A stretch of 64,000 nt of DNA from Minisyncoccota bacterium (GCA_022842645.1 JALHPE010000001.1:135711-199710), one strand, 5' to 3'. Counted from the first letter of the stretch, positions 1 through 64,000 are shown. The notes: generated from the letters alone by a model not told the origin. Program-made: numbers and translations.

Positions 1-6
1 TGTCCC

Positions 7-771
7 GTGCTGATTGTTGATGAAGAAAACAGTCCTCGGCTTATACAAACACGTACCAGACTACTTTCAAAAAACACAGATACCCCTATCTATGTAGCTT
101 CGAGAAGCGGGTTCCAGCTACGAGAAGATAACGTAGATAGGTTGATTCAATACGCCAAGAGCAAAGAGGTTGGCTTGATAATCTTTGACTCCTTTATCTG
201 CATACATAATGCCGACGAGAACTCTGCGAGTGATATGCGCAATGTAATGAAGCATCTCAAGGAGATTGCTAAAAATGGGATTGCTGTAATTGTCATTCAT
301 CACCACAGAAAAAGGAAGGAGGACAGAAATGCGGCACAGGACTTGCGTGGCTCATCAGACATTCTGGCGCAAGTGGATTGTCATTTGGCAATTGACCGTA
401 AACTCAATTCCGCATCAGTCACCATCCAGCAAAGCAAATTGCGGGAGGCTGAAGAAATCAAACCATTCACCGTAACTCTTCACAGTGATGGAGATGATGG
501 TTACTTCACACACGATGGAAACGTGAAGGTCGGACAAAGCAAACGTGATGAGTTGAAAAATCTCATAAAGACTACGCTCGCTTATGTGACCGAGCCACCA
601 AACCGCACCCAGCTTTGGGAAATGGTACATCTGGCGGGCGCAAAAGGCGGCGAAGCCACCTTCAAAACTGCGATAAAAGAAATGCTCAAGGATGGTGTGT
701 TGTTTAGTAAGAGGGGCGATAAAAACTCGACTCTCTACTCTCTAACCCCTTTTGTCGTTGAAGATGGATAA
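7..771 (+). CDS. RecA-fold ATPase domain (AAA_25/RepA-like replicative helicase-type) of a mobile-element replication protein; reading frame is open to position 1, so the gene is probably 5'-truncated by the window edge
   Basis: Motifs GLIIFDSF...HNADENSASDMRNVMKHLKEIAKNGIAVIVIHHHRK match the RecA-like AAA_25 domain found C-terminal in plasmid/phage primase-helicases. Frame stays open upstream of the GTG at 7. AT-rich context. Confidence 0.5.
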   Translation: MLIVDEENSPRLIQTRTRLLSKNTDTPIYVASRSGFQLREDNVDRLIQYAKSKEVGLIIFDSFICIHNADENSASDMRNVMKHLKEIAKNGIAVIVIHHHRKRKEDRNAAQDLRGSSDILAQVDCHLAIDRKLNSASVTIQQSKLREAEEIKPFTVTLHSDGDDGYFTHDGNVKVGQSKRDELKNLIKTTLAYVTEPPNRTQLWEMVHLAGAKGGEATFKTAIKEMLKDGVLFSKRGDKNSTLYSLTPFVVEDG

Positions 772-843
772 AAATTGCGTATGTAGAGTTTCGCGTTTTT
801 AACCAACTTAAAGGTCGAGAAAAAGAAATAACTGCAAAAATAT

Positions 844-1095
844 ATGGAAGAAAACATCATTTTTAGAATCGAGTTTGACGAGGAGGAAGTTCAAAGCTTT
901 GCCGAAGATAATTTCGAGAGAGAGCTTACAGAAGTGGAGCTGAATCGAATCAGGTGTCACTGGTATGAAGATGGAGCCGCATATAGTGCCAAAACAGAGT
1001 TATTGGCACGCGCCATAGAAGTGGCAATGAACAAAGACAGGAAAATTGACTTCAGTTATACGGACAAGAAATATCTGGAGCAAACCAATAAGTAG
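844..1095 (+). CDS. hypothetical acidic protein (element cargo)
   Basis: 83-aa ORF between the ATPase and the recombinase; no recognisable motif. Confidence 0.3.
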   Translation: MEENIIFRIEFDEEEVQSFAEDNFERELTEVELNRIRCHWYEDGAAYSAKTELLARAIEVAMNKDRKIDFSYTDKKYLEQTNK

Positions 1096-1570
1096 GCGCA
1101 ATTGTTCTTTGAAAGAGTGTCCACAATTGACCTTGCCAATACCTGCCACGGTGCTGTATACTTATATTGCGTCCTACAAGTTTGACTATATGCACAGGGT
1201 TTTTGCCTTTTTGGCTCCAGGTGAGCTGAAAGGGGCGACTATCCTCCGCATCTGGTTGCCTTGTGCAATTCAGACTTGTGGGACGCAGGCTCTGGTCGTC
1301 CCTTTCAGCTACTACTTCTATGAGGGATGCCAGTGCAATTATATGCACCACTTTTGGCACAACAATTCAAAACCAGTAAAAGGCTGCGCCGCCATAATGG
1401 CTGGTGCTATGGCGTATTTATTCTTTATAGACGGAGAAAGTTTTTCTGGGTGGACAGTATTCTTCATTGCGCTTGCGCTGACCGTATTGTTCCACACGAT
1501 GGATGAGCAAAATAAAGAAATTGAATCGCTGCGAAAAAATGGAAATGAAGATGAGGACATTAAAAAATAA
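1046..1570 (+). CDS. hypothetical membrane protein; start uncertain (overlaps previous ORF)
   Basis: C-terminal hydrophobic helices (AAIMAGAMAYLFFIDG...FFIALALTVLF). Cys/aromatic-rich N-terminus. Confidence 0.25.
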   Translation: MTSVIRTRNIWSKPISRRNCSLKECPQLTLPIPATVLYTYIASYKFDYMHRVFAFLAPGELKGATILRIWLPCAIQTCGTQALVVPFSYYFYEGCQCNYMHHFWHNNSKPVKGCAAIMAGAMAYLFFIDGESFSGWTVFFIALALTVLFHTMDEQNKEIESLRKNGNEDEDIKK

Positions 1571-1584
1571 TCATCTACAAATCT

Positions 1585-3195
1585 ATGACTAACAATCAAC
1601 CAAAATTAAGAGCAATCAAATACTGTCGCGTATCGTCCAAAGAACAAGAATTGGGCTACTCACTTGATGCGCAGGAGAAATTGCAAACTGAATACAGTAA
1701 AGGCAAGTTTATTGTCGTCGGGCAAGCATACAGAATCGCTGAATCGGCAAGCGGTAAACAAATACGAAAAAAGTTCAACGAAATGATGATGTTCGTTAAA
1801 AAGAACAACATCAAAGTTATCCTTTGTGAAAAAATTGATAGACTCACTCGAAACCCAAAGGATGCCGTCGCAATATACGATTGGCTACAAGAAGATGAGG
1901 AGCGTGCTGTTCACTGCGTTAAAGAAAACTTCATCGCCAACAGGAACACAAAGGCACACGAAAACCTTGTGTGGGATATGAAAGTCGCTATCGCAAAGTT
2001 TTACAGCCAAAACCTATCCGAAGAAGTTAAGAAGGGTCAAAAAGAGATGCTTTCGCAAGGAAGGTTTCCTACCAGACCACCAATGGGATACAGAACCATA
2101 GAGGAAAACGGTCACAAAGCTCACGTCATTGATGAAGAAACTGCACCGTTTATGAGGAGGATGTTTGAGTTATATGCCACAGGTAACTACTCAATCATTC
2201 GTCTTGAAAAAGAGTTCTACGACGAAGGACTCCGTACAAAGAGTGGTAAGCGTTTGCGAAAGAGTAAGATTCACACGATGTTGCAAAACCCATTCTTTTA
2301 CGGTGGGATGCTATGGATGGGCGTTACTTATCCCAATGGAAGACACGAGGCACTTATCAATAAAGATTTGTTTGATAAGGTGCAACTGATTTTGAAGAGA
2401 AAGATTAAGAATCCGAAATACCAAAAGCATAACTCGCTATTCAAAAGCAAGATTGTTTGTGATGGATGCGGTGGAACGGTCACTTGGTATGAAAAGAAAG
2501 GACATTGGTACGGACACTGTAATAACAGCGATGCTTTCAAGCACTGCCCAAAGAAAACAGGGCTGCGCGAAGACAGAGTTGAGCCACAGCTCACTGGTAT
2601 TTTCGATGTTATTGCCGCAAAGGATGAGCGAGTGTTGGCGGCTATCGAAAACATACTACGCTCGCAACATAGCGAGAGGATTACCAAGCGTGAGACCGAG
2701 CTAAAACGCCTCCAGGGGCTTCTACAGAGCACCAGAGCACAGAAAGACAGACTTTATGAGGCAAAGCTCTCACGCGAGATTGAAGACATTGGTTTTTTCA
2801 ACCGCAAACTTGCTGAACTGACCACAGAAGAAGAGTCACTGGAGAATGCGCTTGTTGCTGTTGGAAATGAAAATGATTTATCTCTCCAGATAGGCGTGGC
2901 GGTTCACGAACTTGCCTACAAATCACACGAGATTTATCAGAATGCGAGCGTTGATGCCAAACGTTTACTCTTCTCTCAATTATTTACGAACTTGCTCCAG
3001 GATGGGCTTGAAATAAGGAAAGAATACACAAAAGCGGCTGCAATGTTGATGGAGTGGGTTCCAAAGCTCAACAAGGATTACGAACTCGCAAAAAGCCAGG
3101 TTATAAAAGGCAAAGAAGCCGTTTCAGTGGCTTCTCAACCAAATTGGCTGCCGGACTTGGATTCGAACCAAGATACACTCCTCCAGAGGGAGTAG
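1585..3195 (+). CDS. large serine recombinase (resolvase/invertase-type catalytic domain + recombinase domain + zinc ribbon)
   Basis: N-terminus IKYCRVSSKEQELGYSLDAQ is the serine-recombinase catalytic motif. 536 aa. Cys cluster CDGCGG...HCNN...HCPKK is the zinc-ribbon insertion typical of large serine recombinases. C-terminal coiled-coil region. Confidence 0.85.
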   Translation: MTNNQPKLRAIKYCRVSSKEQELGYSLDAQEKLQTEYSKGKFIVVGQAYRIAESASGKQIRKKFNEMMMFVKKNNIKVILCEKIDRLTRNPKDAVAIYDWLQEDEERAVHCVKENFIANRNTKAHENLVWDMKVAIAKFYSQNLSEEVKKGQKEMLSQGRFPTRPPMGYRTIEENGHKAHVIDEETAPFMRRMFELYATGNYSIIRLEKEFYDEGLRTKSGKRLRKSKIHTMLQNPFFYGGMLWMGVTYPNGRHEALINKDLFDKVQLILKRKIKNPKYQKHNSLFKSKIVCDGCGGTVTWYEKKGHWYGHCNNSDAFKHCPKKTGLREDRVEPQLTGIFDVIAAKDERVLAAIENILRSQHSERITKRETELKRLQGLLQSTRAQKDRLYEAKLSREIEDIGFFNRKLAELTTEEESLENALVAVGNENDLSLQIGVAVHELAYKSHEIYQNASVDAKRLLFSQLFTNLLQDGLEIRKEYTKAAAMLMEWVPKLNKDYELAKSQVIKGKEAVSVASQPNWLPDLDSNQDTLLQRE

Positions 3196-3218
3196 TCCTA
3201 CCATTAGACGATCCGGCA
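3145..3218 (-). tRNA. tRNA-Gln(CUG)
   Basis: Minus-strand read: UGCCGGA-UC-GUCU-AAUGGUA-GGAC-U-ACUCC-CUCUGGA-GGAGU-GUAU-CUUGG-UUCGAAU-CCAAG-UCCGGCA-G-CCA. Clean cloverleaf; anticodon loop CUCUGGA gives anticodon CUG. U1-A72 and G73 are typical of bacterial tRNA-Gln. Confidence 0.75.
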
Positions 3219-3312
3219 GTCATGCGGAGCATAGCCGAAAAATGCTCAGAATTCAATCTTGTTCTGGGAGCTTACACTTCACGAGGCGCAGCTTCTCGAC
3301 TAGAATGCAAAC

Positions 3313-3561
3313 ATGAAGAAGAAGCTCAAAGGGATTATGGTGCTCTTTGTGGGAATCATTCTGCTCATGATGGGTATGTTTGCATCCATTGTTCCTTTCG
3401 TACCAGGATGGGTGCTCATAGCGCTCGGCATACTCTGCCTCACCCTCTACTTCCCTCGCCTGCGCAACTGGGTGGATGGACACACCGTGCGCTGGCCCCA
3501 CCTCCACAACCTGATCCACCGCGCACGGATGTGGGCAGACAGAAACATTGGAGAACTCTAG
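3313..3561 (+). CDS. small integral membrane protein (PGPGW-like)
   Basis: 82 aa. Two hydrophobic helices (IMVLFVGIILLMMGMFASIV / GWVLIALGILCLTLYF) with a PGW motif. Confidence 0.4.
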   Translation: MKKKLKGIMVLFVGIILLMMGMFASIVPFVPGWVLIALGILCLTLYFPRLRNWVDGHTVRWPHLHNLIHRARMWADRNIGEL

Positions 3562-3776
3562 AGCCTAGGTTGCGCTTCTTCTGCAATACGAGAAAATAAG
3601 AGTATGAAAGAAAATATTCGTCTCATTTTTTCTCTCATGTGGTTTCCTGCTGTGGGGTGTGCATTTGCGAGCACACTGGTTTTTCTCGTGACCTTTGGCG
3701 ATTTCTCTGAATTTTTCTTCGCCTCGATTGCAGCGCTCATTGTCTCTACTGCAGGCGTCATTCTCACCTCACTCGA

Positions 3777-5435
3777 CTAACCCCGCCGCTCAATAGCAGC
3801 TTTCACGAACGCATTAAAGAGCGGATGTGGCTCGAGTGGGCGGGCACGAAATTCGGGATGGAATTGAGTTCCGAGGAAGAATGGATGCTCTGATTTGGGC
3901 AATTCTGCGATTTCCATAAGTGTATGATCGGGAGAAACGCCCGAGAACTTGAGTCCTGCTTCTTGAAGCTTCGCCACGTATATTGGATTCACCTCATAGC
4001 GATGGCGATGACGTTCTGACACTTCCTCAGCGCCATAGGCCTTCTGCGCCACCGTCCCCGAGCGAAGCTTGCACGGATATGCCCCAAGACGCATTGAGCC
4101 ACCATAATCTTTACGGCGGAGTTTCTCCACCTGCTCGGGAAGAACCATAACAATAGGATGTTTTGCCTTCGGATCAATCTCGGTGGTATGCGCACCCGGA
4201 AGTCCCGCGACATTGCGCGCATACTCAACGACCAGAAGCTGCATGCCGTAGCAAAGCCCGAAATATGGAATCTTTTTCTCACGGGCAAAACGGATGGCAT
4301 TGATCTTTCCTTCAATTCCGCTCTCGCCGAAACCCCCCGGAACCAGGATACCGTCATAGTTCTCGAGCTCCTTCACACGCGCAGGATCTTTCTGATACTC
4401 CTTCGCATTCAACCAATGAATCTCGGGCTTCACGCCGAGATGAAATGCTGAAAACTTAATCGCCTCAATCACCGAAAGGTACGCATCGGAGAGGACGAAG
4501 TCTCCCGTGTCGAAATATTTCCCCACGATGCCGATCTTTATTTTCGTACGCCCATTGTGCGCATGTTCCGCGAACTTCCGCCACGCATTCATATCAGACG
4601 CCTGCTTGCCGCGTTTCCCTAGTGCCTTTAACAGCATGTCCGAGAGCTCGTCACGCTCAAAATTAAGCGGCACATCATAGACCGAATCCACATCGGGTGC
4701 GGAAATGATGTGATCCGCTGGGATATTGACCTGCACCGCAAGCTTCTCCTTGCGCTTGTGATCAAGTGGTGTTGGGGCGCGCGCAATGAGAAAATCGGGC
4801 TGCACGCCATACGCATTGAGTTGTCGAACTGCAATCTGCGTCGGTTTCGTTTTCATCTCCCCAATAGTGCCCGGGACCGGAAGATAGGAAACCATCACAA
4901 AGAGTGTGCTTGAAGAGTCCTGTAGATGAATGACACGCGCGGCGTCAATAAAAAGTGCGTTCGAAAAGTCTCCCAAAGTGCCGCCAATTTCCACAACAGT
5001 CACATCACTCTTGCCCATTTTTGCTGAGTGTCGGAGGCGTGCCACGATCTCATCGCGCACATGCGGCACTGCTTCGACACATTTACCGCCATATTCCAAA
5101 TTACGCTCTTTCTCAATAACGTGCTTATAGATCATCCCGGAGGTCATGTAGTCTTCCGCACCCACATCGCGATTAAGGAATCGCTCATAGTTCCCCATGT
5201 CTTGATCGGTCTCGAGCCCGGAATCCAATACAAAAACCTCACCATGTTCGGTGGGGTTCATAGTACCGGCATCAACATTGAGATAAGGATCAATCTTTAC
5301 GAGATTCACAGAGAGCCCGCGTGCCGCGAGTATTTTGCCGATTGACGCCGTGGCGATGCCCTTTCCAACCCCGGACATCACGCCGCCAATTACAAAGACA
5401 TACTTATGTGCTTTCGGGTGCGCACGCCGAGCCAT
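3777..5435 (-). CDS. pyrG: CTP synthase
   Basis: 552 aa. N-terminal KYVFVIGGVMSGVGKG synthetase P-loop. C-terminal glutamine amidotransferase domain with GLCYGMQ catalytic Cys motif and HPEF motif. Confidence 0.95.
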   Translation of the reverse strand: MARRAHPKAHKYVFVIGGVMSGVGKGIATASIGKILAARGLSVNLVKIDPYLNVDAGTMNPTEHGEVFVLDSGLETDQDMGNYERFLNRDVGAEDYMTSGMIYKHVIEKERNLEYGGKCVEAVPHVRDEIVARLRHSAKMGKSDVTVVEIGGTLGDFSNALFIDAARVIHLQDSSSTLFVMVSYLPVPGTIGEMKTKPTQIAVRQLNAYGVQPDFLIARAPTPLDHKRKEKLAVQVNIPADHIISAPDVDSVYDVPLNFERDELSDMLLKALGKRGKQASDMNAWRKFAEHAHNGRTKIKIGIVGKYFDTGDFVLSDAYLSVIEAIKFSAFHLGVKPEIHWLNAKEYQKDPARVKELENYDGILVPGGFGESGIEGKINAIRFAREKKIPYFGLCYGMQLLVVEYARNVAGLPGAHTTEIDPKAKHPIVMVLPEQVEKLRRKDYGGSMRLGAYPCKLRSGTVAQKAYGAEEVSERHRHRYEVNPIYVAKLQEAGLKFSGVSPDHTLMEIAELPKSEHPFFLGTQFHPEFRARPLEPHPLFNAFVKAAIERRG

Positions 5436-5514
5436 AGTTCCCGCTTAGCTTACCGCGAGAAACTTCGTTTGCAGAGGTTATTCTTTGTGTATAACGCACC
5501 CGACGATACGAATC

Positions 5515-6432
5515 TCATTGATGCAAGTAGCGGCGTACTGCAAGGAAGCTGGAAAGTGCCCCCAAAAGCACCCCAGTGCCCACAATAGTGAAGAAGAGGA
5601 ATGGGAAATTCTCCACATAGTAGTCAAAAACGTTAAAGGAACCGAAGAATGCCTGGGATGGGGGTCCGAGCCAAATCGCGACCGGATACAGTGTGAGCAT
5701 GACCACAACGCCCGAAATGAGTCCATAGAGAATACCTGCGACAACGAAGGGACCCCGGACATACCAGTGCGCCGCACCCACAAGGTTCATGACCCCTATT
5801 TCATCGCGCGAGGTATAGATGGCCAAGCGGATAGTGTTGAATGCAATCAGGACCGAAGCACCTGCAAGAAAGAGCGCTGCCACGATACTAACCTTCCGCG
5901 AGGTCTCAATAATGCTTGAAAGACGGTCGATCGCGGTTTTGTTTTGGTAAAAGTTTACTTTACTGATTACACCAGTTTCGGCACCACGCACATCAAGAAA
6001 CTCGGCGATTGCTGCGTACTGCGAGGTGTCTTTAGCGCGAATGGCGAGCGAGGCACCGAGAGGATTCCCTGCAAGCTGGTCGAGTGCCTGTATCGTTGTC
6101 TGCTCATTTGCATGACGTTCGCGGAATTCGGCAAGCGCTTGTTCGCGCGAGGTATATTCCACTCCCGCCACTTCCGGAAGGCGCTCCAGGTCGGCTTTAA
6201 TGGCTAACGCTTGTTCCTCGCTTGCTTCGGTCGTAAAATAAACATTCACATCCACCTTCCCCACAAGCTCTTGAAGTGTTGCTTGCAGTGCCGCTCCAGA
6301 GATCATGAGTACCGCGATCACGAAAAGCGTGATCATCATGATAAAAATTGCAGCGAGCGATACGAAGCCATTGCGAATGAAACCGATGAGGCCATAGCGC
6401 GCAACACGTTTTGTGGTAAGCCAGAAGGACAT
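5515..6432 (-). CDS. ftsX: cell division ABC transporter permease FtsX
   Basis: 305 aa. N-terminal TM, large periplasmic domain, three C-terminal TMs. Sits immediately downstream of ftsE. Confidence 0.88.
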   Translation of the reverse strand: MSFWLTTKRVARYGLIGFIRNGFVSLAAIFIMMITLFVIAVLMISGAALQATLQELVGKVDVNVYFTTEASEEQALAIKADLERLPEVAGVEYTSREQALAEFRERHANEQTTIQALDQLAGNPLGASLAIRAKDTSQYAAIAEFLDVRGAETGVISKVNFYQNKTAIDRLSSIIETSRKVSIVAALFLAGASVLIAFNTIRLAIYTSRDEIGVMNLVGAAHWYVRGPFVVAGILYGLISGVVVMLTLYPVAIWLGPPSQAFFGSFNVFDYYVENFPFLFFTIVGTGVLLGALSSFLAVRRYLHQ

Positions 6433-6437
6433 AGTTC

Positions 6438-6534
6438 AGTTTGTAGTTTGTAGTTTGTAGTTTGTAGTTTTTTGCATAGCTCGTGTTTGTATTTTTATTT
6501 TACTACAGTCTACACACTACAAACTACAGTCTAG
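6438..6534. repeat. intergenic inverted heptamer-repeat hairpin: (AGTTTGT)x4 at 6438-6471 facing CTACAGT/CTACACA/CTACAAA/CTACAGT at 6502-6534
   Basis: Direct reading: four tandem 7-mers and their imperfect reverse-complement partner separated by a ~30-nt AT-rich loop. Lies exactly between the ftsE stop and the ftsX start. Confidence 0.6.
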
Positions 6535-7211
6535 AGAATATACTTCCCTTCTTTATCGTCCCGAATAACCCGACCCTGCTCAAGCGTGATCACACGCCTC
6601 CCGACCGAATCTACCACTAGCTTATTATGAGTCGTGAGAAGCACCGTCGTACCAAGGCTGTTTACCTTTTTGAGGATTTCCACGACATCATGCGTATTCA
6701 CCGGATCAAGATTCCCTGTTGGCTCGTCGGCTATGAGTACGTCTGGCTGATTCACAATCGCACGTGCAATTGCCACACGTTGCTGCTCTCCACCCGAAAG
6801 CTCCTTCGGAAAATTCCACATTTTTTCTGAAAGCCCGACAAGGTCAAGTACATGGGGCACATCCGCTTGAATATCCTCATCGGGCTTGCCTGCCACTTCC
6901 ATTGCAAACGCGATGTTCTCATACACGGTTTTTGTAGGAAGGAGTCGGAAATCCTGAAAAATCGTGCCTATGTTCCTGCGAAGCCCCAGGAGTTCTTTCT
7001 CGGAAAGGTCTCCTATCTCGCGGGAGCCAAAAAAAACGCTGCCCTCAGTTGGGAAGATTTCAGCAAAAAGCATCTTGAGGAGTGTGGTTTTCCCCGCACC
7101 CGAGTGTCCGACGATAGAAACAAACTCTCCCGGATCAATCGAGAGTGTGACGTCTTCAACAGCGGGCAATCCGCCGTTGTACTTCTTGGTCACGCGGTCA
7201 AAATAGATCAT
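6531..7211 (-). CDS. ftsE: cell division ATP-binding protein FtsE
   Basis: 226 aa. Walker A GHSGAGKTT, ABC signature LSGGEQQR, Walker B LIADEPTGNLD. FtsE-type N-terminus MIYFDRVTKKY. Confidence 0.92.
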   Translation of the reverse strand: MIYFDRVTKKYNGGLPAVEDVTLSIDPGEFVSIVGHSGAGKTTLLKMLFAEIFPTEGSVFFGSREIGDLSEKELLGLRRNIGTIFQDFRLLPTKTVYENIAFAMEVAGKPDEDIQADVPHVLDLVGLSEKMWNFPKELSGGEQQRVAIARAIVNQPDVLIADEPTGNLDPVNTHDVVEILKKVNSLGTTVLLTTHNKLVVDSVGRRVITLEQGRVIRDDKEGKYIL

Positions 7212-7292
7212 TGTGAACAGGTGTTAGGTTCTAGGTTTCAGGGACTAGAAAAAACTTAGATGCCCTTACGCTCATTATACCGCATGCATGCA

Positions 7293-7327
7293 CCTGTCAA
7301 AACAAGGCGGCTCTTTCGAGCCGCCTT
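7293..7327 (-). terminator. rho-independent terminator downstream of the 88-aa ORF
   Basis: Minus-strand transcript AAGGCGGCUC-GAAA-GAGCCGCCUU followed by GUUUUGA. Perfect 10-bp GC-rich stem. Confidence 0.5.
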
Positions 7328-7330
7328 TCG

Positions 7331-7549
7331 CTAGTCTGTCTGTGCCTCTTCCATACACTGAAGCACGGGGGTTTTCTTAGACTCGCGCATCTCGTCGAAA
7401 CTGGTGATCACGCGATTGCGCAATCGCCAATCCGCAAAGAAGCTTTTGATCTCTGCCTGCGTCGCTCCGCGACCGTCGATCAGCTCTTCTTTCACCACCT
7501 TCTCGATCTGCGTCTTGATGCGCGGATCCATGTGCCACTGCTCTGTCAT
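7331..7549 (-). CDS. hypothetical small protein (start set at internal Met of the 88-aa ORF 7331..7597)
   Basis: ORF between prfB and ftsE with its own terminator. No recognisable motif. Confidence 0.35.
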   Translation of the reverse strand: MTEQWHMDPRIKTQIEKVVKEELIDGRGATQAEIKSFFADWRLRNRVITSFDEMRESKKTPVLQCMEEAQTD

Positions 7550-7605
7550 ACTTCCTCTCTTTCCCGGCATACGTGCCGTTCTTTTATCAGAATACACCTT
7601 TGTTG

Positions 7606-8487
7606 CTAAAGTGCCAGATCTTCTTCTGCATCAATGAATGATTGAATATCCCCCGCTAAGACTTTTTCAATATCCCTGCGCTCATGCTCCGTGCGATGAT
7701 CTTTCACGAGCTGGTACGGATGAAGGACGTAGGAGCGGATCTGGCTTCCCCATTCAATCTTCGTCGAGGCACCAGTTGAAAGCCCGCGTGCGGCACGCTC
7801 CTCTTCCTCTTTCTTGAGTGCGAAAAGTTTACTGCGAATAAGTTCGAGCCCTTTTGCTTTATTTTGTGCTTGCGCGCGCTCGCTCGTCACGTGTACGGAA
7901 ACACCCGTTGCTTTGTGCACGATGCGGACTGCAGTTTCTCGTTTGTTCACATTCTGTCCACCAGGACCCCCGGCATTCTGAAATGTAATCTCAAGCTCTC
8001 CCTCAGGCACGGCAAATGCGCTCTCGGCAATTTTCGGAAGCACCTCCAGAAGCGAAAAACTTGTTTGACGCTTACCTTGTGAATTAAACGGCGACATACG
8101 TACCAAGCGATGCACGCCCGCCTCACGCTTGAGCGCTCCGTAGACTCCCACACCACTCACCTCAAACGAGATACTTCGAAAACCGCCCATTGAATTCCTG
8201 TTCTCATCATTCACGACAACCCGCCACCCGCGCCCAGCGGCATATTTCGAATACATTTCAAAGAGCATGCGAGAAAAATCTTCGGCATCGTCCCCTCCCG
8301 CGCCCGAAATGATTGAAAGTAATGCATCGCCCTTTTCAATCGAACCTGCCCCTGCAAGCGCAGCCTTCAAATCCTGATACTCTTTCAGAGCCGCCTGTGC
8401 CTTATCTTTATCGCTCCAGAAATCCGCCGCCGCCATTGCGGCTTCGATCTCGGCAATGCGGGTTTCTATTCCCTCTTTTGATTGCAT
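7606..8487 (-). CDS. prfB: peptide chain release factor 2, single uninterrupted ORF
   Basis: SPF tripeptide (RMSPFNSQGKRQTSF) and GGQ motif (GGPGGQNVNK). Start set to the MQSKEG Met because the longer ORF would overlap the adjacent tRNA. No in-frame stop or frameshift site. Confidence 0.85.
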   Translation of the reverse strand: MQSKEGIETRIAEIEAAMAAADFWSDKDKAQAALKEYQDLKAALAGAGSIEKGDALLSIISGAGGDDAEDFSRMLFEMYSKYAAGRGWRVVVNDENRNSMGGFRSISFEVSGVGVYGALKREAGVHRLVRMSPFNSQGKRQTSFSLLEVLPKIAESAFAVPEGELEITFQNAGGPGGQNVNKRETAVRIVHKATGVSVHVTSERAQAQNKAKGLELIRSKLFALKKEEEERAARGLSTGASTKIEWGSQIRSYVLHPYQLVKDHRTEHERRDIEKVLAGDIQSFIDAEEDLAL

Positions 8488-8490
8488 ATA

Positions 8491-8566
8491 TGGAGCCGCC
8501 TCCCGGGATTGAACCGGGCACCTACCCATTACGAATGGGTCGCTCTACCAACTGAGCTAAGGCGGC
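8491..8566 (-). tRNA. tRNA-Thr(CGU)
   Basis: Minus strand: GCCGCCU-UA-GCUC-AGUUGGU-AGAGC-G-ACCCA-UUCGUAA-UGGGU-AGGUG-CCCGG-UUCAAUC-CCGGG-AGGCGGC-U-CCA. Anticodon CGU. Encoded CCA. Confidence 0.85.
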
Positions 8567-8580
8567 TTACATCGCCGATA

Positions 8581-8892
8581 TTATAGTATTTCAACCAAAA
8601 ATGCATCTATAGCAGGCTCATCATATGGATGCACCAAACGAATTGCCGCTACAACTTTTTCTATCAGTGCAGGTTCGCAGACAAATTCAATTCTTTCCTC
8701 TTCAACTTCCTCTAATGCGCCTATCTCTCCAATCGCCGGATGCGCCCCGTTCTCGGGTTTAAAGCGTCCGGTACCAACGGAACTAAAGGAACAAAAAGAA
8801 TAGTTCCCAATTTTACCGCCGCCCGCATTCCCGATTGCCTCTCGCACGGTATTTGCATGGGTTCGCGGCACAGTCACACATACTTTCATCAT
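8581..8892 (-). CDS. stand-alone PII-like domain protein homologous to the insert domain of Nif3/YqfO (GTP cyclohydrolase 1 type 2 homologue)
   Basis: ~100 aa. VREAIGNAGGGKIGNYSFCSFSSVGTGRFKPENGAHPAIGEIG...HPYDEPAIDAFLV closely parallels the remembered YqfO/Nif3 insert-domain sequence (GNYSHCSF...GTGTF...HPYEEPAYD). Confidence 0.5.
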   Translation of the reverse strand: MMKVCVTVPRTHANTVREAIGNAGGGKIGNYSFCSFSSVGTGRFKPENGAHPAIGEIGALEEVEEERIEFVCEPALIEKVVAAIRLVHPYDEPAIDAFLVEIL

Positions 8893-8897
8893 TTTCA

Positions 8898-9156
8898 TGG
8901 AGCCGACGACCGGGATTGAACCGGTGACCTCGTCCTTCGCTTACACCTCCCCTTTAAATATACGGGAGGGCTAGACTGTATATTCGACCACGAGGGTCGC
9001 CCTTGTCAGTCGTTCGGGCTCGAAATGATTTCGCGCCACGGTCTTGGCTCTTCTAAGCTATTAACCGTTATTCGGGATTCATGTGCACTTTGCAACACAC
9101 ATGGGCGGGGACTGCGTCCCACCAAGGACGTGCTCTACCAACTGAGCTACGTCGGC
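8898..9156 (-). tRNA. tRNA-Thr(GGU) interrupted in the anticodon loop by a ~183-nt group-I-like intron (5' exon 9121-9156, 3' exon 8898-8937)
   Basis: 5' exon GCCGACG-UA-GCUC-AGUUGGU-AGAGC-A-CGUCC-UUGGU. 3' exon AA-GGACG-AGGUC-ACCGG-UUCAAUC-CCGGU-CGUCGGC-U-CCA. Joined, they give a perfect cloverleaf with anticodon loop UUGGUAA. The 5' exon ends in U and the intervening sequence ends in G. Confidence 0.7.
8938..9120 (-). ncRNA. compact group-I-like intron within tRNA-Thr(GGU)
   Basis: GCCAAG inside the intron can pair with exon end CUUGGU, giving a U.G pair at the splice site. R/S-like core elements GAACGACUGACAAGG and AAUAUACAGUCUAGCC with P7-like pairing GACUG/CAGUC. Terminal G. Several internal hairpins. 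Confidence 0.5.
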
Positions 9157-9189
9157 TTTCTATCGAACATCGATAGAAAACCCACAATA

Positions 9190-9912
9190 TCACGCGATTT
9201 CGTAGTCCCAAAGTTCTTTAATGATAGATTCTGCGGCTGTGTCGTTTATGTCGCGACCCACTAATCCTGTCTGGTCTAAAAGCTGTTTCTCTAACTGTAA
9301 GGATAACTCCCGATGTTTCTCAACTTCGTTAAACCACGTCAGTGTATCTGCATGTGGCGCATATCGAACACGCGCTTCTGCAATACGCTCTTCCACGGAA
9401 AGTATCGAGAGCGGGCCAACGCGCGTATCTGCATATTGTATGATTTGAGCTTCGCGAGATCCTTCTGATAAAATCTTTTCGAGACGCCCGGAACCAATCT
9501 GCATGAACATCGTATAGACTCGATCCAGATGCAGTTCCTGTAGAATCGCAGATGTGGCCGTGTACTCATCGAACCCGTAGAGCGCGCGTATGTTATTTCG
9601 CACCGTAATCCAATGATCCACTTCTTGTTCTGTGTAAAACCCGTATGAGTCTCCCTCAAAATCAAACTTTACAATCGCACCAATGTCGTGAAGGAGGCAC
9701 GTACTTACCACAAGATCGGTATCAACCGCTTCCTTCTGCGCCTCGGCAACCATTCTTCCCACTGCAGCAACGCGTACCTGATGCAACTGAAGCCACGGTG
9801 GCACTTGGTATTTCTCGTAAATATCTTTGACGCGCATCCCGAGAACGATATCACACTGTACACAGTCCTCTACACACCCCAGCCTCGTGGGCTCTATACT
9901 GCTCATATGCAT
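9190..9912 (-). CDS. HD-domain phosphohydrolase (start taken at internal Met MHMSS; the longer ORF to 10134 is probably not real)
   Basis: LLHDIG HD motif plus downstream D residue. Longer ORF overlaps the convergent/divergent neighbour. Confidence 0.55.
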   Translation of the reverse strand: MHMSSIEPTRLGCVEDCVQCDIVLGMRVKDIYEKYQVPPWLQLHQVRVAAVGRMVAEAQKEAVDTDLVVSTCLLHDIGAIVKFDFEGDSYGFYTEQEVDHWITVRNNIRALYGFDEYTATSAILQELHLDRVYTMFMQIGSGRLEKILSEGSREAQIIQYADTRVGPLSILSVEERIAEARVRYAPHADTLTWFNEVEKHRELSLQLEKQLLDQTGLVGRDINDTAAESIIKELWDYEIA

Positions 9913-10293
9913 GAACTCTTTAGACATCTTGCCCACCGCGCGAGTGAGCGACTTGGTTCCCCTTGGGCATTTGCGTTCGCCCTCGGCATCATTGTCCTGT
10001 GGGCGCTCGCAGGCCCCTTCCTTGGATTCTCCACAACGTGGCAGCTTCTCATCAATACTGCGACAACTGTTCTCACCTTTCTCATGGTGTTTCTCATCCA
10101 AAACACTCAAAACCGCGATACGCGCGCGGTACATCTCAAGCTCGACGAACTTATCCGCGCCGTAAAAGCCGCGCGCAATAATCTCATCGATCTCGAGGAA
10201 CTCTCAGACGCGGAGCTTGATGAGTTTGAAGACGAGTTTCGTCGCATCCGCGCCCATAAAACCACACGTCCGCGCACTAAGGTTACCGAGTGA
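9907..10293 (+). CDS. small membrane protein of the low-affinity iron permease (Fet4-like, PF04120-type) family
   Basis: GSPWAFAFALGIIVLWALAGPFLGFSTTWQLLINTATTVLTFLMVFLIQNTQNRDTRAVHLKLDELIRA matches the remembered conserved core of bacterial Fet4-like proteins. Start at ATG 9907. Confidence 0.5.
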   Translation: MHELFRHLAHRASERLGSPWAFAFALGIIVLWALAGPFLGFSTTWQLLINTATTVLTFLMVFLIQNTQNRDTRAVHLKLDELIRAVKAARNNLIDLEELSDAELDEFEDEFRRIRAHKTTRPRTKVTE

Positions 10294-10795
10294 GCTCTTC
10301 GATGCGTGCACGCACCTCATCCATTTGGATGGGCCCCCGTTGGTGGAAAATAATTTCACTATTTGAATCAATAAAGACTGTTTCGGGCATAGCATATCCT
10401 CCGATTGATCGGAAGAACGCATCGTCGGGGTCAAGTAGTATCTCAACACCTGAGAGGCCCAGGGGATCGGTAAATGCACGCGCCTCTTCAAGAGACTCGG
10501 CGCGATTCACTGCAAGAATAGTGATTTTGTCACCAAATTCGTTCTTGAGCTCGTGAAGGTTCTTCAGCTCTTCGGCGCAATAGGGACACCAAGAAGCCCA
10601 CGTGTGCGCAACGATAATTGATCGCTTGAATTCTGAAAGCGGCACTTCTTTTCCATCATATGAGCGCAGCGTGAGATTATATTCTTCACGGAATGTCTCT
10701 GAGCCAGGTGTGGGGCGGGTAAAGAAATAATACCCCACTGCACCAACCACAATGATGCTTGCCAGACCAACGCCAATAAATAGTTGTTTTTGCAT
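10283..10795 (-). CDS. TlpA/ResA-like membrane-anchored thiol:disulfide oxidoreductase (thioredoxin fold)
   Basis: N-terminal TM helix. WASWCPYCAEEL CxxC active site. Thioredoxin-like length. Confidence 0.8.
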   Translation of the reverse strand: MQKQLFIGVGLASIIVVGAVGYYFFTRPTPGSETFREEYNLTLRSYDGKEVPLSEFKRSIIVAHTWASWCPYCAEELKNLHELKNEFGDKITILAVNRAESLEEARAFTDPLGLSGVEILLDPDDAFFRSIGGYAMPETVFIDSNSEIIFHQRGPIQMDEVRARIEELTR

Positions 10796-10796
10796 A

Positions 10797-12458
10797 CTAA
10801 CCAGTCCAATTAAAGAGGAGGATACTAAAATCAGCAAGGTTCACCGTGCCGTCGGCGTTGAAATCACTCTCTGCATCAGAGGTAAGCCACGCAGAGAGCA
10901 TGATGGAGAAATCGGTGAGATTGACCTTACCATCGCCATTTATATCCGTGGATCCTGTCGTTGAAGGTGCCCTCTCTCCTAAGCCAAGAATGAGTGGTGG
11001 ACTAAGGGGGCTTACTTTGTCTTCAACTTCTCCACGCGCTTGAATGACATAGCTTCCGTCTGAAATGCGCGATCCCGGCACCGTCTCACGCCACTGACCG
11101 TCGGTAGTCGAGGCATTTGTTGCACTCACCTGACTAAGGAGTGAACCAATTTTCCGCCACACAATCACGCGCACCGTACTCCCAGGTATACTCTCGCCTG
11201 TGAGCGATAGATCTTTCCCAAGCTGAGGCTCAGTAATTGCTCCCAGTGTTGGCGAGAGAAGAATGTCAGAAACGCGGTTGTTCGTACCACTTTCAAGCGT
11301 GAGCGTTGTGGTATAGGAAGCGGTCGTGCGGCCACCCGAATCGCGCGCATACGCTGCAAAAGTATATACACCACGCTCAAGGCGATCGATCGTCGTTTCG
11401 AATAACCCATCTGAGCTAGCCTGCGCCGTCCTCGCAACCACACCGTCTTTCAGAATGGTTACCGTACTTCCCGAAGGTGCCCACCCCGAAAGTTCGAATC
11501 CTGCGAGGTAGAGCACACTACTTCCATCAGGAAAAGGACCGACACCACCGTTCCCAGTCGAGCCTGACTCCGATGCAATGGAAGTATTACTCACCGGAGT
11601 TGGTGCAAGTGTAAACGTAATTGCATAGTCATCGGTGTTTACATTAAGACTCGTATCGACACAGCGCACATAGTAATTGTAGGTGGTGCTGTTCACGTGC
11701 CCCGAAACGGTCGTGAAAAATAATGTACCCGCGTTAGCCGAAGAAAATACTCCGGGCATCGATGCATACGCAACTCCTGTTGTGGTTGCATACCGACACG
11801 TGGCTGCTTCATTGGTCTCGAGCGAAAGTTGGATCACGCTATTCCCCGCTGAAATTGTTCCTGAGGGAAGTCCATTCACCCGCGTCGGCGGTTGCGGCGC
11901 TTGCTGCACCGTCACGGCAACCGGCTGAACAATTGCAATCATGGCAGCTCCGTTATCAAGCACCCCGCTACCACCCTCCGTTGCAAGCGAGACGCGGTAT
12001 GAGCCAATACCTGCAGGGTTCACTGGAAACCGATTCCCTAGTGCGCCATACGACGCATTGCCGAGCGTTATGCGCACCCTATCCCCCGCAGCAAGTCCTG
12101 TGGTCGAATTCAATACAATAATGACGGTTCCTCCTGAAAGCGAAATACCATCGGTGCTCGTGCCTGCGCTCGCAGAGAGTTCGCGCTGAGTGAACGGCCC
12201 ACCAGAAGAAACCTCAACATCGACGTCAGTGTAATCAAAGCCTGATTGTAATGTGAACGCACCACCCTCCGGCACAATACGCACAACACCAGAAGGCGGT
12301 ATGGGGGAAGTTAGGGTAAACGTAACTATGTGTGTCGAAGTTGCGCTCGGTGCAGAAGTCGAAACAAGATCGCTCACCACAAGTAACGCACCCGCACGCG
12401 TTGTGCTAAGTGCGATACCAAAAATGATGACACAGAAGACTGCGAACAGTGCCCGCAT
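10797..12458 (-). CDS. secreted multi-Ig/Fn3-like surface protein with C-terminal dockerin-like module
   Basis: Signal peptide MRALFAVFCVIIFGIALSTTRA. C-terminus DINGDGKVNLTDFSIMLSAWL...DFNADGTVNLADFSILLFNW is a duplicated Ca-binding dockerin-type repeat (DxNxDGxVNxxD). Confidence 0.65.
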   Translation of the reverse strand: MRALFAVFCVIIFGIALSTTRAGALLVVSDLVSTSAPSATSTHIVTFTLTSPIPPSGVVRIVPEGGAFTLQSGFDYTDVDVEVSSGGPFTQRELSASAGTSTDGISLSGGTVIIVLNSTTGLAAGDRVRITLGNASYGALGNRFPVNPAGIGSYRVSLATEGGSGVLDNGAAMIAIVQPVAVTVQQAPQPPTRVNGLPSGTISAGNSVIQLSLETNEAATCRYATTTGVAYASMPGVFSSANAGTLFFTTVSGHVNSTTYNYYVRCVDTSLNVNTDDYAITFTLAPTPVSNTSIASESGSTGNGGVGPFPDGSSVLYLAGFELSGWAPSGSTVTILKDGVVARTAQASSDGLFETTIDRLERGVYTFAAYARDSGGRTTASYTTTLTLESGTNNRVSDILLSPTLGAITEPQLGKDLSLTGESIPGSTVRVIVWRKIGSLLSQVSATNASTTDGQWRETVPGSRISDGSYVIQARGEVEDKVSPLSPPLILGLGERAPSTTGSTDINGDGKVNLTDFSIMLSAWLTSDAESDFNADGTVNLADFSILLFNWTG

Positions 12459-12484
12459 AGAAGAAGTATAACGCGCTCATGCAC

Positions 12485-12892
12485 CTACGACTGCTTGAGA
12501 TTCACGATTCCACCTCGCGGAACCCGCTTCCCCCGTCGATAGTCAAAAAAGAAGTTGAGGCCGACAAGGATGGAGAGAATGATACTGGCAATAAAACTGG
12601 CTAAGGGGAGCAAATCTCGTTCGCGAAGCGAAAGAGCTTCTTCACGTTCAAGGACACGCTCTTCACGTACCTCAAGTAGAGTTTCTTTTTGTGCGAGCTG
12701 TGTCGCAATCGTGTTTTCGGGCGTGACCGGAACCGATGCCGAAGCACCTACCACGTTTGCAACCATCTGAATGCCACCCTGCGCGACAGCACCAGGTACA
12801 CCATGAAGTGCCGAGTATGAAAGCAGAAGCACTGCAATAGCTGCAGGCGCATGCACACTCCATGTGCGCCGTTTGTGGTGATGTGTTTTCAT
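12485..12892 (-). CDS. hypothetical membrane-anchored coiled-coil protein
   Basis: Hydrophobic N-region, charged coiled-coil (LLEVREERVLEREEALSLRERDLL), C-terminal TM. Confidence 0.3.
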   Translation of the reverse strand: MKTHHHKRRTWSVHAPAAIAVLLLSYSALHGVPGAVAQGGIQMVANVVGASASVPVTPENTIATQLAQKETLLEVREERVLEREEALSLRERDLLPLASFIASIILSILVGLNFFFDYRRGKRVPRGGIVNLKQS

Positions 12893-12899
12893 ACCCCTC

Positions 12900-13949
12900 T
12901 CACGCAAACAGGAAGAAGAGAAGTCCGAAAGAGACGACGGCAAAGAGAAATACACCTGCGACAATGGCCATCATCCGAAGCGCGGATCGCTCATAACGTC
13001 TTCCCATGTAGTCCTTATTACCCGATCCCCCCATCTCACGTAATTTTTTTCTGATGTACGAACGAACAAAAAGGAAAAGGAGGAGCGCAGCAGCAAAGAG
13101 TGAGCCTAGAACAGTGAGGATGAGCGTCGCAGGAAGTACCCAAAATGTTGTAACCCCCGAGATACTCTTCCTACTATCCTCGCCATAGGCAAGACTTAAG
13201 ACTGCTTGGTACCTGCCAAATGCAAATGAGTCATGGTCCCAGGTGGGGCGATAGATGCGCTCTGTTTCTGGGAATATGGCTCCGCCGGAGTCATTGACCC
13301 GTACGACCGCAACTTGATTGCCACGCATATTCGTAATCTCGATTGTGCCTCGTGGACGCACTAAAACATTACTCAGGTTCTCAACACGCACGGTAAAGTC
13401 GACATTGGGCGTACTATACACACTACTACCACTCGAGAACTCGCGCAGTCGCGCCTCCTCAACAATATCTCCTGAAATACGTAGACTGATCACACTGCCT
13501 ACCTGAATACCGATAGCTGCCCCGGTTTCTCCTGGACTTGGTGGCGTTGCGGCAAAAAATACACCTCCGAAGTGTGATCCCGGCGTTGCCTCCAAGGGAA
13601 TGCGCACCGTAAACGCAACGGATTTTGATTCACCAACAGCAAGTGCGACTGAAGTAGTCTCCGGCTGGATCCACTGACTAATCTCATACCCTGTTGCTTG
13701 TCCCTCAGCCGCAAAAACAGGAAGCCCTTCGTCATCAACACCAAGAATATCTTCAATAAGAACGTAGTAGGTACGATCTTCTGATGCAAGGTTTTTAACC
13801 GTAAGCGTGAAGCGATAGGTATCCCCAGGATTCACCCGGTCTTCAACAATACCCGGCTTGATCTCAACGCCCTGAGTTTGGGCAAGCGCAAAAGGCGCCG
13901 CACCGAGGAGAAGCACTATGGCGAGGAGGGATGTGATGATGTCTTTCAT
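12900..13949 (-). CDS. CscA-like cell-surface protein (signal peptide + DUF916-like + DUF3324-like beta-sandwich domains + C-terminal TM anchor and basic tail), paralog 1
   Basis: Signal peptide. Domain-1 end motif PGSHFGGVFF. Domain-2 motif RPRGTIEITNMRGNQV...GRYQAVLSLAYG...TTFWVLP. TM LILTVLGSLFAAALLLFLFV followed by RSYIRKKLR. Confidence 0.55.
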   Translation of the reverse strand: MKDIITSLLAIVLLLGAAPFALAQTQGVEIKPGIVEDRVNPGDTYRFTLTVKNLASEDRTYYVLIEDILGVDDEGLPVFAAEGQATGYEISQWIQPETTSVALAVGESKSVAFTVRIPLEATPGSHFGGVFFAATPPSPGETGAAIGIQVGSVISLRISGDIVEEARLREFSSGSSVYSTPNVDFTVRVENLSNVLVRPRGTIEITNMRGNQVAVVRVNDSGGAIFPETERIYRPTWDHDSFAFGRYQAVLSLAYGEDSRKSISGVTTFWVLPATLILTVLGSLFAAALLLFLFVRSYIRKKLREMGGSGNKDYMGRRYERSALRMMAIVAGVFLFAVVSFGLLFFLFA

Positions 13950-14012
13950 GGTCTCTTCCCCTATGGGGCGAGTGTAGCATGCCGCTGCACCCTACCCCAG
14001 CCCACCCCTCGG

Positions 14013-15176
14013 CTAGAAGACGGGGGTTGCAACGTACGTGAGTGTATTCGTGTAATCCGTACCTGCTTCCTGAAGCGAGGTGATCGCTATCCTGAAGCCA
14101 ATGTCAGTCGTACCTATATTTGCCGTTGTACCATCCGATGGGCCGTTGTGATGGAAGACCGCGCGAGAGGTTGTCGCAAAGTTACCCACAAAGAGCGCCG
14201 TACCAAACTCATCAGTGTTGAGATCATCCTCTGATGTGATACCAAAGTGACCATACGTATTCTCGGAACCAAGTGTTCCTGCAGGATACGACCACGGGCC
14301 AGGAGTGGAGTTACCATTACCATTTGCAAACGGATCAATGTCGGCACCTGTCGCGGAAGTGAGGTTTTGATCTTGTCTGATGGTGACTGTGAAGCCGTTT
14401 GCGGCGTTGGTCGCAACGGTGAGACGCTGCCCCGCCGTGGTGGATGCGTTCACGGTTGGATCAAGAAAACCAAACGCGATAGCGGTTGCAGATGTGGTAG
14501 TGGATGTTGTGATTCCATTTACATCAGTACCATTCGGAAGACCAGCAATGGTAAAGGTGAAGCTTGTGGCAACAGCTGCGGTTACCACTACATCGTCAAT
14601 GATAGCAACACGCGTATCTGCCTGATCGAGAACGGAAGATGCCGAACCTTGGTTACGGCTCTCTACACGAACCACATATGACTGAGCAGAGCTTGGGTTC
14701 ACAATGTTACTTGTTGTTGCAATTGGCAAACTGATCGCGGTTGAGGTAGCAATAACGTCGTTTGCGCAGATAGTGAGCGTGAAGGCCTCAGTGGTAGTGG
14801 AGAGCGTAAACTCGCCGGGGCCGGCGGTACAGGTTGCGACGACTGAAAGACCGGACTCTGAAACAAAGTCAGCTGCTTCAAGATTGTTGATCTGGAAGTT
14901 GTCCCCCGTTGGATCGAAGTCCACAAAGATAGTATCAGCACCACCAAGATCATTAAGCGCCGTTTGAACCGTGAAGTTGATCGTGTGGCCTGAGCGAACA
15001 CCCAAATCAGAATCCGTGAGTGTGTCGCTCACGTTCGTAAAGCTTGCCGCGTTTGCATTTTTGAGAGAAAGCGGAAAGCCGGTCGCCCACACTAAAGCGG
15101 CGATCGCGAGGATCGAAAGGAGTTTGCGAGCAAGTGTGTTGTCGAGCGAGAGAGCAAATACGTGCTTGTTATTCAT
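14013..15176 (-). CDS. secreted T/S/N-rich surface protein with C-terminal WxL-like motif (Tyr in place of Trp)
   Basis: Signal peptide. Low-complexity T/S-rich body. C-terminus ...QEAGTDYTNTLTYVATPVF resembles the second WxL motif (YxGxLTWxLxxxP). Adjacent to CscA-like paralogs. Confidence 0.5.
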   Translation of the reverse strand: MNNKHVFALSLDNTLARKLLSILAIAALVWATGFPLSLKNANAASFTNVSDTLTDSDLGVRSGHTINFTVQTALNDLGGADTIFVDFDPTGDNFQINNLEAADFVSESGLSVVATCTAGPGEFTLSTTTEAFTLTICANDVIATSTAISLPIATTSNIVNPSSAQSYVVRVESRNQGSASSVLDQADTRVAIIDDVVVTAAVATSFTFTIAGLPNGTDVNGITTSTTTSATAIAFGFLDPTVNASTTAGQRLTVATNAANGFTVTIRQDQNLTSATGADIDPFANGNGNSTPGPWSYPAGTLGSENTYGHFGITSEDDLNTDEFGTALFVGNFATTSRAVFHHNGPSDGTTANIGTTDIGFRIAITSLQEAGTDYTNTLTYVATPVF

Positions 15177-15367
15177 AAGGTGGTTTCCGGCGCAAGTAAT
15201 GACATGTGCTAATGAGTTTATTAAGCAACACGCGTCCGATGCAGGGTCACCGTGCACGTCTTCTTACCTGGGTCATTGTAAACGACAAATATTGGACAAG
15301 TCATGAGAATTACGGCGCAATTGTGGATAACTCCCCTTGCGATACTACTGTCCTTTTCAAAAGGACG

Positions 15368-16618
15368 TTACTGGACGACCCCTTCTTGTTCTGAAGCGGT
15401 TTCTCGTACCTCAAACGATCGATTAGGATCGAGGGATTTTTGAAGATATGAAATACCCGACACAGCTCCCACAATAAGGAGTGCAAGAAACAGGAAAAAA
15501 AGCTTATATTTCGTCATAAATCCGGTAACCGTGACTGGTGAGGTGGATATACTGACGGGAAGAGATGGTTCTGACCGCACAACGCGACGTAAATCAACGA
15601 CGCCCTCGCGAAGCGGCTCTGCAAGCGAAGCAAGAGAAGGTGTGGACTCTTCCGTCCCCGCACTCACCCCTCGTCGTTCTCGCTCGAGAGTAAGCGCGCG
15701 ACGGATATACCGGCGAATAAACCACACCAAGGCAAGGATAAAGAGGAGTAACGAACCAAGCAGCGTGGCCACCGGCACGACCGGAACTACCCAGAAGTAG
15801 GTGGTAGCTGAAACGCTCTGTTTTTCACCATCGCCAAACGAAAGTGTTGCAACAGCACTGTACCGGCCGATGTCAAAGAGTTCAGCATCTCCCTTCCACG
15901 AGAACTCGAACTTGCGAATACTCTGCGGTAACACATTTCCAAACGAACTGGATTCGTTGATTGGGAGTACACCCCGCTCTTTCCCCCACATGTTGTAGAT
16001 TGTGATGAGCCCGCGTGGAATAAGATGTGTGTTGCCGGTATTTTCGAAACGGAGAAGGAACGAGGCCTCGTTTGTTTGATAGAGCTCGCGTTCAGTCCGA
16101 AACTCGCGAATACGTCCCCGCTCTAGTACCTCTCCTTCAATGCGAACAAAAAGAAGAGAGGAGACGAGTGTTGAAACCGCAACTGAAGTGCCGCTTGTGT
16201 TTACTTCAGGCGGCTGGGTACCAATAAGAATTGCGGCATAGTGTCCGCCGGGCGACGCCCCTTCTGGAATGTTCACCGTAAAGGGGATGTCGGCGCTCGA
16301 GCCGGGCGGTACGGTGATAGGTTCGCTCGGAATGCTCACCCATGAGGCGAGTCCGATACTCGCCCCACCCACAATTGGAGTTAGCGATGCGGCCCCACCC
16401 TCACCATCCGCAGAAAAGTCCATCAGCTGCGCGTAATAGGTTACGTCGTACGGATTCGTGTTCACAACCTTCAAAGAACTCGCCCACGATTCTCCGCGAC
16501 CAATGGTGAGCTGTATCAAGGGCGGCGTTACCGTAACCGAAAGTGCACCTTGTGTTTGTGCGCCCGAACCAAGTGGTAAAAGAAGCGCTAGAAGGACGAT
16601 GAGGGCTCTCATCTTCAT
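15368..16618 (-). CDS. CscA-like cell-surface protein (DUF916/DUF3324-like architecture), paralog 2
   Basis: Signal peptide MKMRALIVLLALLLPLGSGA. PGGHYAAILI. IPRGLITIYNMWGKE...GRYSAVATLSFG...TYFWVVP. C-terminal TM + RRYIRR basic tail. Long cytoplasmic/charged extension. Confidence 0.55.
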   Translation of the reverse strand: MKMRALIVLLALLLPLGSGAQTQGALSVTVTPPLIQLTIGRGESWASSLKVVNTNPYDVTYYAQLMDFSADGEGGAASLTPIVGGASIGLASWVSIPSEPITVPPGSSADIPFTVNIPEGASPGGHYAAILIGTQPPEVNTSGTSVAVSTLVSSLLFVRIEGEVLERGRIREFRTERELYQTNEASFLLRFENTGNTHLIPRGLITIYNMWGKERGVLPINESSSFGNVLPQSIRKFEFSWKGDAELFDIGRYSAVATLSFGDGEKQSVSATTYFWVVPVVPVATLLGSLLLFILALVWFIRRYIRRALTLERERRGVSAGTEESTPSLASLAEPLREGVVDLRRVVRSEPSLPVSISTSPVTVTGFMTKYKLFFLFLALLIVGAVSGISYLQKSLDPNRSFEVRETASEQEGVVQ

Positions 16619-17775
16619 GCGCGGCGCTTGAGATTAATGACCTGGCCCTCAGTCGCAACCCTCGATTGAGTGGGTGCTTTTTTTGAGAGATCGACCGTGT
16701 GAGACACAGCTTGTGGCGTAGCACGCGTGATGATTGGCGGTCGTTCTTGCACAGGTGAAGGATCAACTGGCGGGACTAGCGGCACAGGAGTCGGTACAGG
16801 AGTGGAGGGAGCTGCAGGGGCACTTGGCACCACCTCCGCAAGCGGCAATCCATGCGCAAGCGCAAATTTCTTGTGGTGCCGCACTTCCAGCCAGCGATGC
16901 GAATAAAGGGCAAGAACAATGATTGCGATAAGACTCACAATAATGAGCCCCAAGAGCTGTTGCCACGGAATAATCCAGAAAAAAACCGTATCCTGAACAG
17001 AAGCCGTCTGACTCGAGCCGTAATCAACATTCAAGTACGCCTTATAGCGACCAAAGCCGCTTGCGGCACTCCAGACCGATGCAAGCTGACTCACCTGACT
17101 CGGCGAGACCTCCTTACCATCTGCATTCACTTCAACAGACGCAACTTCGGTACCCTTGCGATCATAAATACGAATCTCACCTTTGGGTTTCAGTTCTTGG
17201 TTACCAATATTTTCAAGTTGGTAGTTGAAGAGCACATCATCGCCTGAGAAAAAAAGTGAATCCGTCTTGAATGCCTTGAGTTGCATGAACTCTTTAATAT
17301 CTTCTTGAACTTCGAGATTGACCGCAACAACCGCAAGCGGCGTTGAGTTTTCGGCAGACGCACGATCGCCGCCGTCGCCAAAAGAGATTGATGCGTGATA
17401 GGTGCCTGGCACTGCGTTCGCGGTGATACGCACCACAAATGGAAGCGTTTTCTCTTCACCCGGGTTCAATTCCACGACACCACGCGAGAGCTCGATCCAA
17501 TTCGCTAATGAATCTGCTCGGTCATCGGCATTTTGTGCTGAGACAAATTCCTCTTCCCCCTCCCGCGCATCCACATCATTCACACTGGGAAACAGATTGA
17601 GTTTACGCTCGGTCGTGTTGCGCACCGTGATCGAGCGCTTCAGAATGTCGCGCGCTTTTGCTTTGTCATCGATGACTACCGGGGTGACTTCAAGCTCCGC
17701 AGCGAATGCCGGTTGCGCAACCACGAGAAGTGCGAAGAGAACCACCGAGAACCGAAGCATAGATGTGAATAGCAT
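16615..17775 (-). CDS. CscA-like cell-surface protein, paralog 3, with Pro-rich C-terminal tail
   Basis: Signal peptide. PGTYHASISF. KPKGEIRIYDRKGTE...GRYKAYLNVDYG...VFFWIIP. TM. Pro-rich tail PAAPSTPVPTPVPLVPPVDPSPV. Confidence 0.55.
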   Translation of the reverse strand: MLFTSMLRFSVVLFALLVVAQPAFAAELEVTPVVIDDKAKARDILKRSITVRNTTERKLNLFPSVNDVDAREGEEEFVSAQNADDRADSLANWIELSRGVVELNPGEEKTLPFVVRITANAVPGTYHASISFGDGGDRASAENSTPLAVVAVNLEVQEDIKEFMQLKAFKTDSLFFSGDDVLFNYQLENIGNQELKPKGEIRIYDRKGTEVASVEVNADGKEVSPSQVSQLASVWSAASGFGRYKAYLNVDYGSSQTASVQDTVFFWIIPWQQLLGLIIVSLIAIIVLALYSHRWLEVRHHKKFALAHGLPLAEVVPSAPAAPSTPVPTPVPLVPPVDPSPVQERPPIITRATPQAVSHTVDLSKKAPTQSRVATEGQVINLKRRA

Positions 17776-17781
17776 ACCAGA

Positions 17782-19089
17782 TTAAAAAACGGGTACGACG
17801 ATAAAGACGATGTTCCCTTCATATGCGCCCGCCTCCTGTAGATTGCGCGCCTCAACTTTGTACACAATGTCAGTGCGTTTGTCGGTCGCGGGCCCTGCGT
17901 TATAGGCGATTTCTTTCGGGGTGTTCGTGAAGGCAGCATACGTATCGTTTGCAGCAAAACGCGTTGAGCCTCCGCCGAGCACATCTTCGCCAGCGTGGTA
18001 GCCGAAACATCCAGCGGCACCTCCACCGCATGCACTCGTCCACCCTGCCGGACTTTCATTTGTTGCGGCAACCGGATCAATTTCTGCACTTGGACTGAGG
18101 AGTCCTTGTCTTTGAAGTGCAAAAATCTTGTACCCTTGGCTCGCATTGGTGGAAACAGAAAGACGGTGCGCCGCTTCAACGGGAGTGCTCAGAAGGAGTG
18201 CCCCAAACGGCACGCCGGTTGCGGTTGTTTCAACATCAGTCGATATGCCCTCAGTTGATGTTGCCGCTGGCAAGCCATCGATTGAGAACGAGAGTTCAGC
18301 GCCACCAGTAGTGAGACTCGGATATGCTCCCGCAGAAACAAACGGTACCGTTGAACTACTTGCCACGTCAAAAAGTCGAAAGAAATACACAGTATTTCCA
18401 TTCGCACCCGATTCTTCAATCGTAAATTCATATTCAACGGTTGAACTTGCTGTGTGCGTTTCGGAACTCGTTGTGGTGCCAGACTCGTTGTGCGTACCAC
18501 ATCCATCACCCACACTTGCGACACAGGCATCGGCGTCTGAGATGAGTGCGCTTGGGATACGCGCCCCGTCGACGCCTCCCCCGCTTGCGTAACACCAGCT
18601 AGAAACACCCGTACAATCACCCGTTTCTGCGACGAATGTACCACCCGAAGAAAATGATGAAGAGGTTGCAAATTGGAGACGGAACTTTGCACCAGCGAGT
18701 CCGATGCCTGCCTGATCAACAACGGTGATGCGTAATTTAACGACACCCGTCACATTGGTTGGCGCTACACTCTCTCCTGCGAGCGGCGTCAGTGGCGTTA
18801 CATTTTCCGCGTCATCGTACCAGCGCCAGAGAGACGACTGCGGAACAAAGGTCTCAAAGAAAAGATATCCGGCGTTTAGAAGAAAATTGGTGCTCGTGGC
18901 TTCGGTCGTTGCAATGTCATTTCCACTTTGCAGTGTTTCAAAACTCGTGGATGTGCCCGTGCCCCCAAAATCATTTGCGGAAGGCGTACGGATCATAAAA
19001 TTATTGCTCGAGTAATCATCGGCAAACACAGGAGCCGCAAGCGCCAGAAGAAGCGCAATCGCGAGTCCTTGTTTAACCCTCAGTGTCAT
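17782..19089 (-). CDS. secreted T/S/G-rich surface protein with C-terminal WxL-like motif
   Basis: Signal peptide MTLRVKQGLAIALLLALAAPVFA. C-terminus ...QEAGAYEGNIVFIVVPVF parallels the 414-aa protein's terminus. Confidence 0.5.
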   Translation of the reverse strand: MTLRVKQGLAIALLLALAAPVFADDYSSNNFMIRTPSANDFGGTGTSTSFETLQSGNDIATTEATSTNFLLNAGYLFFETFVPQSSLWRWYDDAENVTPLTPLAGESVAPTNVTGVVKLRITVVDQAGIGLAGAKFRLQFATSSSFSSGGTFVAETGDCTGVSSWCYASGGGVDGARIPSALISDADACVASVGDGCGTHNESGTTTSSETHTASSTVEYEFTIEESGANGNTVYFFRLFDVASSSTVPFVSAGAYPSLTTGGAELSFSIDGLPAATSTEGISTDVETTATGVPFGALLLSTPVEAAHRLSVSTNASQGYKIFALQRQGLLSPSAEIDPVAATNESPAGWTSACGGGAAGCFGYHAGEDVLGGGSTRFAANDTYAAFTNTPKEIAYNAGPATDKRTDIVYKVEARNLQEAGAYEGNIVFIVVPVF

Positions 19090-19091
19090 AG

Positions 19092-19532
19092 TTACTGCGC
19101 AATCGGCGCAACCTCAAGGAGTCTATCGATGTTCGGGTCATAGAGATACGCCTTGCGTGCCTGTGCATAGATCAAGACGACGTCGCCCACTTTCGCGTTA
19201 GCAAAAAATGTTTGCTCGGCGAGTTTGGACGGATCAGAAACTGTCGCGATTGTTGGCTCTTCTCCCTCCGGGAGCACGATAAGCTTCCCCACACGCTCAA
19301 CTATTGAAAGCTCCTTTTCTGGCGTTTCTTCTCTCACTGCCGGGGCTTCTGATGCTGAGTCGTTTCGTACAACATACCAATAGATTGAAGCGCCGAGGAC
19401 AAGAAACACACAGACGCTAATGACTAATGTCGGATTACGCTTTCTCCGACGACGCGGAGGTGGTGGCATAGGCGGCATTGCCGGAGGTGCGGGTTCATTT
19501 TTTAAACTTACAATCAGTGGATCTCGTGCCAT
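19092..19532 (-). CDS. hypothetical Pro-rich, membrane-anchored protein (weak SAF/CpaB-like flavour)
   Basis: PAMPPMPPPPRRRRKR followed by a TM helix. C-terminal VGDVVLIYAQ region. Confidence 0.35.
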   Translation of the reverse strand: MARDPLIVSLKNEPAPPAMPPMPPPPRRRRKRNPTLVISVCVFLVLGASIYWYVVRNDSASEAPAVREETPEKELSIVERVGKLIVLPEGEEPTIATVSDPSKLAEQTFFANAKVGDVVLIYAQARKAYLYDPNIDRLLEVAPIAQ

Positions 19533-19551
19533 ATTAGTAGTGTCTCATATT

Positions 19552-22500
19552 CTATTCGGTGGGCGGGCTCGCCTCAGGAACTTCTGATTCGGGAGTTGGC
19601 GGTATATCTGCTGAAGGAGATGCTGAGACGGATGGAGCCTCGGGAGTTTCACTCGACGCTTCTCCACCTATCGGTGGATTCTCTCCCGCAGATGGTGGGG
19701 GAACAATCTCTTCAATGGGGCCGGTCATATCTTCTTCGCTCAGCGTCTCATACTCAGGAACATCCGTAATTTCCAAGAGCGAACGAACATCTTCTTTGGT
19801 AAGACACTGATCATCAATACAGATCTCATTCTTCGCTTTAACGGTGTCAACAAAGATCGCACCAATGCCGTTTGTTGCACTCGCAAACCACTCGGCAATA
19901 TGCGTCAGAATGGAGGCAATAAATGATTGTTCCCCTGTGCGCGGAGTTGTGCTTGCGGTCGAGGTTGCGATGGATGTTGCAACTCCGTCGGTTGAGGATG
20001 CGGAAGATGTGGCAAATTCAGTCGAAGCGATTCCAAACGCATTTTGAAGACGCACAGAGATTGCGTGCATGACACCATCAACGAAATCAAATTGCTCGGT
20101 ACTCGTCGCGATCACGCGTAAGCCCTCCATGTCGCCGAGAAGCGCGAGTCCCAAAGCATCAATCTCAATACCGCGCTGCAGATCAACAAAGAGCATCACT
20201 GTTGCTTCCTCCTGCGTGCCGTCGTATGCCGAAAGTGCGATACCCACAGTATCATCAAAGACATTTGCTTTGCGCCCGACACCCGCTTCAGACGAGAGTG
20301 CGATACGATCCCCCACTTCGATTACACCTCCTTCAAGATTTACTTTTGTCGGAATTCTTCCGGCGAGCGCAACAGGACGCTGACCAACTTGATCTTTTTC
20401 TCCGAGCACAATTCCTGGAGCTGTGGCGACAATGCCAACAAGTGGTCGCTTCACTTCTTCCAAAGCGCGCGTGACTACAAGTGGAGAAGATGTATCAAAC
20501 GCCACAATGTCTCCTGGTCCGATAGATGGATCGGTGACTGGATAATTCTCTGCAAGGTCGGCACCACTCGTAACTGTGGTGTACTCATAGATAACGACAC
20601 AACCGACGCCGCCCACAGTGCCTGTCCCATTACTCCCACCACCACCACCACCACACGCCCCCGCGGCCCCAGCAGCACCTGCCCCTACACCACCAGCACC
20701 ACCCACACCACCACGCGGAGCATCGCCTCCGGCGCCTCCAATACCAATTGCGGTGTCGCCATAACCACCTGAATCTCCGTTCATATTGAGATCCCCTCCA
20801 GAACCAATGCCCCCGGCACCCCCCGCTCCGTCAGCACCGTTTGCACGCACACCTCCGCCGCCACCAGTAGATGTTGCAGACCCGGCGAACGCTGATGTGC
20901 CGCCAGCACCACCGCTTGCAGAGGCGGTAACTGTGCCAGCTGCACCAATTTGAATGAATGGCGTTGTGGTGCCAGCAAGTTCGCTCACGGTAAATTGCTC
21001 CATCGCATAGCCACCAGATCCGCCACCGCCAGTACCATCGCCAGTACCATCGCCATCGCCACCGCCACCGCCACCGCCCCAAACCTCAACAACAATGTAC
21101 GACATGCCGTTTGGCTTCGTATACGCCTGACTTGTAGTAAATGTATTCACTGCAGTGAGTTTTACGACGGTGTCGGTGATACACGCTCCATTCACTGAAA
21201 AACATCCGCCTGTAATATTGATGCCATTTGCAAATGTTGAAGTGCCAGTTGTGATATTGAGCGCACGCCCTTCGATGCCACCCGCAAACGTTGACGTTGC
21301 ATTTGTTTCCCCACGAATCGTGGTGGTCGCTGTGCGTCCCACCGCAACAAAATCATTTGCCGAAAGTGCAGTTGTAGAAGCGCCTCCCCCAAATCGCTGC
21401 AAACCACTCCAGATGTTTGCATTCGCAAGATTTAACCCAAGCGTTGCGCTTGCAAGTTGCAGCGACGAGCCGACGGTAGTGGTCGCAAGTGCACCGGTGC
21501 CATTTCCAGTAAGAAGCGTGCCTGATTGGATATTCCCCCACCCCGTGCCGCCCCGAGAAACTCCGAGCATGCCGAGCCAATTCATCGCAAAGGTGTGCGC
21601 ATTACCAGCGGATGTGATGGTAATCCCAATGTTTGCATCACTTGATGAAGCAAATGTTTGCGTCGCCCCTGTTTGAGGTTGCCCCGGAGCGCCAAGCGAT
21701 GAAATGCCAGAGCCAGAGGCACCCGCATCGACTCCGCATGAAAATTGCCCCGTGAGGGAATTCCACAAAAGCTTATCCCCCGAAGTATCACATCCAAGAA
21801 GTCCTGCGCCGCGAAAGGCGTTGGTAAAGAGAAGTGACGACGTTGCATTTCGTGACGTGAAGTCCTGGAACGTCGAAGATGCAGTTACTAAAAGATTTGT
21901 TGTTGTTGCAGCAGAGAGTGTGGTATTGCCTGTCACATTCAACGCCCCTGCGACTACAACATTCCCTGCCGTATCAATGGTTGTTGTCGCCGTTTCTCCA
22001 AAATATGCGCGCCCTGCTGACAAAGCACTCGACGACGCAAGGGCAAAATTCTGACGCGCTGTCCAAGTGTTTGCGTTTCCCGTGTTGAGAGCGAGTGTGC
22101 CCCCGGAGAGTTGGAGCGATGAGCCGATGGTAGTGGTAGCAAGTGCTCCTGTTCCGTTTCCAGTAAGAAGCGTGCCTGATTGGATATTCCCCCACCCCGT
22201 GCCGCCATTTGCTACTTGTAGAATACCGTTCACATCGCTTGCGAGGTCAACAAGTGTCGCACTAATGGCTCCTGCCGTTGCACGAAGAATACCCGTAAGA
22301 TTGCCCACCGAAAGCGAGCCGAAAAATCCTTGTGTCGAAGACGCGTACGATGCAGAGATGTTTGTTGTAGAGGCGTTGCCGAATGTTTGGAGTGCAGTGA
22401 AGGTGTTGGCAGTGTAGGTCTTCGGAATGGTTGTTGATGATGAGACAAAGAAGTTGGCGCTGGTGGTGGAGAAGAAGTTGCGCTGCGTTTGCCAGTAGTC

Positions 22501-25500
22501 GTTGGAGGTGGTGGAGAACGCTAAGCCGAGGGATGCGAAGTTTGTTGCTGATGTGGTGGAGAAGCTGTTCGCGAGATAGAAACTTCCTTCTTGACCATCG
22601 AAGGTGCCGGACCAGTTGCCGGTCACGTCGAGATATGAAGCAGCGAGGGATGTGGTCGCATACACACGACCTGTTGCGTCAGTTGCAAGGAGTGCGGAAG
22701 GAAGATTGGTAATACCGAGGTTTGAGGTGGTGGCGCTCGTGAAGCGCGCATTTGTTGCAAAGAGATTCGTTGAGGTAGCGTTCGTTGAGGTGGAGAAGGT
22801 CGAGGAGAGTGCGGTGATGGAAGATGATGCGTTTGCGATGAGGCCGCCGTTGAATGAAAGGAGTGTGTTTGTTGCGTTTCCTGGGAAGAGGTAGCCGAAG
22901 GTTGCGTAGTCAGTGCCTGCGACTGCGAGTGAGACATTCCCCTGTCCATCAACGCGCAGGAGTCCGTTCTGAAGACCAGAGACGACGAGGTTTGTTGTGG
23001 AAGCGTAGGTGGTGGAGAAGAGTGTTGAGGAGGCGTTGCCGAAGGTTTGGAGTGCAGTGAAGGTGTTGGCAGTGTAGGTCTTCGGAATCGTTGTTGATGA
23101 TGAGACAAAGAAGTTGGCACTGGTTGTGGAGAAGAAGTTGCGCTGCGTTTGCCAGAAGTCGTTGGAGGTGGTGGAGAACGCAAGACCGAGAGATGAGAAA
23201 TGGAGTGCAGATGTGGTTGAAAAGATTCCCTGGATACCGAGCGTCGAGGTTCCCATGAGGGTATACGCACCGAGTCCGTCGCCGACGAGTAATTGCCCGT
23301 ATGTCGGCACAGTTGTAGTGCCAGTGCCGCCGCTCGTCACGCCGAGCTCACCAGTAAAAGGACCATATTCATAGACAACGACCGTGCCCGTGCCACCGGC
23401 ACCTCCCGTTGCACCGGTATCCACGTCTTCACAAGACGCGCCGCCGCCGCCGGCACCATACGCACCTGCCGTTGCTCCAGCTGTACATACGTTTCCACCG
23501 TCTTGTCCACCACGACCGCCGCCGCCCCAGTAACTGCTACCACCAAGACCTCCAAAGACGACTTCAGCGAGACAATCGCCAATATGTCCGTCGCCACCGC
23601 TCACATTAAGATCACCGGAGCTTGCGCTACCGCCGGTGCCTGCTGTACCCCAAGAACCAGCCGCACACGCTGCATTCACGGCAGAGCCGCCGCCGCCAAC
23701 ACCACCATTTGCAATTGCAAACGTACTAAAACGCGATTGCCCACCGGTGCCACCGGTTCCTCCCGTGTTTGATCCGGCAGTTCCCGCAGAACCCACTGAA
23801 ATTTGCACCGACGTTGTTGCGACAACGTCGACGACAACGATAGAGGATGCGCCCGCGCCACCGCCGCCACCAACTGTTTCGTTCGCGACGTCTGCAGCCG
23901 GAGCATCGGCACCGCCACCGCCACCGCCACCGCCGGTCACGACCACGTGCGCAATCGTGGCCCCTGGTGAGGGTGTATATGTTGTGACCCCGGGAGTCGT
24001 AAACGTTCGGATAGCAACCAAAACACCACTTCCTTCTCCCCCTCCCCCGCCCGCACCCAAACACACACCATTTACTGCGACGCAGCCCTGTCCTATATTG
24101 ATACCATTCGCAAACGTAGAAGTTGCCGACACCGATGTGACGTTCAATACCGAAGCTTGCAGTCCTCCTGCAAACGTTGATGTACCCGCACCAAGTACCG
24201 CGAGCAGCCCCGTCGTCGTCGCGCCTCCACTAATCGTGAGTCCTCCTGCTTGCGTACCCGAGCCAATGGTTGAGGATGCGTAGATGCCAAGACCAGTTGT
24301 GGTGGCATTGTTTGGGAAGAGGTATGCAAATGTTGGAAGTCCGAGTGAGGAAGTGGCAGTGAGTGTGTAGCCACCGGATGCGTTCCCGACAAGCATCTGA
24401 CCGAAGGTTGGCGCTGCGGTGAGTCCGGTGCCGCCGTAGAGGACACCGATGGACGTCGTCGCAGACACCACACCATTGCGTGCATCAAGTGGACCATTCA
24501 GTCCGGTGAGTGTGAGTGCGTTTGAGGTGAGGCCACCCGTGAATGATTGTGCGGCAGTGAAAGTATTAGCCGTATACGTCTTCGGAATCGTTGAAGACGA
24601 GTGGACGAAGTGTTGTGCGGAAGTTGTGGAGAAGAAGTATCCCTTATCGAGAGCATTGAGGAAGGTTTGGACACGGGAGTCGGTGTAGTAGAGGTTGGCT
24701 CCTTCTGCGACGTGGGTGGTCAGGAGTCCCAGTGTGGATGTGGAGAGTTGTTGCCAGCCAGTCCCTGCGTAATTCCCTAGGAGAATACCTGCTGCGGAGA
24801 TGCTTGAAAGACCGGTGCCACCACGATTCGCTGCGAGAGTACCAGCGGTGTCAGCGAGTGCGATACCAAGTGTTGAAGTTGCAAAGTCAGTCCACGTGGA
24901 ACCGTTCCACGCAAAGAGGTCCCCATAGTTCTCCGTCATTGCCGCGACATCGTTTAACTCTTCAATGCTGTTGTTAGTGAGATCGTCTGCGGTGCGTGCG
25001 GTTTGCTGGGTTTCCCAGTAGTCGACAGAAGTCGTGCTGAAGAAATTATTCACAGATTTCCAGTAATCACTGGATGTTGTTGAGAATGTAAGACCAAGAG
25101 ACGTGAAATGTGCGGCACTTGTCGTTGAGAAGAAGTTGTTGACCGATTTCCAGTAGTCGTTTGAAGTCGTGCTGAATGCGAGGCCGAGTGATGAGAAGTA
25201 TGAGGCGCTTGAAGTTGAGAAGAAGTTTCTTTGTGTCTGCCAGTAATCTGCAGACGTTGTCGAGAAGCCTGAAAGATTTGCTTGGGATATGTAGTAATCA
25301 GTGGATGTTGTTGAGAAAAAGTTGTTCACACTTTTCCAGTAATCGTTAGAGGTAGTGGAGAACGCGAGACCTTGCGAAGAAAAGAACGAGGCGGACGTGG
25401 TGGAAAAGGTACCCGTGATGCCGAGCGACGATGTCGCGACAAGATCGTAGCCACCGATCGCATTACCCAAAAGAAGCTGACCATATGTCGGTGCTGTTGA

Positions 25501-27543
25501 AATGCCGGTGCCGCCGTTTGAGATTCCCAAAATTCCTGTCACATCACTCCCGAGATTGACAAGTGTGCTCGTAATAGCCCCACCTGTCGCACGCAGAATG
25601 CCCGTGAGATTCCCAATTGAGAGCGAACCAAAAAAACCTTGCGTTGACGAAGCATAGCTTGTAGAAATTCTCGTCGCCGATGCATTTTCGAGCGTGAGTT
25701 TGTTGGTGAGTGCGAGCGCGTATGACGATGAGGCAAGCGTGATGGCCCCAGTTGATGTCGAGAAATCCCAGTACCCCGAGATGCCGCCCTGCGAACCGCC
25801 ATATTCTTCAAGGACGATCGCCGCGTCAATGTATTTAGGAAATACTAACACTGAAATTTGTCCTGTACCCGGACCATTCCAGTTCTCGAGCGCCTGCCCC
25901 AAGGTAAAACCTGAGCCCATAAGCTTCACACCAACACCCGCCGTTGTGCTCGCCGCAATGAAATCTCCGGCGCCAATAATGCCATTCGCATCACTCACTG
26001 TTGTTTCAATCACACCCGCAAAACCAACTACGTACGCATTCGGCACACCCTCCAAGTTGGCATTTGCCACAAATGCGGGGTTATCTGAAATAACACCGAT
26101 GAGCGATTGTCCCGCAACAGCACGCTGGTATTCACCGTCTGAATTGAGCGAAACCAGGTCGCCAACACTTGCCGACGAATTGAGCACCATATATTCGGCA
26201 AAGTCTGCAGCACCCGAAGTTTGTGTGATGCCAGTCCCCGCAGTTGAGAGACGGAGAGAGCCAACGCCGCGCCCGCCCGTATCAGCATTATCAGGAACAC
26301 CCGCAAAATACTCGATGAAGCGCGGGCATGTCGTGCCCGAAGTACATGTTGTTCCAAACGCCGTTCGAAGATTGAGGCGGAGCACGTTCGTGCCGGAACT
26401 GAGCGTCGGATTTGAATTTGAAACCGCGAGCACGGCCGTGCCCGTTGCACTCGTCGCCGCAGTTGTCGAACCAAGAATAGAAAATTGATATGAGGATGTA
26501 TCGAGTCCTACACGAAACGGACCCGCAAACGACGATGTTGCCGTTGAAGTGGCAATGATGTTACCCGTGAGAAAACGTCCTTGCGCGGTTGTTGAGGCAA
26601 GGTTTGCGCTTGTCGTTGCGGTTATGTCCCCAAAGAGTCCTGAGAGCGATGCGAGCGTAGAAGCAAAAAGGCTGGTGGTTGTTGCGTTGGTCGTGGTTGC
26701 ATTCGTTCCAATGATATTGGTGGCGGTGAGATTGGTGATCGTCGCCACAGCAGCAACAAGAGAATTGACAATTATGTTCGTGAAGCGTCCAAGTGTTGAA
26801 AAAAGCGTTGTCGATGTTGCATGTGTTGTTGTTGCTGCAGCAGCTGTCACTCCACCAGCGAGTGTCAAATTACCCTGCGCAGTAATTTTGTTTGCCGCAC
26901 TGAAAAATTGGATGTCCCCTGTTGCCTGCCCCCCACCCTGGAGCGTGAGGGCGTTTGTGGTCGTTGCGTTAATAAAAGGATTTGTGCCGCCAAGAATGAG
27001 ATTGCCGGACGCAAGAACTGGAATTTGATTCCCACTTGCATACTGTGCCGCCGAAAAACCACCGACCATTGAAGCATTAATGGCATAGCCCGAGGCGAGA
27101 ATGCGCTGACGTGGTGAGAATGTTTCGAACGATTCCGCGCCGTCCCCCGGAGCACAGGTCGCACCTACTTTCGTTGCTACTTCAACATTTAAATATGCGG
27201 CGTCGGTATCCTGAAAATTAAAATCGAGCACGTCGCCCCCGATATTCGTGTCGCCAATACCCACCGTGAACACACCGTTACGAACCGGCGCGGTCATCGT
27301 TGAGGGAGCGGAAGCAGGCCACAGTTTTGTACCAGAACCAACTGTGGGAACGTCATAGAAAGAAAACTTGAAACAATACTCGGTGCCCGTGCCTCCAAGA
27401 AGCGTCCCCCCACTCGAAAGAAGACGTCCCTGGTAATTGAGCATCCGCGGCACCCCAGGCGCCGCAAATACGGGAAGCACAGGAATTAGCACTCCAAGAA
27501 GGCAGAGGACGCCTACCCAATAACGCACGCATTTATTCAACAT
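19552..27543 (-). CDS. giant (about 2660 aa) secreted repeat-rich surface protein; start uncertain
   Basis: Single ORF. Signal peptide. Many GGTG-containing ~35-aa repeats. ~20-aa FSTTSxDYWxxxxNFF repeats. Two Gly-rich blocks each ending VVxYEY. C-terminal ~340-aa domain starting ADLAENYPV and an acidic Pro-rich tail. Confidence 0.8.
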   Translation of the reverse strand: MLNKCVRYWVGVLCLLGVLIPVLPVFAAPGVPRMLNYQGRLLSSGGTLLGGTGTEYCFKFSFYDVPTVGSGTKLWPASAPSTMTAPVRNGVFTVGIGDTNIGGDVLDFNFQDTDAAYLNVEVATKVGATCAPGDGAESFETFSPRQRILASGYAINASMVGGFSAAQYASGNQIPVLASGNLILGGTNPFINATTTNALTLQGGGQATGDIQFFSAANKITAQGNLTLAGGVTAAAATTTHATSTTLFSTLGRFTNIIVNSLVAAVATITNLTATNIIGTNATTTNATTTSLFASTLASLSGLFGDITATTSANLASTTAQGRFLTGNIIATSTATSSFAGPFRVGLDTSSYQFSILGSTTAATSATGTAVLAVSNSNPTLSSGTNVLRLNLRTAFGTTCTSGTTCPRFIEYFAGVPDNADTGGRGVGSLRLSTAGTGITQTSGAADFAEYMVLNSSASVGDLVSLNSDGEYQRAVAGQSLIGVISDNPAFVANANLEGVPNAYVVGFAGVIETTVSDANGIIGAGDFIAASTTAGVGVKLMGSGFTLGQALENWNGPGTGQISVLVFPKYIDAAIVLEEYGGSQGGISGYWDFSTSTGAITLASSSYALALTNKLTLENASATRISTSYASSTQGFFGSLSIGNLTGILRATGGAITSTLVNLGSDVTGILGISNGGTGISTAPTYGQLLLGNAIGGYDLVATSSLGITGTFSTTSASFFSSQGLAFSTTSNDYWKSVNNFFSTTSTDYYISQANLSGFSTTSADYWQTQRNFFSTSSASYFSSLGLAFSTTSNDYWKSVNNFFSTTSAAHFTSLGLTFSTTSSDYWKSVNNFFSTTSVDYWETQQTARTADDLTNNSIEELNDVAAMTENYGDLFAWNGSTWTDFATSTLGIALADTAGTLAANRGGTGLSSISAAGILLGNYAGTGWQQLSTSTLGLLTTHVAEGANLYYTDSRVQTFLNALDKGYFFSTTSAQHFVHSSSTIPKTYTANTFTAAQSFTGGLTSNALTLTGLNGPLDARNGVVSATTSIGVLYGGTGLTAAPTFGQMLVGNASGGYTLTATSSLGLPTFAYLFPNNATTTGLGIYASSTIGSGTQAGGLTISGGATTTGLLAVLGAGTSTFAGGLQASVLNVTSVSATSTFANGINIGQGCVAVNGVCLGAGGGGGEGSGVLVAIRTFTTPGVTTYTPSPGATIAHVVVTGGGGGGGGADAPAADVANETVGGGGGAGASSIVVVDVVATTSVQISVGSAGTAGSNTGGTGGTGGQSRFSTFAIANGGVGGGGSAVNAACAAGSWGTAGTGGSASSGDLNVSGGDGHIGDCLAEVVFGGLGGSSYWGGGGRGGQDGGNVCTAGATAGAYGAGGGGASCEDVDTGATGGAGGTGTVVVYEYGPFTGELGVTSGGTGTTTVPTYGQLLVGDGLGAYTLMGTSTLGIQGIFSTTSALHFSSLGLAFSTTSNDFWQTQRNFFSTTSANFFVSSSTTIPKTYTANTFTALQTFGNASSTLFSTTYASTTNLVVSGLQNGLLRVDGQGNVSLAVAGTDYATFGYLFPGNATNTLLSFNGGLIANASSSITALSSTFSTSTNATSTNLFATNARFTSATTSNLGITNLPSALLATDATGRVYATTSLAASYLDVTGNWSGTFDGQEGSFYLANSFSTTSATNFASLGLAFSTTSNDYWQTQRNFFSTTSANFFVSSSTTIPKTYTANTFTALQTFGNASTTNISASYASSTQGFFGSLSVGNLTGILRATAGAISATLVDLASDVNGILQVANGGTGWGNIQSGTLLTGNGTGALATTTIGSSLQLSGGTLALNTGNANTWTARQNFALASSSALSAGRAYFGETATTTIDTAGNVVVAGALNVTGNTTLSAATTTNLLVTASSTFQDFTSRNATSSLLFTNAFRGAGLLGCDTSGDKLLWNSLTGQFSCGVDAGASGSGISSLGAPGQPQTGATQTFASSSDANIGITITSAGNAHTFAMNWLGMLGVSRGGTGWGNIQSGTLLTGNGTGALATTTVGSSLQLASATLGLNLANANIWSGLQRFGGGASTTALSANDFVAVGRTATTTIRGETNATSTFAGGIEGRALNITTGTSTFANGINITGGCFSVNGACITDTVVKLTAVNTFTTSQAYTKPNGMSYIVVEVWGGGGGGGDGDGTGDGTGGGGSGGYAMEQFTVSELAGTTTPFIQIGAAGTVTASASGGAGGTSAFAGSATSTGGGGGVRANGADGAGGAGGIGSGGDLNMNGDSGGYGDTAIGIGGAGGDAPRGGVGGAGGVGAGAAGAAGACGGGGGGSNGTGTVGGVGCVVIYEYTTVTSGADLAENYPVTDPSIGPGDIVAFDTSSPLVVTRALEEVKRPLVGIVATAPGIVLGEKDQVGQRPVALAGRIPTKVNLEGGVIEVGDRIALSSEAGVGRKANVFDDTVGIALSAYDGTQEEATVMLFVDLQRGIEIDALGLALLGDMEGLRVIATSTEQFDFVDGVMHAISVRLQNAFGIASTEFATSSASSTDGVATSIATSTASTTPRTGEQSFIASILTHIAEWFASATNGIGAIFVDTVKAKNEICIDDQCLTKEDVRSLLEITDVPEYETLSEEDMTGPIEEIVPPPSAGENPPIGGEASSETPEAPSVSASPSADIPPTPESEVPEASPPTE

Positions 27544-27934
27544 AGCCCCTGTTCTGCACTTCTTGCAGATTGCGCGCACTGATACGATTGTCGAGGCTCA
27601 CCGCAAATACATACGCAAGCAATAGAATCACGACTACGAGGAGCACAACACATGTCCAGGCAACCCACGTATAGAGATTCACCAGCGACTCTGGGGTCGT
27701 GAGTACTTTTTTAAGCCGATCACTATATGATGGCTCTTCGGCTTTTTTGTCTTTGTTTTGCTGGTAGGCCTCAAGCGCCTCACGCGTCGTCATCCACGCA
27801 ACGTTTGAGTAGACCTGTTTGCCTTCCAATTTTCCTGCACGAATAAGCTGACCGATATAGTCGGCGCTGTAGCCTGTAATTTGCGCGGCCTCTTTGAGGT
27901 TTATGTATTCGTCCTGCTTCCCCATAGAACTCAT
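27533..27934 (-). CDS. membrane-anchored helix-turn-helix DNA-binding protein
   Basis: INLKEAAQITGYSADYIGQLIRAGKLEG is an HTH (MerR/excisionase-like). C-terminal TM VAWTCVVLLVVVILLLAYVFAV. 3' end overlaps the giant gene start by ~11 nt. Confidence 0.5.
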   Translation of the reverse strand: MSSMGKQDEYINLKEAAQITGYSADYIGQLIRAGKLEGKQVYSNVAWMTTREALEAYQQNKDKKAEEPSYSDRLKKVLTTPESLVNLYTWVAWTCVVLLVVVILLLAYVFAVSLDNRISARNLQEVQNRGYVE

Positions 27935-28082
27935 CTCGACCCCCGAGATTTGCCGCGCACAGCACCTCGATACCCGAGATATGGCTTGAAGTATATACCT
28001 TCAGAGGGTCGCATGAAAACAAGCCTCTCCTGACTGTGGACAACTTATTTTCGTATCTTCACGAACAGATCGCATTGTACTT

Positions 28083-28844
28083 ATGCCAAAGCTCGCGTAC
28101 GCTAGAGATATGTCCGGCCTTGCAGCAAAAACTCTTGTTCTTGGCGGTATTATCTTTGCAATCATTATTGTTGGCTTCTTGGAGGCCCGAAAAGGGGCTG
28201 AGCTTGATGAGTTGGTTAGAGACACTCTCCGACAGCTCGGTATGAATCGCACCTATGGAATGCGAGCAGAGACTCGTGTGGATATTGGCGATCGTATACT
28301 TTCGATTGACGGCACCTATCGCATAGATACCCCGGCAAAATCGTATTCCTCAAACTCGCGCACAACCCTAACGGTTAAAAATACCGGCGAAACACATTCA
28401 TTTACCCTCCAAAACATCTCTCTTGGTGAAAAAGTCTATGTATCAGTCTCGACTGACAGTCCACTCCTCAGACAGACACTGCCTCTCACGGAAGGGTGGC
28501 GCTCGTTTGACAGTAGGGCGATACCAGAGGAGTTCGTAGGCATTGCCGTCTATGGCCCAATTCTTGATAACACGCGCATCTTTGCGGATGAGGGTGCTCA
28601 TCTTACCTTTCTCGAAAAGAAGGTAGAGGATAGCGGCGAACAGTACGTTTTTAAGCTTAGCAATCCTCGCGACGAGATAGGGGGCACACTTCAAACACTG
28701 TTTGAGCGTATTGGCTCGGAGGGGCGTGTGTTTGTATGGCTTCGTGAAGGAAGGGTCTCTCACTTCGTCTTTACTGGCAAAGACTACGTCTCAACCACAA
28801 CGCTCATGGGGGGAGAGCTTGACCCCATCACTCCCCCACTTTGA
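28083..28844 (+). CDS. hypothetical N-terminally anchored extracytoplasmic protein
   Basis: TM LVLGGIIFAIIIVGFL then soluble domain. 253 aa. Overlaps the next gene by 4 nt. Confidence 0.4.
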   Translation: MPKLAYARDMSGLAAKTLVLGGIIFAIIIVGFLEARKGAELDELVRDTLRQLGMNRTYGMRAETRVDIGDRILSIDGTYRIDTPAKSYSSNSRTTLTVKNTGETHSFTLQNISLGEKVYVSVSTDSPLLRQTLPLTEGWRSFDSRAIPEEFVGIAVYGPILDNTRIFADEGAHLTFLEKKVEDSGEQYVFKLSNPRDEIGGTLQTLFERIGSEGRVFVWLREGRVSHFVFTGKDYVSTTTLMGGELDPITPPL

Positions 28845-29602
28845 TGTGTACAGCCAAGACCGAGACGCTCGCCACGAAGTACACTAAGGCTATGCAGGCA
28901 TTTCTTCGTCGCCATGCCCACAAAATCCTGATTGGACATGGAACTGCAATCGCACTCCTTACCACAAGCATGATGATGGGCGTGCCTAAAGCTATTATGT
29001 ATCTCGCACCCACACCTGAACAAATGCGGGTGGGAGAAAATGCCACGCTCTCCATTAATCTCAATGCCCAAGTGCCGGTGAACGCTATTGGCACAACACT
29101 CGTAATCCCACCTGAGATGGAAGTAATTGCCATCAGCAAGGAAGGATCTTTCTTGGACCTTTGGACTGAGGAAACGGTGTTGCGTGAAGCGGTGGGTGAA
29201 CTGCGGTTTAGTGGAGGATCACTCGCGCGCGGAGGACTCACCGGAGTGCATACAGCGCTTACACTAACTGTCCGCGCCAAAACACCCGGCGAAGCAGTCT
29301 TCTCATTCAAAGATACTGAGGTGCGGGCCCATGATGGAACGGGAGAGCGTATCACAACCGAGCTTCGCACCCTCTCCATTACAATCGTTCCGGAAACTCC
29401 CAAAGAAGAAGTCGGAGTAGAGACACAAAGAGCGGCGCCACATGCTGATTTTGACGGAAAAAATGGCGTCACTATCGCCGATATGTCTATTCTCATGATG
29501 AAGCTCTTTGGCCCTTACGATGCATACTTCGATCTAAACCGCGACGGCCTGCTTTCGCTCGCCGATCTCTCGGTTTTCTTTAGCGCGATGCAAGATCGGT
29601 AG
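28841..29602 (+). CDS. secreted protein with cohesin-like beta-sandwich domain and C-terminal dockerin-like segment
   Basis: Signal/TM. ATLSINLNAQVPVNAIGTTLVIPPEMEVIAISKEGSFLDLW...GELRFSGG resembles cohesin modules. C-terminal FDGKNGVTIADMSILMM...DLNRDGLLSLADLSVFF dockerin-like repeats. Confidence 0.45.
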   Translation: MMCTAKTETLATKYTKAMQAFLRRHAHKILIGHGTAIALLTTSMMMGVPKAIMYLAPTPEQMRVGENATLSINLNAQVPVNAIGTTLVIPPEMEVIAISKEGSFLDLWTEETVLREAVGELRFSGGSLARGGLTGVHTALTLTVRAKTPGEAVFSFKDTEVRAHDGTGERITTELRTLSITIVPETPKEEVGVETQRAAPHADFDGKNGVTIADMSILMMKLFGPYDAYFDLNRDGLLSLADLSVFFSAMQDR

Positions 29603-29605
29603 TGC

Positions 29606-30580
29606 TTATTTCTCACGAATGCGGCCGTATTTTGCTTTTTCGATCGCATGGATGTGGTAGAGGTAGCCCGCACCCAAACCACCGAGGACGAGAAGAAAGA
29701 GTATAGGGAGAATCGTCCCCACCACGTCTGCACCAACGGCGGCAACAGACGCAAATCCTTCCGAACGCACCGTTATTGTGAGCCGTGCGGCTTCCGACAT
29801 CTTGCCATTCTGATTCTCAGTCATGGCTCGAAGACGATAGACACCGGGACGTGCGCCCATGTTGGAGACAAACATAAATGCGCCGTCCCCATCCGTGGTA
29901 AGCGCCGTTGTTTCAGCCTCATCCCCTTCTCCAAAGAGGAATACTATCTTCGTGTTCGGCGCAGCAACTCCTGTTACTACAATTCGCTCTCCCACAGGCA
30001 CAAAACCCGGATGCGGATCAAAAATAGGTGCGGGAGGTGCCTCCTCGATATATGCTTCATAGCCTTCTTCTGTCGATGTTGCGTCACTCAGTTCAGGAAC
30101 CGCCCCTTCCTCGCGCGGCTGAACTGTGTAGAGCCCTGAGCGCATGCTGGTGATTATGTTTGAACCTTTACCATCAGCGGCGAGAATGGCACCCGCGGCA
30201 AGATAGGCATTACTGGGGCGCGAGCGGAGTGCCTTGAACTCCACGGTGACGAGAAGTCCTCGCGAACCGCGGTACGGTACTTTTGTCCACCCCGCAAAAC
30301 GCAGTGTTCCTGTCTGATTTGAAAATGTCGGCTGCGTTGGCCATGCATCGAGAATAGAACCATCAGTCGAAACTTTTTGTATCTCAATTGCGTCGGGATT
30401 AAATGTGAGCTCCGCCTCAGCAGCATTTACCTCTGCGTCATCGGTATCAGCATACACACGTATTTCAAAAATCTCACCGATCGTATAGGCTCCCGTTTCT
30501 GGCTCAACAAAGAGCGCTGCCTCTGCGGCAAAAACCCCGCTCGGAACAAGGAGAACCAGCGCGAGGAAAACACGCATCAT
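29606..30580 (-). CDS. membrane-anchored cohesin-like scaffold protein (cohesin-like + Ig-like + C-terminal TM)
   Basis: Signal peptide. FEIRVYADTDD...VNAAEAELTFNPDAIEIQKVSTDGSILDAW...GTLRFAGW cohesin-like pattern. C-terminal TM TILPILFLLVLGGLGAGYLY. Confidence 0.5.
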   Translation of the reverse strand: MMRVFLALVLLVPSGVFAAEAALFVEPETGAYTIGEIFEIRVYADTDDAEVNAAEAELTFNPDAIEIQKVSTDGSILDAWPTQPTFSNQTGTLRFAGWTKVPYRGSRGLLVTVEFKALRSRPSNAYLAAGAILAADGKGSNIITSMRSGLYTVQPREEGAVPELSDATSTEEGYEAYIEEAPPAPIFDPHPGFVPVGERIVVTGVAAPNTKIVFLFGEGDEAETTALTTDGDGAFMFVSNMGARPGVYRLRAMTENQNGKMSEAARLTITVRSEGFASVAAVGADVVGTILPILFLLVLGGLGAGYLYHIHAIEKAKYGRIREK

Positions 30581-31491
30581 GCGCCTGATGCAGGATCTGT
30601 TGGCTTTTCCCTGGGTCGCAGGTACAGCCGCGAGAATGCGATGAGCACAACGAGTATGACGCCGAAAATGATGAATGAAAGATCGATCGACGCCTGTGAT
30701 TCCGGTGCGGCCTCCGCGTCATACTCTCCCAAGCGCTCGTTTCCTGCCTTGTCTATGGCACGGACACGAATATCGTCGAGCGATTTAAAACGAAGGGCGT
30801 GGGGGCTCGTAACCGTACGCCAGGCTCCTCGCTCATAGAGCTCGAAGTGATCAAGCCCACTCTGCTTATCGGTTGTCGAAAATACGAGAAAATAGCGGCC
30901 GCTAAAGATCCCGCGCGTTGAGTGAGCCTCGACCGTAAATGCTTCTGGTGGAATAGTATCTTCCTGTACCTCCTGAATCCATTCGTTTGCCGAAAGTTGT
31001 GGCTCACGAAGGAGTGTAAACGACGCAACGCTTCGTTCCGGCACTATCTCAGTCCCCAGACCATCATGTGCATAGAGACGTGCGTTGTTACTTATGAGCA
31101 CGTCAGCATTCTCGCTTGTGCCAACAACTGTGAATGCAATTCTGCCGAGAATATTGCTCAGCGACGGGTCGCCCTGAACGCGTCCGCAATACCCACCGGG
31201 AATGCCACCCGCAAATGAGACGATACCGCGCTCGTAATCGAGTACGGGCTCGCGCACCCACAAGGAGAGTATTGATGAGCCTTTACTGAAATCAACGGCG
31301 CGCATGCTTTCTTTGGGGTATACAATCTCGATGTCAGCAGCATTTATACACGCATCGTCAGTGAGAACCCGCACTTCTGCAATAAACGTATCTCCCACTC
31401 CATATGTCCCATCCCCCGGCGTGAGATAGACACTTGCGGCATGTGCAAAAATGGGGGAAGCAAAGAGTGCGAGTGCAAGAATGGCGCGCAT
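30577..31491 (-). CDS. membrane-anchored cohesin-like scaffold protein, paralog
   Basis: Signal peptide. FIAEVRVLTDDACINAADIEIVYPKESMRAVDFSKGSSILSLW...GIVSFAGG. C-terminal TM FIIFGVILVVLIAF. Confidence 0.5.
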   Translation of the reverse strand: MRAILALALFASPIFAHAASVYLTPGDGTYGVGDTFIAEVRVLTDDACINAADIEIVYPKESMRAVDFSKGSSILSLWVREPVLDYERGIVSFAGGIPGGYCGRVQGDPSLSNILGRIAFTVVGTSENADVLISNNARLYAHDGLGTEIVPERSVASFTLLREPQLSANEWIQEVQEDTIPPEAFTVEAHSTRGIFSGRYFLVFSTTDKQSGLDHFELYERGAWRTVTSPHALRFKSLDDIRVRAIDKAGNERLGEYDAEAAPESQASIDLSFIIFGVILVVLIAFSRLYLRPREKPTDPASGA

Positions 31492-31505
31492 ACCTATAGT
31501 ATATA

Positions 31506-32666
31506 TTAGCCCGTCCAGTTAAAGAGCATGATACTAAAATCTCCGAGATTTACGGTGCCGTCTTTGTTGAAGTCATAGCGCGCGTCGGTCTTCCCCCACG
31601 AGATGAGAAAGATCGAGAAATCGACGAGATTGACTTTGCCGTCATCGTTAACATCAGCTGAGCCGGTGCCTCCAGGAGAACCTGCGCCCACAAAAAACCC
31701 CACAGAGCGACCGTACCCGCTCGAAGCTTCGATCGAAAGTTCAAAAAGCGCCTTTGCAGTGTTCATCCCTTCAGAGAGCGATCCGGTGTCTACTTGCAGT
31801 ACCCACAGTCCTGCCTGGTCGCTCTCTGCAGAGAACGATGTCTTCTTCCCGGCAAACACATCCGCGAACACCTTCACATCGGGCACTGTCTGTCCCTGGA
31901 GCGTCAAAAAATCTCCTCGTGGTATTTCAACCGCACTCGCAGAGATGGTCGGCGGAATGAGTATATTTGCGATGGTAGTCACCGCGCTCTGGACGACCTC
32001 AAATACAAACGCGGTAGTAAGTGAGTCGACACCACGACTATCTTTTGCAGAAAAGCCAAACGTCGTAATACCGGGGGTCACCTGATTGGTTGTGTAGATA
32101 AAATTTGCTTTGGAATCAGCGCGGGTGGTTCCAAATTCTTTGCCATCAACCAACACGCGCACATCAGCGTTTGGGTATGCTTTCCCGCGCATCACCACTT
32201 TTGTTTCGTTTGCAGACGGAATGGTTCCTGGTTGCCCCCCAGGAAGATTCGGGATAGAGCCGACGGTTGGCGAGCCCGGGTTTGACGGCGGCACTGCGGT
32301 TTCCGACTGGCACGTCGCCGAACAAAGGTCGCCGTTGGTATGATTACCATCGTCACACTGCTCAGAGAAACGCACTTGGAGTATGTTATCGCCGCAGTAA
32401 GGACCGAAGCTTACACAATCAGCCGCACACACACGCAGCGTAGTCGAGGAGCCGTACGTACCCAGGTTATTCCCTGCCCCAAGATCACAGACCTCTTCGG
32501 TGCTCACAACTCCATCGCCACAAATGGTGATGATAGCGCTAGTTTGAAGATCAATTGCAGCGGCTTGTGGAAGAAATATGAGGTACGCTTCAAGTAGGAG
32601 CACGCCGATACCCATTGCGGTGAGGAGCCCTATCCACACACGCTCAAACAGACTACCAGCGAACAT
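31506..32666 (-). CDS. secreted Cys-rich/Ig-like protein with C-terminal dockerin-like module
   Basis: C-terminus DVNDDGKVNLVDFSIFLISW...DFNKDGTVNLGDFSIMLFNWTG is nearly identical in pattern to the dockerin-like terminus of the 10797..12458 protein. Confidence 0.6.
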   Translation of the reverse strand: MFAGSLFERVWIGLLTAMGIGVLLLEAYLIFLPQAAAIDLQTSAIITICGDGVVSTEEVCDLGAGNNLGTYGSSTTLRVCAADCVSFGPYCGDNILQVRFSEQCDDGNHTNGDLCSATCQSETAVPPSNPGSPTVGSIPNLPGGQPGTIPSANETKVVMRGKAYPNADVRVLVDGKEFGTTRADSKANFIYTTNQVTPGITTFGFSAKDSRGVDSLTTAFVFEVVQSAVTTIANILIPPTISASAVEIPRGDFLTLQGQTVPDVKVFADVFAGKKTSFSAESDQAGLWVLQVDTGSLSEGMNTAKALFELSIEASSGYGRSVGFFVGAGSPGGTGSADVNDDGKVNLVDFSIFLISWGKTDARYDFNKDGTVNLGDFSIMLFNWTG

Positions 32667-33630
32667 GCGGGCGAGAAGTGCGACGACGCGCGAGAATGAC
32701 GGCAAGAGAGAGCACGATAAGAAGTGGGATACCAACAAAACCAGCAACTTTTAGTTTATCGGCATTTGAAAGTCCTCCGAAACCGTACCCCTCATATCCA
32801 GGAACACTTCCTATGGTTGAGATGCTCACGTCGAGCACGTCCTGTTGCGCAACCTCTTCACCTTTTTGAATAGTGTATTTTGCCTTATAACGTCCTGCTG
32901 GGAGACGTGTCGGGAGTTCCGCAAGCACCTCCTGAATTGCAAACGGTGGAATTGACTCAATCGTATTCGTATTCTCGGTAGTTTCGAGCAGTGTTTCCAT
33001 ATCGGCATCGTATATCTCGAACCGCACCCCAGTTGGTCCATAGTCGGTATTCCCTGTATTTTCGATCGTCATGAGAAAGCGAATCTTGCCAGGAAAGAAC
33101 AGTCCCCACTTCCAGCGACCTTCTTCGAGATCAGAGAGTCGAATCTTTCTCACTGAGAAATCGTAAATCTTATCAACAACTTCAATATCAACGTCGATCT
33201 GGGCACCGAGCGCAATTGACACACCGCTTCCCTGAGGACCTGCCGCAGCCGAAGATGTTCGCACCCGAATGGTTCCTTCGTGTGTTTTGTATTCGGCATC
33301 TTCGGGAACCTGCACGCGTACGATAATAGGAATTTGAGTTGTGCCTTTCGGTAAGATAAATGTATTTCCACGATCAACAGAAAACCACGATTCGATGCCG
33401 GGAATATTCATGGTGATCTCCGCAGTGAGGTCTTCTGAGGGGTCGGAGCGTACGAGCGTTATTTTTTGTTCAAAGACAGTCCCGCGCGTGAGACGTTGAT
33501 TATTCACATACGGAGGTGTGATACCAAACCCCGCATGTGCAAGTGGCGCACATACAAAAAACACAATGAGTGTCACGAGCGAAAAGCGCATAGAAAAAAA
33601 GCGCCTGTGTTTCGCGGCCATAGAGCGCAT
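32653..33630 (-). CDS. CscA-like cell-surface protein (DUF916/DUF3324-like architecture), paralog 4
   Basis: Signal peptide. Two beta-rich domains with conserved GRYKAKYTI...G motif. C-terminal TM FVGIPLLIVLSLAVIL + RRRTSR. Confidence 0.5.
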   Translation of the reverse strand: MRSMAAKHRRFFSMRFSLVTLIVFFVCAPLAHAGFGITPPYVNNQRLTRGTVFEQKITLVRSDPSEDLTAEITMNIPGIESWFSVDRGNTFILPKGTTQIPIIVRVQVPEDAEYKTHEGTIRVRTSSAAAGPQGSGVSIALGAQIDVDIEVVDKIYDFSVRKIRLSDLEEGRWKWGLFFPGKIRFLMTIENTGNTDYGPTGVRFEIYDADMETLLETTENTNTIESIPPFAIQEVLAELPTRLPAGRYKAKYTIQKGEEVAQQDVLDVSISTIGSVPGYEGYGFGGLSNADKLKVAGFVGIPLLIVLSLAVILARRRTSRPHVRW

Positions 33631-33717
33631 TTTAGCACCTACTAACGCTATGTCTTGCCTCTGTACCCACGAACCGGGAGAGAGAGAAAAGTGACCCATG
33701 AACCCCAGGAAAACGCT

Positions 33718-35592
33718 TTACCAGAAGGAACTATTACTCTTCTTTGCTGTTATTGTGTTTTGCCCGAGATAGCTACCCGCTTGCGTAATCGCGCTTGGAA
33801 TGTTGATGCCCCAGTAGGTATCCCGTTCTTGCGGGGAGCTTGTGGCGGTTGTCTTCGGAACGCGTATCAAGAGTTCAGCCGGAGTCGTAGAGCCGGTGAG
33901 TGTAAATGCGGTAGTGGACGCATAGCCGACTGAGGAAGTTGCGAATTTTTGGTTAGAGACCGGAATATCGTTTGCGGGATTAATGCCGTTGGTATCACAC
34001 GAGTCTGGTGCACTCCATATCGTACACATCGTGTCGCCATAGAGGTCTTGGTCGAGGCCAATGTTTCCGAGTGCAATAAGATCAGTTGTGGTTGCGAGAG
34101 GATCGTTCTGCTGACCCGGCTCGAGCCCGCCGTACCCAATCGCAGTTTCTGTCACGTTAAATGCGAGGAAACTGGTCATTTCATTTCCTGTTGAACCCTC
34201 GGTGAGTCCACTTGAGAAACCGTCATCGTCGAGAATACTGACCGAGGTGAGCCAGTTTTCCGCTGTCCAAGGCGTTGCGGTATCGGTTGGGTCTGCGACG
34301 TACCAAAGCGGGAATGTGCATGTCCATGTGGATGTGGTATCCGACGTCCCACTACACGAGGCGCCATCCTGGGTGCAGGAAACAAAAGGACTGAAATTCG
34401 GCGACGAGGATGCATAGCAGTTGTTAGGATTATATTCGCCAGAAGAATCACAGCCTGCTTGTGTGATACCTGAGCGATAGACGTTGATGGTTGCCGTCGC
34501 GATCTCATTCCCCACCGTTGCCTGACAGCTATTGTTGTCAGTTGCGGTAAAGCGTACACGAAAAGGTCCGGTTGTTGCACTCGGCGTGACGAGCGTTAAG
34601 TTACCCGAGCCATCAGTGTCTTCAAGACTGACGGTCGCAGCACTCACACTTGGCGCGACATTGTTCACGGTAAACGATGAATTGAAACCTTGGAATGTCG
34701 ATGTTGCACTGTGACCATGATTATCGATCACGAACACAAATGCCGAATACAGAGCGTCCTGTGTTGGAATCACAATAGTGGTGGTCGTTGCGGGGTTAGA
34801 CGACGCAAGCGTCGAGGTTGCCCAGGCGCCACCGGTACAGGTTCCGTTACTGAAACCGCTCGTGCGGCACACGATGAGTTGCACAGTGTCAGCAACACCA
34901 GCAACATCAGTATCTGATGCCGTAGAGTTCCATGTCATCGTATCCCCCGGATCGACTGGACCATCGTTTGATATCGCGGTGAAAATAGGAGGGTGGTTTA
35001 CAACAAAGGGCGAGGAGGTTGTGCCACTACCTTGCCTAAACGCCAGGTTGCAGCGCGGAAGCGGGTTATTACCATCGCATACCCATGCGAACCAATCATT
35101 AAGCTCGTTTTGAAATGGGAAGGTTTCTCTGGTGGTTGTTGCAGCGGTTGCTTGTAAGCCACTGCCCGTAGAAGCTGAAACCGCCCACTGATTGGCAACA
35201 CCACCATTGCAGGTCGGCGCCGCACTGATGTTTGCAGTGGGTGTGCCACTTGTTTTACAAATGAGGAGGTAGTAGTTGTCGCCGCTTGAGTCCGTTGCCG
35301 TTCCAATCCAAGAAACAACACTTCCCGAATTGGTGGGAGTTGTTGTGGAAGATCCAATGTTTTCTTGCGCATCCACTGTCCATGTTGGCGCGGTGTTGAG
35401 CACCGTAACTGATGTGGTCACGTCGTCTGCGCGTGCGTTTGGTACATTCGCATCAAAGAGGAGCGTAAACAAAAGTGCCGAGATAACCGCAAGGATCAAA
35501 GCACCACTTTTGCCTTCACCCCCCTGGAGTGCGCTCTGACATAAACGAAGAAGCCCGAACTGATACGGCATACTATGCACTGATGGTAGCAC
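33718..35592 (-). CDS. secreted T/S-rich surface protein with C-terminal WxL-like motif
   Basis: Signal-anchor. C-terminus YWGINIPSAITQAGSYLGQNTITA is shared with the giant protein terminus YWGINVPSGTAATLHAGTNTFIATSD. Confidence 0.55.
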   Translation of the reverse strand: MLPSVHSMPYQFGLLRLCQSALQGGEGKSGALILAVISALLFTLLFDANVPNARADDVTTSVTVLNTAPTWTVDAQENIGSSTTTPTNSGSVVSWIGTATDSSGDNYYLLICKTSGTPTANISAAPTCNGGVANQWAVSASTGSGLQATAATTTRETFPFQNELNDWFAWVCDGNNPLPRCNLAFRQGSGTTSSPFVVNHPPIFTAISNDGPVDPGDTMTWNSTASDTDVAGVADTVQLIVCRTSGFSNGTCTGGAWATSTLASSNPATTTTIVIPTQDALYSAFVFVIDNHGHSATSTFQGFNSSFTVNNVAPSVSAATVSLEDTDGSGNLTLVTPSATTGPFRVRFTATDNNSCQATVGNEIATATINVYRSGITQAGCDSSGEYNPNNCYASSSPNFSPFVSCTQDGASCSGTSDTTSTWTCTFPLWYVADPTDTATPWTAENWLTSVSILDDDGFSSGLTEGSTGNEMTSFLAFNVTETAIGYGGLEPGQQNDPLATTTDLIALGNIGLDQDLYGDTMCTIWSAPDSCDTNGINPANDIPVSNQKFATSSVGYASTTAFTLTGSTTPAELLIRVPKTTATSSPQERDTYWGINIPSAITQAGSYLGQNTITAKKSNSSFW

Positions 35593-35644
35593 TCAGGAAA
35601 ATTGTAATTTTCCTTGTATGTGGATAACAAACCGCGCGTAGTTG

Positions 35645-36853
35645 CTATTTGTAGCGAATCGCGTCGAGTGGGTTAATTTTTGCGGCGCGACGCGCAGGGA
35701 AAAGTCCGGTGATAAGCCCGACGACACCCGAAAAAGTCGCGATGAATGCGAGAAATGGAAGTGGATATTTGAAAATCCCAACCGCTTCCCCACCGAACTT
35801 ACTCGCCGCAACACTCAGGAGTCCATTCGCAAACCACCCAATACCGACGCCGATCATGATTCCCACAATGCCCCCGAGAAGACCAACAATAACCGCTTCC
35901 GCAACGAAGAGTACGACGATGTCACGCGACGAAGCGCCAATCGTGCGCATAATGCCGATTTCCGCCGTGCGCTCGAGGAGGGTGACCGTCATTGTATTGA
36001 ACATACCAATCGCAGAAACAGTGAGTGCGATTCCACCAAAGACTGCCAAGACTGCCTGAATACCTTGGAAGATTTTGTTTGCCTGTTCGACAGTTTTTGA
36101 AAGCGCCGTCACCACAAATCCCTGTGCGATAATTTCATCTTGCACTGGAACCAGTGACTCACTATCAATCACGCGCACTTGCACGCGCTCGTACTCAGGA
36201 ATCTGGAAGCGCGACGAAAACTCATCGAGCGTCATGATCGCCACGAGCGATGATGCGTCATCGGTTACTCCTTTAATAGTGTACGGAGTCTCAATCGCGA
36301 CTTCGGTAAAATCTTCAGTCCCCTCGTTCGGCACTAAAACGCGGAATGTGACTTGGCGACCAAGTGCTTCTGCCGGGTTTTCAACGCCGAAGAGTTTGAG
36401 CATCGCAGAAGAAACAATCACGCTTCGCTTGTCTTCCTCGGCAGTCGCGTCGGTAAACAGATCCCCTTCAAGCGCCTTGCCGCCAGTGTAGAGAAAATAG
36501 GATGGCTTCACGCCCTGGAGGAATGCATTCCCTGTGAGCCCCTCGTACGTTGCAAGCGTCGGAAAACTCGCCATGGGCGACACATCTTTCACGAGCTCGT
36601 TTGCTGCAAATGCATCGACAGTTTCTTGATCCAAGACTACCGCCTTCGAAGGCGGATTTGCAACGTTGAGAGAAAGGAGTGTTTCTCCGAAAACGATGCG
36701 TTCGAGAATGATACTCTGGAGCCCGAAGCCGAGGCCCACAAGCGCAACGACCGCCCCCGTTCCCACACCCATGCCCAAAATAGTGAGCCACGTACGCGAC
36801 GGGTTCGTCTTGAACATACGCGTTGAGAGCATTGCGATGTCTTGAATTCTCAT
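35645..36853 (-). CDS. ABC transporter permease, MacB/FtsX-like (4 TM + large extracytoplasmic domain)
   Basis: N-terminal TM, ~220-aa periplasmic domain, three C-terminal TMs with the FtsX-type motif. 402 aa. Confidence 0.8.
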   Translation of the reverse strand: MRIQDIAMLSTRMFKTNPSRTWLTILGMGVGTGAVVALVGLGFGLQSIILERIVFGETLLSLNVANPPSKAVVLDQETVDAFAANELVKDVSPMASFPTLATYEGLTGNAFLQGVKPSYFLYTGGKALEGDLFTDATAEEDKRSVIVSSAMLKLFGVENPAEALGRQVTFRVLVPNEGTEDFTEVAIETPYTIKGVTDDASSLVAIMTLDEFSSRFQIPEYERVQVRVIDSESLVPVQDEIIAQGFVVTALSKTVEQANKIFQGIQAVLAVFGGIALTVSAIGMFNTMTVTLLERTAEIGIMRTIGASSRDIVVLFVAEAVIVGLLGGIVGIMIGVGIGWFANGLLSVAASKFGGEAVGIFKYPLPFLAFIATFSGVVGLITGLFPARRAAKINPLDAIRYK

Positions 36854-36858
36854 GGTGG

Positions 36859-38205
36859 TTATGAATGCGCTCCGAGAAGTTCGTTCGCGCGGATGATGTA
36901 GCCGCCTTGAGCAATCAGTTTCTCTAAATGTCGCGCTATTTTCCCTGCCGCATCTTCGTCGTAGGCAGCGCCTCCAAGATGCTCGGGAAGCGCAAGTTTT
37001 TCTTCAAACTCTGCAGCGTTCGTGATACCTCCCACGCGATCGGCGACCGCATCGCGGAGTATTCCGATCTGCACAGCGGTTGAGGTAATGCCGATCTCTT
37101 CTTTGATGTAGTAGAGGAGGTGGTCGATGAATTTTCTTTGGTGGAGAAAGAGGTTGTCTGAATGCACTTCCGCGCGAAACTTTTGGACGTCCTGCGAATA
37201 GTGCACGAGGGCAAAGACACGATTCATAACCCCCGTCGCCTCATCCATGTGCATTCCCACGCCGCCCGCATGCACGCTCTTCATCAGAAATTCCATGAGG
37301 AGGTTTTCGTCCATGGTGCCGGCCAAGACCTGTAAGACCGCCTTCTCAAGCCGCTCGAGTTGCGTGAAGCCGATTGTTTGCGTCGCAAAATTCACAATGC
37401 TTTTTACCTTGAGCTCCATCGGTTCCGCATACGGATACAGACGTGCGAGCTGTTCGATTTCCGTCACAATGGTTTCCCCCGGCTTTGTGCGCTTCACTTG
37501 TGGCTTTTCAGGGTTCACCACAATGCGGCGTAATTCCCCATCGCGCATATAGAAGACGCGGTGCGCATACGGAAGATATTTTGCGTCGTGCGTGACGAGA
37601 ATTACCGTCTTTCTGTCTTTTTCGTTAATTTCTTCAAATGAATCCATAACGTGCTCGGCGGAGATAGAGTCGAGGTTACCAACAGGCTCGTCGGCAAGGA
37701 GAATCTCCGGATCGTTAATCAAGGAGCGCGCCACCGCAACACGCTGCTGCTGACCGCCCGACATCATGACGGGTGTTTTGTTCTCAAGGCGCTCAGGGAT
37801 ACCAAAACGACGCAGGAGTTCTTGCCCTCGTGCGTTCCGCTCCTGCACGCCCTTGTTAAGGAAGATCATCGGGAGCGCCACGTTGTCCAAGACGCTAATC
37901 GAAGTGATGAGGTTAAATTGCTGATAGACGATGCCGATCACGGCTTGTTGATAGCGATTCATTTCCGCCGGTGTGTAGGCATAAATATCTTCACCCTTAA
38001 CATAGAGGTGCCCGGTGTCGGGGACGTTACCGCCGAGAATGGTATAGAGGAGTGTGGATTTACCACACCCCGAAGGACCAAAGAGGATGATGTATTCGCG
38101 CGGATAGATCTCGACGTTAATATTTTTAAGCGCATTAAATTCGTTTGACTTCCCCTTGTTATAGGTAATCACGAGATTTTCTGCCTGAATCGCTGCTTTT
38201 GCCAT
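36859..38205 (-). CDS. ABC transporter ATP-binding protein (MacB/LolD-type) with ~220-aa C-terminal extension of unknown function
   Basis: Walker A GPSGCGKST, signature MSGGQQQR, Walker B LLADEPVGNLD, H-loop VTHD. The extension has no recognisable motif. Confidence 0.85.
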   Translation of the reverse strand: MAKAAIQAENLVITYNKGKSNEFNALKNINVEIYPREYIILFGPSGCGKSTLLYTILGGNVPDTGHLYVKGEDIYAYTPAEMNRYQQAVIGIVYQQFNLITSISVLDNVALPMIFLNKGVQERNARGQELLRRFGIPERLENKTPVMMSGGQQQRVAVARSLINDPEILLADEPVGNLDSISAEHVMDSFEEINEKDRKTVILVTHDAKYLPYAHRVFYMRDGELRRIVVNPEKPQVKRTKPGETIVTEIEQLARLYPYAEPMELKVKSIVNFATQTIGFTQLERLEKAVLQVLAGTMDENLLMEFLMKSVHAGGVGMHMDEATGVMNRVFALVHYSQDVQKFRAEVHSDNLFLHQRKFIDHLLYYIKEEIGITSTAVQIGILRDAVADRVGGITNAAEFEEKLALPEHLGGAAYDEDAAGKIARHLEKLIAQGGYIIRANELLGAHS

Positions 38206-38224
38206 ACCTTATTGAAAGCTCGAA

Positions 38225-38310
38225 ATACTAAATCCTAAATCCGAAACGGAATGAGGGGATTTATTTGTGATTTGTAATTTCATATTTGTTTAGAATTTAG
38301 TGCTTCGAAT
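38225..38310. promoter_or_regulatory. AT-rich intergenic region with long imperfect palindrome (AAATCCGAAA ... TTTCGGATTT; CTAAAT ... ATTTAG) between the Fn3 gene and the ABC operon
   Basis: Direct reading of inverted repeats in a strongly AT-rich 112-nt spacer inside a GC-rich gene array. Confidence 0.35.
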
Positions 38311-38317
38311 TTCGGAT

Positions 38318-39739
38318 TTATTTACCTATATTATTGACCCATCCGAAAGTGCCTTGGAAGTTCTCCAGAATAATATCAATAATGTTTTTCTCTTTAAACG
38401 GCGTGATTAAGACGAAATCTTCAGAGACCGATGAATTACGCGCTTCGTCTGCACACTCCACCCAGAAACGATACACAGTTGAGGGCGCGAACCCAACGAT
38501 CACCTTGGTGTGCTCCGTAGAAGGACTTACTTCGATGGGAAGTGAGTCCCCCTCTCCACTCCCCGCGGCGCCTTGTGCATAAAAGACCTGACACACGGCG
38601 GGCTCATCGGTTTCCCACGAGACTATGGTCTGAATTTTGGTGTCTTCGCCCGGAAAAAGTGTTGATTCGTTCTTCACCTTCGCAATCGCAGGAGGGATAA
38701 CGTCGCGAATGGTTATGAAGGTAAAGGGATCGCTCGAGAGCGTGTCACCACTTTCGTTGGTAGCAGTAATAACTGCGGAATACCGTGTGCCAAATTCAAG
38801 GTCGGCAAGACGAATACTATGATTCGAGGCATAAATAGGGCTGCCCACGGATTTTTTTGCATTGGTGCGTGTGTTCGTATATTCCACCACACCCTTTGCA
38901 ACCACATCTGGCGTTGCCCAGCTCACCACTGCTGAGTCTTCTTGAATGCGAGTCACTTTCGCGTCGGAAATGCGCGGGAGAAGGGAGCGTGTTTTGAAGG
39001 TATCATCGGCAGTTTCGGCGGCGAGTCCCACATCATCTTGTGAGACCACCTTAAAGTGATAGGTGGTTGCCGGTTCAAGCCCGATCACCGAGACGCTGTG
39101 CTTCGTGACACGCTCGGTCGCGTCTCCTTGAGTAATAGTGTAGGGATTTTCTGCACCGGCACGATAGCCGCTCTCTGGCGCAAGATAGACCGCAGAACCA
39201 GATTCGCGATCGGTCGTCCAGGTAATCTCCGCACTATTCGTATCAACCACAACTTTCGTCGCACCGAGAATCGTCGGTGGTTTCAAGATATCCCCGGCTT
39301 TATCTTTAAGAGCTTCGTCCACCTCTTTAATATCCTCCGGGTCTTCAAGTTTGTTGATGTCTTTGATGATGCGCTGCACGAGAGAGTCGTCGCCTGCTTT
39401 TGTGGTAAAAACGAACGCGCCCGTTGCTGCCTTGTTCCCCGCCGCGTCCGACGAGATGACGCGGAAGTGGTAGGTCGTCGCGGGATCGAGGTTATCCAGC
39501 GTGAGTGAGTGCTTATTTTTGTCGAACAAGGGGTAGCGCACAATCCCCACATTCGCATCGAGACCGTAATTGATGGTCGCATCGGTGTTCACATCAGTCG
39601 TCCACTCCACAACCGCTGAGCTATTGTTGACAGACACAACCTTCACGTCACTAATTTCTGCGGCAAACGTGTGCGCGAAGAAAAACAACACCGCAAGGAG
39701 TACAAGCAAAAGAGCACTCTTTGCACGCAGAGAGTTCAT
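38318..39739 (-). CDS. secreted protein with four fibronectin type III-like repeats
   Basis: Signal peptide. Repeated ATTYHFRVIS / ATTYHFKVVS / TRYSAVITA / TVYRFWVECAD motifs typical of Fn3 modules. Confidence 0.6.
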   Translation of the reverse strand: MNSLRAKSALLLVLLAVLFFFAHTFAAEISDVKVVSVNNSSAVVEWTTDVNTDATINYGLDANVGIVRYPLFDKNKHSLTLDNLDPATTYHFRVISSDAAGNKAATGAFVFTTKAGDDSLVQRIIKDINKLEDPEDIKEVDEALKDKAGDILKPPTILGATKVVVDTNSAEITWTTDRESGSAVYLAPESGYRAGAENPYTITQGDATERVTKHSVSVIGLEPATTYHFKVVSQDDVGLAAETADDTFKTRSLLPRISDAKVTRIQEDSAVVSWATPDVVAKGVVEYTNTRTNAKKSVGSPIYASNHSIRLADLEFGTRYSAVITATNESGDTLSSDPFTFITIRDVIPPAIAKVKNESTLFPGEDTKIQTIVSWETDEPAVCQVFYAQGAAGSGEGDSLPIEVSPSTEHTKVIVGFAPSTVYRFWVECADEARNSSVSEDFVLITPFKEKNIIDIILENFQGTFGWVNNIGK

Positions 39740-39761
39740 TACTCTCTAGTTTAGCATTCGC

Positions 39762-40106
39762 TTAGCGGCGGGCACGCACAAACCACGTGAGGATGAGGAA
39801 TACCCCGAGCACTATGAGTGTCGTGTGTGGAGCGTCATAGAAATAGTAAGTAGCGGGGCGTGTGCATGAGAGATAGTCGGAAGAATTGCCGTCGCAGTAG
39901 CGGCCGCTCTCGAATCCAAAGAAGCCGATAAGAAAGAGTGCCGTGCCGAGAAAAAGATCCGACTCTCGCGCAGCAATACTCGCCCGCACCCCAAGCCAGG
40001 AAACGAGCCTGTCGAGGAGATACATAATGAACATCCCCATAACCCAAAACCTATTGCGCACACGCCCTATAAATGTCTGTGATTCTTCCATGCCGCTATT
40101 GTACAC
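39762..40106 (-). CDS. hypothetical small integral membrane protein
   Basis: Three predicted hydrophobic helices. 114 aa. Confidence 0.3.
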   Translation of the reverse strand: MYNSGMEESQTFIGRVRNRFWVMGMFIMYLLDRLVSWLGVRASIAARESDLFLGTALFLIGFFGFESGRYCDGNSSDYLSCTRPATYYFYDAPHTTLIVLGVFLILTWFVRARR

Positions 40107-40127
40107 AGAAATACGTCTCTTGCCTCA

Positions 40128-40784
40128 TTATTCCCGCGCAGGTTCGCCGAGGGAGATGAGGGCTTTATCGACGCGTTCTCGGGCGGATTTGAGGCGTTCG
40201 TAGAGTCCAGCGCGAGTGTTGAATTGTTCCTCGACAAGCGGGAGTTCGCGGTTTAAATCTGCAGAATAGGCACTCGTGAGCTCTCCCCCATCCAAAATAA
40301 TACGGTTGAATATTTCTGCGGTGTGAAAATTGGCGCGATACGAGAGGCCGCGGATGTCGGCAATAATCGCAAACTCTTCCTCTGCGGCGGCGATAAGCTC
40401 CTTCGTCTCGTCACCTGCAGTGAATCCTCCACCCTTTTCTTCAAGATAGGTAATCGCCACTTGCACGCGATCACCTGCTTCCCCGATCGCATCAATCTGC
40501 GTCTCAACTTCTTTCAGAGCCTTCAAGCCCTCTTCAGCAAGAGCACGGCGTTCAGGAGGCGTGAGTGGACGCACCAAGACAGACGAGAGAATGGTGTTCA
40601 AGCGCTCACGCACAGGATTTTCTGGCACGCCGGGCACATACGCCGCCTGCAAATGCTCGAATGAGCGCGTGCTATATGACTCAACGGCGCGTGTACTATC
40701 CCCCGAGGAAATTCTAAGAAAATAGAACGCTGCGGCGGCGAGAGCGAGGAGCACTATAAGAATGAGAATGTATGAACGACGCAT
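40128..40784 (-). CDS. hypothetical N-terminally anchored protein
   Basis: TM ILILIVLLALAAAAFYFL then alpha-helical soluble domain. Immediately downstream of the giant gene. Confidence 0.4.
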   Translation of the reverse strand: MRRSYILILIVLLALAAAAFYFLRISSGDSTRAVESYSTRSFEHLQAAYVPGVPENPVRERLNTILSSVLVRPLTPPERRALAEEGLKALKEVETQIDAIGEAGDRVQVAITYLEEKGGGFTAGDETKELIAAAEEEFAIIADIRGLSYRANFHTAEIFNRIILDGGELTSAYSADLNRELPLVEEQFNTRAGLYERLKSARERVDKALISLGEPARE

Positions 40785-40787
40785 ATT

Positions 40788-43700
40788 TTAATCAGATGTT
40801 GCAATAAAGGTGTTGGTACCTGCGTGCAATGTTGCCGCCGTACCCGACGGCACGTTGATGCCCCAATAGAGCTCGTCAGTAATCGGCGTTGAAGTTGATG
40901 TCGGCTTCGGAAGATCGAGCTCGAGATTTGCGGCGGAGCCGGTCAAGAACTGGCAGATCGCACACGCGCTGTAGGCGAAGGTGGTGGTGGCAAACTTCTG
41001 CTCACCGACCGCGATCGAGCTTGAGCCGTCAGTCAGATTGGTACCCGAGAGCTGAATGTCGATATTGGTATTCCCCGTGTTGCGAAGCGTCGTCGTTGCG
41101 TTCGTGGTTCCCGTGTTTTGCCCCACTTCAAGCGAGCCAAAATTGATACCGCTCGTGTCGAGCGAGAGTCCGAAGAGCGTGAGCATCTCAACCCCAATTG
41201 GCGTTTCGACGTCGCTTGCGCCACTCGCGTCCGTCACCTGTACACGCGAGAGCCAGTTTTCTGCAGCAAAGGAACTACCCGCATCCGTCGCATCAGCAAA
41301 GTAATAGATAGAAGCGGAGCACGAAATTGTACATGAGTTCCCCGAACAGTTGGAAAGCGAGCAGATGGTCTCTCCTGGTGGATAACAACTATTGAAGTCA
41401 GCACTGCACTGCGGCCCAACGCCTGAACGATAGAACGTGGAGGTGGAGGAAAGAATGTCGGCGAAGCCGTTCAAGTCAGAAACAGTGCCGGTTGCTGAAA
41501 TGGTAGTTGTCGCGCCTTCGGTGAGCGCAATATTATTCGCGCCATTTAACGTGAATCCGCTGATTTGCGGTGTATGGAGGAGTACCGCTTCTGCCACCTG
41601 TGCGTAGTTGTCGAATGCAATACCACCGTTTGTGCTGCGGAAACAGTAGGAATTTTGCACTGCATTTGAAGTGAGCTCGAAGTTGTATTCGATTTCAGTT
41701 GCAGCGTTTGTGGGAACTGAGCTGCTTGCTGATTGGTTAGAACTATCTTCTACCATGCGCCCCGCGACAAAGCTCTTATTCGCCGGGTAGCTGAGGAGTC
41801 CTGCGGTCGTGTCTTGATCGACGAAATTCGATGACGACTTCATACACGCAGGAGAGCTTCCACAACTGCCGGCGACGGGGACGTCGTTGTAATTCACGCT
41901 CGGCACTGATTCGCAGTTGAGAGATGCTCCCTTCGGGGCGACTTGGAGGCGGAAAAGTTGTCCCGAAAGTGGCGAGCCAGTGTTGAGAACTGAGAAGCGG
42001 AGGCGAATATTCTGATTTATCGCTTGACCAAGAAGCGTTGCATCTTCGGCAGCTTTCCACGTCGCACCGTTTGATGATTGTTCAAGACCAACAATGTACG
42101 AAGGATCTGCGCTTATATATGGCCGCGTCATGTACGAATCCCAGCCGCCATGTTGACCCCAGAAGCCGAAGCCCGCGCCGCCGGATGTGTACGAACTATC
42201 CGTAGTCGAGGCAGTCGCAAAGAGTGTGCCGCTGTCGGTATACACATACGCCTCAATAGTGTTACCCGAGAGCCAATCAACCTCAACCTCATACCAGCCG
42301 GTAGTGTACGAAACAGTCGTCGAGGCAAGCACGGTGCCGCTGCCATCGTTTGAGGTGACGTTTTCAGCGATAATGAGACGATCGGACGGGAACTGATCGA
42401 GACACACGGCATAATTCTGCGCCGAACCTTGTACCGCAAAATAGGTGCACGGCTCATCGTCAAACGACGCATCAACGTATTGGAAGAAGCGAATCGTTTC
42501 GCCCTGCGCCATAAGAGAACCGGTGCGACGAATACCGCTTGTGGTGCGATCGTCGACGTTTGCTCCCGCATCGAGGCCATATGAGCCGTGCTTATTGAAG
42601 GACGTGTCCACATCAAACGTGCTGGTGTCGCCGCTGTATTCAGAAATGTTGTCGTCTTCAAAGTCATCGAAGAAGCCGAAGGTGCCGTCGCCGTCGGACG
42701 CGCTCGATGCGCTTCCGTTGCCGTAGTAGACATAGACGAGCGCAGAACCAGATGCAGGGAGAGACGGCACACGCACCCACACTGTTGAGGTCGCCGAAGC
42801 AGAAACACTCTCAACCCAGAACGGTACCGTCGTGGTTCCCGTTGAATCTGTGAAGCGTAGGTCATCAAAGTCTGCCTGCATGTCGGCGTCGTATGCAAGT
42901 TCAATCTTCACCGGAAGGTTGCTCACCGCGCTTGCAGCGTTGTTCGTGATCGCGATGCGCTTGCGCTTACTCCACGCGGCATTAAACCACTCACTCGTAG
43001 GCACTCCTTCGCCGCCATCGTCGTTCCTCCAGCGGAAGTGTTCCTGACTCACAAAAAGACACGCGCTGTCCGACCAACGAACTGCACCACAATCATCAAC
43101 TCCGTCTGAATCGTACGCTTCCCCATCGAAGTTGCCCTGGGAATCGATGAATGTCCATGCACTCACGGGGGTTCCTGTGCGGGTCACGTTCGTGCCAGAC
43201 GAGACACCGCTTGAGGTAGCAAAGCGCACATTGCTAATCTGTAGGCTCGCATTTGCATCAATTGCTGTTCCGGCAAGTGTGAGCATGGCACCACCCGTAA
43301 GATCGAGCTCGAAGTCACCGTTTGAAAGACTTGAAATGGTTGGTGTCCCGGAGATACTTACACCGCTTGTATTGGTATTACGGAATTCGTAGTAGCTTGC
43401 ATTCAGTGTCCCGCCAGCAAGAGAGAATGCATACCGCCCAGTTCCTTGGACACGCACCGTCGAAGTTGCCCCTGCTTGTCCCACGATCGCGAGTGTTCCA
43501 CCACTAAACGCCACACTCGAACTCGACGCCACCCGCACATCCACCTGGCGACCCGAGCCACCAAGCGCAGTACCATCGAAGTCGGTTGCATAGCTCCAGT
43601 AGTCAGCGCCAGTTGAGCGGGTGTATTCCCCCCAGATGAAGAGATCCCCATCTTGAGCAGCATGATCTTGCGAGTAGAGAGAACCAGTTGCGTTCACGTT

Positions 43701-46700
43701 TGTCGTTGCTGCTGAGGAGTTCCACATGCGTACATCGGTGTTGGAGGCAATAGAAAGCGTGCCGTAGGTGTCTCCAGTGTTTGCTTTCGTGTTGAGTGAG
43801 TAAGAAGTGCCTGAGACAAGGGAGAGGGTTGAACCAGTCCAGGTGGTGGCTGCACCACCCACGCTATTGGTGAAGGTGCCGCCTACTGAGAGCGTGGTGC
43901 CGCTTGCTTGTGTAAATGATGCGGCGCTCGTGAGCGTGAAGGCGCTTGTGGTGGTGGCGTTACTATTGATGGTCCAGCCGCCGGTGGCGCTGTCAAACGT
44001 CACGTTTGCGAAGGAAGAAGATCCAGGGTTAATCGTCTTCCCTGTGGTAGTGGCAGTGAGGCGGAGTGTGCCTGAAGGCGCATTAAATGTTCCCGCAGAA
44101 GCATTGAGGGAGCCGGTCATAGTAGTTGTGCCAACAGCGAGCGTGGTACTACCTTGCACCCACGTCATATCGTTGACAGAAACATTAGTATCAAGGAAAG
44201 CCCAAGATCCGGTTCCGTCGAAGCGAATGTTGTAGAACGCGGATGAACCAGCGCGAATGGTGCGATTACTTACCGAAGAAGTAAAACGAAGCGTGCCCGC
44301 AGCATTTGTAAAGGTTCCACCTTGCGCATCAAACGATGCGCCGAGTGCGAGCGTGCCCGACGGCAGCGTCACCACGCCGGCATTAATCGTGAAAGATGTG
44401 CTCGTCGCATTCGTATCAAGGAATGTCCAGCTTCCTGCCGTGCTGCTTGCGACAAGCAACGCAAAGTTTGAACCATTTGCGCGAATCGTCTTTCCTGTGG
44501 TCGTCGCATTCAAAACAACCGCGCCGTTGTTGTGCATAAACGTGCCGCCGGTATTTCCGAACGAGCCGCCCACCGTGGTTGTTGCCGTTGCGAGCGTCAC
44601 GGTGCCATTCGTGATTGTAAGGTCGCTCGCCGTAGTGATCGTACTCGTCGAGAATGACCAGTTACCACCAGAGCCGTTAAAGGTGAGATTATAGAAGCTT
44701 GAACTTTGAGGATTGATTGTCTTCCCTGTTGTTGTCGCCGTGAACGTAACGGTCGAGTTTGCAGCGGTAAATGTCGCACCTGAGTCAAGTTCGAAGTTGC
44801 CGCCAATCGTGTGTGTCTGTGTGCCCGCAAAAAGAAGTGATGCGCTTGATTTCACGCGGAGCGATCCGTCCCACGCGCTTCCGGATCCGCCGGACTGAAG
44901 CGTTATATTTCCGGCTGGCGCAAATGTCTTTGTGTCCCACACAATAAGTTTCGTTTCCGGCGGAAGGACAAGTGTGTCTGTCGCAGCATCGGTCGCATTG
45001 AAGATGATGTCGGTGTCGTTGTCGGAATCATAAACCGCCATGCTTGCGATCGTAAGAGGCGACGTGTCTTCATGGCGCACAATGACGCGATTCTCATAGA
45101 GATGCATGTCGCTAATGTTCGTTATTGGGTCGCTCGAAACATTTACTGCTTTCCGCCCGCCGTTCGTATCGAGATAGAGCGTCAGAGTATCTCCTGGATT
45201 AAAGAAGACACTGGAGAAATTAAATGCGCCTGTTCCTGCATTACAAGAAGACGTTTGCGGCGAGCCGCCTTCAATAAGAAGACGCACAACTGGTGTTGAA
45301 CCATCACACACCGTACTCACGGTCGTACCTTCATCGGAATACACATTACCCGTGATTGTAATGTCGGACGCACTGTCATCCCAGCGGAGGTAACCGGGGT
45401 CGCCTGCCGGATCGTCATCATAGCTCTCGCCATAGAGCGAACCATAGTGGAGATTAAATTTCCACGAGCTTGCTGAGGTGCCAGTGGCGCGCACGTTCGT
45501 GCCACTCGAGATACCACTTGAGGTTGCGAATCCAACGCGCATAAATGTTTTCAAAGGATTCGCGTTAATGACAGAGCCAGCAACAGTCATAAGGGAACCG
45601 CCATTCACACTAAGCTCGAGATAGCCATCCGCAAGCGCAGAAATTGTTGGTGAACCCGAAAGCGCAAGACCGTTTGCATCGAGATTTCTCAATTCGTAAT
45701 GCGTTGCACTCAAGGTGCCGCCTGAAAGCGCAAACGAGAACGCGCCTGAGCCTTGCACGGCGAGTGTCGTTGATGCGGTTGTGGTGCCAATGATGTCGAG
45801 AACGCCTCCGGTAAATGAAAGCGACGAACTCGACGCCACCCGCACATCCACCTGGCGACCCGAGCCACCAAGCGCAGTACCATCGAAGTCGGTTGCATAG
45901 CTCCAGTAGTCAGCGCCAGTTGAGCGGGTGTATTCCCCCCAGATGAAGAGATCCCCATCTTGAGCAGCATGATCTTGCGAGTAGAGAGAACCAGTTGCGT
46001 TCACGTTTGTCGTTGCTGCTGAGGAGTTCCACATGCGTACATCGGTGTTGGAGGCAATAGAAAGCGTGCCGTAGGTGTCTCCAGTGTTTGCTTTCGTGTT
46101 GAGTGAGTAAGAAGTGCCTGAGACAAGGGAGAGGGTTGAACCAGTCCAGGTGGTGGCTGCACCACCCACGCTATTGGTGAAGGTGCCGCCTACTGAGAGC
46201 GTGGTGCCGCTTGCTTGTGTAAATGATGCGGCGCTCGTGAGCGTGAAGGCGCTTGTGGTGGTGGCGTTACTATTGATGGTCCAGCCGCCGGCTGCATTAT
46301 TAATGGTGACGTTAGCAAACGAAGAGCCTCCGGTGCTTATTGTCTCCCCCGTATCATTTGAATTAAATGTGACAGTACCGCCCGAGTGTGTGAAGGTGCC
46401 ACTGTTTGTCCAACTACCCCCCACCTGGAGTGCGCCGGTGTTTGATGCAATGAATGTTGAACTGCTCCCAATCGAAAGATTGCCAGAAACCGTAATTGAA
46501 GGATCATTCGTGTTGGCCGTAAGCGAAACAGGATTTGCGCCGCCGATCGTGACCGAGCTCGCAGACAGAATGCCGCCCATAAATACGTAGGATGGTGTCC
46601 CGCCAACCGAAGGTGCGAGCGCGAGCGCACTGTAGGTGGTGTCTGCAATATTCGTTGTCGTTGTTCCTGTGTAGAAAAACGGCGCGCTTTGCACAGTGAA

Positions 46701-49700
46701 GGTTCCGGCGATTGAGAACGGCGTTCCACTTCCGGCAAGCACCCACGGTGATGTTCCCGCTTCAAGGGTGCGCCCGCTTTCAATGCGAAGCACGTTCGTG
46801 ATGGTCGTTGTACCCGTTCCAGCTTTTGTTGAACTTCCCGTTCCCGAGCCAAAGGTAAGATTGTTGAAAATCCAGGCCGACGAGCCACCAAAACTTCCCG
46901 CACCAAGCGTGAACGTGCCGCTCGTCATTGCAATTGTGCCGTTCCCGGTGACACCCGCTGCTGCAACAACATTCCCCGTTCCTGAAATAGTGCCACTTGA
47001 GATTTGGAACATGTTATTCGCGGTTAGCTGTGCTCCGTCGAACGACCATCCGCCACCGCCGTTGAAGACGAGATTGTTGAACGACATCGCTGAAGCGGCA
47101 TTGATGCTCTTCCCTGTTGTGGTTGCGGTAAACGTGAAGGTTGAACTTGCCGACGTAAACGTCGCGCCACTTTCAGTGACAAACCCACCACCAACTGAAT
47201 GTGATTGACTCCCCGCAGCGGTGAAGACCGCACTGGCGCCGAGTGCGAAGCGCCCATCGCGCGCGTCTCCCGAGCCACCTGATTGCAGGGTCACATTTCC
47301 GCCGGGCGTGAATGTCTTCCCACCCCACACATAGAGTTCGTTCTCAGGCTGTACGACAAGTGTATTTGGGCTCCCTGTTGCGGCACTGAAGAACACGTCT
47401 GAATCGTTATCGGCATCGTAGGAAACAAGGTCGGCAACGGAAATTGGGGTCACGTCTTCATGGCGAAGGATGAGTGCGCGCTCGTAGAGATGGAATCCTG
47501 AGAGGTTACCTGTTGGTGTCTTTGTTACCGTGACTGCGCGCTTCCCACCATTAGTATCAAGAAATGCGGTCAAGACAGCATCGCCTGTAAACTCAACCCC
47601 AGAGATACTGAAAGCGCCGCTTCCCGCGTTACAACTGCCGCTATATGTTCCGCCACCCACGGCGATTTTCACGACTGGTGTTGTGCCGTCACACGGCGCT
47701 CCGATCGCCGTCGTGCCGCGATCACTATACACATTGCCGGAAACCGTAATCGAGAAGCCAGAGTCATCAAAGCGCACAAACCCAGGATTCCCACCCAGAT
47801 CACTGTCATATGCCTCGCTCGCATAGTTACCATAGTGATTCCTAAACCACACGTAAGAAATTGGTGTCCCCGTTGCCGTTACGTTGAAGCCTGACGAGAC
47901 TCCTGTTGATGTTGCAAACCGCACTTGTTGAATTTGAAGTGCTGGATTTTGATTGATGGTGCCCTGCGAAAGGGAGAGCATAGTTCCGCCCGTAGACCCG
48001 AGTTCGAAATCGCCCTGGGCAAGCGAAGTGACCGTCGTGGTGCCGTAAAGACCGAAACCGTTTGCGTCAGTATTGCGCACACGGTAATACTGTGCGTTAA
48101 CCGTGCCTTGCACCGAAAGCGCAAAAGTGCCTGAACCCTGATTCGCAACAGTTGTTGAGGCGACTGCATCACCAAGCATGCGCAGTGTTCCACCAATACT
48201 TACACTTGCGCTCGGCGCGATGCGCACATTCGCGGCACGACGACTACCGCCAGAAAGAACTGTTCCATCGAAATCGTTTGCATAGTTCCAATACTCATCC
48301 GAGCCGACATATTCCCCCCACACATACAGATCCCCATCCACCGCCGCATGATCTTGTGAGTAGAGGGAGCCGGTTGCGTTCACGGTGGTGGTTCCTGCAG
48401 AGGAGTTCCACATACGGACGTCGGTGTTAGCACCAAGAGAGAGGGTGCCGTAGGTGTCTCCAGTGTTTGCTTTCGTATTGAGTGAGTATGAGGTGCCGGA
48501 GACAAGAGAGAGTGTTGCGCCAGTCCAGGTGGTGTTTGTTCCACCCACGCTATTGGTGAAGGTGCCTCCCACTGAAAGTGTGGTGCCGCTTGCTTGTGTA
48601 AATGATGCGGCGCTCGTGATCGTGAAGGCGCTTGTGGTGGTGGCGTTGGAGGAAACAGTCCAGCCGCCGGTGGCACTGTCAAACGTCACGTTTGCGAAGG
48701 AAGAAGATCCAGGGTTAATCGTCTTCCCTGTGGTAGTGGCGGTGAGGCGGAGTGTGCCTGAGTTGGCAGTGAAGGTGCCGCTTGTTGCAAGAAGCGAGCC
48801 ACCGAGTGAGAGTGTGCCGCCCGGAAGTGTTGCAGCACCGTTTTCGAAATTGAGATTATTTGCAACTGTCGCATTTGTGTCCACAAACGACCATGAGCCG
48901 GTTCCAGCAAACGTGAGTGTGTACACGTCTGAACTGTTGAGACGCACTGTTTGTGCACCCGAAGCAGTGAGACGGAGTGTGCCGTTATTATGCGCAAACG
49001 ATCCGCCATTTTTTGCAAACGAGCCGCCGACAGCAAAAGTACCCGAAGGAAGTGTAAGCGTCCCGTTCGAGATGGTCACATGTCGAGAGCTTGTTGCGTT
49101 CGCACTCGTGAACGACCACGAGCCAGTGCCGTCAAAGGCCATATCAAAAAACGAGGAGGAACCGGGTGTGATTGTTTTTGCTGAACTTGCATTGAAACGC
49201 ACCGCGCCGTTGTTGTGCATGAAGGTCGCCGCGTTTGAGAATGAGCCGCCGATGGTAGTAGTTGCAGTCGGAAGCGTCACCGTCCCATTCGTGATCGTGA
49301 AGTCGTTGGTCGTTGTGGCGACGCCTCCCGAAAACGCCCAGTTGCCGCCCGTACCGTTGAACGTAAGATTGTAGAAGCTGGAATTCCCGGGTGTGATTGT
49401 TCTGCCTGTAGTAGTTGCCGTAAAGGTGACGGTACCATTCTGCGCCAGAAACGCATTGTTGTTTGTCCAGTTACCGAGAACCTCAAGTGCGTAGTTATTA
49501 TCAACACTGAAGGTATCATCCGCGCCAATCGTAAGATCAGTAACTTTGGCCGCAGCACCGAGTGTGATTGTTTTACTGGTGCCATCAATAACCACGCGCC
49601 CCAGGTCTTGTTTTAGGGATGTGGAGTCAGTCCAGATACTTGTCCCCGTACCATCAAACGTGGTCGTTGCACTTCCCTTCGCAAAAACACCATTCGCACC

Positions 49701-52700
49701 AATGGTGAGATTCCCGCCAATTGTGAGAGGCTGACTGCCGAGACTCGTGGTGCCATGCTGAATGGAGAGCGTGTTATCAACATCCAAAGGCGAACCGAAT
49801 GTCCACGTTGCATTTCCGGAAGTTTGTCCAAAGGTTGCGTTGTGGAAAGCGCTTGTTGAGGCGCTGGTAGAGTCGATCGTTGCGCTCGAAGAGGTCGCGG
49901 TGAAAACGACGGTGGAGGTGTTCTTGGTAAAGACACCATTATTGTCCCAATTACCACTCACGAAGAATGAGTTGCCATCTGCCGTAATCGCACCGTTAAT
50001 TTCTATATGACGCGTCGTCACATTGCCGCTGGAGGAGGAGTCCGGCTGATAGGTGGTACCACTTCTCACCAACAGTTCTACATCTGAACACCCAGACACT
50101 ACACACGCACTAAGGTCGTTGCCTGCATCTACTTCAAAGAAAATGTCTTCGTCCGCGGAAACTGAGTTGTCGTACTGCCCGATCTGTGCGTTTGAGAGGG
50201 TTTGATTATCAGAAGAGCCAAGCGTCACGTGTCGCTCGTAGAGATTCATGTTGGTAATGTCTCCAATGCCGTCGTAGCGAGTGATCGCAACCGCCTCCCC
50301 ACTATCCGCTGCGCCATCAATAAATACGGTGATAGTGTCCCCAGTGAAAAAGGTAACGTTCGGTATTGTCCATGTTCCACCAGAAATAGTTCCTGTCTTC
50401 CCGCTCTGAAGAATCCCGTTTACCGCAACATGCACCGTGCCACTGGTGAGATTCGTGCTTTGGTCGTACGCCTGCGCCGTTCCTGAAATATTGAGTCCTT
50501 CAGACCATGTGAGTGTCCAGTCATTGAGTTGCGGACAATTTCCGGCAACACAGGAGAGCGCCGCGCGCATGCGGATGGTGTTGTAGGTAATGCGATTGAT
50601 GTTTGAGATATCAACGGGAGATGTTGTTGTGCCCACCGAGTTTCCTGGGAAATCAGTGTCCGGAATGATTGCCCACGAACTTGTGGAGGTGAGGTAATCA
50701 AGAAAGACACGCACGGTGCTTGCGCCCGGCGTCGTTCTTGAGAGTGTGATCGCACCCCACTTAGGGCCGGTACCATCACTAAAGGCAATAGCACTTGTCT
50801 CGATGCTGCCTGAGGTAACTGCTGGGTAGCGTCGAGCAACAATGTCGAGCGGGATGGTAGCTGGTGTCACGGTCGTAATCGACGTCGTTTCAAGCACTTG
50901 CTCCGCCGACCACGCCGAACCATTCCAAAAACTAAAGTCATACTCAGTGTTTGCATCGTCGTAGGCAAACGCAAGAATATTGCCATCGCCGGTGCGCGCC
51001 GTGCGCACTTCGGTCGCATCTGAAATCGTAGTGAGAAGAGAGGCGCTGGAAAGTATCGAGCCATTCCAAAACACATATTCCGCCTGAATGGTATCTGAGT
51101 ACGGCATCATGATGTAGCTATCCCGCCCCGCCGTTGTTTCGTACTCGCACGAAATCGGACGCCCGGTTGCACTATTTCCCGTAAGCTCAAACTCGCTTAT
51201 TGCGCCCCACGCAGAGCCGGTCCACTCTGCGTACCCGATGTCCGCATCAATATCGACATAGCAGAGCGTGAGCTTGTCGCTTCCCGAGTCGCGCGCAAGG
51301 CGTCCGGCGGAAAAGTCGTTCCCTGTTGCCACCGTTGAAGTAGCCGCCCAGGACGAACCGTTCCATGCACTCCAGACGAAGTTGTTATTGGCACCATTCG
51401 AGACAACGGCAAGTGCCTGGTTACCACTCTCTTCATATTCGAGTGCGATACCTTCGTTGTTCACTCCCACCTGCGAACCAAAGACAAGCGAATTTCCCCA
51501 CGATGAACCGCTCCAGACCAACGCTTCGTAATCGGAGGCTCCTGTTGTCGCATCGCGCGCAAGCAGAATGATTTCATCGCTCGCGGGATCCGAAGCAAGC
51601 TTTATCCATTCGCAATTTGCAGAGACTGAAAGTGAGATAGAGCTCGTCGCGCTCCACGAGGTGCCGTTCCACACGCTATAGACTGCCTCGGTTCCACTGC
51701 ATGCAACTGCAAGAAGGTCTCCGGATTGTGTCTCGTAGGCAACATCGAATCCGCGCTGTGTGAGATCCGGCACCACGTTCACAAGGCGGGCCTTGTTCCC
51801 TCCCGTGTCGGTCGTACCATCAACCACCTGTGCATCGATTGCGCCCGTTGCTCCCTGTGTACCAATCGCATATTCATCGCGGGTGGGTGCCGCCGCCGCC
51901 TCGGCAAAACGAATCACATCTCCAACCGACGCCGCACTCAATTCACTTCCCCATGACGAGCCGTTCCAAAGCCTAAAGCGCGGCACCTGCACCGTACCCT
52001 CGGCATAGACAGCAAACGCCTCTCTAATCGTAGAAGTAATCTGCGCGCTCCCACCATTCGTCTCAATATCCGAAAGACGGTTGGTATCAAATTGCTCGTC
52101 GGTAGTCTCAAACCAGGTGGATACAATGACTGACGTGTCGACAGTGAAGCTCCGCAACGGCGACCACACAGAAGAGACATTCGCACCGAGTGGATCCCTC
52201 GCACGAACACGCCACCAATAGGTTTGCCCATTAGTAAGTGCATCAGCGCCCTGGAGGGTGAAGCGTACGGTGTTGTTACTCACAAATGGCGAGGTGTCGG
52301 TGGAAGATGCTGTGTTCACAAATCCAGCATGGGACGCAGAATTACGCGTGGTTGATGCCGAAAAATCAGGCGTTGTAGAAATTGATAGCTCGTAAATAAG
52401 ATCGTCGTTTTGTGGGTCACTCGAGCGGAACGTGAAGGATGGTGTCACCGTCGCAGTTTTCTCATTATCAAAGAGTGAGAATAGCGTGGGCTGCTCAACG
52501 GCAAAGCCCCATCGAATCGTCCAGTCCTGGAGGCGTGGTGTCCCACCAATATTTGTAAACACGCCACGCACGCGTATTTCGTTATACGTAGACGGGCTAA
52601 CACTGAGGAGCGAGACGGGCGACGTGTCAAATCCTGCGGCATTTCCAGAGAGGTCGGCCTCTGGAATGAGCACCCAATCGGTGCCATTGTAATATTCGAT

Positions 52701-55700
52701 GCTGTATTTGATGTCGCCGGCCGTCTCATTGTCAGTCCATGCGAGCTCCCCCCATGCGTTTCCACTCGTTTTCGAATCGTAATCAATGAGAGGCCCGGTC
52801 GTTGTACCGTTTGTTAAAGGCGGCGTGAGCACGACATCCCCTGTCGTTGTCGCCTCGGTGTCATCGAGCGTATTATTAGCAAACTGGAAGAGAGTCGTCT
52901 CTCGCCACGTCGAAATCGTGACACTCGTATCGATAGTAACGCTCGAAATTGACGACCAACTACTCCACTCGTTTGATCTGTTACGATCCTTTGCGCGCAC
53001 GCGCCAATAATAGGTGGTGCCGTTCACGAGCGCAGTTGGCGGCGTAAAGCGCACCGATTGCGCAGGAATAAACGGATCCTTATCCGATGGCGTCACAAGA
53101 TTACTAAAATCATCAAAGTTCGTTTGTGAATCGCGGTCAATGTTCGGAGAACCAAACGCGAAATCATCATCAATCTGGATTTGATACGTGACGTCATCAG
53201 ACTCCGCATCTTCCGCAACAAACTGAAACCACGGAGACGTCGACGCGACCGCCTCGTTATCAAACGGTGCTTCTGCAGTTGGCGCTCCCGGCGCGCTATT
53301 AGTGGTAAGTGCGGCGTAGCGATCATACTCGTTGATCGCTTCCCCACCGTTGGTGACGACACGGAAACAATACGAGGTGTTGTTGGGCGCGTTGTGCTGC
53401 AAGACCCAATCCCATTCGCCTTCGTTTCCGACTGAAACAGCGTTGGGGTTTGATGCACTATCGTTTGATTCTTCATACGTCTCAGCGGTGTCTGAGGTTG
53501 AAAGGAGCACAGAAGGAATTGTGGCGCCGTCAGAAAGAGATCCATTATCAAAGCCGCGCCATGCGGCAGTTGTTGAACCCACGCCCCCCACATCAAACCA
53601 CGAGAGCGAAGCACTACATGTCGCGCCCGCGGCATATTGCAAACGAAGCGCGAGATCCCCCGAACTTAAAGACACATTCTCCACCAGAAGTCCGAGGCGC
53701 AAGCGAAGCACGTCACTCGGACTCGGCGCAAACGACGTTGTGAGCGCAGTGTCCTCAACCACATCGTTCCCCCCGCTCGGCCACGGATCAGTTGGCGTAA
53801 GCGATGATGTATTTACATACCATCGGTAATGAATCTGTGTCAGGTACGACTGCCGCTCCCAAGAAACAGTCCACTCATCAAGCGTGGGCGTGTTCTGGTT
53901 CGACGAAGAGAGCGTCGCGCGCAAACAAATGCGATTGTATGTGGATGTCGATATGCTCGAGAGATTGATCGGGCTCGCTACAACATCGAATCCAGTGCTA
54001 TTGCCCGGAATCACCCCGTCGGGAATGAGTGTTGAACACGAGCCCCCCGATTCAAAGAGAACCTGCATCTTTACATCAGTGCCACTCGGCTCTGTAGTGC
54101 GCCAGATCACCTCACCCCAACTCGGTCGCCCGGGCACCGTGTCGAAATCAATCACCGTTCCCGTCATCGTGCCTAAGCCAGAGCGAAATACTTTCTGCGT
54201 CATATCATACGGCTGCAGAAACGGGGCCACCGTCACAGAGGGCGACGTGTCGAACGTTTCGCGAGTTGACCATGAAGAGCCATTCCAGGATGAGACATCG
54301 TAGCGACCGCTCGCATCATCATGGAAGAATGAAAGGATAACGCCATTTTCGGCGCGCACGGTCGTGATACTCCACGAGTCTTCCGCAGTGCTGATACTCG
54401 CCTCAGCGGAATAGCTCGTGCCATCCCAGACTTGGTAGCGCGCATTCGTCGTATCTGCGTACGGAATCATAATGTAGCCATCGCGTCCTGCAGTTGTCTC
54501 AAATGCACAATCAACGGCGCGCCCCGATTTTGTGTTGCCTCCTGTTTCGCGTTCGCTAAATGCTGACCATGCATTTCCATCCCATCGCACCACACCAATA
54601 TCGTTGTCATTGTCCATATAGCAGAGCGCCATCGCGTCCGTTCCCTCATCGGCACGAAGGCGCCCCCATTCGAAGTCATCTCCCAAGGCTTGAGTCGTAT
54701 TAATACTCCATTCAGTACCGTTCCAGCTCGTCCATGCAAAGTTGTTACTCAATCCGTTCGACACGGTCACAAGTGCCTGGTCCCCTGAGTCTTCATATTC
54801 AAGACCAATACCTTCATGAGGAGTCTCTAACATGGAGCCGATGGTTTTCGCATTACCCCACGCGCTCCCATTCCACACCTGCGCCTCGTACTGCACGCCC
54901 GTGTCACGTGCCACAAGAATGATTTCATCACTCGTTGGGTCGGACGCGAGTTTTATATATTCACAATTGTTCGCGCTTCCGAGATTAATAGTGCCGCCAG
55001 AAGTCCATGACGTTCCATTCCATGTGTGATACGCAGGGTCAGCATCTCCATCGCAATACACAACAATCGCATCTCCCGATTGCGTTTCGTACGCAATGTC
55101 AAAGCCGCGAAGACTCGTACTCGCGACAGACGTTGTCACTTCTTGAAGATTGCCCCAGGTATCGGTTGATCCATTAAAGACCTGCACGTTCACATCAGCC
55201 GAGCCGTCTTGTGTACCAAGCACATACTCGTCGCGTGTCGGCGCTCCTTTAGTCACAATCCACTGCACGGTGCCGCCAACATTTTGCGCGGAAGCTTCCG
55301 CGCTCCACACTGTGCCGTCCCAGAAACGATACCGAGGAGTCTGAACCACTCCTTCTCCATACGCCGCAAGTACCTCACTGGGTGCTGCAAGCGAGAGGCG
55401 CGCACTGTCACCGCCATACGTCTCAATGCTACTGAGTGTGTTCGTATCAAATTGTGCATCTTTGGTCTGAAACCACTGCGAGGGCGACGTGTTCGGGACG
55501 TAGGTGAAGCTCGAGGTTGTTGCCCATGCACCCCAAGTCACGCTTTCGCTTTCACGCGCACGGACCCGCCAGTAGTAGGTGGTGCCGGCAGTCAGAGAAC
55601 TTTGTATCGAAAAGCGAATGCGCTCAGCTTCGGTAAAAGGCGAAGTGTCCGCGGGTGTCGTGCGATTTTCAAAACAATTTGGCGAACACCCAGTCTCATT

Positions 55701-58700
55701 ATCTGACGAACGATTCCCCAGAGGCGAGGTCTCGAGATCAGCATCGTCGTCCCACTGAATCTGATAAATCAAGGCATCGGTGCCATCCGGATCATTGGTG
55801 GTGAATTCAAAATACGGTGTTGAACTCCCCGTTTTTTCATTATCAAACAGAATATCGTGAAGTGTCGGGCCTGGAGGCGTTGCGCCGCCAGCACGCTTTG
55901 CAAATACGGCAGTGCGAAACGGCGGTTGATGATCAGTCGTTGAAAACGCCGTCACATTGACACTATGCGTGTGCGCACCTGTTGAATTTGAGGTTCCTGT
56001 TGTTGTGCGGCTCACCGTGGCGCTCGACGTGCCCGAAATGATTCCTATCATATCCGTATGTGTGTGCGTGGCAGAACCTCCCGTTCCACCAAAGGTAGTC
56101 GAGGCTTTGAGGAATCTGTTTGCAAACTGTTCCGATGTGCTTGAAACAGTACCCCACCCCACCGATGGGTCTCCCGACCACATTGCGATCATGCCATTGC
56201 GAGGTGATGATGTTGCATTCAATTTGCCGAGGATAACTTCGATAAACGGTGGCTCGTTCGAAACCGCTCCCGTGCTACTACTCACGGGGTGAGTATGAGT
56301 TGGTGTGGCAACTGTTGCGCCCGCACCCGAAGCGTTCGTGCCTCCCACAGCCGCCGTTGTGTTTCCCGTTATGGTGTGCGTGTGTGTCGCGGATCCTCCG
56401 GTTGAACCAATAGTTGATGTTGCTTCAGAACGAATGTAATTGCCATCTTGCGCACCATAGCGTGTCCAACCAGAAGGAACCGCCGCATCAAATATTGCAA
56501 TCGCACCCGCAGGAATTTGCGACGGCTCGCCCGTAGAGTTGTGTTGAATAATCGAAAGGTGCCGATAGGGCGGGAGATTGGATGGGCTATTAATGACCGG
56601 TGTATAGGTGTGCGTGTGCGTATTGAGCCCGGCATCGGCACCACCACCACCAGTATCCGCAACACCAGTCGCACCTGTCGCCGCGACCACTCCCGCTGCG
56701 CTATGTGTGTGCGTTGCCGCGCCACCATTGACACCCGGCGTCGACGAGCCCATAACAAAACGCTGATAGAATGGATCCGACGGTAAACATGATACACACG
56801 TCCACCCTGTAGGGATGAAGGTACTATCCCAATAGAGAAGCATGTTTCCTACTGCGTCTGAAGCAATCTTCCACGAACGACCCTCATTAAATGGCATGCC
56901 TGTATCCGCACGAATCTCTGCAGGTCCGAGAAGGTAGAGATACGGTGAGATATCTGGCGCGTCATACACGTATCGGAATCGTGCACTCTCGCCCGCCTTG
57001 AGAGAAAGAGGCCATACTAGATTTTTTGAATCGCCATACATGCGTACCTCCGCGTCAGTTTCAACCAAGAACGATTCCGGGATAGATTCAATGAACTCAC
57101 CATTAAAGTCCGCTGCTGCAGTAACTTCAATCTCCATCGCATACTCAGCAACTGGATAAATACGCATAGCCCCCGTTCGGCGAATCGTAAACGGTGCAGA
57201 CGAAACAACTGAGAACGAATCGTTGAGACGGTGTGCGAGTGCACCATCTTCGTCGTAGTAAGAAAGTTCGATGCCATACACACCTTCCTCATCGGGAATG
57301 TAGAGACCAGAATAATCCGCAACCTCGACTACGTTATTGAATCCACACTCTGGAGAGAAGGCGATGTCGACATCATGCACTTCCCCGCGCGGCGTTGTGA
57401 TGGAGAGCTCAAGATCAGCATCACAGACCGTGTTACCAATCTCATCGAGAACGGCCATCATAAGGTTCGCTTCTTCGCCTGGCATGTACGAAGATTGATC
57501 CGTGTTCAGAGCAAGAATACCCCAGAAGAATTCCACGGTGTCACCAAACGTGCGCCCCCCTTCCTCTATCTGAATGTCGAGCGTATAGCGCCCAGCTTTA
57601 AACTCACGCGGAAGCGCAGTGAAATCCAGGCGCCACTCCCCATCCTTCCCCAGTACCGCCTGCATTGGGAGATCTATGCGTTCTCCACTTTCATGTACAA
57701 GCTTTGCTGCACGCACCGTGAATGAGCTGTCGCGCCCAAGCACGCGATCCAAGAATCGCAGCGGCGCGGAGCGTTGCGTATTGTATTTAAAATCAAATGT
57801 CGGAAGCTCGTCGGCTTCAAATTCTGTTTTGGAAAGATGTTCATTGAGCGCTTGCTCCACGCGCTCTGCACGCTCAGCCTGCGCACGGAGTCTGCGCTCA
57901 CTGCCAAGACCAGTCGTATCAAGATCGCCACTGGCACTTCCCTCGGCGAGGATAACCGGACGCGCACCCGCGCGGTCGATCGTGAATCGGAAGAAAAGTG
58001 TTTGCCCGGGAAGAATGGTGAGATTTTTGCGCGTATCAGCAAGAACGGCATATCCAGGTGGTAGCTCACGCGCCGACGCGCGTCGTTCGTTGAGCGTTTC
58101 GAGCGCGACCCACCCACTGTAATACCGCACATCCTGGTGCACACCCACTGCCTCGTCGGAAACTAGACAATTTTCGCGCGTGCTGTTGAGCCACGAGCAC
58201 ACATGCTCCTCCTCAGTTGCGACACATCGATAGCGATCCCCACGCACACGATCCCATCCTGTCTCGCAGAAATAGGTCACATCCTCTTCAATCACAACTT
58301 CCGTCGTGCTTGCAATATTGCGCACAAACTGCTCCACGCGCACAGCGCCATCAGGAAGTGCAAGAGAGAGCGCAAAGTCTTCTTCTGTCTCGCCCGTGTT
58401 TGTGATACTGGCATGCACCACCGTCTCTGACCCACCACGCCGTGTTGCATACGACGCACGATCGGCGCGCATGAAAAGCGCATCATCGAGGTCATCCGTA
58501 TAGGCAAACGTAATCTGCGAACCATCCGGAAGCGAAAGTGCACGCTCGCGCGCACTCGCGAGGGTGAACGAAACATTCTCAGGCACCGTCGGATCACCCA
58601 CCTCACCCCGAAGCACATCCTGTGCGCGCTCGCGATACGTCGTGTCGAGCCAGAGACCATCAAGATATATCTCCGCAGGAATTCGCGTGTCCCCGCGCAC

Positions 58701-59798
58701 AAACTCAATCTCAACCTCAAGACTCGCAAGATCATTCCACGATGAGAGGCCTTCGAGTGGGGCGGAAAAATAACCACCATTCGAATCATTTGAAATATCT
58801 CCTGCAAGATACACTTCGCCACTTTCCCGCCACTGCCCGTCCACGAGATAACGAACGACAAGCGTATTATCCGTGTTCTCAGGAATGCGACTCGCAAATG
58901 AAAAGCCAACACGTGCTTCCTTAAACACTTTCTCACGCAAATCTCCCGAGACACCAAATCCGGAAAAGCGCATCGTATAGCACGGCGTACCAAGCGTTAT
59001 ACACGCCGCAACACTGTTTGTAGAAACCACTCCCGACGGCGTGGATGTATCCGTGGTCGTTGCAAACACCGTCGTACCAATGAGCGAGCGAAGGCGCTGC
59101 AAAAATGCATGCGACTGAGAGTTTCGAGCTCCGGTTGTCGTTGCGCTCGACGAGGCAACATCGAGAGAAGGACTCGAGGTCGCCGTTTCTACCGGTTCCG
59201 ATTCCACGGGCTGTATCGGCGACGGCGCAGGAGTTTCCGCTTCAGTGGGTGTAGTTGTGGCTCCCTCCAAAACCGCTTCACTCGACGACGCAATTTCTTT
59301 AAGAATTGCCTCTCCCTCTGCACCCAAAAATGGCACAAGGAGTGGAAGTGGAAGCTCAGGATCAAAGTAATCGCTTGGTGGTGGCTCAGGATTCGGCGTG
59401 AGCGGCGGGAAGACTGGCGCTTCATCGACAACTGGCTCAGGAGTTTCGGGCAAGACCTCATCCTGAACCCCCTCCTCTGCCTCAAGCACAAGTGATGCCG
59501 CCGTGTCAGTGGTGAAATCATCGAAGAGTGCGCGCGGTGCCATATCTTCGCGAAGCGCATTTTCTGCGCCGAGCCAACCAACACTCGCAACATCGGTTGG
59601 GAAAATATGCACCGTGCGCTCAATCCAATACGCACGCACAAGTCCACTCATGAACCATAAAAGTATGCATGCGGAAAGAATTCCGGTTACAACAAAAAAG
59701 ACACGACGAAAGACACTCCGTCGGAGCCAATTACGCAGAGCTGTAATGTGGTTCAACACGAAAACACGGATCCGGGATCCGTAGCGTAATTTTATCAC
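40788..59798 (-). CDS. giant (6336-aa) surface protein: N-terminal signal anchor, Pro-rich linker, His-Thr-His motif region, two Fn3+beta-propeller modules, ~2300 aa of T/S/G-rich beta-helix-like repeats including a tandem triplication, DUF2341/LamG-like C-terminal region, WxL-like C-terminal motif
   Basis: Single uninterrupted 19-kb ORF. WNGxxW/WDGxxW blade-like repeats. Three copies of a ~769-aa unit. C-terminal RWRNDDGGEG...WSKRKRIAIT DUF2341-like segment. Terminus YWGINVPSGTAATLHAGTNTFIATSD. Confidence 0.8.
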   Translation of the reverse strand: MIKLRYGSRIRVFVLNHITALRNWLRRSVFRRVFFVVTGILSACILLWFMSGLVRAYWIERTVHIFPTDVASVGWLGAENALREDMAPRALFDDFTTDTAASLVLEAEEGVQDEVLPETPEPVVDEAPVFPPLTPNPEPPPSDYFDPELPLPLLVPFLGAEGEAILKEIASSSEAVLEGATTTPTEAETPAPSPIQPVESEPVETATSSPSLDVASSSATTTGARNSQSHAFLQRLRSLIGTTVFATTTDTSTPSGVVSTNSVAACITLGTPCYTMRFSGFGVSGDLREKVFKEARVGFSFASRIPENTDNTLVVRYLVDGQWRESGEVYLAGDISNDSNGGYFSAPLEGLSSWNDLASLEVEIEFVRGDTRIPAEIYLDGLWLDTTYRERAQDVLRGEVGDPTVPENVSFTLASARERALSLPDGSQITFAYTDDLDDALFMRADRASYATRRGGSETVVHASITNTGETEEDFALSLALPDGAVRVEQFVRNIASTTEVVIEEDVTYFCETGWDRVRGDRYRCVATEEEHVCSWLNSTRENCLVSDEAVGVHQDVRYYSGWVALETLNERRASARELPPGYAVLADTRKNLTILPGQTLFFRFTIDRAGARPVILAEGSASGDLDTTGLGSERRLRAQAERAERVEQALNEHLSKTEFEADELPTFDFKYNTQRSAPLRFLDRVLGRDSSFTVRAAKLVHESGERIDLPMQAVLGKDGEWRLDFTALPREFKAGRYTLDIQIEEGGRTFGDTVEFFWGILALNTDQSSYMPGEEANLMMAVLDEIGNTVCDADLELSITTPRGEVHDVDIAFSPECGFNNVVEVADYSGLYIPDEEGVYGIELSYYDEDGALAHRLNDSFSVVSSAPFTIRRTGAMRIYPVAEYAMEIEVTAAADFNGEFIESIPESFLVETDAEVRMYGDSKNLVWPLSLKAGESARFRYVYDAPDISPYLYLLGPAEIRADTGMPFNEGRSWKIASDAVGNMLLYWDSTFIPTGWTCVSCLPSDPFYQRFVMGSSTPGVNGGAATHTHSAAGVVAATGATGVADTGGGGADAGLNTHTHTYTPVINSPSNLPPYRHLSIIQHNSTGEPSQIPAGAIAIFDAAVPSGWTRYGAQDGNYIRSEATSTIGSTGGSATHTHTITGNTTAAVGGTNASGAGATVATPTHTHPVSSSTGAVSNEPPFIEVILGKLNATSSPRNGMIAMWSGDPSVGWGTVSSTSEQFANRFLKASTTFGGTGGSATHTHTDMIGIISGTSSATVSRTTTGTSNSTGAHTHSVNVTAFSTTDHQPPFRTAVFAKRAGGATPPGPTLHDILFDNEKTGSSTPYFEFTTNDPDGTDALIYQIQWDDDADLETSPLGNRSSDNETGCSPNCFENRTTPADTSPFTEAERIRFSIQSSLTAGTTYYWRVRARESESVTWGAWATTSSFTYVPNTSPSQWFQTKDAQFDTNTLSSIETYGGDSARLSLAAPSEVLAAYGEGVVQTPRYRFWDGTVWSAEASAQNVGGTVQWIVTKGAPTRDEYVLGTQDGSADVNVQVFNGSTDTWGNLQEVTTSVASTSLRGFDIAYETQSGDAIVVYCDGDADPAYHTWNGTSWTSGGTINLGSANNCEYIKLASDPTSDEIILVARDTGVQYEAQVWNGSAWGNAKTIGSMLETPHEGIGLEYEDSGDQALVTVSNGLSNNFAWTSWNGTEWSINTTQALGDDFEWGRLRADEGTDAMALCYMDNDNDIGVVRWDGNAWSAFSERETGGNTKSGRAVDCAFETTAGRDGYIMIPYADTTNARYQVWDGTSYSAEASISTAEDSWSITTVRAENGVILSFFHDDASGRYDVSSWNGSSWSTRETFDTSPSVTVAPFLQPYDMTQKVFRSGLGTMTGTVIDFDTVPGRPSWGEVIWRTTEPSGTDVKMQVLFESGGSCSTLIPDGVIPGNSTGFDVVASPINLSSISTSTYNRICLRATLSSSNQNTPTLDEWTVSWERQSYLTQIHYRWYVNTSSLTPTDPWPSGGNDVVEDTALTTSFAPSPSDVLRLRLGLLVENVSLSSGDLALRLQYAAGATCSASLSWFDVGGVGSTTAAWRGFDNGSLSDGATIPSVLLSTSDTAETYEESNDSASNPNAVSVGNEGEWDWVLQHNAPNNTSYCFRVVTNGGEAINEYDRYAALTTNSAPGAPTAEAPFDNEAVASTSPWFQFVAEDAESDDVTYQIQIDDDFAFGSPNIDRDSQTNFDDFSNLVTPSDKDPFIPAQSVRFTPPTALVNGTTYYWRVRAKDRNRSNEWSSWSSISSVTIDTSVTISTWRETTLFQFANNTLDDTEATTTGDVVLTPPLTNGTTTGPLIDYDSKTSGNAWGELAWTDNETAGDIKYSIEYYNGTDWVLIPEADLSGNAAGFDTSPVSLLSVSPSTYNEIRVRGVFTNIGGTPRLQDWTIRWGFAVEQPTLFSLFDNEKTATVTPSFTFRSSDPQNDDLIYELSISTTPDFSASTTRNSASHAGFVNTASSTDTSPFVSNNTVRFTLQGADALTNGQTYWWRVRARDPLGANVSSVWSPLRSFTVDTSVIVSTWFETTDEQFDTNRLSDIETNGGSAQITSTIREAFAVYAEGTVQVPRFRLWNGSSWGSELSAASVGDVIRFAEAAAAPTRDEYAIGTQGATGAIDAQVVDGTTDTGGNKARLVNVVPDLTQRGFDVAYETQSGDLLAVACSGTEAVYSVWNGTSWSATSSISLSVSANCEWIKLASDPASDEIILLARDATTGASDYEALVWSGSSWGNSLVFGSQVGVNNEGIALEYEESGNQALAVVSNGANNNFVWSAWNGSSWAATSTVATGNDFSAGRLARDSGSDKLTLCYVDIDADIGYAEWTGSAWGAISEFELTGNSATGRPISCEYETTAGRDSYIMMPYSDTIQAEYVFWNGSILSSASLLTTISDATEVRTARTGDGNILAFAYDDANTEYDFSFWNGSAWSAEQVLETTSITTVTPATIPLDIVARRYPAVTSGSIETSAIAFSDGTGPKWGAITLSRTTPGASTVRVFLDYLTSTSSWAIIPDTDFPGNSVGTTTSPVDISNINRITYNTIRMRAALSCVAGNCPQLNDWTLTWSEGLNISGTAQAYDQSTNLTSGTVHVAVNGILQSGKTGTISGGTWTIPNVTFFTGDTITVFIDGAADSGEAVAITRYDGIGDITNMNLYERHVTLGSSDNQTLSNAQIGQYDNSVSADEDIFFEVDAGNDLSACVVSGCSDVELLVRSGTTYQPDSSSSGNVTTRHIEINGAITADGNSFFVSGNWDNNGVFTKNTSTVVFTATSSSATIDSTSASTSAFHNATFGQTSGNATWTFGSPLDVDNTLSIQHGTTSLGSQPLTIGGNLTIGANGVFAKGSATTTFDGTGTSIWTDSTSLKQDLGRVVIDGTSKTITLGAAAKVTDLTIGADDTFSVDNNYALEVLGNWTNNNAFLAQNGTVTFTATTTGRTITPGNSSFYNLTFNGTGGNWAFSGGVATTTNDFTITNGTVTLPTATTTIGGSFSNAATFMHNNGAVRFNASSAKTITPGSSSFFDMAFDGTGSWSFTSANATSSRHVTISNGTLTLPSGTFAVGGSFAKNGGSFAHNNGTLRLTASGAQTVRLNSSDVYTLTFAGTGSWSFVDTNATVANNLNFENGAATLPGGTLSLGGSLLATSGTFTANSGTLRLTATTTGKTINPGSSSFANVTFDSATGGWTVSSNATTTSAFTITSAASFTQASGTTLSVGGTFTNSVGGTNTTWTGATLSLVSGTSYSLNTKANTGDTYGTLSLGANTDVRMWNSSAGTTTVNATGSLYSQDHAAVDGDLYVWGEYVGSDEYWNYANDFDGTVLSGGSRRAANVRIAPSASVSIGGTLRMLGDAVASTTVANQGSGTFALSVQGTVNAQYYRVRNTDANGFGLYGTTTVTSLAQGDFELGSTGGTMLSLSQGTINQNPALQIQQVRFATSTGVSSGFNVTATGTPISYVWFRNHYGNYASEAYDSDLGGNPGFVRFDDSGFSITVSGNVYSDRGTTAIGAPCDGTTPVVKIAVGGGTYSGSCNAGSGAFSISGVEFTGDAVLTAFLDTNGGKRAVTVTKTPTGNLSGFHLYERALILRHEDVTPISVADLVSYDADNDSDVFFSAATGSPNTLVVQPENELYVWGGKTFTPGGNVTLQSGGSGDARDGRFALGASAVFTAAGSQSHSVGGGFVTESGATFTSASSTFTFTATTTGKSINAASAMSFNNLVFNGGGGWSFDGAQLTANNMFQISSGTISGTGNVVAAAGVTGNGTIAMTSGTFTLGAGSFGGSSAWIFNNLTFGSGTGSSTKAGTGTTTITNVLRIESGRTLEAGTSPWVLAGSGTPFSIAGTFTVQSAPFFYTGTTTTNIADTTYSALALAPSVGGTPSYVFMGGILSASSVTIGGANPVSLTANTNDPSITVSGNLSIGSSSTFIASNTGALQVGGSWTNSGTFTHSGGTVTFNSNDTGETISTGGSSFANVTINNAAGGWTINSNATTTSAFTLTSAASFTQASGTTLSVGGTFTNSVGGAATTWTGSTLSLVSGTSYSLNTKANTGDTYGTLSIASNTDVRMWNSSAATTNVNATGSLYSQDHAAQDGDLFIWGEYTRSTGADYWSYATDFDGTALGGSGRQVDVRVASSSSLSFTGGVLDIIGTTTASTTLAVQGSGAFSFALSGGTLSATHYELRNLDANGLALSGSPTISALADGYLELSVNGGSLMTVAGSVINANPLKTFMRVGFATSSGISSGTNVRATGTSASSWKFNLHYGSLYGESYDDDPAGDPGYLRWDDSASDITITGNVYSDEGTTVSTVCDGSTPVVRLLIEGGSPQTSSCNAGTGAFNFSSVFFNPGDTLTLYLDTNGGRKAVNVSSDPITNISDMHLYENRVIVRHEDTSPLTIASMAVYDSDNDTDIIFNATDAATDTLVLPPETKLIVWDTKTFAPAGNITLQSGGSGSAWDGSLRVKSSASLLFAGTQTHTIGGNFELDSGATFTAANSTVTFTATTTGKTINPQSSSFYNLTFNGSGGNWSFSTSTITTASDLTITNGTVTLATATTTVGGSFGNTGGTFMHNNGAVVLNATTTGKTIRANGSNFALLVASSTAGSWTFLDTNATSTSFTINAGVVTLPSGTLALGASFDAQGGTFTNAAGTLRFTSSVSNRTIRAGSSAFYNIRFDGTGSWAFLDTNVSVNDMTWVQGSTTLAVGTTTMTGSLNASAGTFNAPSGTLRLTATTTGKTINPGSSSFANVTFDSATGGWTINSNATTTSAFTLTSAASFTQASGTTLSVGGTFTNSVGGAATTWTGSTLSLVSGTSYSLNTKANTGDTYGTLSIASNTDVRMWNSSAATTNVNATGSLYSQDHAAQDGDLFIWGEYTRSTGADYWSYATDFDGTALGGSGRQVDVRVASSSSVAFSGGTLAIVGQAGATSTVRVQGTGRYAFSLAGGTLNASYYEFRNTNTSGVSISGTPTISSLSNGDFELDLTGGAMLTLAGTAIDANASLQISNVRFATSSGVSSGTNVTRTGTPVSAWTFIDSQGNFDGEAYDSDGVDDCGAVRWSDSACLFVSQEHFRWRNDDGGEGVPTSEWFNAAWSKRKRIAITNNAASAVSNLPVKIELAYDADMQADFDDLRFTDSTGTTTVPFWVESVSASATSTVWVRVPSLPASGSALVYVYYGNGSASSASDGDGTFGFFDDFEDDNISEYSGDTSTFDVDTSFNKHGSYGLDAGANVDDRTTSGIRRTGSLMAQGETIRFFQYVDASFDDEPCTYFAVQGSAQNYAVCLDQFPSDRLIIAENVTSNDGSGTVLASTTVSYTTGWYEVEVDWLSGNTIEAYVYTDSGTLFATASTTDSSYTSGGAGFGFWGQHGGWDSYMTRPYISADPSYIVGLEQSSNGATWKAAEDATLLGQAINQNIRLRFSVLNTGSPLSGQLFRLQVAPKGASLNCESVPSVNYNDVPVAGSCGSSPACMKSSSNFVDQDTTAGLLSYPANKSFVAGRMVEDSSNQSASSSVPTNAATEIEYNFELTSNAVQNSYCFRSTNGGIAFDNYAQVAEAVLLHTPQISGFTLNGANNIALTEGATTTISATGTVSDLNGFADILSSTSTFYRSGVGPQCSADFNSCYPPGETICSLSNCSGNSCTISCSASIYYFADATDAGSSFAAENWLSRVQVTDASGASDVETPIGVEMLTLFGLSLDTSGINFGSLEVGQNTGTTNATTTLRNTGNTNIDIQLSGTNLTDGSSSIAVGEQKFATTTFAYSACAICQFLTGSAANLELDLPKPTSTSTPITDELYWGINVPSGTAATLHAGTNTFIATSD
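43000..50300 (-). repeat. three tandem ~2.3-kb intragenic repeats within the giant gene; two copies near-identical, one diverged
   Basis: Identical shadow ORFs 43403-43663 / 45710-45970 and 43807-44235 / 46114-46590 at a 2307-nt period. Third related copy starting near 48454 (~2376-nt offset). A ~180-aa protein block recurs twice verbatim. Confidence 0.7.
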
Positions 59799-59846
59799 CC
59801 CAATCGCATGAAAAGGGGCATAATTCCTTGTGTTTTGGGGTCAATG

Positions 59847-61289
59847 TTACTGTCCCCTCACCTTCTTCTTCAGATCCTCGATACTGGTATCCACCAGCTC
59901 CTCTGAAATATCCAGAACTTCCTTGATTTTCTCGAGAAAATCGCGCTCTGTGGGGGTTAACTGTGGCTTTTCGTCAAAATCGTTCACCATTTGCTCAAAT
60001 TCTTCACGCATGGCCGAGAACACTTTGTCGTTTTTGTCGCGCACTTCTAAGACGGACTGAAGGAGTCGTGCCTTCTCTTCCTCCACTCGCTTCTTGGCGT
60101 AGTATTGCGAGGTACCCAATCCCCCAATCACGAGCGCAAAGAGGATGGTGAGAATGCGCTCAATCGTCCAGATTTTGTTTTCTACTGGCGGCGGCTCTCC
60201 TCCTTTCGTGGGCTTCACGACTTTCGGAAGTTCAAGATCTTTCTGTGCACTCTGCGCATTCCCCGCTTTATCAATTGCCTTGATGGTCACTTTCTGCATA
60301 CCCCCCTCTTGCGGCGGCACAGGGATTAAACCGCCGGCGATGTCTCCTGCTTTGACGGTAAGAACAGTATCCTCTCCAAAAATAATTTCATACCGATCAA
60401 GTCCAGAGAGTTCATCGGTGGTTTCAACGCCAAAGCTCGGCTTCTCTCCATCAACAAGACGTATCTCAAATTCTTTTGGTGGCACAGTATCAATCTGCAC
60501 TTTGCGCACTCCCTGATCTCCCCACCCAAACTCGTTTTTATACTGCGCATGAAAGAACCAGACACCATCCCCTGGTGCAACCACCACCTGAGACGTTGCG
60601 GTCTTTTGATCTTGCAACGATGTAGGTTGTACTATCTCGACATCACTCAGAAGTGTGCGTGTACCAGTAACGTCAACTGTCGGTCTCCACGAAAACGCAA
60701 TGGTGGTTGTACCATACCAATTCTCTGGCTTTGAGTGTGTCGAAGAATTAATAATCGGAGCGATAGGGATGATGCCATCTCCACCTCCACCAGTCTCTTC
60801 GGCAGAACCCTCTCCTGCAGGTCCGATTGTGAGCGTTGCGGTACCACCTTTCTCATACACATCAGTACCCTTGCCGTCCGCCGCCAAGACCGCGCCTTTC
60901 GTAAACGAAAGTGCCGCACTTCCCTCTTTTTTTGGTGTAAAAACGATCGAGATTACAGTGCCACTATTTGAAAACGCGGTCGGCGTACCACCGCTAAACG
61001 AAACGGTACCCGCTGAATTTGAAAACGCAGGCTCAGCCGTCCAGAGAGAAAACGCAGAGCCGTCTTTGCTGATACGCGCAACAGAAAGTGCCGAAGCATC
61101 AAATGAAACCGTACCATCGGCCGCATTCACACTCTTTCCCTTCGGATCAAGGGTGACTTTCACCGTAAACTCCGCTCCATTTGGAAACGTGCCGCTCGGG
61201 GGAGAAAAATTGAGTTCCGCTGCGCCTGATGCAAAAGGAAAGAGAAACGCAAACGCGAGCACTGTCCGTGCAAAGAGCCGGCTTCCCAT
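59847..61289 (-). CDS. membrane-anchored cohesin-like scaffold protein with C-terminal cytoplasmic coiled-coil
   Basis: Signal peptide. AEFTVKVTLDPKGKSVNAADGTVSFDASALSVARISKDGSAFSLW...GTVSFSGG cohesin-like module. Ig-like middle. TM ILTILFALVIGGLG. Charged helical tail. Confidence 0.5.
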   Translation of the reverse strand: MGSRLFARTVLAFAFLFPFASGAAELNFSPPSGTFPNGAEFTVKVTLDPKGKSVNAADGTVSFDASALSVARISKDGSAFSLWTAEPAFSNSAGTVSFSGGTPTAFSNSGTVISIVFTPKKEGSAALSFTKGAVLAADGKGTDVYEKGGTATLTIGPAGEGSAEETGGGGDGIIPIAPIINSSTHSKPENWYGTTTIAFSWRPTVDVTGTRTLLSDVEIVQPTSLQDQKTATSQVVVAPGDGVWFFHAQYKNEFGWGDQGVRKVQIDTVPPKEFEIRLVDGEKPSFGVETTDELSGLDRYEIIFGEDTVLTVKAGDIAGGLIPVPPQEGGMQKVTIKAIDKAGNAQSAQKDLELPKVVKPTKGGEPPPVENKIWTIERILTILFALVIGGLGTSQYYAKKRVEEEKARLLQSVLEVRDKNDKVFSAMREEFEQMVNDFDEKPQLTPTERDFLEKIKEVLDISEELVDTSIEDLKKKVRGQ

Positions 61290-61338
61290 GTGTGTATCGT
61301 AGCGGTATTTTGGGGCTTTAGGAAACAAGACGTGTGGA

Positions 61339-61818
61339 CTAAACCTCTTTGATTGCAATGCGAATACCACGATCGCTTGAGTGTTTGAGTGGGAGATGCA
61401 GCATCAAGACCCCCTCTTTCATCACGGCCTCTGTCTTTACAGGATCCACTTCTGCGGGGAGTATGATTTGGCGATAAAATTTGCCCCACGAACATTCAGA
61501 GAGCACTTGCTCCATGTGCTCTTGCGCAACGCCGTTTTCAAAATGTGCGAGCTCAGGACGTGTGCGCTCGCCCTTGATAGTCACAATGTCGCCATCACCC
61601 TCAATCTGCACCGTATATTGCTGGATATTCGCCCCTGCGATCTGTGCGTAAATTACAATCGTGCTCTGTGTTTGAAAAATATCCACCCTGAGTTGCTCCG
61701 CAACAGCCGCAGGCTCCTCGGGTGGCTTGTTTTGCATCGCAATCTTCTCCTGCTTTGCATCTTCAGGATTCGATGGCACGAGATCTTTTTTCTTGAGACG
61801 ATCAAGGAATGAGGACAT
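61339..61818 (-). CDS. small heat-shock protein, Hsp20/alpha-crystallin family
   Basis: Alpha-crystallin domain pattern (VDIFQT...IVIYAQIAG...VQIEGD...ITIKGER...GKFYRQIILPAEVD...EGVLMLHLPL). 159 aa. Confidence 0.8.
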   Translation of the reverse strand: MSSFLDRLKKKDLVPSNPEDAKQEKIAMQNKPPEEPAAVAEQLRVDIFQTQSTIVIYAQIAGANIQQYTVQIEGDGDIVTIKGERTRPELAHFENGVAQEHMEQVLSECSWGKFYRQIILPAEVDPVKTEAVMKEGVLMLHLPLKHSSDRGIRIAIKEV

Positions 61819-61896
61819 AGCGCGGTTTCCCTACCGGTCTTTGCATCATACCGTCGTTTCTCTCATTTCGCCCGCGTTTTAATGTGGATAGCCTCT

Positions 61897-62451
61897 TCAT
61901 TCTTTCTTAAGACCAGGCAATATCTCAATCCGCGTAAATGGAAACAACCGCACAATCGGTCGCCCTAAAAGATATCTCTCCTTCACCGGCCCCCACACTC
62001 TCGAATCCGAACTCGCTTCGCGGCTATCGCCGAGTACAAAGTATTCATCTCCCGTAAGACTAATTGATGAATCTTCCTTCATCGCACCATTTCGATACGG
62101 CTCGTCCAAAATAATTGCTTCATCTCCCGCGCCAATCTTTACTTCCCCACCCTCAATCCGCACGGTTTCCCCTGGAAGCCCGATCACGCGCTTAATAAAG
62201 TACGTCGAAGGATCGAGCGGATATTTAAATACAATCACGTCACCTCGCCCCGGCTTTTCGGTGCGATACGTAAGGCGATCGATGATGAGATAGTCATGCG
62301 CATTGAAGGTAGGTACCATCGATGCGCCTGAGACGATAAATGGTTGCGCCACAAAGTAGCGAAACGGCGTCACGATTGCAAAAACAACAAACACAAACCC
62401 CAGAATGCGCCCGGTACGTGTCATCCACTGCGGATATACCACCTCGTTCAT
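61897..62451 (-). CDS. lepB: signal peptidase I
   Basis: N-terminal TM. SGASMVPTF catalytic Ser box. GDVIVFKYP and IKRVIGLPGETV boxes. C-terminal GDSREASSDSR box. Confidence 0.85.
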   Translation of the reverse strand: MNEVVYPQWMTRTGRILGFVFVVFAIVTPFRYFVAQPFIVSGASMVPTFNAHDYLIIDRLTYRTEKPGRGDVIVFKYPLDPSTYFIKRVIGLPGETVRIEGGEVKIGAGDEAIILDEPYRNGAMKEDSSISLTGDEYFVLGDSREASSDSRVWGPVKERYLLGRPIVRLFPFTRIEILPGLKKE

Positions 62452-62505
62452 TGGGGTAGTATACCTTTTAGGCGGTGGACTTGGTCAGGAACACTTTATA
62501 TAAAG

Positions 62506-62550
62506 AAAAATGACTGTCTACAGAATGCGCTATAGACAGTCATTTCTTAT
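62506..62550 (-). terminator. rho-independent (bidirectional-looking) terminator between the VOC gene and lepB
   Basis: Perfect 10-bp stem TGACTGTCTA/TAGACAGTCA with 12-nt loop, flanked by A5 upstream and a T-rich tract downstream (T-tracts on both strands). Confidence 0.5.
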
Positions 62551-62894
62551 TTCTTCTGGATCAAAAGCACGTCGCGTCCATCAGGATCGTTAATATAAAC
62601 GAACTTTGAATCCTCAGTATCCCGAACCGGCATTTTTGCCTCAATCTGAAATCGTGAAGCCACTTCCAACGCCACTTCAATTGAGTCGACATTGATCATC
62701 AAAGCGTCACGTGCAAAGACGGGTGAACGAAGATATATTTCTAGCACGATTTCATCTGACATTGGAGCGACCTCATAGTGAAGTGGTCCGCCGTGCTGAT
62801 GTTCATATACTCCGAGTCCTAGTTCTGCGTAGAAGCGCGCAGTTTCGTGCCGATTAGCGGCACGAAATACCATCCCAGCGATACTCGCCACCAT
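62547..62894 (-). CDS. VOC/glyoxalase-family small protein
   Basis: 115 aa. ARFYAELGL...HGGPLHYE...VYINDPDGRDVLL pattern of the glyoxalase/bleomycin-resistance fold. Confidence 0.5.
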   Translation of the reverse strand: MVASIAGMVFRAANRHETARFYAELGLGVYEHQHGGPLHYEVAPMSDEIVLEIYLRSPVFARDALMINVDSIEVALEVASRFQIEAKMPVRDTEDSKFVYINDPDGRDVLLIQKK

Positions 62895-63011
62895 GTCGAT
62901 TCCTCCTCGAGAGAGCCGCCTGGAGACAATAAATCCTAAAATTCTTTAAAAAGCAAATAAGTGCAAGATTGCTGATGGACATCATGTGTCCGTCCTGTGC
63001 CCTTCTTAGCT

Positions 63012-63047
63012 CCACACAAAACGACTGCCCGGAGACAGTCGTTTTGT
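63012..63047 (-). terminator. rho-independent terminator downstream of tRNA-Asp
   Basis: Minus-strand transcript ACAAAACGACUG-UCUCCGGG-CAGUCGUUUUGU followed by U-rich GUGUGG. Confidence 0.45.
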
Positions 63048-63053
63048 TATTTG

Positions 63054-63127
63054 CGCGAGTGAAGGGACTCGAACCCTCGACCTTCCCCGTGACAGGGGGA
63101 CGCTCTAACCAACTGAGCTACACCCGC
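63054..63127 (-). tRNA. tRNA-Asp(GUC), CCA not encoded
   Basis: GCGGGUG-UA-GCUC-AGUUGGUU-AGAGC-G-UCCCC-CUGUCAC-GGGGA-AGGUC-GAGGG-UUCGAGU-CCCUU-CACUCGC-G. Anticodon GUC. Confidence 0.8.
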
Positions 63128-63145
63128 AATACAGGGCACTCTATC

Positions 63146-63400
63146 TCACTTTCCCCCTCTTTTCAAACCGATCACATCCCTCACCACATCCACCCCCGAA
63201 ACAAGCCCCCACACCGCATTCGTGATCATGAAGGGCACCGCATCAAGATGATATGCATACGCGAAAAGCCCAAGCGCTGAAATGAAATTGAAAAGGTCAT
63301 ACCAGATACTTTCGCTTGAGAGCTTCCCCCATTCATTCGCAACGAACGCAAAGAGAAGTAGTCCCGCAGAAGCAATTCCCAGAAGCTCAATGGGTTCCAT
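63146..63400 (-). CDS. hypothetical small membrane protein (start at internal Met MEPIELL)
   Basis: Two to three hydrophobic helices. Lies between two tRNA genes. Confidence 0.3.
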   Translation of the reverse strand: MEPIELLGIASAGLLLFAFVANEWGKLSSESIWYDLFNFISALGLFAYAYHLDAVPFMITNAVWGLVSGVDVVRDVIGLKRGGK

Positions 63401-63504
63401 ACACAAAGTATACGATGCATTTTGAGAAAAGTATGAAAACCTTAGGTTTTCATACAAAAGGAGTCGCGCAGCGATTGTTGGAAAACCGAGAGTTTCCAAG
63501 ATTG

Positions 63505-63578
63505 TGTCGGGGGAGAGGCTCGAACTCTCGACCTAGCGCTTATGAAACGCTCGCTCTAACCAACTGAGCTACCCCGAC
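63505..63578 (-). tRNA. tRNA-Met(CAU) elongator-type (or tRNA-Ile2 if lysidinylated), CCA not encoded
   Basis: GUCGGGG-UA-GCUC-AGUUGGUU-AGAGC-G-AGCGU-UUCAUAA-GCGCU-AGGUC-GAGAG-UUCGAGC-CUCUC-CCCCGAC-A. Anticodon CAU. G1-C72 paired, so not an initiator. Confidence 0.8.
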
Positions 63579-63631
63579 AAGAGGTAAACAGAGTGAGGAT
63601 AGCCTATTGCGGGGGCAATTTCAATTGGCAA

Positions 63632-64000
63632 TCATTTTATGCTTTTCTTTACGAACTCATGAACATTCGCAACCGAGATTCTAAGAATCTCGTGATATGC
63701 CTCGCGAGTGAAGAAGGCAATGTGCGGCATGAGAATGACACGCTTTGAACCTTGTACGAATTCTTTAATAAGAGCGTGCACAGTGCTGTTCTCGCCCCCC
63801 TCTCGCAACTCCCGCTCACCTTCCAGCACATCAAGTGCCGCACGAGAGACTTTTCCAGAGCGAAGCGCTTGCAGAAGTGCCTCGGTTTCAATTAACTCGC
63901 CACGCGCAGTGTTGACGATCACAACGCCCTGCTTCATCTTTGCGAAAGCGGCTGTGTTGAGGAGGTGATGTGTCTCGGGCGTGCCTGGCGCATGGAGCGT
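63632..64000 (-). CDS. D-isomer-specific 2-hydroxyacid dehydrogenase family protein (C-terminal part; N-terminus beyond window end)
   Basis: LHAPGTPETHHLLNTAAFAKMKQGVVIVNTARGELIETEALLQAL is the conserved catalytic/NAD-binding region of D-2-hydroxyacid dehydrogenases. Frame is open to position 64000. Confidence 0.7.
   Translation of the reverse strand, partial: TLHAPGTPETHHLLNTAAFAKMKQGVVIVNTARGELIETEALLQALRSGKVSRAALDVLEGERELREGGENSTVHALIKEFVQGSKRVILMPHIAFFTREAYHEILRISVANVHEFVKKSIK

Follow-up and report, generated by a model that had tools for sequence, protein, structure and literature searches.

A shared C-terminal module and an adjacent membrane-anchored two-Ig protein in a putative cell-surface assembly locus of a Minisyncoccota bacterium

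The 64,000-nucleotide stretch of DNA analysed here (the window; GCA_022842645.1, JALHPE010000001.1:135711-199710) encodes a secreted protein of 624 aa and a giant surface protein of 6,336 aa. Their C-termini have a module of about 255-318 aa in common, which consists of an Ig-like domain followed by a C-terminal β-sandwich domain. Because this shared module is accompanied by an adjacent membrane-anchored protein with a pilus-chaperone fold, it probably serves as a handle for holding or assembling such proteins on the cell surface. We give roughly even odds to a specific form of this proposal, a variant of the Pam or WxL-WxLIP type of surface system in which the anchored chaperone-like protein holds or assembles the module proteins by β-strand complementation, with the giant as the distal adhesin. 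The region is best explained as one arm of a large locus for cell-surface assembly in an ultrasmall CPR bacterium of the Parcubacteria/Paceibacteria type. The two module-bearing proteins and their parts are as follows.

33718..35592, minus strand: gene of the 624-aa secreted protein (ORF and translation)
33721..34674, minus strand: two-domain module of the 624-aa protein, aa 307-624 (AF2 model and family profile)
34213-34674, minus strand: Ig-like domain of this module, with six conserved Cys
33721-34212, minus strand: C-terminal domain of this module
33745..33816, minus strand: motif YWGINIPSAITQAGSYLGQNTITA, conserved in the family
40788..59798, minus strand: gene of the 6,336-aa giant surface protein (ORF and translation)
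40791-41576, minus strand: shared module of the giant, aa 6075-6336, with the quoted motif at 40791-40868

The C-terminal module of the 624-aa protein and the giant

Translation recovered both ORFs on the minus strand at the positions given in the initial annotation. The 624-aa protein (617 aa when started at Met8, as in the gene call of an identical contig) carries a Sec signal peptide, cleaved between ...NARA and DD, three Cys-containing Ig-like repeats, each opening with V-x-N-x-x-P, and then the C-terminal β-sandwich domain. Its orthologs (n=81) are uniform in length, about 600-680 aa, and evenly conserved, and the protein had no Pfam (E<=0.1) or NCBIfam match. The giant has an N-terminal signal or anchor followed by DUF2341, Ig_Rha78A_N and LamG-like regions, with the shared module at its C-terminus.

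The initial annotation described a terminus of about 25 aa common to both proteins. The giant does end in the motif quoted for it, ...YWGINVPSGTAATLHAGTNTFIATSD followed by the stop. The motif quoted for the 624-aa protein is likewise present, but it is not the terminus, since nine more residues (KKSNSSFW and the stop) lie beyond it, the last being a nearly invariant Trp. The sharing itself is real and had been understated in length: residues 363-616 of the 624-aa protein align with residues 6114-6333 of the giant at 34.5% identity (BLASTP, E=1e-22), and the 624-type and giant-type C-terminal family profiles, taken from other genomes, match with an hhalign probability of 99.95% (E=6.6e-38). 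A six-frame search of the window yielded only two occurrences of YWG[IVL], which are these two C-termini. At least 90% of the family keeps W288, G289, I290, P293, G300, Y302, G304 and W318.

The module is a C-terminal cassette across its family. Its profile matches 1,425 cluster representatives (E<=1e-3), borne by proteins of 550-2,300 aa, and it stands at the extreme C-terminus in approximately 144 of the best 150 relatives (about 96%). In 31 related loci, a conserved giant-type C-terminal domain is encoded shortly before the FN3 gene. The AF2 model of the module (pLDDT 88, pTM 0.83) consists of an Ig domain followed by a β-sandwich, and its Foldseek matches, in a PDB set devoid of PamA/PamB structures, include three tip adhesins of two domains each (CfaE, CsuE and FimH) as well as a fusion of two CfaB pilins, CfaB-CfaB (probability 1.00), at low TM-scores (0.3-0.36) and alongside generic tandem-Ig proteins (integrin alpha, Fab) that match alike. 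Furthermore, the last residue of the chain hardly varies, being Trp in proteins of the 624-type and Phe in the 414/435-aa proteins encoded elsewhere in the window. In chaperone-usher pilins the C-terminus is bound by the chaperone, which makes this near-invariance suggestive.

The anchored neighbour and the companion cluster

The neighbour of the 624-aa gene and a companion cluster of related genes occupy the following positions.

32653..33630, minus strand: gene of the 348/325-aa membrane-anchored two-Ig-domain protein; the ORF runs to 33699
32677-32766, minus strand: TM helix of this protein
12900..19089, minus strand: companion cluster, three anchored chaperone-like paralogs and two Pam-pilin-like proteins
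12900-13949, minus strand: anchored chaperone-like paralog
15368-16618, minus strand: anchored chaperone-like paralog
16615-17775, minus strand: anchored chaperone-like paralog
14013-15257, minus strand: Pam-pilin-like protein
17782-19089, minus strand: Pam-pilin-like protein

The 348-aa protein begins with a signal peptide (cleaved between ...AHA and GFGITPPYV), after which come two β-sandwich domains; a linker of sequence GYEGYGF leads to the TM helix, and the cytoplasmic tail is rich in Arg. With its signal peptide, two Ig domains and TM helix, it has the architecture of CscA/WxLIP and of PamC/PamD. Homologs number 895, and the 120 matches listed are all at least 62% identical; in 81 of 82 loci, such a homolog is the next gene downstream of the 624-aa ortholog. 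As proposed initially, the protein is a paralog of other anchored proteins of the window, albeit a distant one (BLASTP, E=9e-9 to the 386-aa and E=4e-5 to the 416-aa protein).

The AF2 model of the 348-aa protein (pLDDT 82) adopts a PapD/WxLIP-like fold. Foldseek matched it to WxLIP of E. faecium (9i25_C, 'bound to long WxL', E=3.8e-9; 9i1y, E=9.4e-9; probability 1.0) at TM-scores of 0.28-0.36, with comparable scores for other PapD-like, ASH and FN3 tandem domains, and also to the chaperones FimC, CfaA and Caf1M (E of about 1e-7 to 1e-8) and to RbmA. The initial label of CscA-like stands as regards the architecture, the conserved pairing and the WxLIP fold matches, but the 348-aa protein itself has no Pfam match to PF06030 (DUF916) or PF11797 (DUF3324). 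Within its family, a weak WxLIP_HBD match was found in two of 30 members, together with weak matches to CARDB, FxLYD and PACE-type S-layer domains. The paralogs in the window scored 25.1, 16.1 and 14.3 bits against Pfam WxLIP_PGBD, all below the cut-off of 27.3.

In the companion cluster, the paralogs of the 348-aa protein flank or interleave with the genes of the 414/435-aa proteins, which had been described as WxL-like. Judged by their profile matches, the 414/435-aa proteins are distant Pam-pilin-like proteins and not WxL proteins: 23 of 26 family members match NCBIfam NF058581 CPR_Pam_pilin_C (best E=9.4e-11), every one below the 55-bit cut-off and the itemised match at 38 bits, and none of the 26 matches Pfam WxL. 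The module of the 624-aa protein and the giant behaves differently, with none of 34 family members matching NF058581 at E<=1. Homology between the two kinds of C-terminal domain is not demonstrable at the sequence level. Their comparison by hhalign gave a probability of 1-3.5% (P of about 0.01-0.03), and in reciprocal hmmsearch each family topped the non-self matches of the other, at E=0.2-0.5. The correspondences are confined to short motifs, I-x-[FY]-G-x-L at the start of the domain and [TQ]-x-AG-x-Y at its end. The view of the shared terminus as a variant of the 414/435-aa ending gains no statistical support.

Operon context and a proposed mechanism

The operon runs in the order FN3 protein, ABC/MacB pair, 624-aa gene, 348-aa gene, dockerin protein and cohesin proteins, and about 80 of 82 related genomes keep the gene pair and this operon in synteny. 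Its further members, and the genes lying towards the giant, are listed below.

40128-40784, minus strand: small membrane protein, between the giant gene and the ABC pair
39762-40106, minus strand: small membrane protein, between the giant gene and the ABC pair
38318-39739, minus strand: secreted triple-FN3 protein, between the giant gene and the ABC pair
36859-38205, minus strand: ABC ATPase (Pfam ABC_tran)
35645-36853, minus strand: MacB/FtsX-type ABC permease (Pfam MacB_PCD, FtsX)
31506-32747, minus strand: DUF4215/Big/dockerin protein, downstream operon member
30577-31491, minus strand: TM-anchored cohesin-like protein, downstream operon member
29606-30580, minus strand: TM-anchored cohesin-like protein, downstream operon member

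In about 30 related genomes, the dockerin gene and the first cohesin-like gene are separated by an inserted ortholog of the Pam-pilin-like 414-aa protein. A tail-fibre-like giant of 2,675 aa with a Peptidase_G2 IMC domain is also encoded nearby.

The MacB/FtsX-type ABC pair (35645..38205) lies directly upstream of the 624-aa gene and is syntenic with it in 68-73 of the 82 loci. This conserved pair has no role in either the WxL or the Pam model, a point against the mechanism favoured below. Its position, the strictly C-terminal placement of the module and the lack of a known energy source in the Pam model would suit a module that serves as a sorting or handling signal for the ABC machine, comparable to the C-terminal β-sandwich signal of type IX secretion; the ABC machine would then release, extract or mount the proteins, with the 348-aa protein as an accessory. 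We regard this as quite improbable: to our knowledge, no MacB-type system recognises a folded C-terminal domain, the 624-aa protein and the giant carry ordinary Sec signal peptides, and several module-bearing proteins are encoded elsewhere with no ABC pair nearby.

The association of module proteins with 348-aa homologs recurs with partners of other sizes. At one locus (L084), the gene after that of a 1,044-aa module protein encodes a homolog of the 348-aa protein (37% identity, E=3e-71). At another (L085), a 563-aa small protein comes first, then a 347-aa homolog, then a 1,649-aa large protein. The window, L001 and L085 each combine a small and a large protein with a single anchored two-Ig protein. 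Two results weigh against a dedicated partnership: for three of six other module-bearing large proteins, no 348-aa homolog was found within 6 kb, and a mirror-tree analysis of the C-terminal domain and the 348-aa protein gave no sign that the two co-evolve specifically. These two results, together with the generic fold matches of module and neighbour, the lack of a sequence link between the module and Pam or WxL, and the CARDB, FxLYD and S-layer matches of the 348-aa family, are also what would be expected if the module were a common tandem-Ig stalk spread by domain shuffling, attached through the S-layer, the wall or another partner, and if the 348-aa protein were an unrelated conserved surface neighbour. 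Such a stalk is nevertheless unlikely, as it has to contend with the C-terminal position of the module in about 96% of the best relatives, with an adjacency that holds in 81 of 82 loci and returns with the 1,044-aa and 1,649-aa partners, and with the interleaving of 348-aa paralogs and pilin-like genes.

We favour assembly or retention by the anchored chaperone-like protein. The 624-aa protein and the giant, both ending in the cassette of an Ig-like domain and a C-terminal β-sandwich, would be exported through Sec, and the 348-aa protein would bind their C-terminal domains by β-strand complementation, much as WxLIP is predicted to engage WxL domains in Firmicutes. It may then either retain both proteins at the membrane or pass them to a Pam-like fibre made of pilins of the 414/435 type. 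Should such a fibre be polymerised, the giant would sit at its distal end as a tip-type adhesin, and the 624-aa protein would act as a small adaptor or as an alternative tip. Architecture and synteny together suggest that the giant is a cargo of the anchored protein, as proposed in the initial annotation.

Comparison with known surface systems

The pairing resembles chaperone-usher pili in that the model of the neighbour matches FimC, CfaA and Caf1M and that of the module matches CfaB-CfaB, CfaE, CsuE and FimH; moreover, as in chaperone-usher tip adhesins, a variable N-terminal part precedes a C-terminal pilin-like domain. The system differs in lacking an outer membrane and in having a membrane-anchored chaperone-like protein, and the resemblance extends to TM-scores of only 0.3-0.46, with no sequence similarity. 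No usher-like gene was present among the ORFs scanned (about 0-19.5 kb and 28.8-62.9 kb of the window, and two giants, a scan that excludes 27533-27934 and the plus-strand 28083-29602).

In the WxL/WxLIP (Csc) surface clusters of Firmicutes (Hassan & Williamson, PMC9772566, PMC10599100; PDB 9i25, 9i1y), a DUF916 protein accompanies a small and a large protein, and the WxL domain, always C-terminal, contains two Trp-x-Leu motifs with a spacing of about 68 aa (large) or 106 aa (small) (PMC9772566, PMC10599100). WxLIP has two Ig domains between its signal peptide and its TM helix, with an N-terminal NQIDKxxxYFDLK strand, and AF2 is reported to predict a β-hairpin of WxLIP inserted into the WxL domain (PMC10599100). 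The present locus likewise combines a small and a large protein, sharing a strictly C-terminal domain, with one anchored two-Ig protein, the layout of a minimal WxL cluster; this layout, the match of the neighbour's model to solved WxLIP structures (TM 0.28-0.36) and the sub-threshold WxLIP_PGBD matches of its paralogs would be in line with a literal WxL/Csc cluster, in which the C-terminal domain would be a WxL domain that has diverged but binds peptidoglycan, the neighbour would be orthologous to CscA/WxLIP, and the two together would display the proteins non-covalently on the cell wall. That reading is very unlikely. None of 34 module family members, the giant C-terminus included, matches Pfam WxL (PF13731) at E<=1, and the 624-aa and giant C-termini nowhere have two WxL motifs spaced by 68-106 aa, the module having a single W-G-I, within YWGI, about 18 aa before the terminal G-x-N-T motif; the WxL label of the initial annotation has no support in the sequence of this domain. 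In the anchored protein, which also lacks the Pfam WxLIP matches, NQIDKxxxYFDLK is replaced by GFGITPPYVxNxRLTRG, invariant in the 348-aa family directly after the final Ala of the signal peptide. The associated 414/435-aa proteins are of Pam type, and the phylum is a different one. WxL/Csc clusters have reportedly been treated by Siezen (2006) and Brinster (2007) as well. More than 91% of WxL proteins belong to Firmicutes (PMC9772566).

The Pam pili of CPR bacteria are built from PamA/PamB pilins, with the membrane-anchored chaperones PamC/PamD proposed to handle these by β-strand complementation (Troman et al., bioRxiv 10.64898/2026.03.03.709456). The pilins, of 39-55 kDa and reported mainly from Saccharimonadia/Microgenomatia, comprise an N-terminal β-sandwich, a donor linker strand and an open C-terminal barrel, and assemble by donor-strand exchange (bioRxiv 10.64898/2026.03.03.709456). 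Our locus departs from this system in its Paceibacteria/Parcubacteria host, in subunits of 624 and 6,336 aa that are far larger than PamA/PamB, and in a 624-aa/giant C-terminal domain that has neither an NF058581 match nor a demonstrable profile link to the 414/435 domain. The MacB-type ABC pair, the FN3 protein, which has no TM anchor, and the cohesin/dockerin proteins have no counterpart in the described pam operon. The likenesses begin with a monoderm CPR host and with secreted proteins that have a conserved C-terminal β-domain and are encoded beside chaperone-like proteins. The tail-fibre-like giant (2,675 aa) recalls those reported for pam neighbourhoods (bioRxiv 10.64898/2026.03.03.709456), and the 414/435-aa proteins and their orthologs match CPR_Pam_pilin_C, below its cut-off. 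Finally, the 348-aa protein combines a PapD/FimC-like two-domain fold with a C-terminal TM helix beside its putative subunits, in agreement with PamC/PamD as these have been described.

The C-terminal module of the 624-aa and giant proteins

In the ORF listing of the window, the genes of interest are all encoded on the minus strand. Two of them encode the proteins considered first:

33718-35592, minus strand: secreted protein of 624 aa
40788-59798, minus strand: surface protein of 6,336 aa, here called the giant protein

On translation, the 624-aa ORF carries YWGINIPSAITQAGSYLGQNTITA, followed by KKSNSSFW and the stop, and the giant ORF ends with YWGINVPSGTAATLHAGTNTFIATSD and the stop. When the whole window is translated in six frames, the motif YWG[IVL] appears only twice, at the C-termini of these proteins. 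The initial annotation had proposed a shared terminus of ~25 aa; the similarity is real and extends much further, over ~255 aligned residues with 34.5% identity (BLASTP, E=1e-22), and the quoted motif does end the giant protein, while in the 624-aa protein the short tail comes after it. Profiles of the 624-type and giant-type C-terminal domains, both taken from related genomes, aligned with an hhalign probability of 99.95% (E=6.6e-38). The consensus terminus of the 624-type family is TYWGIxVPxxITLAGxYxGQNTxxAxxSxxxxW, with a nearly invariant terminal Trp; the giant-type variant, kept in 31 related loci, lacks the last tail of the 624-type.

In the 624-aa protein, residues 307-624 were modelled confidently with AF2 (pLDDT 88, pTM 0.83) as an Ig-like domain rich in Cys, after which comes a C-terminal beta-sandwich of ~160 aa. 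In the PDB, Foldseek matched this module to a pilin fusion, CfaB-CfaB (probability 1.00), to CfaE, CsuE and FimH, which are tip adhesins of two domains, and also to integrin alpha legs and Fabs, with TM-scores of only ~0.3; the modelled fold is thus compatible with a pilin-like two-domain unit without proving one. Among 1.84 billion cluster representatives, the module profile matched 1,425 proteins at E<=1e-3, and 1,183 of these passed the stricter threshold of E<=1e-10. Since the match reaches the protein C-terminus in ~144 of the 150 best relatives and the bearers range from ~550 aa to >2,000 aa, the module is a C-terminal cassette on varied surface proteins.

No Pfam or NCBIfam model recognised the module in the 624-aa protein and 34 family members scanned one by one, WxL and Pam models included, and a PDB sequence search with the 624-aa C-terminal region returned nothing relevant. 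WxL proteins are defined by two WxL motifs 68-106 aa apart plus a Pfam match (PMC9772566). The module of the 624-aa and giant proteins has neither a motif pair at that spacing nor, in the 34 members, the Pfam match, which makes it very improbable that the locus is a literal WxL cluster.

The terminus had also been taken for a variant of the "WxL-like" ending of the 414-aa and 435-aa secreted proteins of the companion cluster (12900-19089). These two share a C-terminal domain (BLASTP, E=2e-16), and the 435-aa protein matches NCBIfam NF058581, "CPR_Pam_pilin_C, Pam pilus system pilin subunit", with E=1.6e-9 and 38 bits against a cut-off of 55. Within their family, NF058581 matched 23 of 26 members (best E=9.4e-11) and Pfam WxL none of the 26, so the WxL-like label had to be abandoned; a PDB sequence search with the 435-aa protein gave nothing relevant. 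The module and the 414/435 domain do resemble each other in motifs (I-x-[FY]-G-x-L near the start, [TQ]-x-A-G-x-Y near the end), but homology is unproven: hhalign gave probabilities of 1-3.5% with narrow or broadened profiles, none significant in local, global or low-mact modes, and in reciprocal unfiltered hmmsearch of 3,833 ORFs the other family came first among non-self matches at a non-significant E=0.2-0.5.

The membrane-anchored neighbour and its operon

Directly downstream of the 624-aa gene lies:

32653-33630 (ORF to 33699), minus strand: membrane-anchored protein of 348 aa

As initially annotated, this protein is a distant paralog of the anchored proteins of the companion cluster (386-aa, E=9e-9; 416-aa, E=4e-5; BLASTP). 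A protein search returned 895 homologs; all of the 120 matches listed are at least 62% identical, and these include one that is 100% identical (an NCBI contig) and several named Minisyncoccia or Parcubacteria. The signal peptide ends ...AxA|GFGITPPYVxNxRLTRG and is followed by a pair of beta-sandwich domains, then a GYEGYGF linker, and finally a TM helix with a tail rich in Arg. The model (pLDDT 82) matched PapD-like/ASH tandem domains in Foldseek, the Enterococcus faecium WxLIP structures 9i25_C, "bound to long WxL" (E=3.8e-9), and 9i1y (E=9.4e-9), as well as RbmA and the chaperones FimC, CfaA and Caf1M. The CscA-like description finds support in the fold match to solved WxLIP; in sequence, the 348-aa protein matched no WxLIP model. 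Its three paralogs in the window gave sub-threshold WxLIP_PGBD matches (best 25.1 bits, cut-off 27.3), member-wise Pfam/NCBIfam scans of the 348-aa family gave weak CARDB, FxLYD and PACE-S-layer matches only, and PDB sequence searches with the 349-aa protein and the A2/A3 profiles found nothing relevant. Neither the 624-aa nor the 348-aa protein is covered by a curated family, and family models could be built from the alignments because Pfam and NCBIfam do not recognise the pair.

A scan of species-representative genomes identified 136 relatives, the named ones belonging to Paceibacteria/Parcubacteria groups (Adlerbacteria, Kaiserbacteria, Lloydbacteria, Azambacteria, Spechtbacterales), apart from Saccharibacteria-titled MAGs and one Acidimicrobiales. 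Many MAGs with the Paceibacteria-type operon (L003-L082) are titled "uncultured Candidatus Saccharibacteria bacterium", one locus (L071) is attributed to Acidimicrobiales and one protein (P0148) to Chitinophagaceae; such titles probably stem from mislabelling or misbinning. The operon occurs in conserved form in >80 species-level genomes. In ~80 of 82 loci its genes run from an FN3 protein through the ABC ATPase and the MacB/FtsX permease to the 624-aa and then the 348-aa ortholog, and on to a DUF4215/dockerin protein and a pair of anchored, cohesin-like proteins. Directly upstream of the FN3 gene, a giant-type C-terminus is often encoded. The pairing recurs with other partners: in locus L084, a 348-aa homolog (E=3e-71) comes after a module protein of 1,044 aa, and L085 has the order 563-aa small protein, 347-aa homolog, 1,649-aa large protein; three other large module proteins have no 348-aa homolog within 6 kb. 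In ~30 related genomes the 624-aa/348-aa operon also includes a gene orthologous to that of the 414-aa pilin-like protein, a link that ties the two clusters of the window together.

The ABC pair of the operon and a further, FtsE/FtsX pair lie at:

35645-38205: MacB/FtsX-type ABC pair, conserved in 68-73 of 82 genomes immediately 5' of the 624-aa gene
5515-7211: canonical FtsE/FtsX pair, separate from the former

Published models of the WxL and Pam systems assign no role to the MacB-type pair. That the module is a sorting signal for this ABC machine appears improbable.

Further genes of the locus

The locus also contains a cohesin-dockerin set (29606-32747, 10797-12458, 59847-61370 and the plus-strand ORF 28841-29602), with TM-anchored cohesin-like proteins of 324, 304 and 507 aa and proteins of 413 and 553 aa ending in type I dockerin/EF-hand motifs; the C-terminus of the 253-aa product of the plus-strand ORF looks dockerin-like, both by eye and from analogy with the related locus L001. 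Most related genomes keep these genes together with the operon, which points to a second display system on the CPR cell surface, organised in cellulosome style. Other features are:

19552-27579: 2,675-aa protein with a Gly_rich_2 domain, a Peptidase_G2 IMC autoproteolytic (tail-spike-like) domain and many FSTTS-type repeats
27533-27934: 133-aa protein with an N-terminal helix-turn-helix-like segment and a C-terminal TM helix
28828-29496, minus strand: 222-aa ORF, probably a shadow ORF
1585-3195: large serine recombinase with Resolvase, Recombinase and Zn ribbon domains
61897-62451: signal peptidase I, same strand as the cohesin-like and giant genes, directly upstream
61339-61818: Hsp20, likewise on that strand and directly upstream

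The 2,675-aa protein, with a Pro/Glu-rich C-terminus lacking the shared module, may be the "tail fibre-like protein" reported as central to pam operon neighbourhoods. The 133-aa gene, directly upstream of it and kept in 9 related loci, could encode a regulator of the locus that is tethered to the membrane. The plus-strand ORFs 28083-28844 and 28841-29602 match opposite-strand genes called in L001, one of them dockerin-bearing. Region 1-3600, with the recombinase, an AAA_25 fragment and a G+C of 0.43-0.47 (~0.52 elsewhere), may be the edge of an integrated element. A tRNA-like sequence was seen by eye at ~8490-8565 (minus), between a 105-aa ORF and the release-factor gene; if it is a tRNA, the release-factor ORF 7606-8529 is over-extended at its 5' end, with the ATG at 8486 as the likely start. 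A programmed frameshift in that gene was rejected, as the apparent 5' extension overlaps the tRNA-like sequence.

Putative strand complementation and known display systems

A large part of bacterial diversity belongs to the CPR/Patescibacteria, which apparently live attached to other cells; we know of no display route for their very large surface proteins. The 348-aa protein is conserved, and the adjoining secreted proteins are fast-evolving, their conserved handle being the strictly C-terminal beta-domain. In an AF2 prediction reported in the WxLIP literature (PMC10599100), a DUF916 beta-hairpin inserts into the WxL domain. The Pam pilus, described in 2026, is built from pilins that combine a beta-sandwich at the N-terminus, a linker strand that is donated and an open barrel at the C-terminus, and anchored chaperones are proposed to complement the pilin C-terminal domains ahead of strand exchange; WxL and DUF916 go unmentioned there (bioRxiv 10.64898/2026.03.03.709456). 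The pair described here, as known from genes and models, follows the same logic, an anchored PapD-like protein adjoining proteins with C-terminal beta-domains. For this reason the leading reading (probability about 0.5) is that the 348-aa protein binds the cassette of both the 624-aa and the giant protein by strand complementation. It would then retain these proteins or pass them to a Pam-like fibre, on which the giant protein would be a distal adhesin; the contact between the proteins, a groove in the C-terminal domain and any polymerisation are all inferred. Mirror-tree/partial-correlation analysis of the C-terminal domain and the 348-aa protein gave no specific co-evolution signal (partial r = 0.17-0.18, below the value with the dockerin protein). 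The alternative that the module is a generic stalk and the 348-aa neighbour unrelated to it is unlikely.

Under strand complementation, a cassette found in ~1,400 protein clusters, with a chaperone-like, membrane-anchored protein of high conservation as its partner and an operon that keeps its synteny in >80 species-level genomes, would offer a concrete, testable attachment mechanism for CPR; no description of the cassette on giant proteins was found in the literature examined. A broader and doubtful reading would have giant CPR proteins (up to >6,000 aa) mounted via this dedicated, previously unrecognised pilin-like C-terminal cassette, where they would act as tip adhesins carried by Pam-like, donor-strand fibres or by PapD-like holders anchored in the membrane, with the MacB-type ABC pair supplying an energy step absent from current models. 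Firmicutes WxL/WxLIP, Saccharimonadia Pam pili and this Paceibacteria system would then be branches of one ancient monoderm superfamily, "anchored-chaperone plus strand-accepting C-terminal domain". The comparison suggests that Pam pili are linked in structure to the long enigmatic WxL/Csc clusters of lactic acid bacteria and enterococci. It would also extend the newly described Pam logic into Paceibacteria, a host class different from the one in which Pam pili were reported.
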